A stretch of 64,000 nucleotides of DNA from Phoronis australis (Eukaryota > Animalia > Phoronida): NCBI GenBank assembly GCA_002633005.1, contig NMRA01000397.1:97217-161216 (forward strand). Direction: 5' to 3'. Made by a program: the position numbers and the translations under genes. Shown here piece by piece: positions 1-64,000 of this stretch (position 1 is its first letter; every line of letters starts with the position of its first letter). The notes under the pieces were generated by a model. That model was not told the DNA's origin, made no database searches, and worked only from the letters and a program-made list of their open reading frames with translations.

Positions 1-334
1 GAGTTTGCACGTGCTTTAGTCGTCTGCACTAATTCATCGAAACGACTTGGCGCCGTCATCAGATTTCATTTCATGGATAATTTTGTTGCGAATGGACCTG
101 GGTTCTAGCAGCATATATGTCAAAACACTCGAGCTGAAATTTGGCGACAAGGTGCCCGCGGCCATTACGTGGTTAGTCAGTTTTCCGCGGTGTGGCGTAT
201 GGAGAAACATGGTGTCCGATATTTAGGTTCTCCGAAGGTTTGGTTGTTGTGTTTTTTGAAGATCAGTCGGAACATAAATGTGGCTTTCAGTGACAAGATA
301 TAGTAACAGAACAATTCCGTGAAGGTAAATCTTT

Positions 335-432
335 ATTTCAGCAAAGAATTTACAACAATCCGTAATGTTTTCAATTAAATATAATGCAAAATGTGCCAAA
401 ACGTCCGATAATTAGGTCACTTGACTGTACGT
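335..432 (-). repeat. MITE/TcMar-type terminus; inverted copy at ~3293-3388
   Basis: agtcaagtgacctaattatc.gat...tttggcacattttgcat is shared in inverted orientation; reads TA-CAGTC on the minus strand. Confidence 0.55.
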
Positions 433-589
433 CTGTAGTACTAGTAATATCTAAAAGTGACTTACCTTACATTCTGGTTATCTGTGGTCCAAGCTCAGTA
501 CGTCTGGTTATCGATTCCCGCTCTACAGCCCAGCATGTAGACTCTGGTGACCTAAACTAAAGTCGTGAATATAAACATAAAAAGTAGAT

Positions 590-1300
590 GATTGTCATAC
601 CCAATACAATGTCTGTTAGCAAATGCTCATGTGATGTCATGGACATTTATCAGTCTTCACAAATATACGTGTCCTTCCAGTCTTAACCTGTGTTTGTCTC
701 CGTAAGCAGAGTTTTGAAATGGTCGCTCATATCGCGGGCCATTTTGAATGAGGCCCTAAAGTCGTGACCTTTTCGTTAAGACGGAAATGCACGTAGTAAG
801 GCCACACAAACCAACTACAGTGCTTATAGATACCCTAGACGACTTAAAAACGCATTGCATTGCTTATTAATTCAGTTTCAATTGAAACTGGTATTTATCC
901 ACGGCTGAAACACGATTCACGAGTGGGAATGTGGGCGCCTGGGACTGACTAGTAAAGCACCTACTTTTGAACTAAAAAAGACCAAGCAATAATTTGCGGT
1001 TCTAGGATACATATTGATAATATTCTTACCAGTCACTAACATCCAATCGCAACTCCTGCTCACCCTCTGCCCGTGGATGTTCACTGGATGAACCGGCTGG
1101 GAGTGAGTCTTCGGCGACCAGAGAAAGGGCCATGGAAGGGATCGAAGGAGAAAGGCTCCACTACAGAAAAACTGTACACAAATTGTTCCTATGGGATCTG
1201 TCACCTCCTCCTCCGAAAGGTCGGCATCATCTGAAAAGTCCACCTGTCCGTCCCTATATCTTTCAAAGTATTCCTCATCTATGCTGCTGTACTCACCTCG
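590..1300 (-). mobile_element. Decayed piggyBac-like transposase N-terminal fragment
   Basis: Acidic stretch DFSDDADLSEEE, then LLTETN and WKDTYICE resembling piggyBac IVxETNxYA / WxDxTxxE motifs; stops and frameshifts present. Confidence 0.4.
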
Positions 1301-1989
1301 TCAGGGATGTGTAACGAACGAAAATGGCACCGTTTCTCTGTTACAACAATGGTGTTACAAAACCACGGCACTAAATATGTAAATAACTTTGTATAGCGAC
1401 GTACAATTCAGTTAATGTTAAGAATATAGGAATGATAATTATAAACTAGAATTTAGACCATATTGTTGTTCAGATTGGTTTGAACCTTGCAATTTCCTCT
1501 ATTAGTCCAGGAAAGTGAAAATTACTTAATCACATGAGCAAGAGTTTCTTCTATAAGTTCACGAAGTTTCATGCCAAAATTCGAAAGTTTAGTCTTCTCC
1601 TGAGTTGAAAACCAAATACTTGATGTTTTTACCGGCGACCATTTACTCTGAAATGTCGGTCACCTCGCTGCAAAAAACTCATGCAAAATGTTATTAAACG
1701 CATTTTTCGTCAAAAAAAGACTACTAGTTAAGTAAAATAGCATGTTATTTTACACTTTGAAATAATTTTTATTCACATTTATTCCATTTTGTCTGATTTT
1801 TTGCCAACTGTAATATGTGAATTTTACACAGTGACAGATACGTGAAGCAATTCGGTGACAAATGTTGTCACTAACTATACTAATAAGGACTGGTCGTATG
1901 TAGAGGTTTTTGAAAACTAGGCAATTTCTGAATAACGGGCTCGTTATTCAGTCGATGAAACTGGTTTTCAAAATCAGGATACCTATCGT

Positions 1990-3293
1990 CGTCAGGCTCC
2001 AATGGTCGTCCACCATCTTCTTACACGTGCAGCACAGCCATGCGGGACTTAGCGTACGTACCAATTTCGAGTGCTTGTCTGCTCGTTAGGTACTAACTTC
2101 TCGGGGAAAAACACGCATCAAAGAAATGAGGCAGAAATCGGTGCACTTACCGACTGTTTTTTTAAAACCACTTGAAAACTTGCAGATTTTACAAATGCAC
2201 ATTTTTGATCATTTTCGGAAAACATTTTCGAAATTAAGTTTGAAAATAATAAAAAATAATTTATTGTTTATACAATACATCTATTTGTCCCAGGCACTAA
2301 CATCTATAAGGCCAAAGGAGAAACGCAGCAGACAAATCCAACATGCTGGGTGCTTAACAGTTTCTGCCCACAAATTGGCTATCAAAATATTGTCCACTTG
2401 TTTTTTATTACAAAACACAGTGTAGAGCTCAACATTAATGTTAAAATTTTTGGTTCAGACATTTTGGATTTATTTGAAGAACATTAAAATACTTGAATTG
2501 AGAATGGTCAAAAATAAAATAAAACATTGAATTTATTTCAACATATTGCATTGTTACATACAACACAGCATGACATAATTAAAAATAAAAATAATGGATT
2601 GAGCAATAAAATGCAAGTGCAACTTCGGTATTCATTTATGATTGCAGAATCCTGTTAAAGGTGAGAAAAAAGTTCGAACAATATGATATTAGAACAACTA
2701 TCAAGGTCTAATGATCAACTTCTGCTGACAAAGTCTTGAAGGGTTACAGTTCTGTTTTGGCTGGCAAAATGTTCACAAGGAGTGAAGAAATACTGAAAAG
2801 AAAAATAAAGGTAGCAAAGTTACAAGAAGAGTAATTATTTACAAAAATGTTAGATTGTTACCTCCAATTTTTATACTCCAGTTATTTCATTGCTTAAATT
2901 TCAAAAATGTTTATTTTTCTTATTAAACTGAAATTCTGATCCAATTTTAATCGATTTAAAAATCAATGTTATACCGGTGAAACAGTCTGGTTGAACTAGA
3001 ACTGTTGTAAACCACGATTTTCTTGGCCTTTTTCTGCATGGTTTTCTGTTCTCACAAAAGGCGGCAGCATATGGCAACCATAGGTGTCATTACAAAATGG
3101 CTGCTGAAAAGCAATGTACAGTTGAAACAATTCGGCATAAATTAAAAAAAACTTTCGAATCAATGAATACTATATATTTGTGACGGTTAAATCAAATCAT
3201 ATTCAGATCATGACTTTAAAGTGGAATAATTTGGTAAGTACGACAACAAGCCCGTTTTATGCTTAGGCGGACGACCATTGGTTTCCCCGAGTG
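1990..3293. mobile_element. Possible DNA transposon remnant with short inverted ends
   Basis: ccaatggtcgtccacc (~1999) is inverted relative to ggcggacgaccattgg (~3266); the right end reads CAC... on the minus strand, as in Transib/Chapaev-type termini. Confidence 0.3.
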
Positions 3294-4803
3294 TAGTCAA
3301 GTGACCTAATTATCAGATGCTTTGGCACATTTTGCATGATATTTAATTGGTAGTACTATGGGTTTTTTGTAAATTCTGTATTGAAATATTAAAAAAGGGC
3401 AATCGCCGCACATGTAAAAAAGTTCATGTTCATTCAACATTTCGTCTATTCATGAGACATCATCAGTATAAGATATACAATAAGACAGCAAGTGTTGAAT
3501 TCCAGTCAACTCACATCCATATAGTGAAATGAGAGTAGCAAGAGATATAGGGAAAAGTAAGTAGGTCATCACCATAGTTGTAGGGTCACTGAGCTCGGCA
3601 TGTTATTGAGAGAATCACTAGCATGCTGGTCCTGAATGGCCAATGACTCCTTGTTGTACAGTAATTCCTTTATAGGTTCTTTACAAATACTACTTACTGA
3701 ATTGGCTTGGTGGTTATTGCTAACACAACTAAACTTTACTTTGAGTAAATTGAGTTATTTAGAGAAATTGGCATTCTACCGTTATTCTGCCGCTAAAGTT
3801 GTAGAGCGATCTTATCCACGGGCTTTCATTGCAATGAAATATAGCTGCTCTTCTTCGTCTTTGCACAGGATTCTTATAGCGAATACCCCGGTCCGCAATG
3901 TCTGTCAGAATTCGACATTCTGAAGTTGATACAACATTACACCTCAGCACGACCAGAATTCTTGTAAAATCTTCACAATATATGAGTCCACCATCGTGAA
4001 TTCAGATTAGGTAGAATAAACAAAACAAGTCACCTGCGTTTTCCATTTACTTGGACGGAAGTGTTANCGTAAGTAATGAGATGAGGTCAATCTCAATTTG
4101 GCCGGTGACACTGAGAAATGCTCCAAAAATAATCAATAATATTTGTCTAAGTGAGAAATGCGCTGGCAATGGGTCTTTGTATAAATTCAATTGACTGTAT
4201 ATGACAAGTTGTTCTTGCCGAATTGAATAGGTGATTGAAGAGATGATGTACAAGCCACGTTACACCATCAATAGACTTCCGCCTCAGTCTGCCACTTGAG
4301 TGAGATCGCGGATTAGGCTTCTGACAACTGACCACTTGGCCTTTATTCAATTTCAATGGGCTATGGTCAGTTGTTGTCAAGTGTAATTTGAACCTATGAA
4401 GACTTTGTTAACGATACTGATACCTTTTTTACAAACTGGTTGGTAATTTTTTAAACTAGTCGCGGGAAACTTAAACAGGTTGCGAGTGCGTCCGGTCCAA
4501 TCAGGTTGTGGTGACGCGTTATAAGCGGCCGTGGAGAACACTGGGTACCTAGTTGCCAAATTTTATGAAAATTCGTTGATGTAAATGGATACCCGGAGTT
4601 ATATGCATATATTGTTTGTAAAACAGTGTAGTGAAATAACCCAGCATGCCGATTCTATATATTTTAACATAGATTGGCATCAAAAAGTAAAACTGTGTAA
4701 GCAATAAAAAATTCAAATAATAACATTGACTGGACGTTAAATGCAAAACTGATTAACTTCTTGGATAAGATATTTAGTGAGAACTCATTGCTTGTATTTA
4801 CAG

Positions 4804-4916
4804 GAATTAAATCTTGACTTGATTCAGTTTCCAAAGCCTGTTCACATCCATGAAGTGCGCATCATACCCCTGGGTGCTAGGGTACATGCTGATGTACCGG
4901 GTGGAGTGCGCCTTGG
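4804..4916 (+). CDS. VIRMA: VIRMA exon (VIR_N: ELNLDLIQFPKPVHIHEVRIIPLGARVHADVPGGVRLG)
   Basis: ttacag|GAA ... GG|gtatgt; phase 0 to 2. Confidence 0.92.
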
Positions 4917-7900
4917 GTATGTATATTGTTGGTGTTTGTGGTGGTGGTGGTGTTTGGCGGTGGTGTTTGGTATTGCTGATAGATGTTGTGTACAGTTACA
5001 CTGGTGTATTGGATGGAGTGCTCTGTATAAATATATGCATGTTGTTGTTAGTGGTGGTGTTGTTTGATATTCGTGTTAAGATGTTGTGTACGCTGATGTA
5101 CCTGGTGGCGTGCTGTGAGTATGTGTACGGTTACTGTTAGTGGTGTTGGTATTTGGTGATGGTGTTGTTATTATTGTTCTTGTGTTGTCAGAATCCTATT
5201 CAGCAGAAGCACAGTCCAACATTTAATAGCCAAATGGTACTCAATTTCATTTTCCTGACATGTTTCGAGGAACACTCATCCTCAAAGATACAGGAACCAG
5301 CTTTCATGTAAAGGTCAAGGTAACAAGTAAAAAGTCATGTAGGTGTGCCACATGATTGGTCAATAACACAGGTAAACAAGCCTCTGCTTTGGACAATAAG
5401 CTCAAAACAATGTGAGACCAAGGTGGTGCACTTGCACATTCATGGATGGTTTTATCCAGTGAATATACAAGGCCTCCTTAAGTTAAAATCAATAGTCTGT
5501 CCTCGAACTGTTCAAGATACTGAAACTGGACACTGAGTATTCTGAGGTGTATTCTGTATGATCATGCAGATGTTTGTGGATTAGGACTGATGAAAAGTAT
5601 GATAGACAGGGCATACAAGATTTGTAGCACGCAGAATGAGTTTCAGAATTGTGTCAAGGATTTGTTTGTAATACTACTGAAAAATCAGTTTCCAGCTACT
5701 CTCTGATTGGTAAACTACATACAGATTATCTTTCTATGTTAACACACGATACCGGTAATGTTGGAAGGGGTGTTTTTTTGGTAAAGCAGTACAGTGTCCC
5801 ATGTGTAGGTCAGGTTTCTGCATTTGCCCAGAAGCGCATTCACAAATTTGTGTTGATGTTAAAATTCGTTTGGCTTTCACTAAGCTTTAAGATCAGTAGT
5901 CCGTTTTTGTCTAAGCACTGCATTTTGTTCACACCATGTCGTGTTTGAATTCTGCTGTGCAGGCTGTGGTGCCTATTATGTTGCCGAAACGCGTCAACGT
6001 CTGAATACACCTATACCTAAGGATGTGTCTAACTACGGCTCTAACATCTACAAGCATCTGCATGATCATCTAGAATGCATGTCAGAATACTCAGTGTCCA
6101 GTTTTAGTATCTTGCATAGTGCGAGGACAGACTATAGACTTAAAAGGGATTAGAACTGTATTTTATTCTGAATAAATTTTGCACAAGTTTTTATGAGTTG
6201 CTGATTAATTTCACAAATGATTCAACAGCAAAAAGTAAACTAAAGTTCTCTAACGAAGCTCAAAAAATCACCCGCGTGGAGCGCTGCTTCTCATGAAGTA
6301 TTTGCTGGGGTAAAGTCGGTGTCCTATTTTAGCGTGTATGATATCTGTGTGCCTGTCAGAATTACATGTGGTGCAAATTCTGATAGGAGTGATAAATATG
6401 AAAATGAGTGTTGGCAGTTGTATGCCTTACATAGATTTGCTTTACTATTACAGAGCCACTAATCCATCAAATTTCAAAGTGCAAGTGTTCGTCAACAACC
6501 TGAGCCGGCCTAGTGCTTCGACTTTTCAGCTCATGTCTCAGTATGTATACCAATACCTGTAATGATCTGAACCTTACAAGTTTCTGGAGTTGTAAACATA
6601 TTTTATTTCTAGATGTTACTCTAAAACCTACATTAGGTCGCTGTCTACCTTCATTACCAAGGGCCACGTTTCTTTTAATATCTTTTGAAATATTGATTGT
6701 CAGTATGTAAAACCATATTTTTTGAATCCATGATAATCAGGGAAGTTGTTCATGTGAATGAAAGTGTTGCTTGAATGTTTGCAATCATGTGACCACATTT
6801 TTTTTGTAAAAAAGTTACAATTTTTCATGGTGATAACCATAACTTCCACAGGTCACATTTTTATGCATCCACATATTTATAGGTGGACGCATTATGCCGT
6901 CATCTTCGGCAGTCCTTCTGGCGTCCGGCATCCACTGCTCTGTCTCTAAAATGCATAGATGTAGCTTTATGAAATTTTGCACATGTGTTCCTTCCGTGAA
7001 TGGAACGGCATGAGCGAACTTTCGGACGAATCCGACTACCGATGTGTCCCCTTTTAGTTTTTTACATTTACCTCTGTATCTTCAAAAGTCCTGAATGGAT
7101 TTTCATAAAGTTTGGTTTATTGGCATCTATTAGTGAGATGACGCTGTCATACTGTTTTCGGATGGATTCAACATAGTTTGTGCCTCTAGTGGCCATTTTT
7201 ACTGTTTTCGAGTCTGTTTTTTGCGTCCACCCCTCTATCAACCAAACCTCTCAAAGGATGATTGTGAAAATTGGCATGTATGTTCTGACTATGAAGTGGA
7301 TGGCTGACGATGATTTTCGGACGAGTTCGACTACTGTGGCGCCTCCTAGTGGCAGTTTTTTAACGCTTATCGCTGTATCTCCTAAACCGTTTGCAGGATC
7401 TTTACTTAATTTAGCAAGTGTATTTATATGATGTTGAAAACGGATGACGACTTTTGGACAGATCTGACTTGGTGTGCCCCCTAGTGGCAATTTTATTTTT
7501 TGTGTTTACCAGTCTGTATCTTCAAAGGTCCTCAAATGATTTTCATAAAATTTTGAATATAGGCATCTATTGGTGAGATGACGCTATCATCCTGTTTTGG
7601 GATGGAATCAGGGTATTTTGCGCCACCTGGTGGCCATTTTTGCTGTTTTCAAATCTTGTTTTTGGCGTCCACCCCTCGATCAACCAAATCATTCTGGGGA
7701 TGGTTTTGAAAATTAGCCTATATGTTTTCAGTGTGAAGAGGACATTTGATGATGGTGACTGACTACTGTGGCACCTCCTAGTGGTAGTTTTGTTTTGTTT
7801 TTCGCTCATAACTGTATCTCCAAAACACACTGCAGGATCTTTATTAAATTTAGTAAGTGAATTTATGTGAAGATAACAGACTATGACTGTTAGGTGGATC

Positions 7901-10900
7901 GAACGGACGCTGTGCCCACAAGTGGCAATTTCATTTTGTTCTGTTTTCCTTTGTTTCTTTGAAGTTCCTTGACAGATTTTATGAAATATTGCATGATCCC
8001 ATTTTTGGATGGATTGTACGTTTTTGCGCCATCTAGTGGCCATTTTTATGATACAAATAAATAACCCTAAAAGCACACCATTTGCGATGCATTCGTGGGC
8101 ACATTTCAACGCTCCGCGTTTCTCTCGTTTCCTTAGAGGGCAGTAAATTTTGTTTGTTTGGTTTATTAACTACAAAACGTCTGGGATTTTTTAAGGCCTT
8201 TGAGCTTGAGATCTCGATTCAAAAATCAAGACCGCGACTTACCGTGAAAAGTTCGGAAGACTTGATTTTTGACATCTGAGTTATCTGGATCAAAGGCTTT
8301 AAAAAAACCCTGACTCTTGTTTTGTAGGTAAAAGATCAAATAACCGGAATCTGCAAAAGCATGAGAAAATTTTAACGTGACTGCGGTCTCCTTGTTGCAC
8401 TTCAGGCTGAAATCAAAACATCAGAAATGGCCAAAAAGCATCGAGAGACAATCTGAGAGCTTCCGTTGCTTATTTCTTTTAAAGTACCACACTGCATCAA
8501 ACAATTATACCTACATATGGTAAATTTAATTGTGTTTTGAACCAAGTTATGATCATACACTACGTGACCTAATGGGCAGAGCTTTGCCATATTTTAAATG
8601 ACAGTCATTTGCTGCTGTGCTATAGTTAGAATTTGTCCAAGGAGTCTGTAGATAGCATTTTCCAACCATGTGTTCAACCAATAATCAGAGGGTCTGCATT
8701 GGTTACAAACTAACAATAAACAAAACATGGGACAATGAAGGGGTTATATAACTTGTTTACATCAAAGCATTAGCCTGTTTGGGGCACCATGTGGTCCTGT
8801 TGACCATCCCTTAAAAGAGGCCTGAACTGCATGTTTCAGCATTTTGATATGAATTTTGAAAGTATAAAGGTTACTGGTATCCACATATTCCTAATTAGTG
8901 CACAGTATTGTTATTTTAATTACTTTGAAAAGTAAAAATTTATTAGTACCGTAAAGCCCCACTGCAAGCGCTGTTTTTCCTGATGTCACTGAGGCTGTAC
9001 AGCAGAAAGAGATGTAGGTCATTAGCCTTTTGAGTATGTAGTACAGTCGACTGATCAACACGTGCATACTCACAACCTTTTTCGTTTTTCTTTCCTGTGA
9101 CTTTGATTCACCCCAGGGCCTAGCCACCCAGCTAGCTGTATGAGGACTATCTTCAAAATACAACTAGGTACCAGTAGCACTGTGTTTGAGCTCCGTTAGA
9201 TTCCGAAATTTCACATAGCCCGGGTAGTTCTGCTCGTCACCTCGTTGCGAAACTTAATATCCTCATGTAGAGCTCTAAACCGGCAGGGGAGAATGCAAAT
9301 ATCTGGGTGTCAACCGACACTCACCTTGCCCGCTGGAGCCATTTAAGTGGAAAACAAAACGCTTTTTTGTTTCATAGTTTTCAGCCTTTTGTATCAAAGA
9401 AGACAGTACGCTCAACACATGCTATTTCCTAAAATTTTGCGACATCTGTCGGGAAATGATGACAGCTTCGGAGGAGCAAACATTTTATGAAATTCGGTTT
9501 CCTGGTATTAAAATACTAAAAACTTGTAAAGAAATGAAATCAGCTGTAGTAATTTGTTGTGACATGTACACAACTTCGAAGACAAGTGCGATCGCTTGGG
9601 AGCGAAACAACTCAGGGAATGAAACTGGCCAATAAGGCAACAGGTGACGGCGCCAAAAGCTGACCTTAAAAAGCACACCCAAATTTTAGCAGCAGAGTGA
9701 ATGGCAGAATGCCAATTTTTTCAGCAGTAGTCAATAATTTAGTTTACTCAAGGAAGAGTGTAATTCTTAATGACACTCATTTTGTGTCAGATTTTATTTG
9801 ATCAGTTTTTACCCAAGTTAGTGCAACGGCCGCTGTATTATTACTATTATAATACAGCTTGCACCAGGGCAAGGCTACGCAGTCGGGGCCCATGCCGAGA
9901 ACAGCATCGTTCCACTAATAGTCAGCACTATACGGTAGTTAACTTGTATTATGAGCTTTTGAGGGCAGAGATCGTAGACGAATAAAACACATTAAGCACA
10001 GTTCTGTAGTCGAGAGGCATTTGCCCAATGAGCTACATACATAATAAGCTTGATTTATCTTATTGCCTTCACCCGCGGTACAGCCCCAGTGATGTCAGAC
10101 GCACGTTAGCTAATAGGAATTAACATTGGAAAAACGCTTTTTTACAAAAATGTGAAAGAGTAACAAAGATGTGATTTCTGATATAGACTTTATTCATCAA
10201 TTAAATTACATTAAAAATGCATGTTATTGTACTTCAGGAACCTTTTAACTGTAACAGAGAATATGTAGGACCTGAGGAAAAGGAATAGAAACAGCATTGC
10301 GAAAAATAAAGCAATTTCGTTGCTCAACCACCATATTGAGTAAAGTTAATATATGAAATACACTAAAAACAAACTAGAAAATGTCAAATTTGTGAAAGCT
10401 AACTGATCTTTATACCTTATCAACTTTCCTGTAAGTTCACTAGTGAATGTTTACAGTCTTGTGTTTGCTCAGTTAAGATTGCGTTTTTCATCAGTGTGAT
10501 TGGATGAACTTGACCACCTGTTTGTAGTAACAATTCCCTGTTTGTTCTAGACTTGACTTCAGCATGAACAACATACAGATGGTGATGGACTCGTTGGTGC
10601 CAACAGATGGCCTCATTGTCAAAGGTTACTATTGCACACTGACCCTAGCTGTGTTTGGTGCTCCAGTTAATGCACGAAAGGACCCCTCACCACCTGCAAT
10701 GCATGCAACGCATAAGGCAAACCAGCCTGGTTGGTATTACACAGACTTACTATTTGCAGTTGAATTATGTACTTTGTTGATCCAAACTTGACAAGGAGAG
10801 AGCTGGCTTGCTGGTGGAAGGTTTATATTTATGCAACCGCATATACATATGTGGGTGCACGTTGCTGTCATCTCTGTTTGGACGTCCAAAATCTCTTGGA

Positions 10901-13900
10901 GGATCTTCGTGAAAGCAAGGAGTGTACGAGTATAGGAGAGTTCACTCCACCATTTTACCATTCGCCGCAATGGTTACCGGTCGAAACACTAGCGCTCCAA
11001 GCGGTGAATAATCAATACTTACTTAGGAGCGCAGTCTGAACAATGTAAACACTGATGAATTCATACTTTAATGACGTTCAACGTGCAATAAAATTACTGT
11101 GTGATTGAAAATGGTTAGAATACGTAAACTAACATCCACTTATAATCGAATGAGAATGAAAATGTGTATTTTAATCAATATTAAAGTGTATTTGTTTTTA
11201 TTCTTTTGAAGCTCCCTTCAAAATCTATCACGGTTTTGTTTCATGTTTGAGTTCTTAACAAGGCAAATTATCTTTCCTTATAACAGTTCATACCTCCATG
11301 GACAATAAAATTTGAATGATTGCTCCTGGGGGTTCAGAGGGTAATTCCCCACAGGTGACAGCTAAGGGGGTACAAGGCAAAAACCATGTGGGCGCCAAAT
11401 GGGTGTTGACCATCTCCCAGGGGGGTTACATGGGAGGAGTGCTAAACAGGTAAAAACCAATGGGGTATGCCACATGGGTGTTGAGCCATTCCCATTGTCA
11501 TAAATTTTGGTTGCTCCCCTGACCATTGACAAACATGTTGCTCCCAGCTCACTGCTGGTTTCACCTCCACCCAATTTCGCATGTGTTCCTTATTCAATGC
11601 ACCAGGATACTAACAATGTGAATAATTGTTTGGTGTAGTGGGTGTTACACATGTAAGAAGAAGAAAGCAATTCATCACTACCACAAAATCGTAATATAAT
11701 TTTAGAACATCCCATTATTTCTTGGACATTCCAGCATAGGGTAAACTCGATTGCACTCTCCCACGCGCGCACCCAGGGGGCTCGGGGGGCTTGAACGAGA
11801 CAAAAAGTCCGAGAAAATGGGACAAAAGTCCACTAAAGAAACGGAAACGCGCAATTCACAGTGGTGGTCCCGTTTTTTTTTTTTTTAGTCCGCCCACTCA
11901 CTTGTTAGCAAAAGGTCTACATCGTCGGGAATTCGAGGCCCCCCCCACATTGAGTATATCCCCACCATAACCAGTCCAAGCTCAAAATGTCATGACAAAA
12001 AAGTTAAGAGGTGCTGAACAGCAATCAAAATATTCACTAGCCACACAACTTCATACAAAACTGAATTAAAAAGACTTTTAATGGATGATAAAACTAAAAT
12101 TTTTATTTTCTATACCCACTGTTCATATTATCAATAACAGTAAATATTTCAGGTAAGCTAAAGCTAGACCACAAGATCATATTTGTTACTTAGCCACAAC
12201 TGGAGCTTAAATTAATCACAATCTCCAAAAACGTACAAAATAGGCAACACATACACCAATACAACAAGAAAATCTAACCAACCTTCTCACTCTCTATTCA
12301 CTAGTAAACAACAGCTCTTTTTGCCAACGAAATGCGTTGAAGCTGATAACTAATTTACTCACAGAGGTGTTTCAGTGTCATTGAGAAGCAAAATGATATG
12401 GATAGCTTGGGTTTAACAAAATGTCAGCCCACCATTCAGACTCTAAAAGACCCATCAGTTTCACTTTGGCTCTCTTCAAATCACAGGCTAACCATTCATA
12501 AAATGTTTCAATCTGATCAACCTTAGTAAAATACGAAAACCAGATTTTGACTAATTGTCCTTTCTACACGTGATGTTCCAGTACTTGCTTTGTGAGACGA
12601 TAATCAGAAATGCAAAAAGCCTATTCCACAGCTGTAACATAATTTCCGTAGAACTTTTTGACGTCTTCATTTTTGGTGGACTGGGGACATCAAATACTGC
12701 TCGGGCACTGCATTCAATACCAGCTTGTTCTTCATTCATCAACATGGACTCCTCGAAGTGATGAGAGCATAAGTTGCAGTTCTTGGACAAGTAGGATGCA
12801 CTCTATTCATAAGGTTGGCTCCCAGCGCTTGCACCTGAACAGAAATCAATGAGAGACTCAGGAACAAACCTCATACTCACCAGGTTCACAGAGACTGGTA
12901 GCCTACACTAAACTACACTACAGAACTTAAGTCCTGTCATACTGTGATTGTGATAGAGACACTACAAAAGCGTCTTGGTGTCAACTAAAAAAACTAGGAC
13001 TCAAATGTCGATCCACGGATATTTTAAGGGCTGCACAACTTTTCACCGAGACCCACAGATTCTCTGACTTGACTAATGAAAGACTTAAAAGGCCCTGTGG
13101 CCTGTGATTGTGCCATGGCCGTGTCACCACGATTCATATTCACCCATGGCCATGGGAATGTTTTCCTAAAATTATCCCTGCGAACGTTAGAGTGACATTT
13201 TGATTTGGAATACATGGACTGCAAGTATCCAAAAAGCTGACGATCACATCGTACGTTAATCATAGTCCTCTTCCGCCGGCTGCCCAGTAGGTCTAGCCTA
13301 CACTGCAGACAACAGACAGTGCCGGGCACCGGGACTGCGATCGACTTGTCTAACCGTGAACAGAACACACAAAATGAAAGACAATGTATCATATTATTGA
13401 ATAACAGATAATCCTTACCTTTCTGAATCCTTAGGAAACCTACAAAATGACACGTCTGGGGTTTTCGAGGATGAATTCATGCAATTTATCGCACTGCAAA
13501 ATGCGTCCGTCCCCATTGTTTTGGCGCTTCCTGGGTGACCGTAGCTTGTTCACCACTTGGCGGCGCTAGTAGTAGCGGTAACAGCGAACTCACAAGTGAA
13601 CTCTCCTATACTACTACACTCCTTGGTGAAAGTTTGCAGATGTGTTCCTAAACTGATGATGACGGATGACGATAACTTTAAGACAAACCTTACTACCAGT
13701 ATGCGCAATTTTAGTATTTTATGTTTGCCTCTATCTGTGGAGTCCTTTGACGAATTTTCATGAAGTTTTCTTGGTGTCTGTCTGTCTATCTTCCAAATTG
13801 TAATGGTTCATTATTAAAATTGACAGACCAGTTCCTTATTAGAAGATCATGACTGATTTTGATAATCAGACAGGTCAAACTACTGTGATGTCCTCTAGTG

Positions 13901-16900
13901 GCAATTTCATTTTTTTTTGCATCCGTGGCTGTATCTTCTAATTTTTCCATGGTTTTTGTGAAATTTGGCAAGTGTTCTTCTATGAATGTGACAATGGATG
14001 ATGACTACTTTCAGATGGATCTGACCTGTTTTGGTGTAGTCATGGATGCATTTCAAAGCTTTACGTTGCTCTTGTTTGTTTATTGAATCACCTTCTACGC
14101 TTACAACCTCTTAGTCATTTGGAATGTTTAGTAAGTTTGTGGTGTACCTTTAAAGTCTGTCTTTAAAGTTCTTGATAAGCAGACATTCTTCTCTCAAGAC
14201 CTGTATGCAGGGTGCGGTCATGTGGGACGCAATATCCATGTGCATTCATTAGCATCTTGTTTCTGGTGTCATGATGGACAGTTGGAGCCAGTCCAAGAAC
14301 TTGAGAGTTTTTTCTTCCATGGTGTTGCCTGAAGGTTGCTGAATCTGTGTTTGGTATGTACTTCACTTGCCGACTGGATTTGAAACCATAGAGGATATTT
14401 TGGCTGGCTGTTGCTGCCAATCTGTTGATGGCATTGACTCTCACTTCTGTTTCAAGCTCATCGCCCTTTCTGTGGTTCTTTTAAATGTTCTGGGGGTTTG
14501 TAGCTGCTATTGAAATGCCTTAGATTGTATAGCATTTTAGAAATAATGTTTTTAAATTCCTTGCACACGCGGAATGCTTGTGCAGCCATTAAAACAAACG
14601 TTCTGAGATGCCCAAGAGCAGAGATAATGAGCAAAATGTATTTTATGAGCGCCATTTTTGAAAATACAAAATGGCCACCAAATAATTAAAATTTTAAATT
14701 CCTTGCCCTATGAAAGGCTGGTGTAGCCATAAATACTAACATTCTAAGTGGCCCAAGTGCGGAGATATTGAGCAAAATCTGTTTTACCGACGCCATTTTT
14801 GAAAATCAAGATGGCTTCCAAGATGGTTGCCAAAAAATAGAATCAATTAGTTTCTGATTTATCATTCCATGAGGTTTCCAAGAATGTATAGTTTCCACTT
14901 TCCCCAGAAAATTTGGACATAGTGAACCCGACTACACAGCCATAATAATAAAAAAAATTACTGGAACACAAAACTGGTGTTAACACATCTAAGACAATGT
15001 GATGAATGAATTTTTTAATAAGTATAACGAGGAGTCAAATCGACAAGTTCCAATATTCACTTGGTGTAGCAGCCAAAAAGCATTTGTGGATTCACTTTGA
15101 GATTCGTAGATCCATGAAATTGAAAAAATCTTTTTGTAATTACAGACACCTGGTGGACATAGACACCTGGTGGCTGCCTAAAGTATTGCTCACAGGTGTC
15201 TTTGAAAAGCAAGTTTCTTGTAACTCACATTAGTTGTTATATCACATGGAAATTTTCTGCACCCACAAAAACCTTATGGTCATATATAGTCCGTATCTCA
15301 TTTGTCCGTTCATCCATCTGTCCGGTGGTTAGTTCCTGTCTGTCGTTAACATTTCTTGTCTCATAATTATTCTCGTGATGAAATTTTGTATAGAGGTACT
15401 CAGTAGGTATGCGCTAGCACCACGCAATTTTTTAACAGATTTGGCTACGGTGTTACCCCATGTTGGCAGTTTAAGTTTTCAACAAGCCATTCCTTGTGCG
15501 TCAATTATCTCAAAAACTGGTTGATGGATCACAATGAAATTCAATACAGAGGTATATGTTGAGAATACGCCAACACCAGTTGATTTTTGAAGGAATTTAT
15601 ATACTACAACACCCCCTGTTAGTTTTTGACTACTCAAGTCATTCCTTGTCTGTCGATTACCTTGAAGCCGCTTAATGTATCATGATGACATTTGGCACAG
15701 AGATAGATAATGTGGATGCGCCAGCACCAGTTCTTCTTCTTCAGCGTTCCCGGCCATGCAGCTTAGATAGTCAGTCTGGTCTTTTGGGTGAAGTGTGCAG
15801 TTCACTGCAATGATGCCGTCGGGCCCCACAGTTTTACCTTGAGTTCCACCGGACTGGGCCATGTCTGGCGCCTTAGGGAATCGAACGTAGGGCAGCTCTG
15901 CAGTAAATGCTCAGGTGTCTGGGGGCCAGTGCCACAGGGACACTCGTCTGTGTGAGAGATTTTCAGGCGATGCATGTGGGAGAGCAGCTGGCAGTGGCCG
16001 GTTCTTAGCCTGAAGATAGTGACTTGTTCTTGCCGGTCAAGCTGGTGGATATAGTCTTCTTCAGTCCCCAGATGTAGGCGTGCCCTCCAGGCATTTCTAA
16101 AGTGACTTCGTAGGAGGGTTTTTAATTCTTCATATGATGATGGGTACGACGTCTGTTCCAGTTTGCTTCCTGCCTTGCTTCCTCGTTGCCGCTGATGCCG
16201 CAGTGGGAGGGAATCCATTGCAGCACAACAGTGGTTTTGCTGCTGAGAATGTTCATCTCTTGTTTGATGGATTGCAGGATCTGGTCTCTCTCTGTTGTCT
16301 GGAGGCTCTGCAGAAGAGATCGGCAGCCTGTGAGGAAGGCTGTCTGATCCGGGAGCCTTGTTTGCTGGTTGAGTATGGGCTGCGAGGTATAGGGCATTTG
16401 CCTCAGCTCTAGTTGGTGGAGTGAACGCCCGTGGCAATGGACTTGCGGAGAGTGCTGCCGTCTGGGTATTTGATGAATACCCCACCTCCCCCATTTCTGA
16501 TAGCATTCTCTGTAGAGTCATCTGTATAAACTCGGGTCCAGGTGGTGGTAGGGTAGTCTCTGTCTAGGGTTTGTTGGGTGAGGGCTTTCAGGACTGCCTC
16601 CAGTTGTGTATGCTTTGCTTCAATCCTAGGGATGTCGAGAATGATGGGGGGAACGTCCAGGGACCATTCTTCAAAGACTTGGAGCATTTCTATTGGTTGG
16701 TTGATTGAGGATAGCAGAGGTTGATATTTCTGCTGAAGTGCCTTGATGAGGTGGTTTGGGCTCTGCTTCTTGATGCGGTTTTTGGTCGGGGCTTGGAGTT
16801 TGGAGTGCAGTTGATGTGATGGAAGACGCTTCATCTTTTAGGCCTCTCTCAGGAGTTTCTTATCCCGTCTTTCGTTCAATGAGGTTAAGCCTGCCGTCTT

Positions 16901-19900
16901 CTCCACTTCCGTGATGGGGTTGGTCTTCATGCCTCCTGTGATTAAGCGCAGACCAGTATTCTGGACCCTGGCTAAGTTGTCTGTGTTGGTTTTGGCAGCT
17001 GTAGATCATGCGTTAGAGGCGTACTCCACCTGGGGTCTGACAGATCCCGTGTAAACTTGGGTCAAGATCTTTATGTTTGCACCCCAACTGGTACCAGCAA
17101 GTTTCTTCATCACAGCAATTTTCTTAGTAGCTTTGCTGCGCATGGCAGCAATGTGAGTTTGAGTTGACCAAGTAAGCCTCTTGTCCAGTTTAACTCCAAG
17201 GTAGGTTGGGATTTTTTGGTGGGGAATGTTCTGGCCTTCTAGCTGGAGCGAGAACTCTTCTTTTTTGGGAGAAATGGAAAAGCACGTGGCCTCTGTTTTG
17301 GTCCTGTTGATCCTGACCATCCACTCTTTTGCCCAGTTTAGGATGATGTCCATGACTCCCTGCATTCTGTAAGCTGCTGTGGTGATGTATTCTGCTTTTG
17401 TCCATACAGCCAGGTCATCTGCATGGAGAGTCCTTGAAATGTGCAAGAACAGGTGATCAGCAATGTCATCAACGAAGACAACAAAAAGTGTCGGCGATAT
17501 TATGCTGCCCTGGGGTACTCCTTCCCTAGTCCTAATCAGCTTGCTTGTCTGTTCTTCCTGCTTTACAGTTTTACGCGTGCAAATCTGTGGAGGAGGTAAC
17601 TGTTAATCCACACATACATTTTGCCACATACTTGTTTTTGGAGGAGCTTGAGGAGTAAGTCTTCCTTCCAGACCTTATCGAAGGCTTTAGTTAGGTTCAA
17701 GAACATGGCTAGTGTCTTCATTTTCTGCTGAAAGCCATTTTCTATGTCTTGGGTGAGCAGTGTGATCTGATCCTCTGTGCTTCTGTTCTTTCTGAACCCT
17801 GACTGGGTGGGGTTAATAATCCTGTTCTTTTCTAGGTGATATTGTAGACGTTTGTTGACCATGCATTCCATGAGTTAGCCTGGAGAGCTGAGAAGGCTGA
17901 TGGAGCGATAGCTGCTCTTGCTGTGCTTGTCCTTTCCCTTCTTTAAGATTGGAATGATTATGGCTTCCTTCCAGCTGACTGGAAAAAACCCATTCTCCAA
18001 AACTGGTTGTAAATGTCCAGAAGCTTCTGTTTAGTGAGACTACCAAGGTGTTGAATTATGTCATTGCTGATACCGTCCTTTCCAGGTGCCTTCTTGGTCT
18101 TGAGTTGTCTGATGGAACTACTCAGTTCTTGCATGGTGAAGTCGTTAGTCTTGCTGGCAGTTTGTTGTTGTTGCCTCTTTTTCAGTTCCTCTGTTTTCTG
18201 TGTTCAGACTGCTGCTGTTTTCTGCCTGGGAATATCCAGGAGACTGTCGTCTCTAAAATTCTCAGCAAGCACAGCACCAGTTGATTTTCAGACAGATTTG
18301 GGTACTGTTGGCCATTTTAGTTTTTGACAAGACAGGTTATCTCAAAAACCACTAGGCAATTGGATGAAATTTGGCACAAAGATATATGGCAGGGATAGAT
18401 CTACTGGCAGCAGCCAATCTTCGTTTTGATTCGATATCCCTCTTGGCCACTTCAGTTTTCGACAACATTTGACAAGACAGCTAGTTCTTGTCCCTTGATC
18501 ATCTTAACAGATCATGATGTGTGTCCTGGAGGCTATTTGTTTACAAGTGTTACTTCCTTTTGTAGGACTTTTCAGTAATGAGCACCCCTAGTATCTGCCA
18601 TTTGCAATGTACACGAAGGGTGCATACCAACATTCTTGTTCATTAATCGCAATTCTGTGGAAACAATGTGTGAACTTTATTCCTTGCCTTGGGAGGGAGC
18701 TGATGTTGTGTCTGCTGGACCGTTGTTGGCTAACGAAACACTGAAGACTGAAAATATCTAAAGAGAATAAAACCTAACATGTATATTACTATTTATAATT
18801 CAAGGATAATTTAAAAAATATTGTACATGTTTGCATTTTACAGTTCAACCTAATTAAAATTATGGGTGGTGGGTTGGGGAAATAAAAGAAAAATATGGGT
18901 GGCGGGTAGAAAATGAAAGCGCCTTCCTTCTCCCATATGTTTTTTACTGGAACACTCCTGAATATTTTGGAACATCTGAAACTTTAGTATACCGTACTTG
19001 TTGTACTTAACTTTTCAAATGTTTTGGCTATGCAGTGGATAGAAACTGTTTGCTTTGAGGCGTAAAGTAAGAATTAATAAGATTAAGGGAGCTTTAAGAT
19101 TGTATAGCTTATGTTGTGGTATCACCCATTCTCTTATTGGTTTACTTCAGGTGCTGATATGCCGGTGAAGATTGAACCAGGGCCCAACAAGTTCTTGAGT
19201 GGCCAGCCGCGAGAGCCGGCACCTGAATGGAGACCTGCCCATGACGCCCAGATACAGTCACCACCTGCCAACATCCAGTCCCCTCCCATACACATGCGCC
19301 CACCTGAGATGGAGTTTGCTGGTCACCCCGTTGGTGTGCCCCCACATTCAGGGCCCTCACACTCGTACAGGGAGATAGATGACAGGGGATTTCACCAAAT
19401 GCACCCTCCTTTGCCACAAGGCTTGCCACAAGGCTTGCCACAAGGCTTGCCACAAGCACAGCCTTTGCCACCACAGCCTCATATATTGGGACCCCCTCCT
19501 CACATGGTCCATCCTGTAGGTCACCCACAGGGCCCACTACCCCCTCCAATACAGCAGCAACCCCCACCAGGCCACTTCCCGCCAGCCATGGGCGTGCCAA
19601 TGCAGCAACCACCCCGCATGGAATATCCCCCACAACCCCAACCACCCCAAGTACAACATCCAGGGGTTGTCCCACCAATGCCAGATGCGTTCCACCCGCA
19701 GAGACCCCCTATCGTTACTCATTCGCATGGTGGCCCTCCACTGCAACCACAAGACCTTCCAGAGTCATTTGAGGATCGATTGCATGGAGAATCTGGCCGA
19801 GAATTTCGTGACAAATATGACAGAGACTCTTTTAGAGATACTAGAGAAGGTGGCGATGGTGACTCGCGTGACTTCAGAGATCAGGATTCTCGTGATTATC

Positions 19901-22900
19901 GTGATTCTAGAGATAACCGTGACTATCGCGATTCGAGAAGTCGTGAGCGTGGACGTGATCGGGACAAGGATAGGAACAGGCGTGAGTATGACAAGGACAG
20001 AGACTATGAGCGGTCACGTAAAAGGTCACCTAGGAGGTCAAAGTCACCCACTTTCAAGAGGTCAAGGTCGCCAAGAACTAGGTCAAGGTCACCAGCACCA
20101 CCTCACAAACCTTCAAGCGGAGAGACTGGCGAAGCAGCAGCAGGTTTGTTTATAGAATTGATCTTGAACACATTTTGGATTACAAGTTCCTCACAGAATA
20201 AACTATCGAGTAGTTACATTCTCTGTAAAAATACCTACTTGTTGTCATAGTAAAACCCTGTCAATTTGTATGTGTTTGCTCTCCGGTTGCATGCGTTTTC
20301 TCTTTCAGCCACATGTAACTTTCCTTTCGTTTTTTGTTTGCCTCTTACATTGCAAGTTTTATTTGTATCAAACTATCAGGCGTGCAAGTATTGTGTAAAG
20401 ATTATTTCATTGCCAAAGCTTTGTTGCTAATTTCATCTCAACCCAATTGAGAAAAGCTAAAGTGAGTGTAAAGCAGATACGGCTATTACAGAGGCACAAT
20501 GTCAGTGGCTATTTTTATTTATTTATTATCGATTTGAGTCTATTTTTATCATGTGAATGAACAAACTAGTTTTGTTGCACTTGTGCCGTGTGTTCTCATC
20601 AGATGCTGTTTGCCCTCTGGAGTCACCACCTGAGGAGTTTCTGGAGCCCATCTCACCTGATGGAGACGACGAGTTTGGAGATCCTGATCAGGTCAGTGGT
20701 CACATCTGTGGGGCTTGGTGAAAAAGGGTAAACAGCCATGTTCAAGGCGAATTTAGTCCTATTGTGAATGTTGGTACTTTTAGTCACTTTAAAAACATTG
20801 AATCTGCAACGTAGGATATACCAGGGCTGCGTTGCATGGGCCTAAGACATTATCTTGCACTTACGGTGAAAAATCTCGGCTTATGGAACGGAACAGCGAC
20901 TGACATATATCCCATAATTCACGAAGTTTATCCTATAATTTAACACATCAACCTATCACTTCAGTGGTGGCCATTTTGCTAAGTTAGGCTAGTAAGGTCT
21001 TGAGCAAACTCGCGAAAAACACCTTTCATTCATTTCATTTTGCGTGATCTTGCTTTTCTTGCTCAAGAAAGTTGATCTATGGAACGCACTCCTATAGACA
21101 ATGCTATGTAAAACTGGTCCTTATCTCATTATTAAATTATCTCATGTTTAAGACTAGTATAGTTGGAAGTTGTGTAGTTTAATTTCCAGGTCCTGATCAA
21201 GGCGGTTCATATCAGTTACAATTTCAATACGCTGCACCAGTATCTCAATATTTATTCGAAGAAAAAAAGCTGATTTTGAGAATGTTTGATGAAAAATAGA
21301 AATAATCGGGACAGGTTAAGATAAGAATTGATTTCTCAGTGATTAGATATACCTATATTTCATTACGGTAAATGGGTTAAAATAAAAAATCAAAATTACT
21401 CTATGGGTTACTCCACAATTGATCCGTTGTTAATTGTGAGGTACCCAAATGCTCTGGTACATCCTTCACTTCACACTATTTGAAGAACATTGTCTTTAAG
21501 ATATCTTAATTACTTCGGGTTTGGATTGCAACTGTGTGTAGGTTTCAACAGTTTTTCAACTGATGTTTGCTGGTGCTACTTTGCATCAAATTGTATCTCT
21601 TTTGTCCCCAGGAGGGTATTGATGTAGGTTATGAGGACATCGACTCGGACGAGGAGTTTCTGTCTGGTGATGAGATGTTGCCTGAGGTGAGTAACTTGTA
21701 TTTTGATACACGTGCACCACAAATGAATGGCTGGAATGTGTATTGCATGATGGAAGTATGCTGGTTACTAGTGAGACCAGCCATGGACATATCTGAATAG
21801 AATTTAAAAGTTTGCTGCTGAAAATCAATCCGTGAATGATAAGAGACTCTGTTGTTTCAATGTCACATTTTTATGCGCCCATACGCATACGCATACATTT
21901 ATCAAGTGTCCCAAAAAAGTGAATCACTTTTTGACAAGTAATTTCTCAGCATCGGATAAGCCATTTTTCAAATTTTGTACAGATGAAACCTTAGGATATT
22001 ATCAACAAATGTGCTAAATATCAAAGAGATCTGTGTCCAATTGTGGGGGTACTGTCAAATTAAAAAGATCAGGTCAAAAAATAATATATCAAAGTTAAGC
22101 TCGCTTATTTCAGTCTATGCTCAATGTGGCCTGCGTCTTCCCCTACAACTAAACGGAGCCGTTTCTTCTAAGCAGAAACGATTTTCCGTATGTCTCCCAT
22201 CAAGATTTCCTTCCATGACATGATTATCATGTCTTTTAACTCCTGCTCAGTCAGTTTACTTCTCGTTCACCGGTAAACTTTGTCCTTCAGAGAGTCGCAT
22301 GTGGCACAGTCCATTTGATTGCAGTCTGGACTGAGCGGAGGCCACTCATCCTTTTTGATGAATTTTAGTGTGGCCTCCTCCATATGAGCCTGGGTTATCT
22401 TGCTTGTGTGTGATGGAGCCCCATCTTGCTGAAACACCTAAGTGTTTCCAAGATAAATTCACCTGTAATACAGGAGAGGATTTTCATCCAATAACTGCTT
22501 GTAGCTTTGACTGTTAACTTTGGCTCTTATCAGTGTCAATAAAATGAATCTTTGTTTTTCCTTCCAAAGATACTCCAGCGAAAACCATAACTTTTTTGGA
22601 AAATCTGGAAGTCTCATGATAGAGTCAAGAGGGCTGAATTTCTCTTTTTTGTTTCCCACAAGCATGATCGTGAATTTAATAGTAAAATCTTTTTTCATCA
22701 TTGAAAATGATTTCTTTCAAATCAGTGGCTGTGTAGCAGTCATTCAAGTATTGGCATTGAGTTCTTCTTTTCCTTCTAACATTTTGATCTCTCTGTGATA
22801 CCCACATTCTTTTGAAGGGTTTTGACTCCATTTTTTCTCCATTCTTTGCTTAGAAGACATGCTCACTTGCGATTCGCATACGATTACTCTCGGAGATTTG

Positions 22901-25900
22901 TGATTCCCCAGGTTGTCCTCCTGGGATTGAATCCGCTCCTCAACATGATCCTCGTTTTCTTTCGAATATGCAGTCTTGGGTCTCCCACTGCCACTTTTAT
23001 GCACAACAGACCCTGTGTTGTGTATTTTAGCGGTGAGTATTTACAGTTGCAAGACTCCGCCACCCTTTTCGTGGGAACTCCCTAGCGATTGTTCTTCCGA
23101 TCCACCCTTTCTCCTCGAAAACGGTTTCACTCAAAGGCATCCTTACAATCCGGAATATTGGACAGAATTGATTTAGATACAGATCTGTCAATATAAAAAC
23201 AGTAGATTTGAGACCCAGGTAGGAAATTGAGACAGATGCCAGCACAGCATGAACATGATGAAAATAACTGATATTGCTTTTTTCACCCCGCTGTTTTGAA
23301 TTTCACAGTACTTCCATATTTTTTTATATTTCTCCGAGATACTTTGTGGACTTGTTGATGACACCCTGAAGATACATTGTGAAAAATTGAATGAATTCGG
23401 CTTGTCAATAGCTGAGAAATAGTTGTCAAATAGAGGTTCACTTTTTGGGACATCTGATGTGGTCTCGTATTGTCGTCACTTAGTCCGGGCGTCTGGTTTT
23501 CCAGGTGTGCACTTGATATCTCAAAAACCCATGGTCGGATTTTGACGAAATTTGGCACAACAGTGTAGGGCACCACTAGAACGGTTCTTGCCACTTTTTA
23601 ATTTGCCCGCCCACTGAGGTCATGGGGACGTGGCTTCTTTCAGAATGATATCTAAAAAATGGATTGATGCACAAATTACATTGAAACTTGACTTGATATC
23701 TAGAGAATGGACAGATTTCAATGAAACATGATACAAAGGTGTGTGGCATCAATGCGCTGACACCATTAAGTTTTTGGGCGGATTCGACTACGGTAGCACG
23801 TCCTAATGACCATTTGATTATCGAAATGAGCTTTTCAAGTTTGTGTGGCAGAAGAGCGATTCTGGATTATGTCTAGAGAGCGGATTGGTAGACTTCATTG
23901 AAACTTGACATAGAGGTATAAGATTGCGCCAGCACTAGTTGATTTTCCGACGGATTTGACTACTGCTGTGCCTTCTAATGGTCATTTTGTTTGAGAGCGT
24001 TTCCTGATGATAAGTTGAGAACCGAGTGAAGGATTTCAATGACAGTTGGCACAGAGCTTTGTAATGATAATGCAGTGACACCATTAAATTGACTGTGACT
24101 GACCTTATTTTCCCATATAGTGGGATGTATCCAGTGCGAAGGGAGAAAACTGGTATCAAATGATAATGGAAATTTGCAGGGCCTTTCGTTTGATGCAAAA
24201 CTAATCATTGACTTGCGTTAACAACATAAGTTTCAGGATTTTTATGTTTGAAATTTGCACAGAATTGTTGACCTGCACATCATTATGTCATTCGGCCAGA
24301 CATCGTGTTGCATATTTTCGACAGGAAGTTTTTCAATCTGAATTTGGACTGTGAACAAAAGGAAGTAGTTTCTTGCACTTTATAGTTACCTCTCTTTGAA
24401 CAATCATATGACACCACATAGAACAGAAAATTTATTCATTTGGATTCTACAAAAGTTCAGAGAATGATAGAGTGCAGCTGTTCTCTGAAAATTTGTTTGC
24501 CACCTGGGCGACCGGCCAGTGAACTACTTGCCCAGCACTGTTTTTAGTGGCATTGGCAAGTGAGGTTGTGGCTAAGTATATCCCTGCTTATACATGCAGT
24601 AAGCACAAAAATAAAGGGTGACAAATTGTTACTTGCCAATAAACACGAGTCTGTTCTCTGGAATAGCTATTTTAAGCCATGCAATGTAAATCTTGGTGTA
24701 GAAAGTGGTTTATTTTGTTATCAAGTTCTGTTCACATGTATTTATGTTCAAAGGAAGGAGACTATGAGTATGACAGTGGCGACTATGCCTGGGTCAGCGG
24801 GCTCACTGTATTTGACAGCTTCCAGTGTGAGGTCCTTCCGTTGCAGGTAAGATTTTCCAGTGATTCATTGAATGTTGTCTTATTTTTAAGTCCGCTCAAA
24901 AGTTGACGTGTAAACTTGATTTAACGTATGTGAATTACTGGCAAATTGTAGTTGAATACACTGTGCATGTACCGATGTAGCATGCTTAGCATTGTCAAAA
25001 TGTTTGTGACAATTACTGATTTATCCGTTAATCAGTCTAGATTATTTAATGATGTAGCGAAAATTTTGAAATTCGATGAATAGTCTAAAATTCTGCACTT
25101 CTTAGCTTCTAAGCTGCCCTATTTACATCTTACACATTTTCACCTCGCAGCATTTCCACGACCCCTCCCTCACACCATACCAGCTCAACAAGCTCAAGTA
25201 TTCTACCCAAGAGCAGTCAGACGGTGGAGATCTACCTCTTCCCTCTCAGGCTATAGTGAACATTATCAACCAGTTCACAGATGCAGACCACCACGCTGCG
25301 TGGGTGGAAGCACTGGAGGGCTTGCCGCAGTATCTCGACAATGGGTTGTACCCATTGCTGATCAATAGGATTAATGATGATGGTGCCAATTGCAGTAAAG
25401 TTGGCAAGATCCTGGACACTCTGGTTGACTGGGCACTGGAGAGTGTGGACTTGGCACTTGCTATGGCACAACCAGAGACACCGTTTAAGATTCGTCACCT
25501 GAAGATGGGTGCTAAGTTTGTTGGGGCAATGTTTGAACTCGACCCGGGTGTCTCCACTCGACTCCTTGAATGCGACATCCAACAGCGGCTGGTGGATTTG
25601 TATCTGGCTGATAACATGGCTTCATCTGTGCGGCTGCTGTTTGTGGCCGCACTCGATAAGTCTATCCGATTTGTCGACGGGATGACAGCATTTGTGGAAC
25701 GCTTAGGAAGTGATGGGCAAACGTGTTACCAGAGATGTACCGAGAGTCTGGTGTCTAATAAGGTTTCTGGTTTATGATGTAATTCTTTTAAAGGAAAACA
25801 CAACTTTTTTGATGTTATGTTTAGCAAAAATGCAGATCCCTGGTATTTACTCTCCGAGAAACAATAGATAGTGAAGCAAAAGACCTTCATCTTGTTTCTG

Positions 25901-28900
25901 TATTCACTACCTTAGGCCAAACACAATGCCACACTTGCTATTGAACAGTGTTTGCGTGTTGGAAGTGAACGCAAACCAAGATGTGACCTTTTGCTGGGCT
26001 GTTTACATCACTTTCCGTTGTTCCATGAATAACAGGTACACACCAAGGGAACAATAACACAGAGAATTGTCTTGGTAAGATAACTTGGGGTCTGCAATTT
26101 TGCTGAAAGTAACATCAAAGCTGTTTTTTGCCCCCTTTAATATCCATGTTCTTGTGTGATAAGACTTAAGTAACATACCCATATTTTAATCTCTGTTTAA
26201 AAACATTTTGTCAGCAGAAGTGAGCCTTTGTCTTGTTTGGATGGTTTTCAATTTTAATTTGTCCAAAAATTAATTGGATGTATTTTTATTTGAGTGTGTA
26301 TTTTAAAATTCAGGTCCTCTGAGGTCATCAAGTTTTACTACATGATATTCATCAGTGGGCTCCTCTGTAGAACTGAACTCTCAAATGGCATACGCATGAG
26401 AGGATGATAGCAAAATGTGAATGTTCAAAGATGTTATTTTAGTTAACGTTTATTCATTATTTCTTATTAATAGGTAGCTGAAGCAGAATTCAAAGTGTTG
26501 ACAGCAATTTTTTTTCTTAATTGTTCACAGGTCTGGTGTCTCACCAAGTCTACTAGAAATTGGCACCTTTGATTTTCCATATTTTCCAGATGTTTCGCAC
26601 GACTATGGCGGTAACAGCTCTCCTGCGCAAGGTTCACACTTATCAAGTGGCTGACAAGTTGAAGAGAGCTGTAGATGTGTAAGTGTGTGGAGTCTTCATG
26701 CCATGTTCTTGCATTCTGTTGAAATGTATCCAACTATTCCTTTATGTTTGGAGTATGAGCGGAATCGGAAATTGGTCAGGAAGGTTAAGAAAGTGTTCCG
26801 GTTGTATGCAAATGTTCTCTGTTGTGCAGATTTCTACTAGACTCATCTCTACTAACATTAGTTTGTGCCTTTTCTTGCAAATTTTCATTATTTGTTATAT
26901 GCTTGTGACTATTTTATACTTTAACAATTGACTAGCCGTTACCCGTGCTTAAACACGGGTAGTAGCTATTGTATGGGAAATGCCTTCAAGTGAACATTTA
27001 GTTTTTCTCTCAAGAGACAGGATTTTTCTTGAAGAGACCGTTTTATTTTAAAGCTTCAATCAGAATTTCTGGGCAGGTGTGTAGCTATTTTTAAAAAATA
27101 TTTTTTCTTCCCAGAACATTTGACCCTGGTGTAACATAATGTACGGATCGACTATTCTGTGAAGTGAAAACAAAGGAAGCATTAAAAATATTGTCACTGT
27201 ACACAAAGAATACAAATGTTTTTTTCAAAAGTCACATAAATGTACATACTAAAATAGAAAGCCAGCTACCTGTATGAAGACTATCGTCAATTTACAGCTG
27301 CATAGGTAGCCGTGTCTATCTGTTAGACACCGAAACTTCTCACAACCCGGGTAGCTCAGTCAACTGTCAACATATGTAGAGCTAAAGACCGGCAGGCCGG
27401 GGGTGCATGCAGAATCTTTGGGAATCAACCAACACTCACCTTGTCCGTTGCAGCTGTTCAAGTGAAAAAAATCTAATATATATCATTTTGGCGTAATTCT
27501 CTGTCTTTTACAAAAAATTCTGTCGATCGTTGTTTGAAAACAATCCGCTCATGACACTCGCATGTGCCATTTCCTACTGAAATTTTGCAATATCTCTTGG
27601 GAGATGATGACAGCTTTGCAGTAAATTGGGTTTGCTGGTATTAAGGTACTAAAGACTTGTAAAGAAATGAAACCAGTTCCGATTGTTATGACATGTACGT
27701 AACCTTGTGGAAGAGAAGAACACTGAGTTGTCTGAATCTTGGCCAATAGGTGATGCAATGGCGCCGAAAGCCAAACCAAAAGAGCCCACCCCAATTTAGC
27801 AGCAAAATAACGGTAGAACGCAAATTTTTTCAACATCGGCAAATAATTATGCGCCCACATATTTATATGTGGACGCATTATGCCGTCATCTCCATCCGGG
27901 CGGCGTCCGTCCGGTGTCTGGTGTCCGCTGCTCTATCTCCAAAACCGACTGACGTATGTTCATGAAATTTTGCATGTGTTCCTTTCATAGATGGGATGGC
28001 ATGAGCGAACTTTTGGACGGATCCGACTAGCGGTGTGTCCCCTTATAGTTTTTACGTTTACCTCTGTATCTTCAAAGGTCTTCAACGTATTTTCATAAAA
28101 TTTGGTATATAGGCATCTATTAGTGAGACGACGGTATCCTCCCGTTTTTGGATGGATTCGATGTAGTTTGCACCACCTAGTGGCCATTTTTACTGTTTTC
28201 GAGTCTGTTTTTTGACGTCTACCCCTCTATCAACCAAACCGGTCTAAGCATTATTGTGAAATTGGCATGTATGTTCTTACTATGAAGAGGACAGTTGACG
28301 AGGATTTTCCGACGACTTCGACTACTGTGGCGCCTCCTAGTGGCAGTTTTGTTTTTTTGCACTTTGGCTATATCTCCTAAACCGTTTGCAGCATCTTTAC
28401 TAAATTTAGTAAGTGCATTTATATGATGTTGACAATGGACGACGACAACTTTTGGACAGATCTGAAAACTGGTGTGCCACCTAGTGGCAATTTTATTTTT
28501 TTTACGTTTACCTTTGTATCTTCAAAAGTCCTCAACGTAATTTCATAAAATTTGGCGTACAGGCTTCTGTTAGTGAGTTGACGATATCTTTCCGATTTCA
28601 GATGGATTTGACCTACTTTGCACCACCTAGTGGCCAATTTTACTGTTTTCGAGTCTGTTTTTTGGCGTCCACCCCTCTATCAACCAAACCGCTTTCAGGA
28701 TAATTATGAAAATTGGCATGTATGTTTTTACTATGAAGTGGGCGGCTGACGATGATTTTCCGATGGCTTCGACTATCATGGTGTCTCCTAGTGGTAGTTT
28801 CTTTTTTTGCGCCCTTAGTTGTATCTCCTAAAGCGTTTGTAGGATCTTTACTAAATTTGAGAAGTGTGTTTATATGATGTTGACAACGGACGACAATGAT

Positions 28901-31900
28901 TTTGGGATGGATCTGAGTACTGGTATGCCCCGTGGTGGCAATTTTAGTTTTACGTTTATCTCTGTAGCTTCAACGGTCCTCAACAGATTTTCATAAAATT
29001 TTGAATACGGGCATCTATTGGTGAGATGACGCTATTCTTCTGTTTTCGGATGGAATCAAAGTACTTTGCGCCACCTAGTGGTCAGTTTTGCTGTCGTCTA
29101 CCTGTCTATCAACCAAATCATCATGGATTTCTATGAAATTTGGTGTATAGCTTTCAATTAAAGAAGTAATGACATGTTCTTGTTTTCGGACGAATTGTAT
29201 GTTTTTGCGCCATCTAGTGCCATTTTATGACACAAATAAGTAACCTTAAAAGCATACCATTTGCGATGCATTGGTGGGCGCATTTCAACGCTCCGCGTTG
29301 CTCTTGTTAAGTTTTTTAATGACATCAATAATTTTGGTGGGGTACTCGACAGAAGTCGGAGTTAGTGAAATTAAGCCGACAGAATGACGTCACCCTGGCC
29401 ATTGAGTCAACAGACTGACGTCACCAAGTTCAATACGAAACTGGCCACCATCCCTCCGCGTCCGTGAAAAAAACGGCACGTGAGAAAAAAAGTAGGACAC
29501 CTTGAATCTAATAGGGGGCCAATGCACTACCTGGGACCAAGGCGGTGCTGAAGTGGGCGCTACGAAGGTGTGTAGTGGAGAGTGGGAGACGGAGTTTGTG
29601 CAAACGATGCATTTTATAGACAAGTAGTTGCTGTTTTAAAAATTTTCAAATGTGTGAAGAGTGCAGCCCCCTGAAGTTGCTTGCTTTCGCTTGGGTTAGG
29701 TTCTCGAGTGAAATGATTTTATTTCATGTTTTACAGTATTTCCGAACGTCCACCACAGGAGATAGAGCCAGAAGAGGGAACTGATGATGGTGATCCTGTA
29801 ACCTTAACACCGTGCGACATTTTAAAGGAAGATGAGGCTAAAGTCATTGTCATGTGTCTTGATGAGCTGCGTAAGGTTACAGCAGAGGTACATTACGTGT
29901 TGGTGAGTAAAATGGACCACTGGTGGTGTTTGTTTACAGTTATTCTTAAGGAACTGGTTTGGTAACGAAACATCGGAACCCAAGTCTACTAAGCTTTACC
30001 TGTGATTTGACTTACTTATGTGTGAGTGTGCATAGTGCCATCATCCTGCCAGGTTTTTCTGGTTTCCTCTTGGTATCTCAAAAATCCTTAGTCAGACGTT
30101 GATGAAATTTGGCACAAGGGTGCAGGGCATTTCTAGGGCATTGTATGCCACATTGTCTTTATGCAAAAGAATGTTGGACGTATTTCAATGAAACTTCTCA
30201 CAGAAGTATGTGACGACAATGTGTTGGCTGTTTTGGTCTTGACAAGTGTCCTTGAGTATTTTCGGGGAGACAGGTGTTCTAGATGATATCTCGAGAACGG
30301 ATTGACACACAAAATTCATATTTTTGAATAAATGAAAATGTAATTAGTACATAATTTTTTTACTGTTAATTTAATATTAAATCCAGTTGTTGTATGTTCA
30401 CTTAAGTTATGCCGAGGCTTTTGTCACAAATAATTAATGTGTAGTGGAGTAAAAGCATACTTTGCTCTGAACTTTCAATGATTTTTATGCAAGGATATAA
30501 GTTAGTATTGGTCATGATGAATTCAAATGTTCAATATTGATCATGCTGTGGTTATTTGAGATGGCAGAGTTTTACACTTGGTCTTCATATCTACAGCGGT
30601 TCGTTTTGTTGATGTTTCATTGAAAGTGGATTTTTTACTATTTAGAATAATGTTATGTAGTTTACTGTAGAGCTACATGAACCTCTTACTTAAAATGTTT
30701 GTCTTCATTTTAGAATATCTAAGTAACTTACAACAAATCAAAATTTTCAATGCTTTCAAATGTTGTTTTTGCCGTTTGGCCATCTATAGACCAAACCATT
30801 GTAAGGATGACTATGAAAATTGTCGTATATGTTCCTACTAAGAAAAGGACGGTTGCCGAAAGTCTTCGGCTAATGATTCGGTGAAAACTTGTTTTCAGTG
30901 CACATAACCTACACAAGCCTTAACCATGTTAGGTATTTGAACATTCACTCGCAATGTCAGCTGATTTTGCAGTGCGTAATTAACTTAATTATCATTGAAA
31001 CCTACCGTTCCCAGCTAACTCTTACTGTTGTTTGCGACCTACTTTTCTAAGCAGGTCACAGTTCATTGTAAACTTATACACATAGCCTGTACAAGTCATG
31101 TGGTGGGAGACTGATGCGGAACCAAGTAAGAAATGGATAACAAAAATCGAATCTGTGGTTAACGCTTGTCGTTAGCATGAGATGGAAACATTGAAATGTC
31201 AATTTATTAATTGAATGACGGAATTAGGGTGAGGATTTATCTCTTTTCACAACTTGCTGTGTTCGTGACCACAGAGGCCTGAGGCGACTTGTAGCAATCG
31301 TTTCCAACGACAATGGCCGTATGCATGTAGATGAACAACTCCCTTAGGATCAAAACTATGTTTTGTCTTTGTTTTGCCCGGCACCATTCTATCATAAGTA
31401 CATCTCGTTGACTCAATGTTATGGCGATTTTGTGAATGAAAGCACTGAGTGTGTACAAAGCTGCTCTGTTCCTGGCGGGAGACTCGATTTGATTGAAAGC
31501 CCTTTGACCTTTGACCTCGGATAAGTAGTAAACAAATATCCACGCTGTTGTGCGGTTCCAAGGTGGTTCTGCTAAATTTTTTTTTCTTTCCAAGCGATAT
31601 GTATTTTGTACTTGAACTTCCGCGAGAATGAAGATAAGGTATTTTGCTAGACTCGTGAAATATTGTAAAAATGGCCAGTTTTTGTGAATAAGTTTGAGAT
31701 ATCCTTAATATGAAGGTGACAGCAGGTGCCGATGACTTTCGGATGGGTCTGACTACTGCTGGGTCCCCTAGTGGCAATTTTATTTTATTTTCGTTTTCCT
31801 GTGTCTGTGGAGTTCCTGGATGGAATTTTATGAAACTTGGTAAATTGATTTCTATTAAAGAGGCAGTGCGGTTTTAGATGGATTTGATGATATCAGGGCT

Positions 31901-34900
31901 TGGAATTTTCCGCGGAAACGCGGATTTCCGCTTTTTTGAAATGTGCTTTCCGCTTTTTTTTATAATATTTCCGCGTAAAAAAATCGGATTTGATATGAAA
32001 TTTCCGCGGCAAATTCCTTTCTTACCGCGGCGTTGCAGACGACGTTCACCTCGGAAAGCGGAAGTCTTTATGTTTCGGAGGAACGTAAATTGTCAACATT
32101 GCCGGAGCATCTGGGTAAAGCGTGGTCTGATTTTCAATGGCGGCTCGTGTTATTGTTAAGCGCGGCGACAAATACTACCGCTCTGCAGCCAAATTTGTGT
32201 GGGTTGGGAGTGGACGGGCGAGCGAAAAGGACGCAGACGCATGCTACTGATGGTGGTAACGTTTTTTTTTTTTTTTTCTTAGTCCTCCCGATTTTTGTCG
32301 CGGAAAGGTTCACATTGACCATTTCAAAGGCTGGTTATCGGGCATGATTTGGGCCGTAAAAGTTTCCACGTTTTTTGTCATTGGTCATTCCAAGCCCTGT
32401 GATATGCATGCCAGCTAGTGGCTGAAGTTATTGTATTAGTCTGGTTTTAGAGTCCACCTCTCTGTCGGCCAAACCATTTTTTATACGCAAAGATTCATCT
32501 TTAGGAAACTTGCCACAAGAAATACTAGTAAAATATTAAAAATACTACAACTTAAATGAGTTTACACAAAAAACTATGTATTTTTAAGTTAAACGACTTC
32601 TGCTAAAGCAAAAGTGTAGTGGAAGAGTGAATCAGTCGAGATTATTTAAGGAAGGAATTTTTATTTAGTCATAAATTGCAATAGACAGTGTCACAGTCTC
32701 ATTAACAGTAGAGACTGTGACCATCACATCTCTTGGCGCGAACAGTGTAAAAATAGTACGTTGCCGCTTAGAGCAAATGAATGAAAGACTGCTTGAAAAA
32801 ATGTTTGATTATAGGAGTATTTCTTCCAGTTGGAAGGAATGAAAGAGGTCTGACGTGTTCCTCTATGCACATGCACAAAAGATACTTATAGCAATGTAAT
32901 TTCGATGGTTTAATCAGCATGAGACATAATTCGTCAAAAAGCTTCTAGCATGCGAAGGCCCTATGGGAGTGCCACCGTCTCTACTGCTATGTACAGGTGG
33001 TGGCACTGTCTATACAAAAGAGGGGTGTCTATACAAGATAACTACAACAATGTAAAAATGGTTAAATGTGCAGGGGTTGGGGGATCTGGAACATTGGTCA
33101 TGACATAAACATGAATGGGAATAGCCGGACGTGTGTAATGTGAATAATATTCTAAGGACAGCTGGGAGCTAAAAGTTTACCACTAGACAGGCTGAACTGC
33201 ATTACACAGCCTCACACTGCACAACCAAAGTGAACCAGACACTGCACAATTCGAGATCATCCATCATGTAAATAATCGATTTTGTCAATACTCAATGACA
33301 GTGACACACATCAAACACCAACAATGAAAAGCTCCGTGGAATAGTTACCCCTAAAACATAGTGTTCTGTCGCTTTGTTTCTTTTGTCCAACTGTTTTTGC
33401 AGTTCAATACTACACAGCACGCAGGCAGCTCGACTCACTTGCTTTTAATCATCCTCAGCTCATCGGAAACCACGTGACTTCAACTCTTCTTTATTTATCT
33501 CATTGATGTGAGGTTCTAACAAAGAAACAGATTTAACGCTAATCTTGAAATACATACAGTATGTCTATAATTTAATCCTTTGTGCTATATTTGTTACTTG
33601 CAGTGCCAGCCTGGTCGAACATTGCCCAATAAAGTTCTATTCAACTCACAGGGACCAAAGAGGAACCCTTATCCTGCATTGTTCCACATTCTTCACTCGT
33701 GGTAAGCTCTCAGTATGTAACTGGATATTTAAAAATACAAGAAGATGGCTAAGGTTTGTCATTGGTCATATCATTTCATTTTTATTTTGATCAATATTTG
33801 GGGCCTTTTCCATGAAAAGGATGTCTCAAATACTTCATGTTTACACAACTTGGAGCTTGTATTACTTTCCTATCAGTCTACAAGAAGCTTTGTGTCAAAC
33901 TAATGACGAACGAGGAGTTCAGAAATTCACACTGAATTGTTCACCCGTGTCTACAGACACGCTTGTACACAGTCACACACTAACTTCCAAATAAATGTAA
34001 TTATTATTATAGCAACTTCTTGGAGGGCATATTTGTTCTGCTGTCCTGTCAGCCTACTTACCATCACCCGGGAGTGTTCACCAGTGTTCACAAGATGCTA
34101 CAAGAACTTGTGAAGACTAACAAGGGTTTGCTTTTCCTGTCATCGCGTCCTGATACTGTCAATGGGCTGGTTAGGCTACTACTGCAAGCAGCTCTACCGG
34201 TCAGTAATCAATTTCTCCATTTCTATGTGCCCACATATTTATTTAATTGGGCGCATTATGATCTCATCCCTGTACGCCTGTCTGGCATCCTTGCGATGTC
34301 CACTACTGGGTGTTTGAAATTTTGTAGACATGTCCCTATTATTTGTCTCTTTTAAGGTTATGTATTCCTCTGAAATGTTGTGTTCTTGAAGTAACTAGCA
34401 ACTTCCAAACCATAAAAGTATATATTTTCTGAAACTAGGAGTTGAGACAAATATATTCACAACACTGTTTCATTTTTTGGTCACGTGACGATGCGTTTTT
34501 GACAAAAAATGTTTTTTGCATTATACAGGGATTGGAAAAAAGTCATTTCACCAGCACTCATCAAACTTTCTCTGGTAAAACTGCTCAAAAGCTATGTCTG
34601 GTACTTTTCATAACTAGCACCAGTGTTTTTTATAGCAAAAATTAGTTAATTTTTAGCACTTTTAAGAGTATTATGAATCTTACTTCAAATTAAACATAGC
34701 TGTAATAAAAAATCTAATACAAGTTTTCACATTGTGGCGGGACAGGCTGTCGCGCCGTGTCTCACAACCATTAATTGGCACGATGAAAGCGGGAACTCGA
34801 CAACATCTAACAATTGTGAAAGATCTATTTCTCTTCGATGATAGATTAGTTATACCGCTGTCCCTCCGCACGGAAATCTTAGACCACCTCGGCATTGCGA

Positions 34901-37900
34901 AATGTTGTGCTCGAGGTAGAGAATCAGTCTGGTAGCCAGGATTGTCAAAGGAGATCGAGCAGACCGTCTCGTTCTGTAAAATTTGTGCAAAAATACCTCC
35001 GGAACCGTAAGAACCTGTCCTCCCATCGTATTTTCCGTCACGTCCCTGGGAGAGAGTGGGAATGGACATGTTTCATTTAGACTGCAAGGAACACTTGGTC
35101 GTAGTCGCTTATTATTCGAAATGGATCAAATACAGAGAAATGCCAGAAACATGGGAATCCGTCATCACATGTCTGCAGGAAATATTTAGTGTACTTAACT
35201 GCCATAACAGTACATGGTGGTATTACGAACCTCAGGTCTAACAACCATGAGAAAACAGTGTTTGATGTAGGTATCCCTATCATGAAAGAGAAATCGTTTG
35301 CACTCTATTATGGCATACGGGACTATGCAGTCATCGGAACTTTTACAGTGGGGCTTCGGAAAGTACCGGTAAAAGCCTACTTACGATGTCCCGGTTGTCA
35401 CCGACATAGGTTTGTCTTGGCGACAAGTTTTCGAATTACCTCGTCTGAATTTATTTTTTTTGTATCTGGGACCATTTCCAATGCTTATTCGAGTTCAGTA
35501 GACCAAGTTTTTAGTGTTTGGCGAGAACAGGAGTAAAACTTCATCGCCATGTATTCTCAGACAGAGCACCTGATTTTGCTAGTTTTCTAATGGGTCCACA
35601 TAGATTTGAATCGACTAATTAATCAAACCCTCCTCTCCTTCTAATTGCAACGGTAGAGCACGAGATTTATCTCCTGGGTCAACCTAGATTTGAATTGAGC
35701 AATTATTCACACCTCCACTCGTATAATTGCAAACAGTTTGTGTCAGCCGGGAACGAATTGTCCGTGTTTTTAATCCTGCGCCAGGTAAACTAAACAGTGA
35801 ATCGAAAGTTTATCGGGTTTAATATGCAGGCGATATTAACAACGATGAGACGGAAGCGGAAGTGTTCCAACCAAATACAGTCTTACGAACAACACTAACT
35901 ATACAATGGCGCAGGTAATGAAATGTAGCCCCGTTCACTAATCTGAAATAGTACTTGCTGATACGGTAGGGGGACTGCCGTTCAAGTTTAATAAAGCTCC
36001 TTGGTTTGATATTTTGCAGCGAGCTAATATATTTGAAAACATCTAAATTTTTAGCAACATTCTGGTCAAATCACCCTTTCAGTATCAAAATCCTGTTTCT
36101 GTTTGAGCTGTGAGAAACTTTGTGGTTGTCAGGCTCCGCTGTTAGATCACACTTACAAGTTTCATGCTCGAATAAACACTCTGCGAGCTTGTCCAATTTG
36201 GCTAAAACTTGGAAGTAAGCGCCCACTATTTGGGCATTCGCCCACCCCCGGCTTGTCAATTTTTTCAGTTTTAGCGCCCACTGCTTGGGTAATCGCCAGC
36301 TTCCCTGTCTCAGGGTTTCCCAATTTAAGCGCCCAGGGCTTTAGTCCGCAAGTTTCCGGTAATTCGTTACACAATATCATTTCTGTTACAAGCTACCCAG
36401 ACAACAGATCTTTCGCAGTCATGAACACTGCTTCTCATTTCTCAAGAGTGCTCCCTGATTAACTAAAACAACACCATACTCACAGAATTCACACCCAAAA
36501 AGCACAATTCCTGACTCAGTGAAGAGTTGAGAGTTGTTTTTACAGGTGCCTGAGCCACGTTTGTGGGCCATGAGGCATGCTGTTTTGCATGAGTTATGTT
36601 TTGTGAGTGTGGTGCCAGTTTATATGTGTCTAAGCCGTGTTCATGAGTCTGGAGGTACGTTTATGAGTGTGTGAGCCATGTCAGGGTTGCCTATGTTGTA
36701 CTTGATTATTGGTTTTATAAAAATCTGACTCCTGTAGATAAGCTAGTAAAAATTTCTCTAGCAATTGTTCATTAAACAGCCGTGTTTGACGTGAATCCAG
36801 AATGGGGGGGACGGGGTTAAACTTGCTATAGTTCCTCTTGTCACTGCCAGTGTATGCTGTCATTTCAGGATGAGAGCCGCGAGGACGGGGAGGAGTCTGT
36901 CTCCCAACAGCTTGGTCTCTATCTCGTCTACAACTTACAAGCCTTGCAGTACATTGATCAATTAAAAGGGCTGAGTGATAAGGGTAGGGTAATTGTTTTT
37001 TATTATATGTTTGCTTACGTGAAAAGTTTAGAAAGACACTGTTGTTTGTCAAGAACCTGCTGTATAGTAGCTGAGATTTGTCTAGATTTGTTTGGTTTGC
37101 TCTATGTTTACTTACAAGGCATTTATTGTGACTTGTACATTATGTTTATGTACGGCTTCTCAGTGCTACGAAAATGAATAGATTTTTAGCACTTAATGTT
37201 ATCTCAAACCTTATTTAGTGACCTTCATTAATTTGAACTCGTCCATTAAAAAAAACTTATGTGGCCTGTCAATGTTCAGCTTTGATTTCATAATGACCAA
37301 AGAAGCATGCTGTTTGCAGTGTTGTCATGGTCATATTTCAATGCTTTATGTTTCCCTTGTTGACAAAAGGGTGGGTTTATTGCACTTAAAGCCTATCCTC
37401 AACGGTAACACCTGTAAACTTGGTTCCTGCAGTATGGTAAGGGTATTTCTCTGAGCCCACCAGTGCCATACCGTATTCACCCTAATAAGCGCCCATGCCT
37501 CTATAAGCGCCCCCCATGCGTTTTCAGACTTTGCTAAAATAAGCGCCTAGTCCATGTACATGCGAAAAATGCCTATTAAGCTACAGTAAAAGTTGTAAAA
37601 TTCTACAGTAACGTCTTCAATTTATCAATAACATCTGACAGTCCTGAAAAAAATCATTGTACGCCGAATTTGTAGACCATGAGCCTTGCCGCTATGTCAG
37701 TATTTAGCAGTAACTATACACTTCAAACTTCCACCGTGCTTCAAAAAGAACGCATAAGTTTTGCTGATCTTGTGAGGGACGTGTCCTATTATGGTCTGGC
37801 CTTTCAGAACAGACGCAGCATACTTGTCAAAGGGATTGTCAGTTGTATCTTTCCCGGAGAGGTATTTTCCCTCAACAGGAATCTAAATATATTTATATAT

Positions 37901-40900
37901 GTCAAAATTGCAAATCGAAGACTATTAAAAACTTGACCTTTGTTAAAAGCACGTAGCCAGGAAGCGTGCGCTACGTACAAGTGTGCCTGTCATCGAAAGT
38001 TAGTCTTTGGGAACAGGTAGAATAGCATCAGCAAGAAATAATTTCTTACCTGGCACTTATTTCTGGAAATTTCTCTAATACCGTAAAAAACATTTGCGTT
38101 TTTTTAGGAGGAACTATTTTATCAATCGTAATTGGTGTTTTTAAAGTCAAAATTACCCACTGATAGTGGACACTTCCGTGCCCTTACACCGCCCAAATCT
38201 CCCGGAAAATAACTGTTAGGCTGTCACGCGTCCAGTCACCCGCAGACTCAATATCGGCCTTGCCGAGACAATTCTCGAACATTTTGTAGCAGATGAGATC
38301 AACAAGTGCTAAATAAAACACGTTCTGCTTTACTGCTTGTGTTAATTTCTTTAGTTGCACACCTAGATCGTTACATCGCGTTTACTCTGGCAAATGAACT
38401 CTGATGACACGCGCGGGCTTGTTCACTCACACACGCAGACGAACTTCAAAACAAACATCATGTAACAACAACATGTGTGTTTGTCCAGAGGTTTTTCTAG
38501 TGCAGATTTGGACTTAATATGCAGTTAATCCCGACTCCACAGGAACTTAAAAATGTTAGGGCTGCTATTTTGAAAACTTAAGGCGGACTTCAGGTAATTT
38601 GTTGAGTCGAAACCTTATTTTTACTCAAGAAATCAAGTCGTCGATCGCGAGGCAGTGACGCATTAGTCGGCAAGTTTTTGCACTGCCGGGGGATTTTCTG
38701 AAAGATGCTAGTAATTTAACAATGAACAAAATTTGATAACAATGCTCTGCAATTTCATAGAAACTCTTTCATAGGTTACAGATGCATAACAGAGCGTTAA
38801 GTTGATGAATTCTAGCTTACGATTTCACCTGTTTCGGAAACTGGGTTTCAACCACTTTGGGCTATAATAAGCGCCACCCCCCCTTCCAGAATCGAATTTT
38901 TCTAAGCACTCTGGACGCTTATTAGGGCGAATATGGTAAATTCAAATGTAACGAACTGTTAGGTGTATTGGCTTGCTATTGTTTACGTCACCGCGAGAAT
39001 CACCTTTTAATTCAAACAACTGCGAATAGCACCTGCATGCAATGGTGTTATATTCAAACCCCTATTCATTACAACCTTTTGTTGTTTGTGATGGGATCTC
39101 GCGGTGAAGCAACATGGCACGAAAAGGCAGCTTCACTTATCATTTGACGAGCTTACATTTGCGTAATTGAACTTGCGCTTTCTTATTTCACTAAGGCTGC
39201 GCAAGGCTATCTGGTTAGCCCAATACATCTAAAATAACAAAATTCCATTGAAATTGGGCTTTAAACCTGAAATGCATGTGTGTTTGAAAATATCTAAAAT
39301 ACTTTACACACTGTTATTGAATTTCCAGACTGTGAAATGAACTAATTTAGTGAGTAAGCTTGTGAAACATTGTTACAGGGACTATGTGATGAACCACCAG
39401 TGTGCTAAGTAATGTCACGTCTTACTTTCCTTCATTTATTTCTTAACAACTTCTATTCCTTGCAGAGCCATCCACTTTGATCCACCATGAGGCTCCCAAT
39501 GTGGTGCATGCACTGCACGGCCTGCGGACGATGCTGTACACCGTTCAAGGCCAGGAAGCCGTGGCGCACGTCTTCAGTCTTGACGACAACTTTGCTCTAC
39601 TGCTGCCATTTCTGCATCCTAAAGGTAAGTTTGAGGAATGTTTGTGATAACAATGCCAGCTACTTAGCAAGTGCCTGAGAAAACACAAGGCCAGTACATA
39701 GGTTTCAGACTTCAATGCATGTATCAGGTCTTTGGCTCACATTATAAACGTACATATGTGAATATAAAATTATTACATTTGAGAAGAAAGTGCATTTCTG
39801 ATTCCACTTTAACACTATTACAGCTGGTATATACCCTCTCTCTCCTCCCTATCAATACCACTAAACCTTCCCTTAAAAGCTTGCGAAATCTATTTTGTGT
39901 GTATTATTTTCTAAACATTTTATATGTTTTTCAGTAAAAAAATTACTTTTGTCCCTTTTATAAATGTCTATCTATTGAGAAAAATATACTGTTACTCCAA
40001 TCCTGGGTGTCAAGATCACACAACACTGGTGATGAAATTCATTTGTAAATGAGACGACATTACCTACACCGGAAATTGCTTTCGCATTTTTTCCAGGTTC
40101 TCATTCACTCCCTTGCGAACACTCACTACTAAAACCCCAAAGCCATATGCAAGCCATACCACATTTAAGTCTTAAGAGTAGATAAATGCACACAGTGAAT
40201 ACAAACAAGGCGGCATGTTGTGCTGCAGACTACTCACAAGTCAATGATTCATGTAATAGAAATGGTTGAGAATCAGCCGTTAGATGATTTGAATGTGAAT
40301 TTCCGAAAAGGTATTGGACTTATCTCTTACAGGCTATGTATATTTATGTGACTACAAGCAACAAGATGAATTTTTGAGAGTAAAATAAAACACATCTGCT
40401 CAATTTGAAGATACTGCTGGAATGCAATACCAAATGCACCTGCATTACAAAGTACCAACCAAAACACGGAATTATGGAAACATTCAATAATGCTTGTACA
40501 GGGCACACGGCAAAAAATGGCAACACAACACCAAATAATTGTGAACTGATGTGCATAGAACAGCTGAAACTATGCATAGATTCTTAATAAGCAAAAAAGT
40601 GGGAATTCCTGTTAAGCAATTAGTATTCATTGTTCATTTTGGCTGCAAGTTCTTCTGCCAAGACATGTCAATAGCTAAAGAGGATCTACTTTAGGTCTAA
40701 ATGAATTGCTTTTAGTGCTGTAGCAGATGGTTTTTACCATAATATATTGAGGTTGACCAGTGGTGCTAGGGATGACTAACTCTGTCAAAATGGGTGACTT
40801 TTTATCATTTTTTTCTTTACTGCCTTATGTCTTGAATGATCTGTTTGGGGATTGAAATCATTTCCTGTAATGGCCTAGACGGATTTGATAGAGAAAGATT

Positions 40901-43900
40901 TTATGTGGGTGGGGTGTCCTGCTTTAAAACTAGTGTTTTGTATTATGGGAATTAATATCATTAACTCCATTTTAACATAAAACACTGATTAATCTCCCTT
41001 TGATTAACAAGACTGCATTGAATTTAATTTTCCAAAACAAGGAAAATTGAAAATACACAAAATTCATGAAGTTCATTTGCTAAGCTGACCTGAGCAAGTT
41101 TTTGATGGTTGATAACTGTGGTGTGATTGTCTACCCTCCTGTGTGTTAATTTTGTCATCAATGAATTTGTTTTCTTTCTGTGTAAGAAGACAACGCGGAC
41201 TCAAAAACCAAGAAGTCTGCTTATATGGGTTACAGTCAACAGCTGCTATTGAATGTGCTCCGTCACACAGACAATGTGTCATTCCTGGAGAAATATGCCC
41301 AGGATTTGTTGGCATTGGCTGAAAAAGGTTTGAGGTTTTATAAGAGATTAAAGTGCTGTTTACTAAACGAAGCAAGCTAAGTAAGAATAGTTATTTTTTT
41401 TATTCCGTTTCGTTCATATGTTCGGGATAAAACTCTGCATTCAACTGAACATTGATGAAGTAGCTGACCTAGAGACATGAGTGTAGGGTTTTATTCTGAA
41501 CATATGAACGAAACGGAATAAAGACTGTCAATAACGAAAAGTGTCGTGTGTTTAATCATTTCTGCATATCAGAAAACTTGCCCCTGAAGTACAACTGGTA
41601 GGTGTATATATCTTTTTGCTGTTTTGTAGTTCTTACCGTACTGGTAGGGGTATGTATCTATTTGTTATGTCTTTATTCTTACTGGTAGGTGTACCTATAT
41701 ATTAGCTAATGTATTTTTGTTCTTACCAGTAAGTGTATTTATCTATTTGCTATGTCTTTGTTCTTACCACTAGATGTGTGTATCTTGTCTGTTTTAGACC
41801 TGCCGGAGATAGTGTCCTGGCTGGAGCCCTTCAAGAAGCTGCGTGGACCCCTGGATCATGAGTACGTGCCTGAGCTAGTCTCCTTCCTCAAACAATACAG
41901 TGATGACATCATTGATGTGCCCAAGGGCTTGGTGACGGTAATGAGAGCCCTAAGGCATCTAGCTCTGGACCCCAATGTCAAGATACGTGATGGTAGGTGG
42001 AGGTACCATGCTGGATAAGGCGGACTCACTTGCAACAATCATCGGTTAAAAGAGAACTGATGGCATGTCTTTGAAGTTGATCTGAAAGAACAACTGTTTG
42101 TATTGTTAAAATTTTGATGAAACATAAGTTGGATAAAACTGGTAGTACTGAGTGGTGGTATGGTCAGATTTGGTGGAGACTGCAGAAGTACACACAGCAT
42201 CTGAAAATAATTAGCGAGAAATTTCGGTTCTGAAATTCTGGTTATTTTTGACTGCAGGAGAGTCATGTTTTGAAAATTTGCTGCAAAGCATTTTTGAGGC
42301 CTTTTTGCATCGAAGACAGAAAAGTTTAACGGGTTGCTTATCACAGTTTGTTCAGTCATGTTATTCCGCAACTATGATTACAAGTATGTCAAGCTGATGC
42401 ACTAATTACAGATTAGAGGTAGAATAATGATTGAAATTATGACTAAATTTATGAAACTGTAAAAAGAATGTCAATCTAACTAATTTTAATTGAATTGTTC
42501 AAAGCGTACCCTTCAATTCTTTCATTTCCAGCCCCTCGAGAGTTAAAGCATCAGTATGTCTTAGTGGAGCTTTATCACCTGGACTGTTTACCTGCATTCC
42601 TCAATATATTACAGGTGAGCTAAATACCTTGCTGCTTTACAGCCTTGTTATTTGCCAATAAATTATTTAATACTCATAATCAGTGCATTTATCAAAACCT
42701 CCTGTCGTTTCAGAGGCTTGCTATTTGTGAATATGTAACCCAGAAATTGTGCATTGATGTTGATTATAAGTCATCCACTACTTTATATTTGGAAAGTTAT
42801 AAAATAACCTATAATTGACTTAATTGATAGTTACTGGCAACATTTCGTCAACCACTACTGACTTTATCTGTTGTGACACTTCTATTGGACATTGTCAAGA
42901 ATGAATTAAATGGCATGAAATCTTTGGTTACATTTGTTAATGGAGATGAGATGTGGTCTAAGATGTAGCATGTCACACACCTAGGACCGAGAGTTACTGA
43001 ACATTTCTTGCCATTCGACTCTCTCCATTAAATGTCATGCAGGCTTCATAAAGCCAGCAGTGGTGGATCAAATGTTGTTGATTATTCTCAAGTAAGTCCA
43101 GTATAGGTTCATAACAATTTCCACCAAATTCTAGAAGTAGTGCATTTACTATTATCTATATTAAAATATATACATATGGCCATAGGCCCAAAGTATAACA
43201 TGTTCAAGACAGTACATTGTCAGGTGCGTTACAGACTGGATTGTAAATTGTAACGTTTAAGAGCATTTTGGACAAATTATAGAAGCGGAATGACAAAAAT
43301 GATTGCTTATTAAGTACTTAACCCGAAGGTCTTGGTACGCACTGCAAACTAACACAACATGGTATTCTTCCTCCACACGTCCGAAATTACATAACATACG
43401 CAACCTAGTTCCATAAGAATATTTGCGTGGCAACCTCTTTCCACTTACCGTACTAGTAAGTGTGATTTGAGCATCGCAATGGAGTTAGAGACTGGATAAA
43501 AACATGTGGAATACTAACTATTTCTAAATAATTTGCTAAACAATACATTGTTTTAAACCTCACATAGTTAGACAGTTTTGCATTACATTCGATATAAGGG
43601 ATTATCAGCTTTGCAAATAACATTTGCTGATGTGCTGGGAAAAAAATGTACGCTTGTTTCACCACACCTTGATTAATCCATACATCTGAAAATCCATATG
43701 CAGACAAAAGTGTACTTACAAAAGTTGCCCAACTGTAAGAAGGTCTTCCGATCAGGTCTGACTGAAAAAGCATATAATATGCTGCCTTTACGCCACGATT
43801 ACGAGCCATCCCCAGTATTTTGAACGAATATTTTATGCAGGAAACATAATCTTTAGTATACAATGTGAATTGACCATATATTGCCATAACTGCTGAGTTA

Positions 43901-46900
43901 GAATAGCAATTGCCTATTTGTAAAATGCGTTCACAAAACTTGATATGTACATTTTCGAATTGTTCATATTCCTTAAAGCCCCATATCTCAGTGCCATAAC
44001 ACAAAGGGGTATGATCCGTTTTTTCAAATAGGTGAAAGGCTATAAATAGAGGTAGACCACAACATCTTCGCTTTCAATTATAAATTGCACAGGCAGCTTT
44101 ATTTGCTTGATGGCTTTGGTCCACAAAACTTTTGAAATATTAAACAGTCCAATGTGCACTTATCCAAATCACTCTACGGTTATTTCCCTCTATTGTTTTT
44201 TTCCAACCCTGTTGAGTTTCTTTCCTAGAATTGGCCAACATTACATTAAAACTTCTTAATTTATATTTTATATACGATGCAAAATGTTTGATTTCTGGAC
44301 TGAGATAGCAATGATTACGGTAATCAAATATTTGCCTTCAAAATTTGGGTCTTCATTAACCATTCAAGTGTGTGTTACAGAATGTTGCATACTAAAAGTA
44401 CGAGACACAAGTAATCGGACAAAATACTGTTTGTCCGTCATAATGACTAATTGTATTTTATAGCAAAATGACTGGTAATAACTATCAGGGCGGCGAAATT
44501 CTAATGAGAAGACTGGCTTAGCTAAGTTTATTAATAACTTTGGTTTTAATTCCTTTCATTCTTGCTCAGAGGCAAGACTACTCTGACAATGAATTTCGTT
44601 TCCACCCAGTCACGACGGGCCAATTCATGGCTGCCAACCATTACGGATTTATCCATATTCTACGTACATTCAGGGTCTAAAAAATTACTGCATACTGATT
44701 TTTATGTGTTATGGATTTTAAGCATTTATTTGTCTTCAAAAAAGTCTGTTGAAAATAAAAAATATCTTTAAAATTGTGATTGTTTCGAAGTGTGAGATCA
44801 TCAAAGATCGAGGCAGGCATTACCAGATATGTGACGGAAATTATCGAGAATGCGTGAGCCGACGCATCCTGAGTACCAGTGTAGGATGCAATTAGCATAC
44901 GAAATTTCCCTTTTGTGATTGGTCAGTTGCATTTTTTTGTGTGGGACTGGCGAATGAAAAATAAGCTTACTTGATTTTGCATTATGGGATATTGCATGCT
45001 GTGAAATTCTTTTTAAGATGTCGAGAGTGAAATTTCGGAGACAAATATGCCTGTCCAATGAATTAGATTGTACTTAGAAAACGGGAATGTAATCAACCAC
45101 ATTTATTCAAGCTGTCTTCAACACTGAGAACCCTGATGCCTTCAATACCATAATGGATCAGGAATTATGAGATATCAGGATTTGTGGGGCCTTGGTAGTG
45201 CGGGAAGGAATCGACTATGTCAACAACAAAAGCCAAAAAACATCGATGTGGCAAGCTGAGTTACGACTTAATGTTGCTTTTTTGTTAAACACAATTTGAA
45301 ATTGAAAATTGTTGTTTTGGGGTGTATTGATCCATCTTGTGATTGAAACTTAGACTTTCTGAAAATGGAAATCACTCAAGTTTGCACTTGCTTTCACTTG
45401 CAAAATACAGATTTTTAACATGAAAGTTACAGATTATGTCCAAAATGGGTTGGCAGCCTGGGTCATTTTGTCTGCATGCTTTTGCCTTGTACTTTATCTG
45501 AGTTTGCCATGAACATACACCTGAAGTTGAATCCTATAAGTTATTTCTTTGCAGAAACTTAGTGAACTTCAGCTGTATAACTGGCAGAGAGGCCTTCCTC
45601 ACATGCCCAATCAGATGGTGACGTTCATGAGCATTATTCAACCAGCTCTCAGTATCGTACGTGCCACGCTGCAGATGTTAATACTTGCTCGCAGCGCTGA
45701 GGTAAGTACACACTTAATCTTACTATTTCTTGTTTCACAGTTTGTTTGGATGATAACCTCATTGTAATATCTGTGTGTCAAATTGTTTGTTTGATAATTT
45801 GGTATAAAAAAGGAGCCTCGTTAGGCAGTGAGTCATCATGGTAAAACATTGTAATGTGTGTAAAGTGTACCTTGTACAGAATCTGAACAACTGTATCTCT
45901 CACTTCACTATTATGGATGTTACCTGAGCTGTATGTTGGCACTTGCTGTCCTGTGTAAATAATTATCCGGTAATGTCTAATGAATAGACGAAACGTTGAT
46001 TGAACATGAACTTTTTTATATGTGCGGTGATCGTCTGGTTTTTAATCTATTTACAACTGGTTCCTTATTAACTTTGGCTATCCATTCTTCTTGCCAATGA
46101 GTGTTCATTGTATGTATGAGTATAATGACAACTAGTCATAAAGGACCTGGCCACGAGTGTCATGGATTTCACGAGGATAGCCACAGTTGATTTACAAAAC
46201 TCTTCAATTGACTTGTATTGTATGTCCTGTTTTCAACCTTGTTATTGCCTGGCCACAGTTCAAGGACACCAGCAGCCTTCACACGTTATTCACCATACAT
46301 ACTCTATTGTGCACCGTACCACCCAACATCAGTGAGGACGACATGCAACGTATACAGGCAGACATCTTGGATTGTCTGCTAGCCTTCACCCAGCCTGTTG
46401 TGTTAACAGCAGACGGTAAAGATTCCGATGAAGGTTTGTTTTTGGATCATGAATGTTATCTTACATATCGCAATCTATGTTATTTAGTAATTCAGACTTC
46501 TCGACCAGAATCATCATTCTGAAAACAGTGCTCGACACCTAGCTTGATGCCATCTCGTGTTAAGCGATGTCGAAAATCCCAGGTAGTCAAACAAAATCTG
46601 AGGTCACCAAAAATAACACATTAAAACCGTGGACTAAAAAGAAAGGTCTTGTGGTACTCCATTCTCAAAAACTTATGTATACGTTTTCAATTTCTCCCTG
46701 TAAAAAATATCTACCGTTCAATCTCTAACTCGATTGCTCTTGCCAACGAAGATAGATTGCACACTATGGATTATACTGAATGTGCATGTTTCACTGATCT
46801 TGCCCGATTTTTGCCAAACAGTTATGACTTCCGTCTGTTTTACTCCCTGTTGTATTTTAAGTGCGTGTGTGATGTGTGATGTGCGCTGACTGCTGTGGTG

Positions 46901-49900
46901 GCAAATACACTGTATTCACGAAATAAACGGAAAAATTTTGCACCAAAAAATACTAAATCTAGAAAAACTGTTCAGAAAGTCAACACAGACTTTGAAATGA
47001 ATTTCAGGGGAATTATTGTGTGACTTTGATATTCGCAGTTTCGACTTTGTGTGGAAACTTGGGATTTTTTTCAAGTCGCCAAAATACAATGCGGTCGCAA
47101 TGCGACCTGCAGGTCGCCAAATCGAGCACTGTAAAATCTATTGGTATACTTACACCAACCTCTAGTCTGTATACATTGGTTCGATATTTTAGTTGGTCAG
47201 TTCTCCGGCCATCTTCAGGTGTTGATTAAAGCGTTTTTAAAGAACGAGCATGGGTGAGTGGTACACTCATGGCGCTCAGTGATGAGCTCTTTAATTTTTT
47301 TCTGAGCTAGATTCTCCATGCTCAGAAGCCCTTGGTTCATTTGTATAAATGGTACACTAACCTAATTTCTTTATTATACATATGGAACGACACTTCATCT
47401 AGAGTTGTTTCTACACTATACAGCATAGATTTTGTGTAAACTTCTGTATAAGTGTATTGCTGTGACTGGTCTGACTGATGATGTGTCCTTTTGTGGCTTG
47501 TTCAGATGTCTTGTAGTTACATTTCTCGTATGATATTGTTTGGAATGTCTTGGTTATAAAGGCTTCTCCACAGCAGTTCTGCAACTCTAATAACATCTGG
47601 TGCCACTTTTGATGACTTATACCTCAATATGTCAGGGCTATTTGTTTCGCTAGTTTAAAGCTCTTTTAAAAGTATTTCATCTTGGCACATTACAATTTGC
47701 ATGTCAATTTCTGTGAATTTACAAATGAATGTTTTTTTCATGCACATAGTGTTGTCGCACATTGTAGTCGTCTTCACTTGGTAGGTATCAACTCAATGTC
47801 TCAAAAACCTGTAGTTGTATCATTATGAAATTTGGCACAAGGTTGGAGGGCATGTCACTTATCATTCTGCTCTGTCCACCGGGCCCAGAGGGATGTGTCT
47901 TCATTGTTTTCTGGGGAAGAGCATTTCCGGGTGATATTTGGAGAACCAATGGATAGATTTCAATAGAACTTTACACATGTATGTGGTATGTGATTACATT
48001 GCGCCACCACCAGTCGATTTTTGGGCGGATTCAACTACTGCAGCATCCCCAAGTGGCCATTTTGTTCCCGACAAGGTGGGTTTTCAGTATTTTTTAGGAA
48101 GAATGAGATCTGGAAAACTGGTTAACAGATTTCTTCGATACTTGGTTCAGGTGGATTTATGTGATGACAGTGCACTGGCACAAATTAATTTTTGAACAAA
48201 TTTGAGCTTTGCTGCACCCCTTTGTGGTCATTTGGTCTTGACAAGGAGATGTTCAATATTTTTGGTAAGAAGAATGTTTCTGGATGATATCTAAATAACT
48301 GATTTGACGGATTTCATTGAAACTTTGATGGTAATGCGCTGATACCAGTCAATTTCTGGGTGGATTTGACTGCTGCAGCACCCCCTAGTGGTCATTACAT
48401 TTTTGAGATTATGGCAGCTACCATTTTTTAGCAGATTCCTGCAAGTGTTTAGCTCATTATACAATTTAGTGTCCATCTTTCTATCTACCAAACCTCATGA
48501 TAGTTATTTATGAAAAGAAGTAGACTTGCCTGACCTGTTAATGTTTGAATGCCGGGTGATTTGTCGTTTTATGGAGTGTTTTATTTCTTTCTTGCAAAAT
48601 TTGAATACTGTTCATTTTTAAAGTTTTTCTTTTGATGTATGTTTTAAAAGTTGAGGTACCAACACCTTTCGACCTTTCAATACTCAGTGCTTAGCTTAAT
48701 GCCCACTCGCCAAATGAAACTTAGAAAAAATCCCAGGTCGCCAAATGAAAACTGAGGTTGCCAAAACTGAGGCCAGAAATTGTTGACCAAAAAAAAAAAC
48801 AAAAATGTCGTGCTGTTGTCATCATTAGTTACGCATACCTCTTCTATTTCTCCTGTAAATTCACACCATTCTCTAGATGTTGTAGTATACTTCGCTGTGT
48901 CAGACGTCTCCCATTTTTTGTCGTCCAAAGGGTTTACCGTCTCTCTGGTCACTTAAACAATGTTTACCTGAGCTCATAATGTATTCACATATATTTCCAA
49001 GACGTATTTTGTTTGCTGAATTCATCTTACCAACGGAGCATGCATACATTTGAAAACTGGATGTCCATGTTTGTTTCATGGTCCAACTTTGTCCCATTTT
49101 TGCTGAACAATTCCAAGTTCTGTTTATTTACTTCCTTGAGTGCGTGTTAGATATGTGCTGACTGCTGAGGGTGCAAATCTAATTTTACAAAATTATGGAA
49201 CAATTGTGAACCAAGGGTAACAATGAAAAATGTTTTTAATTGAAAGTTTCGAGTGAATTATTGTCTGACTTTGCTACTCATTGTGACGATTTTGTGTTGT
49301 TTTGGATTTTCCTAGGCCGCCAAATACAATCTGAAGTCGCATTGGTGAGCTGCAGGTCGCCAAATCAAGCACAGCTTTTGCTGCTACCCCTTGTGATCAA
49401 ATTGTTTGTTTCTTTGTACTTCACGTGAAAGTGATAAGCAAAATAAGCACCCCTTGAAGAATATTGTTTGTAGTACACTGTTGGTGCGTGTCAACGCTTT
49501 GTATTTCTCTCATTAAACATCAGTACATTTGCTGGACAAGTCATGACCTAAAGCATATGTTGTGCTTAAGTGTTAATTAGTTGTCATTATTTCAGCTCTC
49601 AGTAAGAGTCTGTGGACAAGCATGATGAGAGAGTTGTTCAAGTATACTCTGACCACCCCCTACACCTTCTTAAGTGGACTGGCCCTGCTGTCAGAACTAC
49701 TACCCCTGCCACTTCCTGTACACACTCGGCAGGTAAATAATGTATTGAGTGTACAGTTCATGTGTATCAAGAGCTACATACCCATCAAGTAAATAGAATG
49801 TTTCACAAACTTGCCATACATTTCTGGTTTGTGTTTGTTGTCCAATGTTTGATTTGTGTAATGTGCAGTAACTGTTTCTCTGTTAAACAGAAATTTCCTG

Positions 49901-52900
49901 TGCTCATTCCATGAATCTTGTCTTAAATCCAATGTTTGGTTACCAGCATTCACTAAGACTACTTTGAATTATGTGCAGGTTGTTAGTATAAGGTCTGTGC
50001 ATGTAATATGTCAGTATTGTGTGTTATAATGCAGGAATTGACCGGAAATGAACTCAGCCAGGCTGTGACCAGCAGGAAGCTGTGGAGTGTCCACTTACAT
50101 CCACTGACTAGTCAGATCCAGGCGGTCATCTCCACTTTAGCTGGTGTGTATCTTTATTATTAATCCTGTACAATTAAAAAACCATGTGAGTGATTGGTTT
50201 GAAATGAAACATGTTTGGTTTTAGCTATTGAAATGTGTCAGTCCATTGACATATTAAGTTTTGGTTGTTTTTAGTGTCAGCAAAAGTGTCAACCAATGGC
50301 TTCGTTTTGTGCAACATTAAATGTGTAACTACAGATTAAAGTGGAAATGAGCTGTCAAAAAGCTATGAGTGTCGTCATTAGATTACAAGTTGTAACAATA
50401 CTGGTTATCAATTGTTTTTTGTCAACTTTTTGTGTATTCTTCCTTCAGATTCTGGCTGTTTACAGATCCAACATGTTTTACGGAGACTGTGCTGGCAGAT
50501 AGCTGACCTAGGTGTATCACCAGCCACGATGGTAGTTAGGTAAGCAGGGCAGAGTCATCTTGAGCTTGTATAAGCAAAGGCCGTATGCTTAGCTAAAGCT
50601 AAGACAGTTGTTGACACTTGGTAGTTAAGTGAGGTTCCCGTCAGTTGCAGTGTTCTGCTCTTGTAAAGAACTCCGTGTTATAACATCATTACGGCGTTTT
50701 CCCGTTGCTCCTAACTTCGATTTTATAGCCCAACAACAAGTTGGGAAGATGACCCCCGTAGCCAATATCTTACTCGACTGATTAACTCCATTCTGGCATT
50801 GATGGTTGGAGAGCCAGCTCTCTTTTGTTCGACAATTGCTCTTATCTCCAATAAGATGATATCCAGCCTGACTGGGCTATGCTGTTAAAAATAAAAGTTA
50901 AGCTATAACCTTTTGGAACATAAACCAATAGCATTTCTGAAATCATCGTCAAATGGGGATAGTGTTTAGTTTTTGAATTGCCAAAATCGCCCAACTACAA
51001 CCGAAGTTACGAGAGTCTATTCTTTCCGAACGTACCAATTCGCTCTGAGTTTGACTTTGTTCACATGTGATCTGTAGTAAACCTGGTATATAACTGGTCA
51101 GCCTGTTGTCATACCAGACAGAAGACCAGCCAAAGAAGCTAGATGTTATCACACACTCACAACCCCCTACGTCTGGTAAAGTCACTGAATGGGAAAACGC
51201 TGTCATGTCTTGGGTACGACTGGACCTATGTCTTTTGGTAAAGCAAACTCCTTTTGGCAAATGGGGGAATGTGATATGGATGTTTAGAGGGCCCGTGCCA
51301 GACTCACAGAAAATGGTCAGGGCAAACGTTGTACACTAATAATGATTCGAATAATGTATGTCTAACTAAAGTTTCCTCTAACATCTGACCATAGCATATA
51401 AAATTGAGTTATTGTAAGTTTCACAACAGCTTTCTGTCAGCAAACACTGAATTAGCTGGGCTCACACGGCCTCTGTGCCCGGTCAATTAGCTTTATTGCA
51501 TCTAAAGCTGGTAACCCAGTGATAATTCATTGCTGGCTTCTCAAAACATTTATACACTCCCGAACACTCCAAAGGCATTACAAGTATTGTATCTAATGAG
51601 ACAGACTTAGACACTGTTTTTCAGTTTCATATAAGCATTGGTTGGGGTGACAATAATTCATTTTGAAACACAAGGCACAACAATAAGCATCTACATGGAA
51701 ACTTGCAATTCTGACGTAGACGAGTGCTCATCAGTCTCTTTTGCTGCCCTGGCATGAGCTGTTTGGTAAGCCGGCATTCGTCAGTGAAATCACTGTTGAT
51801 GAAATGCTGGCCACAGACACGGAAATGTTTCACGGCCTCATAGTTTGTATTAACGTCGTACTTTTCATTCTTCACTGCCGTGAGCCACTTCCGAAGTATT
51901 TCGGGTTCTCGAGGAAATCAAAAAATTAATATACCGTATTCGCCCTAATAACTGCCCAGGGTGCTTAGAAAAGTTCGTTTCATGGGGTGGGTGCTTATCA
52001 TAACCCAAGGCGGATAAAACCCAGTCTCCGAAACGGGTGAAATGGGAAGCTAAGATTCGTCATATTTACGCTCTGTGATGTATCTGTAACCTATGAGAGA
52101 CTTTCTACAAAATCGTGGTGCATTGCTATCAAACTTTGCTGCGGCAGGTTTAAGTACAAATCTGCTACATCGTGCCATCTTTGATCGCCAACACGAGAAA
52201 AATCTCTGGAGGAACACTCATATTGCTAAAGAAATTTGCACGAGCAGTAGGCCTAAACCAGAACGTGTTTCATTCAGCACTTGCCGGTTTCATGTGCTAA
52301 AAACGTTTACATTTGTCTCAGTTTAAAGGTCCATACTAATCGCCGTGTGACTGGATGCGTACGTGGCTATCTAAGACTTATTTTCGGTGTAAGGGTGCGT
52401 AAGCATTCACTGCCAGTGGTCATTTTATGGTATATTTGGCTTAAAACACCAATTATGGTTAGTCAAATAATCCATCCAAAAAATAACGCAAACATTTTTT
52501 TATAGTGTTAGAAACTGCCGATATTCATTTCTTGCCGATGCTATGCTACCCGTTTCATGAATAGATAGTTCCCGACTAATGTCTTAGATGACATGTTCAT
52601 GTATGTAGCGTGCGCTTCCTGGCCACGTGCTTTTAACATTGGTCAAGTTTTTTATTAGTCTTCGATTCGCGGTTTTCACGTGTACAAAGAAATTTGGATT
52701 CCTGTTGAAAACCAGAAATACCTACAAAGCAATCCCATAGACAAGTACACTACGTCTGTTCTGAAAGGCCAGACCATTGGTCCTCGCAAGGTCAGCAAAA
52801 CTTTTGTGTTCGTTTTGAGGCACGGCGGAAGTTTGAAGTGTATAGTCACACCTAAATACCGACATAGCGGCGAGGCTCGTGGTCTACAAATTCTGCGCGC

Positions 52901-55900
52901 AGTGATTTTTTTTCAGGACAGTCGGATATTATTGATAAATTGAAGACATTAGTGTAGAATTCTATGTGCGGCATTTTTCGCACGTACACGTTCATGGACT
53001 GTGCGCTTATTTTAGCAAAGTCTGAAAACGCATGGGAGACGTTTATAGGGGCGTGGGCAGTTATTAGGGCGAATACGGTACCTGCTTTCCTCGCAGCTTC
53101 ATAGTTTGCACAAGCGGGAACGATACAGCAAACCATAGCGACACTCTACAGAAGAAGCACTGATGTCGCTGTGTCGTTTACTCACCTTTGTCATAGGTTA
53201 ATGCGACACCTCTTGGTGAGGTTAGATGGACCGTATATGAGGTGATGTGGATATAGACCAATTAAAACGGTAAAAAAGACCAATTAAACCGGGTGGCATT
53301 GTCCTTTAATGTAGTCAAGACACAATCGTAGTGGAAGTCAATCGTGTATTCGACTGTTTTGCATACCGATGGCTTAGATGGTTTCAGATGAAAATTCTTC
53401 ATAGAATTATTGGATCTATGGTGAACTCCTGCGTAAGATTGGGGTTACAGACTCTAGCCAATTTATTTTCTGCAAAAAGGAACTAGAAACAATTTACATT
53501 TGTTTTTCCAGTGTCCAGTTGTTAGGAATTTCTGGGACGATTTATATGAAATTATTATACGAACAACTGGAGTAACTCTTACTATAGAACTGATTTAAAT
53601 GTTGTCGTTTTTGGTAAAATAGGAGAAGCAAATGCGATAACAAATCTGGTTGTTCTGGCTAAAAGACATGTATATAATATGAAACTCAGAGAGTGGAACC
53701 TTGCTCCTTTCCTTTTCACAAAGAAATTAAAACATTGTTTTGAACTGGAAAAACTATAAAGAGATATCAAAAACAATAGCCTAAATTTATACACTATATT
53801 AAGGACTGCCTAGTAAGTAAGTCAGAATAGAAATGCAAATACAAATACAAGAATCACTGTTCAACTTATTTCACAACCTAGGTGCCTGTTGGATGTTCTG
53901 TTGGAAAGTCTGAATCAGAGTGACCCTATCAAGGTGGATCATCCTAAAGAGGAAGGGGACACAGGCGAGAAAGAGGAGCTCCCTACCGATAAGGAGGAAC
54001 GTAGTTCTGGCCAGACAGCCCGCATACTCAACCTGCTGGCTTACTTATCCTCTCAGAATGTAATCAAGGTGCCTCTGTTACACCTGCTGAGTTCTAGGTG
54101 AGTTAACGCCCGTATGTGATCCTGAATTGAATTTGTGTGGATGCGCTGTCAAATTTTGCACTGTAATTGTAAAAAAACTGTTCTCAGATTGAAGGTATTT
54201 GTATTCTAAAGCTATATATCACAAGGTTGAATTTCGCATGTGACGCCCAAATTCTGCTACTTAATCAAAATTCTCAAGTATTGTGACAGTGGTTAAGTTG
54301 TTGGGTTACAGAAACTGTTAGTGTTTTCTCACAGCTGTTCAGATGTTGAGTTGCGGAATTTCGTTTTCTTACTAACAGTCATTTTAAGTCACAGTTATTG
54401 TTTTCTTACTGAACTTTAATTGTTGTCTTAATTAGAGTATATGCTACTTGTGTGCACTTTCAGCTCCAAGTCTGAGGAAGCATATTCCACGTTGTTAGAC
54501 CACATGTTGACCATGTTGAACACAGTGTCAGATAGACCTGTTCATCTTCAAGCCCAGGACTGTGTCGTGGTCAGTAGGCACAATCAGTCTTTTCAGCACT
54601 CGCTTGTTTTTGATTATCATTTCCTTGCAGTAATTTTCTTACCCTTAAAATACCAGTGTAAAATCTTGCTATACAAATGATTAAGGTTTTATGAACTCTA
54701 CAAGTTAGGCAGAGTGAAAATCAGAATTTTCATTACTTGGTCAGTTTTATTCCTGGTTATTAATCCTGATATTTTGGACTTTATCTCAGAGACTTTGCCT
54801 TTGCAGAGGTTCTTTAAGGCTTGATGTAATGATTATTACCAACCTCGGAGCTCATTGACTTTGTTCTAATGGACACTCTGGTCCACCAATATTGTGTTAC
54901 CCTCTCAGGTGCAACTTAAGTTTACTGAAGGCAATTTATGCAGTTGCTTGGTAGAAGTAGTCACTGTTGATTCTTCACAATGACCTTATTTACAGTCAAG
55001 AGCAGTGCTTAACTGCTTTGACTTCGTTATACTCTCAGTAACACTGCTGACATCTTTGAATTATTTTGAATGGGTAACTTAATATCGATTATGTCAACAA
55101 AAAGGTGACTATATGCCCAGTTAGTTGCAGTCTAATTATGCCTAGATTGCTTCTGATTCTGTGGCCAAGAACTGGGTTCGTTGTTATATGTACTTGGTTG
55201 TTTGTAACCTGATCATTTGTTGTTTACAGTCAATTGTTCAGTCCTTGTGTGACCCAGAGGTTACTCTAGTCACGGGAGATAACAACTTGAGCATCCAGGA
55301 ACAGGTAAACTAATCATGTAACTTCAAACCTACTGCTGTTGACAATATATGTAAGCAGTGATAAACTGGGAACATTGGGATGCCTTTAAGCATGAAAACC
55401 AAAAATGAAGATTTTATTTCAATCTGAAGTCTAGAAACCTGCACCTGTCCCGTTGATGAAAGTGAAGGGACAAAATTCACAACATCCATGTTGAAGCACT
55501 TCTATTATCTGATTTAATTTGACACTCATCAATTTGGTTTTTTACGTTTTGTTTATTGAACTCTATTGTAGCAGGTTGTTATAATCTTGTTGAAAACTAC
55601 TTTCACTGCCTCACAAAAGTGACAAAAGTGCAATTCACACTACGAAGAGCCCTGAAGCAATTACTATATTTCTTCAGTTAATCAGAAAGTAATATGACAA
55701 ATCAAGTTGTCATTGGATTTAATAACGCTACTTGCGCTGGGGCAACTTAACACATTCTAACAACTTAACTTGCCTTATCAAGGTAGAGTAACTTGTTGTG
55801 TGTTAACTTGCTGCAGCGTTAGTTGTTGTGTGGATTCAAATCTACTGACAAGGCTAATCAGCTGCTGTGTGATTGCTCACTATACACATGGAGGTGTCTG

Positions 55901-58900
55901 ATCCTTTCTGAACCATATTCGTCGCAAAGTGTGCAGTATAGATGCTCGACTGAAAATGTGCAAGTTTTTCTAACTAAAGTCATTTGTAAACATTTATATC
56001 TCTCCAGTAGCTTGGGATACAGTTATATGAACAATAAGATAAACATTTTCATTGGACTGTGTCACGTTTTTCAGTTGGTCAACTCCATTCCTGGCAAGTC
56101 TCAGTTAGCGATGATATGTGGCGCTCTTCTGGAGCACATTGGCCACCCAGACCACATGTACCCGTCCATCTTGATAGCCCTGAGGACGCTCAATATGTTA
56201 CTCTACCATGATCACGGCTTTTACGCTCTCAAGAGGTGAGTTTTGTGATGAAAATTAGGATGAAGGCGGATGACCGAAATTTATTGTTTCATTTGCTACT
56301 TCTGTTTTTTTATGAAATTGAATGTCTCATGTAACGTTAAACTGCACCTCATAATACAAGTAGAGAAGTTGAATTGTAAAGTTCAAGTGAAAATATCTGA
56401 ATAATGTTGGAATCATGATAAACAAATGAATCTTGTAAATAATGTAAGTTGCATGACATGCCTAAAATCAAAGTAAATCACAAATCATGTTTCTCAAGTT
56501 GGGAAACAATCGATGTCTTAAGCCCATAAACAGCAACAATGTCTTGAACTTGAACAAATTCAAACAGTCATGTTTACTGATTAACTGTTCACTTTATGGT
56601 CAGTTATCCGATTTCAAACACTTCATGCTATGGAACTAAGAAAAACGAGAATTAAAATTTCCATTTTATCGATCCAAAAAGCTTGCACAAATTATTTTTT
56701 CCAACGCAAATATGTGTATGAATTATTTTTCCCTCGGTCGCCTACTGTACGAACTATTGGAGACAAACGCCATGTTTCAAGGGTCCTGCATGAACTAATA
56801 GAGTGTACGAACTATTAGAGAAAACACCGTACTTGATTTTGTAATAGCTTACTCTTAATGTCTTTTGCAACAAAAATTTCTGCATTTCTAAGCTTTCCCT
56901 TTTAAACCAAGCTGTATGTTGGTGCATACTTATGTGAATATTTCCTCTACAATTATTCTCGATGTACTCTCAAAACCTGTGTCTGCCTTGGCCAGTCTAT
57001 AGCCAGGACAGGCTCCCACTTTAACGGTGATCTCCAGCTGGCCAGCCACAATTGCACTGCACATGCCCATCACTGGAATTAATGAAGAATCGTATTTTTG
57101 GGAGGTCATTGGAAAGTGCTGTTCTTTGAAAAAGTATAAAAAATTGATGCTAGTATTAGTATCCTGTCTGTTAACATACACAGCAATGTCACAGTTTTCA
57201 TAGATAGCTATATTTACTCAAATCTATTGTACCAGTTACTATGATGTAAGGGTTGCAATGTCTGATTCATTTTCATGCTGAATATCAACATCATAGTCAC
57301 TTGAAAACAGCATTGCTTCTTGGACTTATAAATGTATCATGTTACTTTACGGGTTGTAGACTTACGAGTGATTGGCTGGTAGACGTCAGTATTTCCGATG
57401 TTCACCACCGCATCTATTGGTTGAGGGTTGTAGCACTCATGACCATTAAACTCAATCCACCAACGGGCACAGCTGAATTGTTCTACATTCACATTGGTCG
57501 AATACATCACTTGTATATGGCTGGTGAAGTTGCGTTTATTGAAGGTCACCTTCTGTTGTCAGACAACACACAACTTATTTGTTAACTGGTTGGATAATGT
57601 ATAATTTTCAAAAGTCAAAATGTTCGCAATTCCACAGCTTTTACAATTTGCTTAAACTGTAACTTGAGAAAGGTTACTACATTCCCTAACATGATATAAA
57701 ATTTGCCATAAATGTTTTTTTTTCCGTCGTCATACTGTCTCTCAAAATCAATATTTCCTGTCCTACTGAAAATTTTCATTTGAAGAAAAATGATGGAACC
57801 AAGTTCGAAATTTTTTAACTGTGACCTCTGTGAGTTTGATGTTGCTCATTATGCTGTTAGGTAACTATGAAGTAATATGGGTGTGTATAAGCTGAATTAT
57901 GCCAACAATTTGCCAGCACAACCAATTTTGGCGTCGTGTTGCTATTTTGGATGGTAAGAAACCACTATTAGTGTAGTTGCTTGTGAAAACCGATATACCA
58001 GGCACAAATGTGTTAATTCATACGATAAGTCTATAAGTCTTACCTTTATGATACCTTTGCTGAATATGTCTCGTTTCTTCCACACATACTGTTTGCTAGT
58101 ACTCCTTGGGTGCTTCTCTAGATAAGATTTTAAAGGTGTTGAACTCATTCCGTTTAGAACAATAGCTATCATATTACACTGAAGTGAATATGGTAATTGG
58201 CTACTTTTGTGGATTTTTGAAAACAATTCAGTGTTCATGTATTGCATAAAATTATATCTTTATTTTTCGTTGCTACTCATAAGTGCATTATTTATGCACC
58301 AAATATGCGAGTTGTGTGCAACGACTTAACAATTGATTCCAATTATGTGGCAAATCTTCGACAGCTATGTTTGACGCATTAAGCAGTTTTTAACATCGCT
58401 CTTTCTTCAGTGAGTGAGTGGTATGACTTGCACGAAACTGCAGATATTTTATGGTCTGTGGCTGAGGTAACCATGTCTCAGATTGCTTCCATAGAAAAGC
58501 AGAGATATTGACCAACAAATAGGAAGATTTGTGGTGATGTATTGATAAGGGAATGTAATGGCTGATTTTTTCTATTGTTTGTTTGCAAATAATAAGTCGA
58601 AGACATGATTCCCTACGTGGGTATTGTAAGGATATATTGTGGGGACGTGAAGTCATTTGCAATTCAACTTTTTTGGATTCATGTTCAAACTAATCAATGA
58701 TAATTTTCCAAAAATGGTAACCACATTGTTATAAACAACTGTGGGATGTTTTAGGCTTGGATTGAGATTTCTTAGACATTGAATATTCAAAAAATGTATA
58801 CTTTTAAGGGAGGGTTGAAAACGGACTGTTAAGACATGTGATGAGATGTGAAAGGACTTTGCGATGGTTGATGATTTCTTTAATTAAGCTGTCATATTTC

Positions 58901-61900
58901 TGAATTTGATTTCAAAATAGGTGCAAAATTGCCCCATATCATGTTACTTAGAAACCTTAAGGGTATATTCAGAATGCTCACCTAAACTTTCAATCCTTTG
59001 TCTCTGAGTAGTTAGCTGCTTGGTCATAACTTCCCGTTCCAAGTTACCATTGGTCAGCTTCTCAAAACACTGCTTCACGTCTTCTATACTGTGATTTAGA
59101 CGTTGTTTCATCAGTTGCTGTGTAAGTGCTAAATTTTGCTGTTTTACCTCCATCGTGGTCTGCTTTATCTCTACAGTAACCACTTTCGATTGTGCAAGAG
59201 CTATGGAAGAGTTTTGATTAGCAATGTCATTCTTGTTTAACATACTCAGTTCTGAAATCGATTTCAAGTCTGCTGCCAGTTTGTCAGTCTCTGACTTCAC
59301 TGTTCTTAAGTCTTTCCTAAGTTCACTTACAGTGTCACATTTTAGTTCAGTACACACCACTTTACCTCCAACTTGCTGCTTGAGCCAAGATAGTTTTTTG
59401 GAATGCTTTCTCTGTTCCGTTTGAACTTGTGTAAGCAGTGTAGTTATCACGTCAACTCGCGATTGAGAAAGCGTTTGTCTGGCTCTCAGCTCGGCATTTT
59501 CTGTTGTCAACTTGTTGATGAGACTGGTCTGGTGTTGGAGAAGGGAGTCTTGTCTTTGTATGCTGGCTTCCAGCACATGTTGTTTGGTTGTCAAAGACCG
59601 AATGTATTCTTCTGTTTTGGAGGTCAAGAGATCAAGTGTTGTTTGCATGAGGTTGACGTCTGCTTCTAAATCAGCCACTGTTCCATAAATACGGCAGAAG
59701 AGAAAGAGAACTACTATACCATTCACTAAAGCTGCTGACATTTTGAATGCCATCTATGTCAATAAGTTTTCCTTGTTCAAATCTTGACTATCATCGATAT
59801 CACTTATTGCTGTGGCCAAATTGAACTTTACTCATGACTTATCTGATATGTGTAGATTTCAGGTCATCACATTTTGTGTATTGTGGCCTTCCTCATCTTA
59901 TCGTTTCATATTGTTATTGGCTGATAAAAATTTCCCAGTGATAATAGCATCTGAAAAGTTAACATAACTACAAAAAAATTAAGATGTTGAATAAGTTCAC
60001 ATCAAGTGAAAACAGAACTTATGTGCGTGACGGTCATTGATTATTTTACTAGATAGTTCTCTTGATTCTAGTTACTGTTTATTTAATTCGTAGACTCACA
60101 TCCGGTCCTCTAGTCTAATTCAAGCCATTGGACAAACTACCAAGTGTTTTTTGCTCTCTGTTCAATGGTCTACTACACATTCTGCTATGAAAGTTTTGCC
60201 CAAGTGAAGTTAATGTATCCTCTCTATTGCTTTCCACAATTGTTATCAATCCATTCACAGTGCCCTCAAGAACAACAAGCAAGCCCTGTTCAACCTGTTT
60301 CACCGCATCAACAACACGTTCAGCCATGACAGTTCCGACTGTGTGTCCACACTTTCTACAGCACTGGAGCTGCTACGTTCACTTTCTGCGCTTGACCTGC
60401 CACCTGTCGACGAGGAGGGCCTAGCGGAAACGATAAGCTTGAGGTACGATACTGGGCAATAGTCAGTTATACGGGTCACGGATTTTGAGAAGCAGTCTGG
60501 TGCCTGTTATTCTGTTGAGAAAATTGGTTCTCAAAATGCGGGATCCCTATAACAACTATTACCTGATGCTGTGTAAATATTTGAAGGGAATAGTCTTGGT
60601 GCATCTGCCTCAGTGTCGTACTATTCATACTTGAACCTGTTCTGCTGGACTGAATTTACCCAATTCTGATATCCTCAGGATGTCTTGTCTCCTTAGGAGG
60701 ATTATGTTGACTACTGCTAGTGGCAGGAAATCGTGTCACGTAAGATCATGTTTGTCTTGTTATGCTGCCAACACTCTCAATCCATGTTGACGACAATTTG
60801 AATCTGGCGCCTCCTAGCTTTTTGAGAGAAGGTTTTATGGCTTTGATGTAGATAGCCTCCTGTACCTGTCTATCAAGCCATTTTGTCTCTGCACATTCAG
60901 AGAGACCAGACATCTCAGAGGATTTAAGAATTAGAAAAATACCGTCCAGCATACCAGATTCAAGAATGCATTTTCTGGATGGCTGAAGAACCACATTTTA
61001 TGGGCCAGTCATAGGTGACCTTATTATGTGCTTGGTAAAAGTGCACACTCCGCACATACTTGACTAAATTTGACCAAGCTAGGTTAGGCTTAATGGAGGG
61101 TTACCTTGTTAAATATTTTTCTCCAAGCTTGAATTTCTTTGCTTCGTTACTAACCATTGCTCGGTCTGCTTGAAAAAAATAAGAAAGGTAAATCAAGCTT
61201 GCCAAAAAACTGTTGAATCAAGTTGTTGGGTCAAGCTTGGAAAACCTTGCTTCTAGCTAAGCATTACTGTCCAAGCTTGAATAAGAATACTGATCAATAA
61301 CATAATTCAAGATTATTAACTTAGCAAATTCTGTTGCCAAGCAAAACTTTTCATAACATCTTATGACCTGTTTTCGCGTGACAATGTAGCTCGTGCAACC
61401 CCTTCAAATGCGCTAAAATAAAGACATCTGACAGTTACTAATAAAGTTATGGTTTGTGTGAAACCTTCAATTAGGTAGCCCCAATACTACAGTATTGGCC
61501 AAACTTGTATAATTTGAATAACATCATGTACTTGTTGCCAGTAAAGACTAGTCAAGCTGCTTGACAAATTTTGCTTACATTTGGCTAACTGCCCTGTTCC
61601 CAGAAATCGATGGCTAAAGAGTGAATGTTTTTTAAAGGCGAAGGCAACCTTTTTCCATGTCATTTTGAGCTAAAATAAGGTTGGTTGGTTATCCTAGACA
61701 TATTTTCCACTTAATTACAGCTTTTCGTAATTTTATGAATTACTCGTCCGCTACTCCGGAAGTGACGTTTTAGGAGGCAAGCATTTCGCGCCACCGTCTG
61801 CAGGATGTTTTTTTAAATTAGAAAGTGTATTTGTAGGAAGGTGACAACGAATGATGGCAACATTCAGATGTATTGGACTACCGCTGGCAATTTTATATTT

Positions 61901-63146
61901 TACCTTTATTTTTCCTTCATATCTTTGGAGTTTCTTGTTGCATTTTTATGAAATTTGGGAAATAGGTTTCTGTTAAAATATGTGATGATACCTTCCCGTT
62001 TTCAGGTGGACTTGACATAATGAAAGCCTCCAAGTGGCCATTTTTATTTATTTAGTTTTTGGTGTCCATCCCTGTATCGGCGTACTCACTCTAAGAATCG
62101 TTAAGAAAATTGGTATACATGTTCTTACTGGGAAAAGCATGACTGACAGTGATTTTTGGACAACTGTTGCACCTGTAATAACAGTTCTGCTTTTTTCGCA
62201 ACCACAACTGATTCTCCTAAGCCCCTGCAGGATCTTTGGCAAATTTGGCTAGTGTATTTCTGTGAACGTGACAATGGTTGACGACTTTTGGATGTATCTG
62301 ACTACAGCTTTGTCCCTTTAGTGCCAGTTTTATTTTTTTACGATCTTTGCTTGTGTGTTCCTATTCAGGAGAGAATTGCTGACTTGCTGTTTACCCCTTA
62401 AAAGCTATTTTAAGTTCACTAGCATTGCTCCGTTTAGCGGAAATTTTTGATGTAATAATCATCCCTTGTATTTGTGATATATGTGATGCATATGATTGAC
62501 TCCAGGTTGCTCTTGTGTAATGTGTAATGAACACTGACACTTTCGTTTTGTTGTCTGCAGGACAATGACTCTGACTGGCAGTGAAGTGCGTGACACGTTG
62601 AACTTGGAGTCAGTTGACGAGGCTCAGCACCCACTGTTTGACCTGGAGAGATTACTTGTGGTGTGTAGAGTGTTTGGGTTGTGCGTAATAAGCACTTCAC
62701 AATTACACAATAAATTTAAGCTCACTTGGATTTTGAACCACTAGTCTTTGTGGATGTTATACCAAGGGACTGTACGGTTGTGACAATTGTTGGTAAAGCA
62801 TGCATCAGCAATTGTCTACAGTAATCCCTTAAATTTATGCAATAATTTATTTTCATGAGCTATTGGGAACACCAAAAGAATTTCATTGTCAGTTATGTGT
62901 CATGAGACTTATATTTTAGAAATTCTGAAATTTATTTTGCCTACTTTTTGAAAGCAGTTTTGCCTAATCGGCTATTTAATTATTGTTTTATTTGCTGGTT
63001 AGTTTCAACCTAACAAACTGTTGATCATAGATTTAACATTTTCTTGCAGGACTATTCCAAAGAAGAAGAGTCCCTGGAGAGTCTACTAGAGAACATTACT
63101 GGGCTGGTGCAATTAATAAGGGACACTTCGATCAAGGAACCTAAAG
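4804..63146 (+). CDS. VIRMA: Protein virilizer homolog (VIRMA/KIAA1429), m6A methyltransferase complex subunit; 29 internal coding exons, 5' and 3' ends not in the traced region
   Basis: Exons joined by hand at GT-AG sites with consistent phases (5071 nt total). Peptides match recalled human VIRMA: DLIQFPKPVHIHEVRIIPLG / FVNNLSRPSASTF / PTDGLIVKGYYCTLTLAVFG (VIR_N domain), FLEPISPD, GYEDIDSDEE, NPYPALF, GLALLSELLPLPLP, IQHVLRRLCWQIADL, VQSLCDPEV, HDHGFYALK. Confidence 0.95.
4917..5190 (+). repeat. GT/GGT/TGT-rich low-complexity tract
   Basis: Degenerate (GGT)n/(TGT)n directly after the VIRMA donor at 4917. Confidence 0.7.
5560..6150 (+). mobile_element. Penelope-like retroelement fragment (RT C-terminus + GIY-YIG endonuclease)
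   Basis: LMKSMIDRAYKICST and FEFCCAGCGAYYVAETRQRL (VYxFxCxxCxxxYIGET-type motif); disrupted. Confidence 0.65.
6454..6540 (+). CDS. VIRMA: VIRMA exon (ATNPSNFKVQVFVNNLSRPSASTFQLMS)
   Basis: ttacag|A ... CA|gtatgt; phase 2 to 2. Confidence 0.92.
6858..8129 (+). mobile_element. Helentron/HINE (DINE-1-like) non-autonomous element with internal ~150-bp tandem array
   Basis: Starts tttatgcatccac...gtggacgcat (sub-TIR/palindrome) plus CGTC-like tract; ~150-bp monomers in a ~440-bp higher-order unit; ends gtgggcacatttcaacgctccgcgttt..ctcgtt; near-collinear with 27847-29308. Confidence 0.7.
8866..10244. mobile_element. Non-autonomous DNA element (Kolobok-like ends), with related pieces at ~3770-3960 (inverted) and ~27260-27835
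   Basis: Left end aaggttactgg vs right end caggaacctt+ttaa; 9130-9720 aligns by eye with 27260-27830. Confidence 0.5.
10551..10729 (+). CDS. VIRMA: VIRMA exon (LDFSMNNIQ...PTDGLIVKGYYCTLTLAVFG...)
   Basis: ttctag|A ... G|gttggt; phase 2 to 1. Confidence 0.9.
12400..13516 (-). mobile_element. Spliced THAP-domain transposase relic (ISL2EU/Harbinger-like), pseudogenised
   Basis: Exon 13516-13419 MGTDAFCSAINCMNSSSKTPDVSFCRFPKDSE|gtaagg; acceptor at 12834 gives RCKRW...LCSHHFEES...AVP..FDVPSPP (THAP C2CH and AVP motifs) with stop and frameshifts; downstream VERTISQ resembles the Harbinger DDE C-terminal HVERxI motif. Confidence 0.65.
14160..14934 (-). mobile_element. Possible Academ-like DNA transposon remnant
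   Basis: LGLAPTVHHDTRNK..NAHGYCVPHD peptide; repeated cgccatttttgaaaat..aaatggc sub-terminal motifs; terminus reads TAGTCGGG on the minus strand. Confidence 0.4.
15733..18271 (-). mobile_element. 5'-truncated non-LTR retrotransposon with RT + RNase H + CCHC (I/Ingi/Nimb group), 11-bp TSD
   Basis: QSGFRKNRSTEDQ, LTKAFDKVW, HADDL, YLGV (RT); VYTDDS, LQWIPSHCGISGNE (RNase H); RLRTGH, CPCG..QTPEHLLQSC; (GAA)n 3' tail; CAGCACCAGTT at 15722-15732 and 18272-18282; several frameshifts. Confidence 0.92.
19151..20143 (+). CDS. VIRMA: VIRMA large exon: Pro/Gln/His-rich tract followed by RD/RS-dipeptide-rich tract
   Basis: cttcag|GT ... G|gtttgt; 993 nt open, phase 1 to 1, fits both neighbours; lies within ORF 19111..20250. 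Confidence 0.88.
20603..20691 (+). CDS. VIRMA: VIRMA exon (DAVCPLESPPEEFLEPISPDGDDEFGDPDQ)
   Basis: catcag|AT ... CAG|gtcagt; EPISPD motif as in human VIRMA. Confidence 0.88.
21612..21686 (+). CDS. VIRMA: VIRMA exon (EGIDVGYEDIDSDEEFLSGDEMLPE)
   Basis: ccccag|GAG ... GAG|gtgagt; resembles human GYEQISSDE. Confidence 0.88.
21900..23459 (-). mobile_element. Tc1/mariner DD37D (maT) transposon, decayed, ~50-bp TIRs
   Basis: TIR atcaagtgtcccaaaaaagtgaatcactttttgacaagtaatttctcagc with inverted copy at 23411-23459; transposase pieces SGRPKT, FNDEK, FQQDGAPSHT...WPPLSPDCNQMD with 37 residues between the 2nd and 3rd D. Confidence 0.85.
23460..24100 (+). repeat. HINE-type tandem repeat array, related family (other degenerate copies at ~13600-14040, 15280-15730/18272-18600, 30040-30310, 31650-31890, 47770-48420, 61860-62340)
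   Basis: Recurring atgaaatttggcaca...ggatttgactact...cctagtgg.cattt monomers. Confidence 0.65.
24754..24846 (+). CDS. VIRMA: VIRMA exon (EGDYEYDSGDYAWVSGLTVFDSFQCEVLPLQ)
   Basis: tcaaag|GAA ... CAG|gtaaga; phase 0 to 0. Confidence 0.85.
25151..25762 (+). CDS. VIRMA: VIRMA exon (HFHDPSLTPYQ...WVEALE...IRHLKMG...SLVSNK)
   Basis: tcgcag|CAT ... AAG|gtttct; overlaps ORF 25256..25777 in frame. Confidence 0.92.
25792..26136. mobile_element. TTAA-flanked MITE (Kolobok-type)
   Basis: TTAA on both sides; imperfect ~50-bp TIRs (tttgatgtta..tt.agcaaaa.tgcaga.ccc). Confidence 0.7.
26590..26678 (+). CDS. VIRMA: VIRMA exon (MFRTTMAVTALLRKVHTYQVADKLKRAVD)
   Basis: ttccag|ATG ... GT|gtaagt; phase 0 to 2. 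Confidence 0.85.
27847..29308 (+). mobile_element. Helentron/HINE-like element with ~450-bp higher-order tandem array
   Basis: ttatgcgcccac...gtggacgcat start, cgtccgtccg tract, units at ~28061/28511/28961, end gtgggcgcatttcaacgctccgcgttgctcttgtt (sub-TIR + hairpin). Confidence 0.72.
29737..29902 (+). CDS. VIRMA: VIRMA exon (ISERPPQE...CLDELRKVTAEVHYVL)
   Basis: ttacag|T ... TTG|gtgagt; phase 2 to 0. Confidence 0.88.
31894..32399. mobile_element. hAT-like MITE
   Basis: TIR cagggcttggaa / ttccaagccctg; TGATAT repeated on both flanks; inserted into a tandem-repeat unit. Confidence 0.7.
33604..33701 (+). CDS. VIRMA: VIRMA exon (CQPGRTLPNKVLFNSQGPKRNPYPALFHILHS)
   Basis: ttgcag|TGC ... TG|gtaagc; resembles human QPPVKSFP...DPYPVLFRYLHS. 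Confidence 0.9.
34013..34199 (+). CDS. VIRMA: VIRMA exon (NFLEGIFVLLS...GLLFLSSRPDTVNGLVRLLLQAALP)
   Basis: ttatag|C ... CCG|gtcagt; phase 2 to 0. Confidence 0.9.
34740..35220 (+). mobile_element. Gypsy/Ty3 LTR retrotransposon integrase fragment
   Basis: DRLVIPLSLRTEILDHLGIAKCCARGRESVW*PGLSKEIEQTVSFCKIC (integrase Zn-binding region) and RPWERVGMDMF...LVVVAYYSKW. Confidence 0.85.
36869..36983 (+). CDS. VIRMA: VIRMA exon (DESREDGEESVSQQLGLYLVYNLQALQYIDQLKGLSDK)
   Basis: tttcag|GAT ... G|gtaggg; phase 0 to 1. Confidence 0.87.
37390..39260. mobile_element. Older TTAA-flanked element hosting the 37471-38936 insertion
   Basis: ttaa-agcctatcctcaacgg ... ccattgaaattgggct-ttaa (11/16 TIR match). 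Confidence 0.45.
37471..38936 (-). mobile_element. TA-flanked TIR element (Tc1/mariner-pogo-type ends) carrying a decayed HIRAN-like ORF, copy 1
   Basis: TA|ccgtattcaccctaataagcgccca ... tggacgcttattagggcgaatatgg|TA; minus-strand frame DNPFDKYAASVLKGQTIIGHVPHKISK..FLKHGG; inverted relative to 51934-53078. Confidence 0.8.
39466..39624 (+). CDS. VIRMA: VIRMA exon (...HALHGLRTMLYTVQGQEAVAHVFSLDDNFALLLPFLHPK)
   Basis: ttgcag|AG ... G|gtaagt; resembles human GRSAVGHVFSLEKN. Confidence 0.9.
41187..41327 (+). CDS. VIRMA: VIRMA exon (DNADSKTKKSAYMGYSQQLLLNVLRHTDNVSFLEKYAQDLLALAEK)
   Basis: tgtaag|AA ... G|gtttga; a tandem AAGAAG acceptor allows an alternative start at 41190. Confidence 0.85.
41399..41522 (+). 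repeat. 45-bp-arm inverted repeat (hairpin), 34-nt loop
   Basis: 41399-41443 pairs with 41478-41522: 40 Watson-Crick + 5 G-U pairs on the + strand. Confidence 0.85.
41590..41797 (+). repeat. Degenerate ~40-45-bp minisatellite, ~5 copies
   Basis: Recurring ttcttac..gtaggtgtat.tatctatttg.tatgt units ending at the 41797 acceptor. Confidence 0.7.
41798..41992 (+). CDS. VIRMA: VIRMA exon (LPEIVSWLEPFKK...GLVTVMRALRHLALDPNVKIRD)
   Basis: ttttag|AC ... G|gtaggt; phase 1 to 1. Confidence 0.9.
42532..42614 (+). CDS. VIRMA: VIRMA exon (PRELKHQYVLVELYHLDCLPAFLNILQ)
   Basis: ttccag|CC ... CAG|gtgagc; phase 1 to 0. Confidence 0.88.
43440..44300 (-). mobile_element. CR1/L2-type LINE RT C-terminal fragment
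   Basis: CYGTEIWG...ENVHIKFCERIL...WATFVSTLLSAYGFSDVWINQ...LRCSNH. Confidence 0.75.
45555..45701 (+). CDS. VIRMA: VIRMA exon (KLSELQLYNWQRG...LILARSAE)
   Basis: ttgcag|AAA ... GAG|gtaagt. Confidence 0.9.
46259..46433 (+). CDS. VIRMA: VIRMA exon (FKDTSSLHTL...IQADILDCLLAFTQP...DSDE)
   Basis: ccacag|TTC ... G|gtttgt. Confidence 0.9.
46526..47131 (+). mobile_element. hAT-like MITE; second copy at ~48685-49373
   Basis: cagtgctcga ... tcgagcactg ends; internal gtcgccaaa repeats shared with 48685-49373; no clear TSD. Confidence 0.6.
49596..49732 (+). CDS. VIRMA: VIRMA exon (LSKSLWTSMMRELFKY...GLALLSELLPLPLPVHTRQ)
   Basis: tttcag|CT ... CAG|gtaaat; conserved LLSELLPLPLP motif. Confidence 0.93.
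50035..50143 (+). CDS. VIRMA: VIRMA exon (ELTGNELSQAVTSRKLWSVHLHPLTSQIQAVISTLA)
   Basis: atgcag|GAA ... G|gtgtgt; RKLWSxHL motif. Confidence 0.9.
50449..50539 (+). CDS. VIRMA: VIRMA exon (SGCLQIQHVLRRLCWQIADLGVSPATMVV)
   Basis: cttcag|AT ... AG|gtaagc. Confidence 0.92.
50600..53309 (-). mobile_element. THAP-domain DNA transposon relic (Kolobok-like), interrupted by the 51934-53078 insertion
   Basis: Removing the insertion gives MVCCIVPACANYEAARKAGILIF*FPREPEILRKWLTAVKNE...HFRVCGQHFINSDF (THAP); right end ...gtcct+ttaa; left boundary approximate. Confidence 0.7.
51934..53078 (+). mobile_element. TA-flanked TIR element carrying a HIRAN-like ORF, copy 2
   Basis: Perfect 25-bp TIR ccgtattcgccctaataactgccca with TA TSD; SSIRGFHVYKEIWIPVE...NPIDKY...LRHGGSLKCIVT at ~52660-52943. 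Confidence 0.85.
53330..53850 (+). mobile_element. L1/Tx1-like LINE 3' fragment
   Basis: Decayed ETIxHLFFQCPVVRNFW-like zinc-finger region, NLVVLAKRHVY, short caaata repeat tail. Confidence 0.5.
53882..54097 (+). CDS. VIRMA: VIRMA exon (CLLDVLLESL...SGQTARILNLLAYL...LLSS)
   Basis: acctag|G ... AG|gtgagt; phase 2 to 2. Confidence 0.9.
54464..54569 (+). CDS. VIRMA: VIRMA exon (SKSEEAYSTLLDHMLTMLNTVSDRPVHLQAQDCVV)
   Basis: tttcag|C ... GTG|gtcagt. Confidence 0.88.
55230..55304 (+). CDS. VIRMA: VIRMA exon (SIVQSLCDPEVTLVTGDNNLSIQEQ)
   Basis: ttacag|TCA ... CAG|gtaaac; resembles human SILQSLCDQDI. Confidence 0.9.
56075..56235 (+). CDS. VIRMA: VIRMA exon (LVNSIPGKSQL...HDHGFYALK)
   Basis: tttcag|TTG ... 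AG|gtgagt. Confidence 0.92.
56930..57072 (-). CDS. CTHRC1-like nested gene exon 4 (terminal coding exon)
   Basis: ttccag|TG ATG GGC ... SRIIVEEIFT TAA. Confidence 0.88.
56930..59753 (-). CDS. Nested antisense gene: predicted secreted coiled-coil protein with a CTHRC1-like C-terminal domain, 391 aa, 4 exons (59753-58982, 58117-58044, 57552-57366, 57072-56930)
   Basis: ATG plus hydrophobic signal peptide (LVNGIVVLFLFC), about 230 aa heptad-rich region. Then KQYVW...GII / KVTFNKRNFTSHIQVMYS...CARWWIEFNGHECYNPQPIDAVV / MGMCSAIVAGQLEITVKVGACPGYRLAKADTGFESTSRIIVEEI*, aligning with the recalled CTHRC1 C-terminus ([30 protein letters not shown]...VGTC...ASTGWNSVSRIIIEE). All introns GT-AG with phases 1,0,1; 1176 nt including stop. 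Confidence 0.88.
57366..57552 (-). CDS. CTHRC1-like nested gene exon 3
   Basis: caacag|AAG ... C|gtaagt; CARWWIEFNGHEC motif. Confidence 0.88.
58044..58117 (-). CDS. CTHRC1-like nested gene exon 2 (EKHPRSTSKQYVWKKRDIFSKGIIK)
   Basis: tatctag|AG ... AAG|gtaaga; phase 1 to 0; corresponds to CTHRC1 NYKQCSW segment. Confidence 0.8.
58982..59753 (-). CDS. CTHRC1-like nested gene exon 1 (signal peptide + coiled coil)
   Basis: ORF 58944..59753; donor TTAG|gtgagc with intron starting at 58981. Confidence 0.87.
60261..60443 (+). CDS. VIRMA: VIRMA exon (ALKNNKQALFNLFHRINNTFSHDS...ETISL)
   Basis: tcacag|T ... AG|gtacga; phase 2 to 2. Confidence 0.88.
60730..61060 (-). mobile_element. Penelope-like GIY-YIG C-terminal fragment
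   Basis: ETKWLDRQVQEAIYIKAIKPSLKKLGGARFKLSSTW resembles the Penelope ERGVKEAIYI...PSLNRDGG..L..W terminus. Confidence 0.7.
62561..62660 (+). CDS. VIRMA: VIRMA exon (TMTLTGSEVRDTLNLESVDEAQHPLFDLERLLV)
   Basis: ctgcag|G ... GTG|gtgtgt. Confidence 0.87.
63050..63146 (+). CDS. VIRMA: VIRMA exon (DYSKEEESLESLLENITGLVQLIRDTSIKEPK); gene probably continues past the window
   Basis: ttgcag|GAC ... G|gtaaca; resembles human EHSKDDDNLDSLLDSVVGL. Confidence 0.88.
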
Positions 63147-63332
63147 GTAACAGAACAGAAGGGAGATATCACAATTTTCATTTATTTAAATCTGAATTAA
63201 ACATGTATCCTTCCTGTAAAGGCTCAATTTTGATTTAGATGACTTTGTGTAATTGTAAATGTTTTCTCAGACTGTTGCTTGATTTCACTAGATGTGATTC
63301 TGGGCTCAGAAAGAACTCGCAGTTCATTATTG

Positions 63333-63565
63333 CTTGAGGCCATATTCAGCCCATAATGTGACCTGCCTGAGGCCATATTCAGCCCATAGTGTGATCTGCC
63401 TGAGGCCATATTCAGCCCATAATGTGACCTGCTTGAGGCCATATTGAGCCCATAATGTGACTTGCCTGAGGCCATATTCAGCCCATAATGTTCCCGGCCT
63501 GAGGCCATATTCAGCCCATAATGTGACCTGCCCGAGGCCATATTCAGCCCATAATGTGACCTGCT
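63333..63565 (+). repeat. 33-bp minisatellite, 7 copies
   Basis: tgaggccatattcagcccataatgtgacctgcc units starting 63335, 63368, 63401, 63434, 63467, 63500, 63533. Confidence 0.95.
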
Positions 63566-64000
63566 ATGTCAAGTCAACTTATTAGCATGGCCTTTTGCAA
63601 ATAACCAACTGCCTCCTGAGTAAGGAATAATTAGACACTATGAAGCCCCATGTGTTGCTAGCAGAAGGTGCAAGCTTCATTGCCGTAAATCGTCCCATTG
63701 AAGTGATCAACAAACACCATGCTAGCCATGTTGTTAAGAGCTGTTATTAGAAATGCTTAACCTAGCTTGTTGCATTGAGAAATGAAAATAAAAGGTTCGT
63801 GTTGAAAACCGTGTGGTTTTCAAACAAGGCGTTGCATTAATCTTTAAAGACATAGTTTCACACCAAAACAACTGCTTTTCAAAACAAATAATAGCACTGT
63901 GTGAATCTGTTGCACATGGCAGTTCTTGTCCGCACAGCTTGGTTAATGAGAAAAGCCCAGCAGTAATGACCTTATCGGACTTCAGCTGAGTCAATTCTGA

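Follow-up and report, generated by a model that had tools for sequence, protein, structure and literature searches.

An expressed CTHRC1-domain gene of Phoronis australis, nested in a VIRMA intron, with a predicted coiled-coil stalk in place of collagen

Background

Cthrc1 is defined by its collagen repeat (Leclere et al. 2020, PMC7058181). The vertebrate protein is a secreted trimer (PMC7058181), and the function of its C-terminal domain, or head, is known from vertebrates only. Molluscs and nemerteans have been scored as phyla that lost Cthrc1. A footnote to Table S3 of PMC7058181 records collagen-less animal proteins with a CTHRC1 head in Lingula and Phoronis, and the absence of collagen alone in such a protein is not new. 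The lophophorate collagen-less proteins, such as the Lingula protein with PAN and three CTHRC1_C domains (XP_013395411.1), are of the secreted type and contain up to three tandem heads, without a long heptad stalk.

The C1q head offers a parallel. According to PMC6835236, a coiled coil followed by a C1q head is the commonest layout of oyster C1q-domain proteins (262 genes, 55%), and the bivalve coiled-coil forms act as soluble recognition proteins. The role of the coiled-coil regions of invertebrate C1q-domain proteins lacks experimental proof (PMC10672478).

Here we describe a gene in a 64-kb stretch of Phoronis australis DNA (the window) that lies antisense within an intron of VIRMA. Its protein has in common with the CTHRC1 family (PMC7058181; PF25815) the C-terminal domain, a hydrophobic leader at the N-terminus and the positions of two head introns; it differs in having a 230-aa heptad stalk, no collagen repeat and no first pair of head cysteines. 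Unlike the lophophorate collagen-less proteins, it has a stalk; the Lingula heads lack the same cysteine pair, with neither cysteine kept in any of the 10 named Lingula domains. With bivalve sC1q-like type II proteins, as described in PMC6835236, it would share a signal peptide, a coiled coil, a head of the C1q/TNF fold and the same functional logic. However, the bivalve head is PF00386, in a large, expanded family with binding data, whereas the head here is PF25815, in one gene. The sequence-only reading of this locus had drawn this analogy, and it is indeed in print that bivalve C1q-domain proteins usually have a coiled coil where collagen would stand (PMC6835236). The nested gene is a new layout of known parts. 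Since collagen-less CTHRC1-head proteins exist in lophophorates, its immediate ancestor may have lacked collagen.

The nested gene and its expression

The four minus-strand exons (Table 1) comprise 1176 nt, which encode 391 residues and a stop. Joined through three GT-AG introns of phases 1, 0 and 1, they give an intact frame, and an in-frame stop lies directly 5' of the ATG. The protein contains no run of at least two Gly-X-Y repeats, as had been claimed.

Table 1. Features of the nested gene and of the host intron (positions in the window; junction reads given for X2/X3/X4)
Feature	Position	Strand	Description
Exon 1, coding part	58982..59753	-	predicted signal peptide, aa 1-27, and entire heptad stalk, aa ~28-257; Gly/Cys hinge, aa 129-139; nested-strand reads cover it in X2 and X3
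Intron 1	58118..58981	-	864 nt, GT-AG, phase 1; stalk/head boundary, residue 258; junction 58117/58982, reads 41/11/0
Exon 2	58044..58117	-	linker and first strands of CTHRC1_C head, aa 258-282; profile alignment, reads
Intron 2	57553..58043	-	491 nt, phase 0; where homology begins in genomic read-through calls of other CTHRC1 genes; junction 57552/58044, reads 19/19/0
Exon 3	57366..57552	-	CTHRC1_C head core, aa 283-345; PF25815, 42.1 bits
Intron 3	57073..57365	-	293 nt, phase 1; within the codon at which vertebrate-type CTHRC1 models are interrupted; junction 57072/57366, reads 35/28/0
Exon 4, coding part	56930..57072	-	CTHRC1_C head end, aa 345-391, and stop; PF25815, 39.6 bits
3' UTR of nested gene	55990..56929 (lower end approximate)	-	nested-strand depth
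VIRMA host intron	56236..60260	+	4025 nt, GT-AG; junction reads 9/17/13

RNA-seq evidence came from three raw-read runs of one study (X2, X3 and X4) and from assembled contigs (X1). All three junctions, which the sequence-only reading had proposed as the check on its gene model, are present in two of the three runs, with counts that did not change when reads were mapped at 80% likeness; none was found in the X1 contigs. The first mate maps to the plus strand at the nested junctions and to the minus strand at the host junction, so the nested RNA and the host RNA come from opposite strands. Spliced minus-strand reads are thus present in X2 and X3, and the four-exon gene is real and is expressed in a sample-restricted way, being present in X2 and X3 and not in X4. 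Its depth is 20-50 in about 1.7 Gb of reads, or roughly 1-3 times that of the VIRMA exons. A splice of exon 1 to a different C-terminus, raised earlier as grounds for rejecting the model, does not appear among the joints listed, nor does any other alternative exon joint, also at 80% likeness. An alternative donor deeper in intron 3 was considered from the sequence, and no reads listed support it.

The CTHRC1-type head

Scored separately, exons 3 and 4 each exceed the PF25815 (CTHRC1_C) gathering threshold of 27 bits, and a CTHRC1_C profile made without the joined protein gives it 116.9 bits over aa 250-390. These results bear out the C-terminal domain that had been expected at about aa 260-391. 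When the four exons were scanned one by one, the C1q domain PF00386 gave no match at E<=1. The head retains the conserved motifs of the family and four head cysteines and lacks the first cysteine pair. It is 19-36% identical to 49 other compared domains, and in a tree of heads its branch is long (1.49), no neighbour has support, and it is not placed with the lophophorate collagen-less heads.

The introns place the head among animal genes. Intron 2 falls at the column where the homology of three genomic calls (P0023, P0027 and P0028) starts, after a Gln (CAG), and introns 2 and 3 both coincide with apparent breaks in other, vertebrate-type CTHRC1 models. Cthrc1 genes share a conserved intron early in the C-terminal domain; going by the read-through calls, intron 2 appears to be this intron. 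Horizontal transfer from bacteria was rejected, since introns 2 and 3 match those in animal CTHRC1 models. We infer an ordinary animal Cthrc1 gene as the ancestor of the head.

The fold was compared on a Lingula stand-in head, P0029, which is 33% identical to the nested head and whose model has a pLDDT of 68. This model best fits TNF/C1q-like domains: the lectin PLTL (Z 9.6, rmsd 3.0, 127 aligned), the Pgp3 C-terminal domain (Z 9.3, rmsd 2.9, 121 aligned), BclA (Z 8.3) and C1QL1 (Z 7.6). The top values (8-9.6) are slightly above the level of 7-8 that the comparison tool describes as common. A jelly-roll beta-sandwich of the TNF/C1q type is thus predicted for the stand-in. PDB titles indicate that chlamydial Pgp3 has a coiled coil and that the TNF-like lectin PLTL binds blood-group glycans (PDB 4jdn, 9ib6); both are bacterial, at 9-16% identity, and a common fold shows no function. 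With the same Lingula head as query, no solved CTHRC1-head structure was found among PDB sequences.

The N-terminus and the stalk

Exon 1 contains no proline. Residues 44-257 follow one heptad register, in which L, I, V or M occupies 61% of the a positions and 55% of the d positions, compared with 6-26% elsewhere. The main Fourier peak lies at 3.5 residues, with local power above that of all 1000 shuffles, and a single-chain model of exon 1 predicts helices at 7-129 and 139-256 (mean pLDDT 79). Together, periodicity and predicted helicity support the heptad-rich stalk of about 230 aa that had been claimed, and they point to a coiled-coil tail between the predicted signal peptide and the head. 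Coiled-coil cores rich in Ile, Val, Thr and Gln lean to trimers, which here speaks for a trimer. The sequence R-h-x-x-h-E at aa 253-258, in register, matches a trimer motif; it arises in 4147 of 20000 shuffles, is not significant and adds little. At the N-terminus, where a signal peptide is predicted from hydropathy only, a hydrophobic stretch (aa 7-19) precedes a plausible cleavage site, Thr-x-Ala at 25-27, which fits signal-peptidase rules.

Relatives

No long heptad stalk was seen in any of the 43 other CTHRC1_C proteins examined, a limited sample, and no report of a coiled-coil CTHRC1 protein was found in the openly accessible literature searched. Among the best 7994 candidates of 371-2000 aa, a CTHRC1_C profile gave 26 matches. 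Searching by word index, with exon 3 as query among longer proteins and with exon 1 for stalk relatives among proteins of 141-450 aa, returned nothing, and each result is a weak negative; neither a paralog nor an ortholog emerged from the searches made. The unspliced exon-1 frame is absent from the protein collection searched, and 229 pattern matches in metagenome contigs yielded none that was confirmed. No second copy was accepted in the window; the candidate at 62394-62609 (12.6 bits, E 0.008, against 9.0 bits, E 0.12, for the best reversed control) lacks the core motifs. Among reads recruited at 80% likeness, the coding-exon differences listed are allele-like, and divergent reads fall on repeats.

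The likely product and alternative readings

We favour, as reasonably probable, the reading that this expressed, sample-restricted, intron-nested CTHRC1-domain gene encodes a secreted three-chain coiled-coil rod holding three TNF/C1q-like heads, which would likely recognise a target outside the cell. The signal peptide would be cleaved near residue 27. Two stalk helices, some 15 and 18 nm long and flanking the Gly/Cys hinge, would zip three chains together, and the secreted trimer might be locked by Cys134, Cys139 and Cys229. Trimerisation would give the heads avidity and reach; candidate targets include glycans, microbial surfaces and matrix proteins. The fusion of the single stalk exon with an ordinary Cthrc1-derived head probably took place at the phase-1 intron. 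More tentatively, and with considerable doubt, the gene could be the first known representative of a so far undescribed family of invertebrate proteins that combine a coiled coil with a CTHRC1 head, parallel to the bivalve type II C1q proteins, with heads that are TNF-like lectins. If so, the CTHRC1 head would be a free recognition module, trimerised by collagen, tandem fusion or a coiled coil, and the gene would provide a simple handle on the ligand of the domain. The lineage-specific class proposed by the sequence-only reading, here represented by one gene, and its suggested role in matrix, biomineralisation or immunity are conjectural.

That a version with a predicted coiled coil for collagen occurs naturally and is expressed indicates that the CTHRC1 stalk can be exchanged and that function resides in the head. 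The protein needs no prolyl hydroxylation and so should express easily for structural work and ligand screens. Such genes can escape surveys by lying antisense in a housekeeping gene, by having a head spread over three small exons and by lacking the collagen flag.

The protein could instead be a CTHRC1-like signalling modulator, whose head trimer would interact with components of the Wnt/Frizzled or TGF-beta pathways in tissue remodelling, with the coiled coil serving only to replace the collagen trimeriser. Those pathways are the sole demonstrated functions of the domain family, in vertebrates (PMC7058181), and the retained motifs, four cysteines and two intron positions, together with the variation in expression among runs, agree with this. 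However, the sequence divergence, long branch and missing cysteine pair of the head argue against it, as does the length of the stalk, about 33 nm against the much shorter stretch of 12 Gly-X-Y repeats in vertebrate CTHRC1, and functional data for invertebrate CTHRC1 were not found in the literature searched; we regard it as unlikely. Less likely still is a structural role, as a fibre or a cross-linked part of some secreted material (mucus, a tube, cuticle or shell matrix), in which the stalks bundle and the head only nucleates assembly. The stalk makes up about 60% of the protein and has three cysteines, the whole protein has three N-glycosylation sequons, and BclA fibres are capped by TNF/C1q-like heads; yet the modest expression is unlike that of bulk structural proteins, and repetitive or low-complexity material motifs are absent. 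A type II membrane protein like the TNF ligands, in which the hydrophobic stretch is an uncleaved anchor and the stalk raises the head off the cell, would suit the TNF-like fold of the stand-in model and the Lys before and Arg after the hydrophobic stretch, but it is very improbable given a hydrophobic core of only about 13 residues followed by the Thr-x-Ala site, and the secretion of CTHRC1 family members (PMC7058181).

The host gene and the 3' end

The host is identified as VIRMA by a VIR_N domain at 4753-4920. The exon before the host intron aligns with human VIRMA 1312-1365 (E 1.2e-4), and the exon after it continues the match in register, but weakly (E 1.2). With the opposite-strand reads, these matches confirm the antisense nesting in a VIRMA intron that was noticed from the sequence; CTHRC1 genes, in contrast, lie beside FZD6. 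There is no sign that the nested antisense RNA represses VIRMA, as host junction reads number 9 and 17 where the nested gene is on and 13 where it is off, and the nesting of a coiled-coil CTHRC1-head gene in VIRMA is probably incidental. A longer 3' UTR form of the nested gene runs antisense across the VIRMA exon at 56072-56235, with a nested-strand depth of 5-7 in X2 and X3 and 0 in X4. A dispersed repeat lies near 56700-56830, inside the 3' UTR.

Splicing and expression of the nested gene

The minus-strand gene within the VIRMA intron at 56236-60260 is well supported as real and expressed. The sequence-only reading had joined four exons, whose boundaries proved exact (table); GT-AG introns in phases 1, 0, and 1 connect them into 391 codons plus a stop. 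RNA evidence comes from three raw-read runs of one study with the same species label (X2, X3, and X4), ~18-19% of each being searched for the region, and from an older contig set, X1. The three predicted junctions are crossed by 41, 19, and 35 reads in X2 and by 11, 19, and 28 in X3, with 8-21 distinct starts per junction; no read crosses any of them in the ~18-19% of X4. Across the host junction 56236-60260 there are 9, 17, and 13 reads in X2, X3, and X4, respectively, with the first mate on the strand opposite that of the nested-gene reads. Thus, splicing of the nested gene follows the prediction, on the strand antisense to the host, and the gene is off in X4 while the host is on. The X1 contigs (~97% identity) cover exons 1 and 4 only in part and contain no junction. 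Among the coding alleles listed for X2/X3, 5 codons are silent and 4 change a residue, a pattern that is only a hint of constraint on the coding sequence. A three-base insertion allele in the leader keeps the frame.

The host and the antisense overlap

The assignment of the host to VIRMA also holds, given a VIR_N match at 4753-4920 and matches to human VIRMA, which include the exon at 25109-25774 (E 1.8e-14) and the exon just before the intron that houses the nested gene (E 1.2e-4). The next host exon continues in register with the human protein as a weak match (E 1.2). Reads on the nested strand run beyond the stop codon and over the upstream VIRMA exon, where they reach a depth of 5-7 in both X2 and X3, against 0 in X4. 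Because the downstream VIRMA exon reaches only 0-0.07 on that strand, strand leakage is ruled out, and the nested gene has a long 3' UTR. At 55990-56235 this UTR and a VIRMA coding exon form a natural sense-antisense overlap. The host junction counts in X2, X3, and X4 give no sign that the overlap represses VIRMA. Human VIRMA lies at 8q22.1. Human CTHRC1 is at 8q22.3 (PMC10193374), and a shared ancestral linkage group could be the reason that a Cthrc1 derivative landed in VIRMA.

Identity and origin of the head

The CTHRC1_C head begins within exon 2. Exons 3 and 4 pass the PF25815 cut-off individually, and on a profile built without the nested protein the joined head reaches 116.9 bits, so the expected CTHRC1 C-terminal match was found. 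An Atlas search with exon 3 placed CTHRC1_C clusters as its top three matches (0.83-0.84, lead level). On these profile matches, the nested gene is assigned to the PF25815 domain family. Strict Cthrc1 membership fails, since Leclere et al. define Cthrc1 as collagen plus head (PMC7058181) and the nested protein, as had been noted, has no Gly-X-Y run in its 391 codons.

Intron 2 (phase 0) lies at the column where, following a Gln, homology starts in three read-through calls made on genomic sequence for other CTHRC1 genes (P0023, P0027, and P0028). Intron 3 (phase 1) interrupts the codon at which breaks occur in P0028 and in four of the five vertebrate models that are fused (P0050-P0052 and P0054); the pattern used found no match in the fifth, P0053. 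Leclere et al. (PMC7058181) describe the head's 5' intron as conserved across metazoans. These positions, which match those of animal CTHRC1 models, indicate descent of the head from an animal Cthrc1-type gene, and a bacterial origin is rejected.

The first two head cysteines are missing, as they are in 10 of 10 named Lingula domains; each is kept by 20 of the 22 other named domains. By eye, both are absent from 7/7 Lingula rows, 3/3 Phoronis rows, and the one bryozoan row in Fig. 3B of PMC7058181, where almost all other rows retain at least one. This absence hints at a lophophorate-type head. Counting against it is a 50-domain tree, built after removal of every partial domain and of 5 rows that were isoforms or near-duplicates, and without the Lingula and Phoronis proteins that bear collagen. 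In this tree the nested head sits on a long branch, has no neighbour with support, and does not group with the tandem domains of Lingula; the highest identity that it reaches in that comparison is 36%, to a coral domain.

A predicted coiled-coil stalk in place of collagen

By hydropathy, residues 7-19 are hydrophobic and, with a Thr-x-Ala site after them at 25-27, read as a predicted signal peptide. The heptad-rich stretch proposed earlier was borne out: its main periodicity is 3.5 residues (above 1000/1000 shuffles), and a single register over residues 44-257 places L, I, V, or M at 61% of a and 55% of d positions versus 6-26% elsewhere. A single-chain model of exon 1 has helices at 7-129 and 139-256 with a low-confidence Gly/Cys hinge between them; taken as coiled coil, the stalk would measure roughly 15 plus 18 nm. 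The stalk ends in an in-register R-h-x-x-h-E trimer motif that spans the first splice junction but arises in 21% of shuffles.

Collagen-less head proteins are recorded for Lingula and Phoronis in Table S3 of PMC7058181, and its text mentions others in choanoflagellates, dinoflagellates, and bacteria. Our protein searches gave Lingula proteins that combine PAN with three heads, a folate-receptor fusion model from amphioxus, and short proteins made of a leader and a head; one search returned 28 matches (17 with PF25815 and 11 unrelated repeat proteins). A long heptad stalk is absent from all 43 PF25815 proteins examined, a small and length-limited sample; 22 of them, many of which are fragments, lack a run of four Gly-X-Y. 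The top-scoring heptad window of 35 residues reaches 0.66 in the nested protein, 0.60 in a frog model, and at most 0.48 in the remainder; in the frog model, a lengthened N-terminus precedes a normal CTHRC1 with collagen. Literature searches yielded no description of a coiled-coil CTHRC1 protein from an animal, and the searches made did not find the combination of head and stalk elsewhere in animals. In oyster C1q-domain proteins, a coiled coil in place of collagen is the majority layout (PMC6835236); the role of the coil in such proteins is described as untested (PMC10672478). The nested gene comprises known parts, brought together through a substitution of a known kind.

Fold and proposed function

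P0029, a Lingula single-head protein 33% identical to the nested head, served as a stand-in for fold prediction. A PDB sequence search with it gave no match. Its model (pLDDT 68) is an all-beta sandwich whose best structural matches are TNF/C1q-like: PLTL lectin (Z 9.6), the Pgp3 C-terminal domain (9.3), BclA (8.3-8.6), and C1QL1 (7.6); Foldseek also found Pgp3 (E 5e-4). Such heads are usually trimers. The matches fit the C1q-like assignment in PMC7058181, which describes vertebrate CTHRC1 as a secreted trimer. By analogy with both, the simplest reading is a predicted secreted homotrimer in which the stalk would do collagen's job of holding three chains together. We favour an avid extracellular binder, and consider this mechanism, taken whole, somewhat probable. 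A modulator of Wnt/TGF-beta seems unlikely, a structural fibre more unlikely still, and a membrane-anchored ligand very improbable.

The proteins with PAN and three tandem CTHRC1_C heads (P0005, P0006, P0030, P0038, and P0039 from Lingula, together with P0004) form a family annotated as uncharacterised, the third head being partial in P0039. They could be single-chain trimers.

Other features of the window

The 33-bp repeat creates a spurious 114-aa repeat frame, and the first dispersed repeat sits in the 3' UTR of the nested gene. The long plus-strand frame has no Pfam match and is probably a low-complexity VIRMA exon.

Features of the window
Feature	Position	Strand	Remarks
Nested gene, exons 1-4	59753-58982, 58117-58044, 57552-57366, 57072-56930	minus	
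Broken non-LTR retroelement	15800-17900	minus	In VIRMA intron; RVT_1 at 17006-17599, 56.1 bits, several frames
Long open frame	19108-20250	plus	Within VIRMA span; Pro/Gln-rich then Arg/Asp/Ser-rich
206-aa frame	43453-44073	minus	Resembles degenerate retroelement tail, by eye
Short dispersed repeats	56700-56830, 58235-58320, 60500-60550		Attract divergent reads from other transcripts
33-bp tandem repeat	63331-63564		7.1 copies, 91% matches
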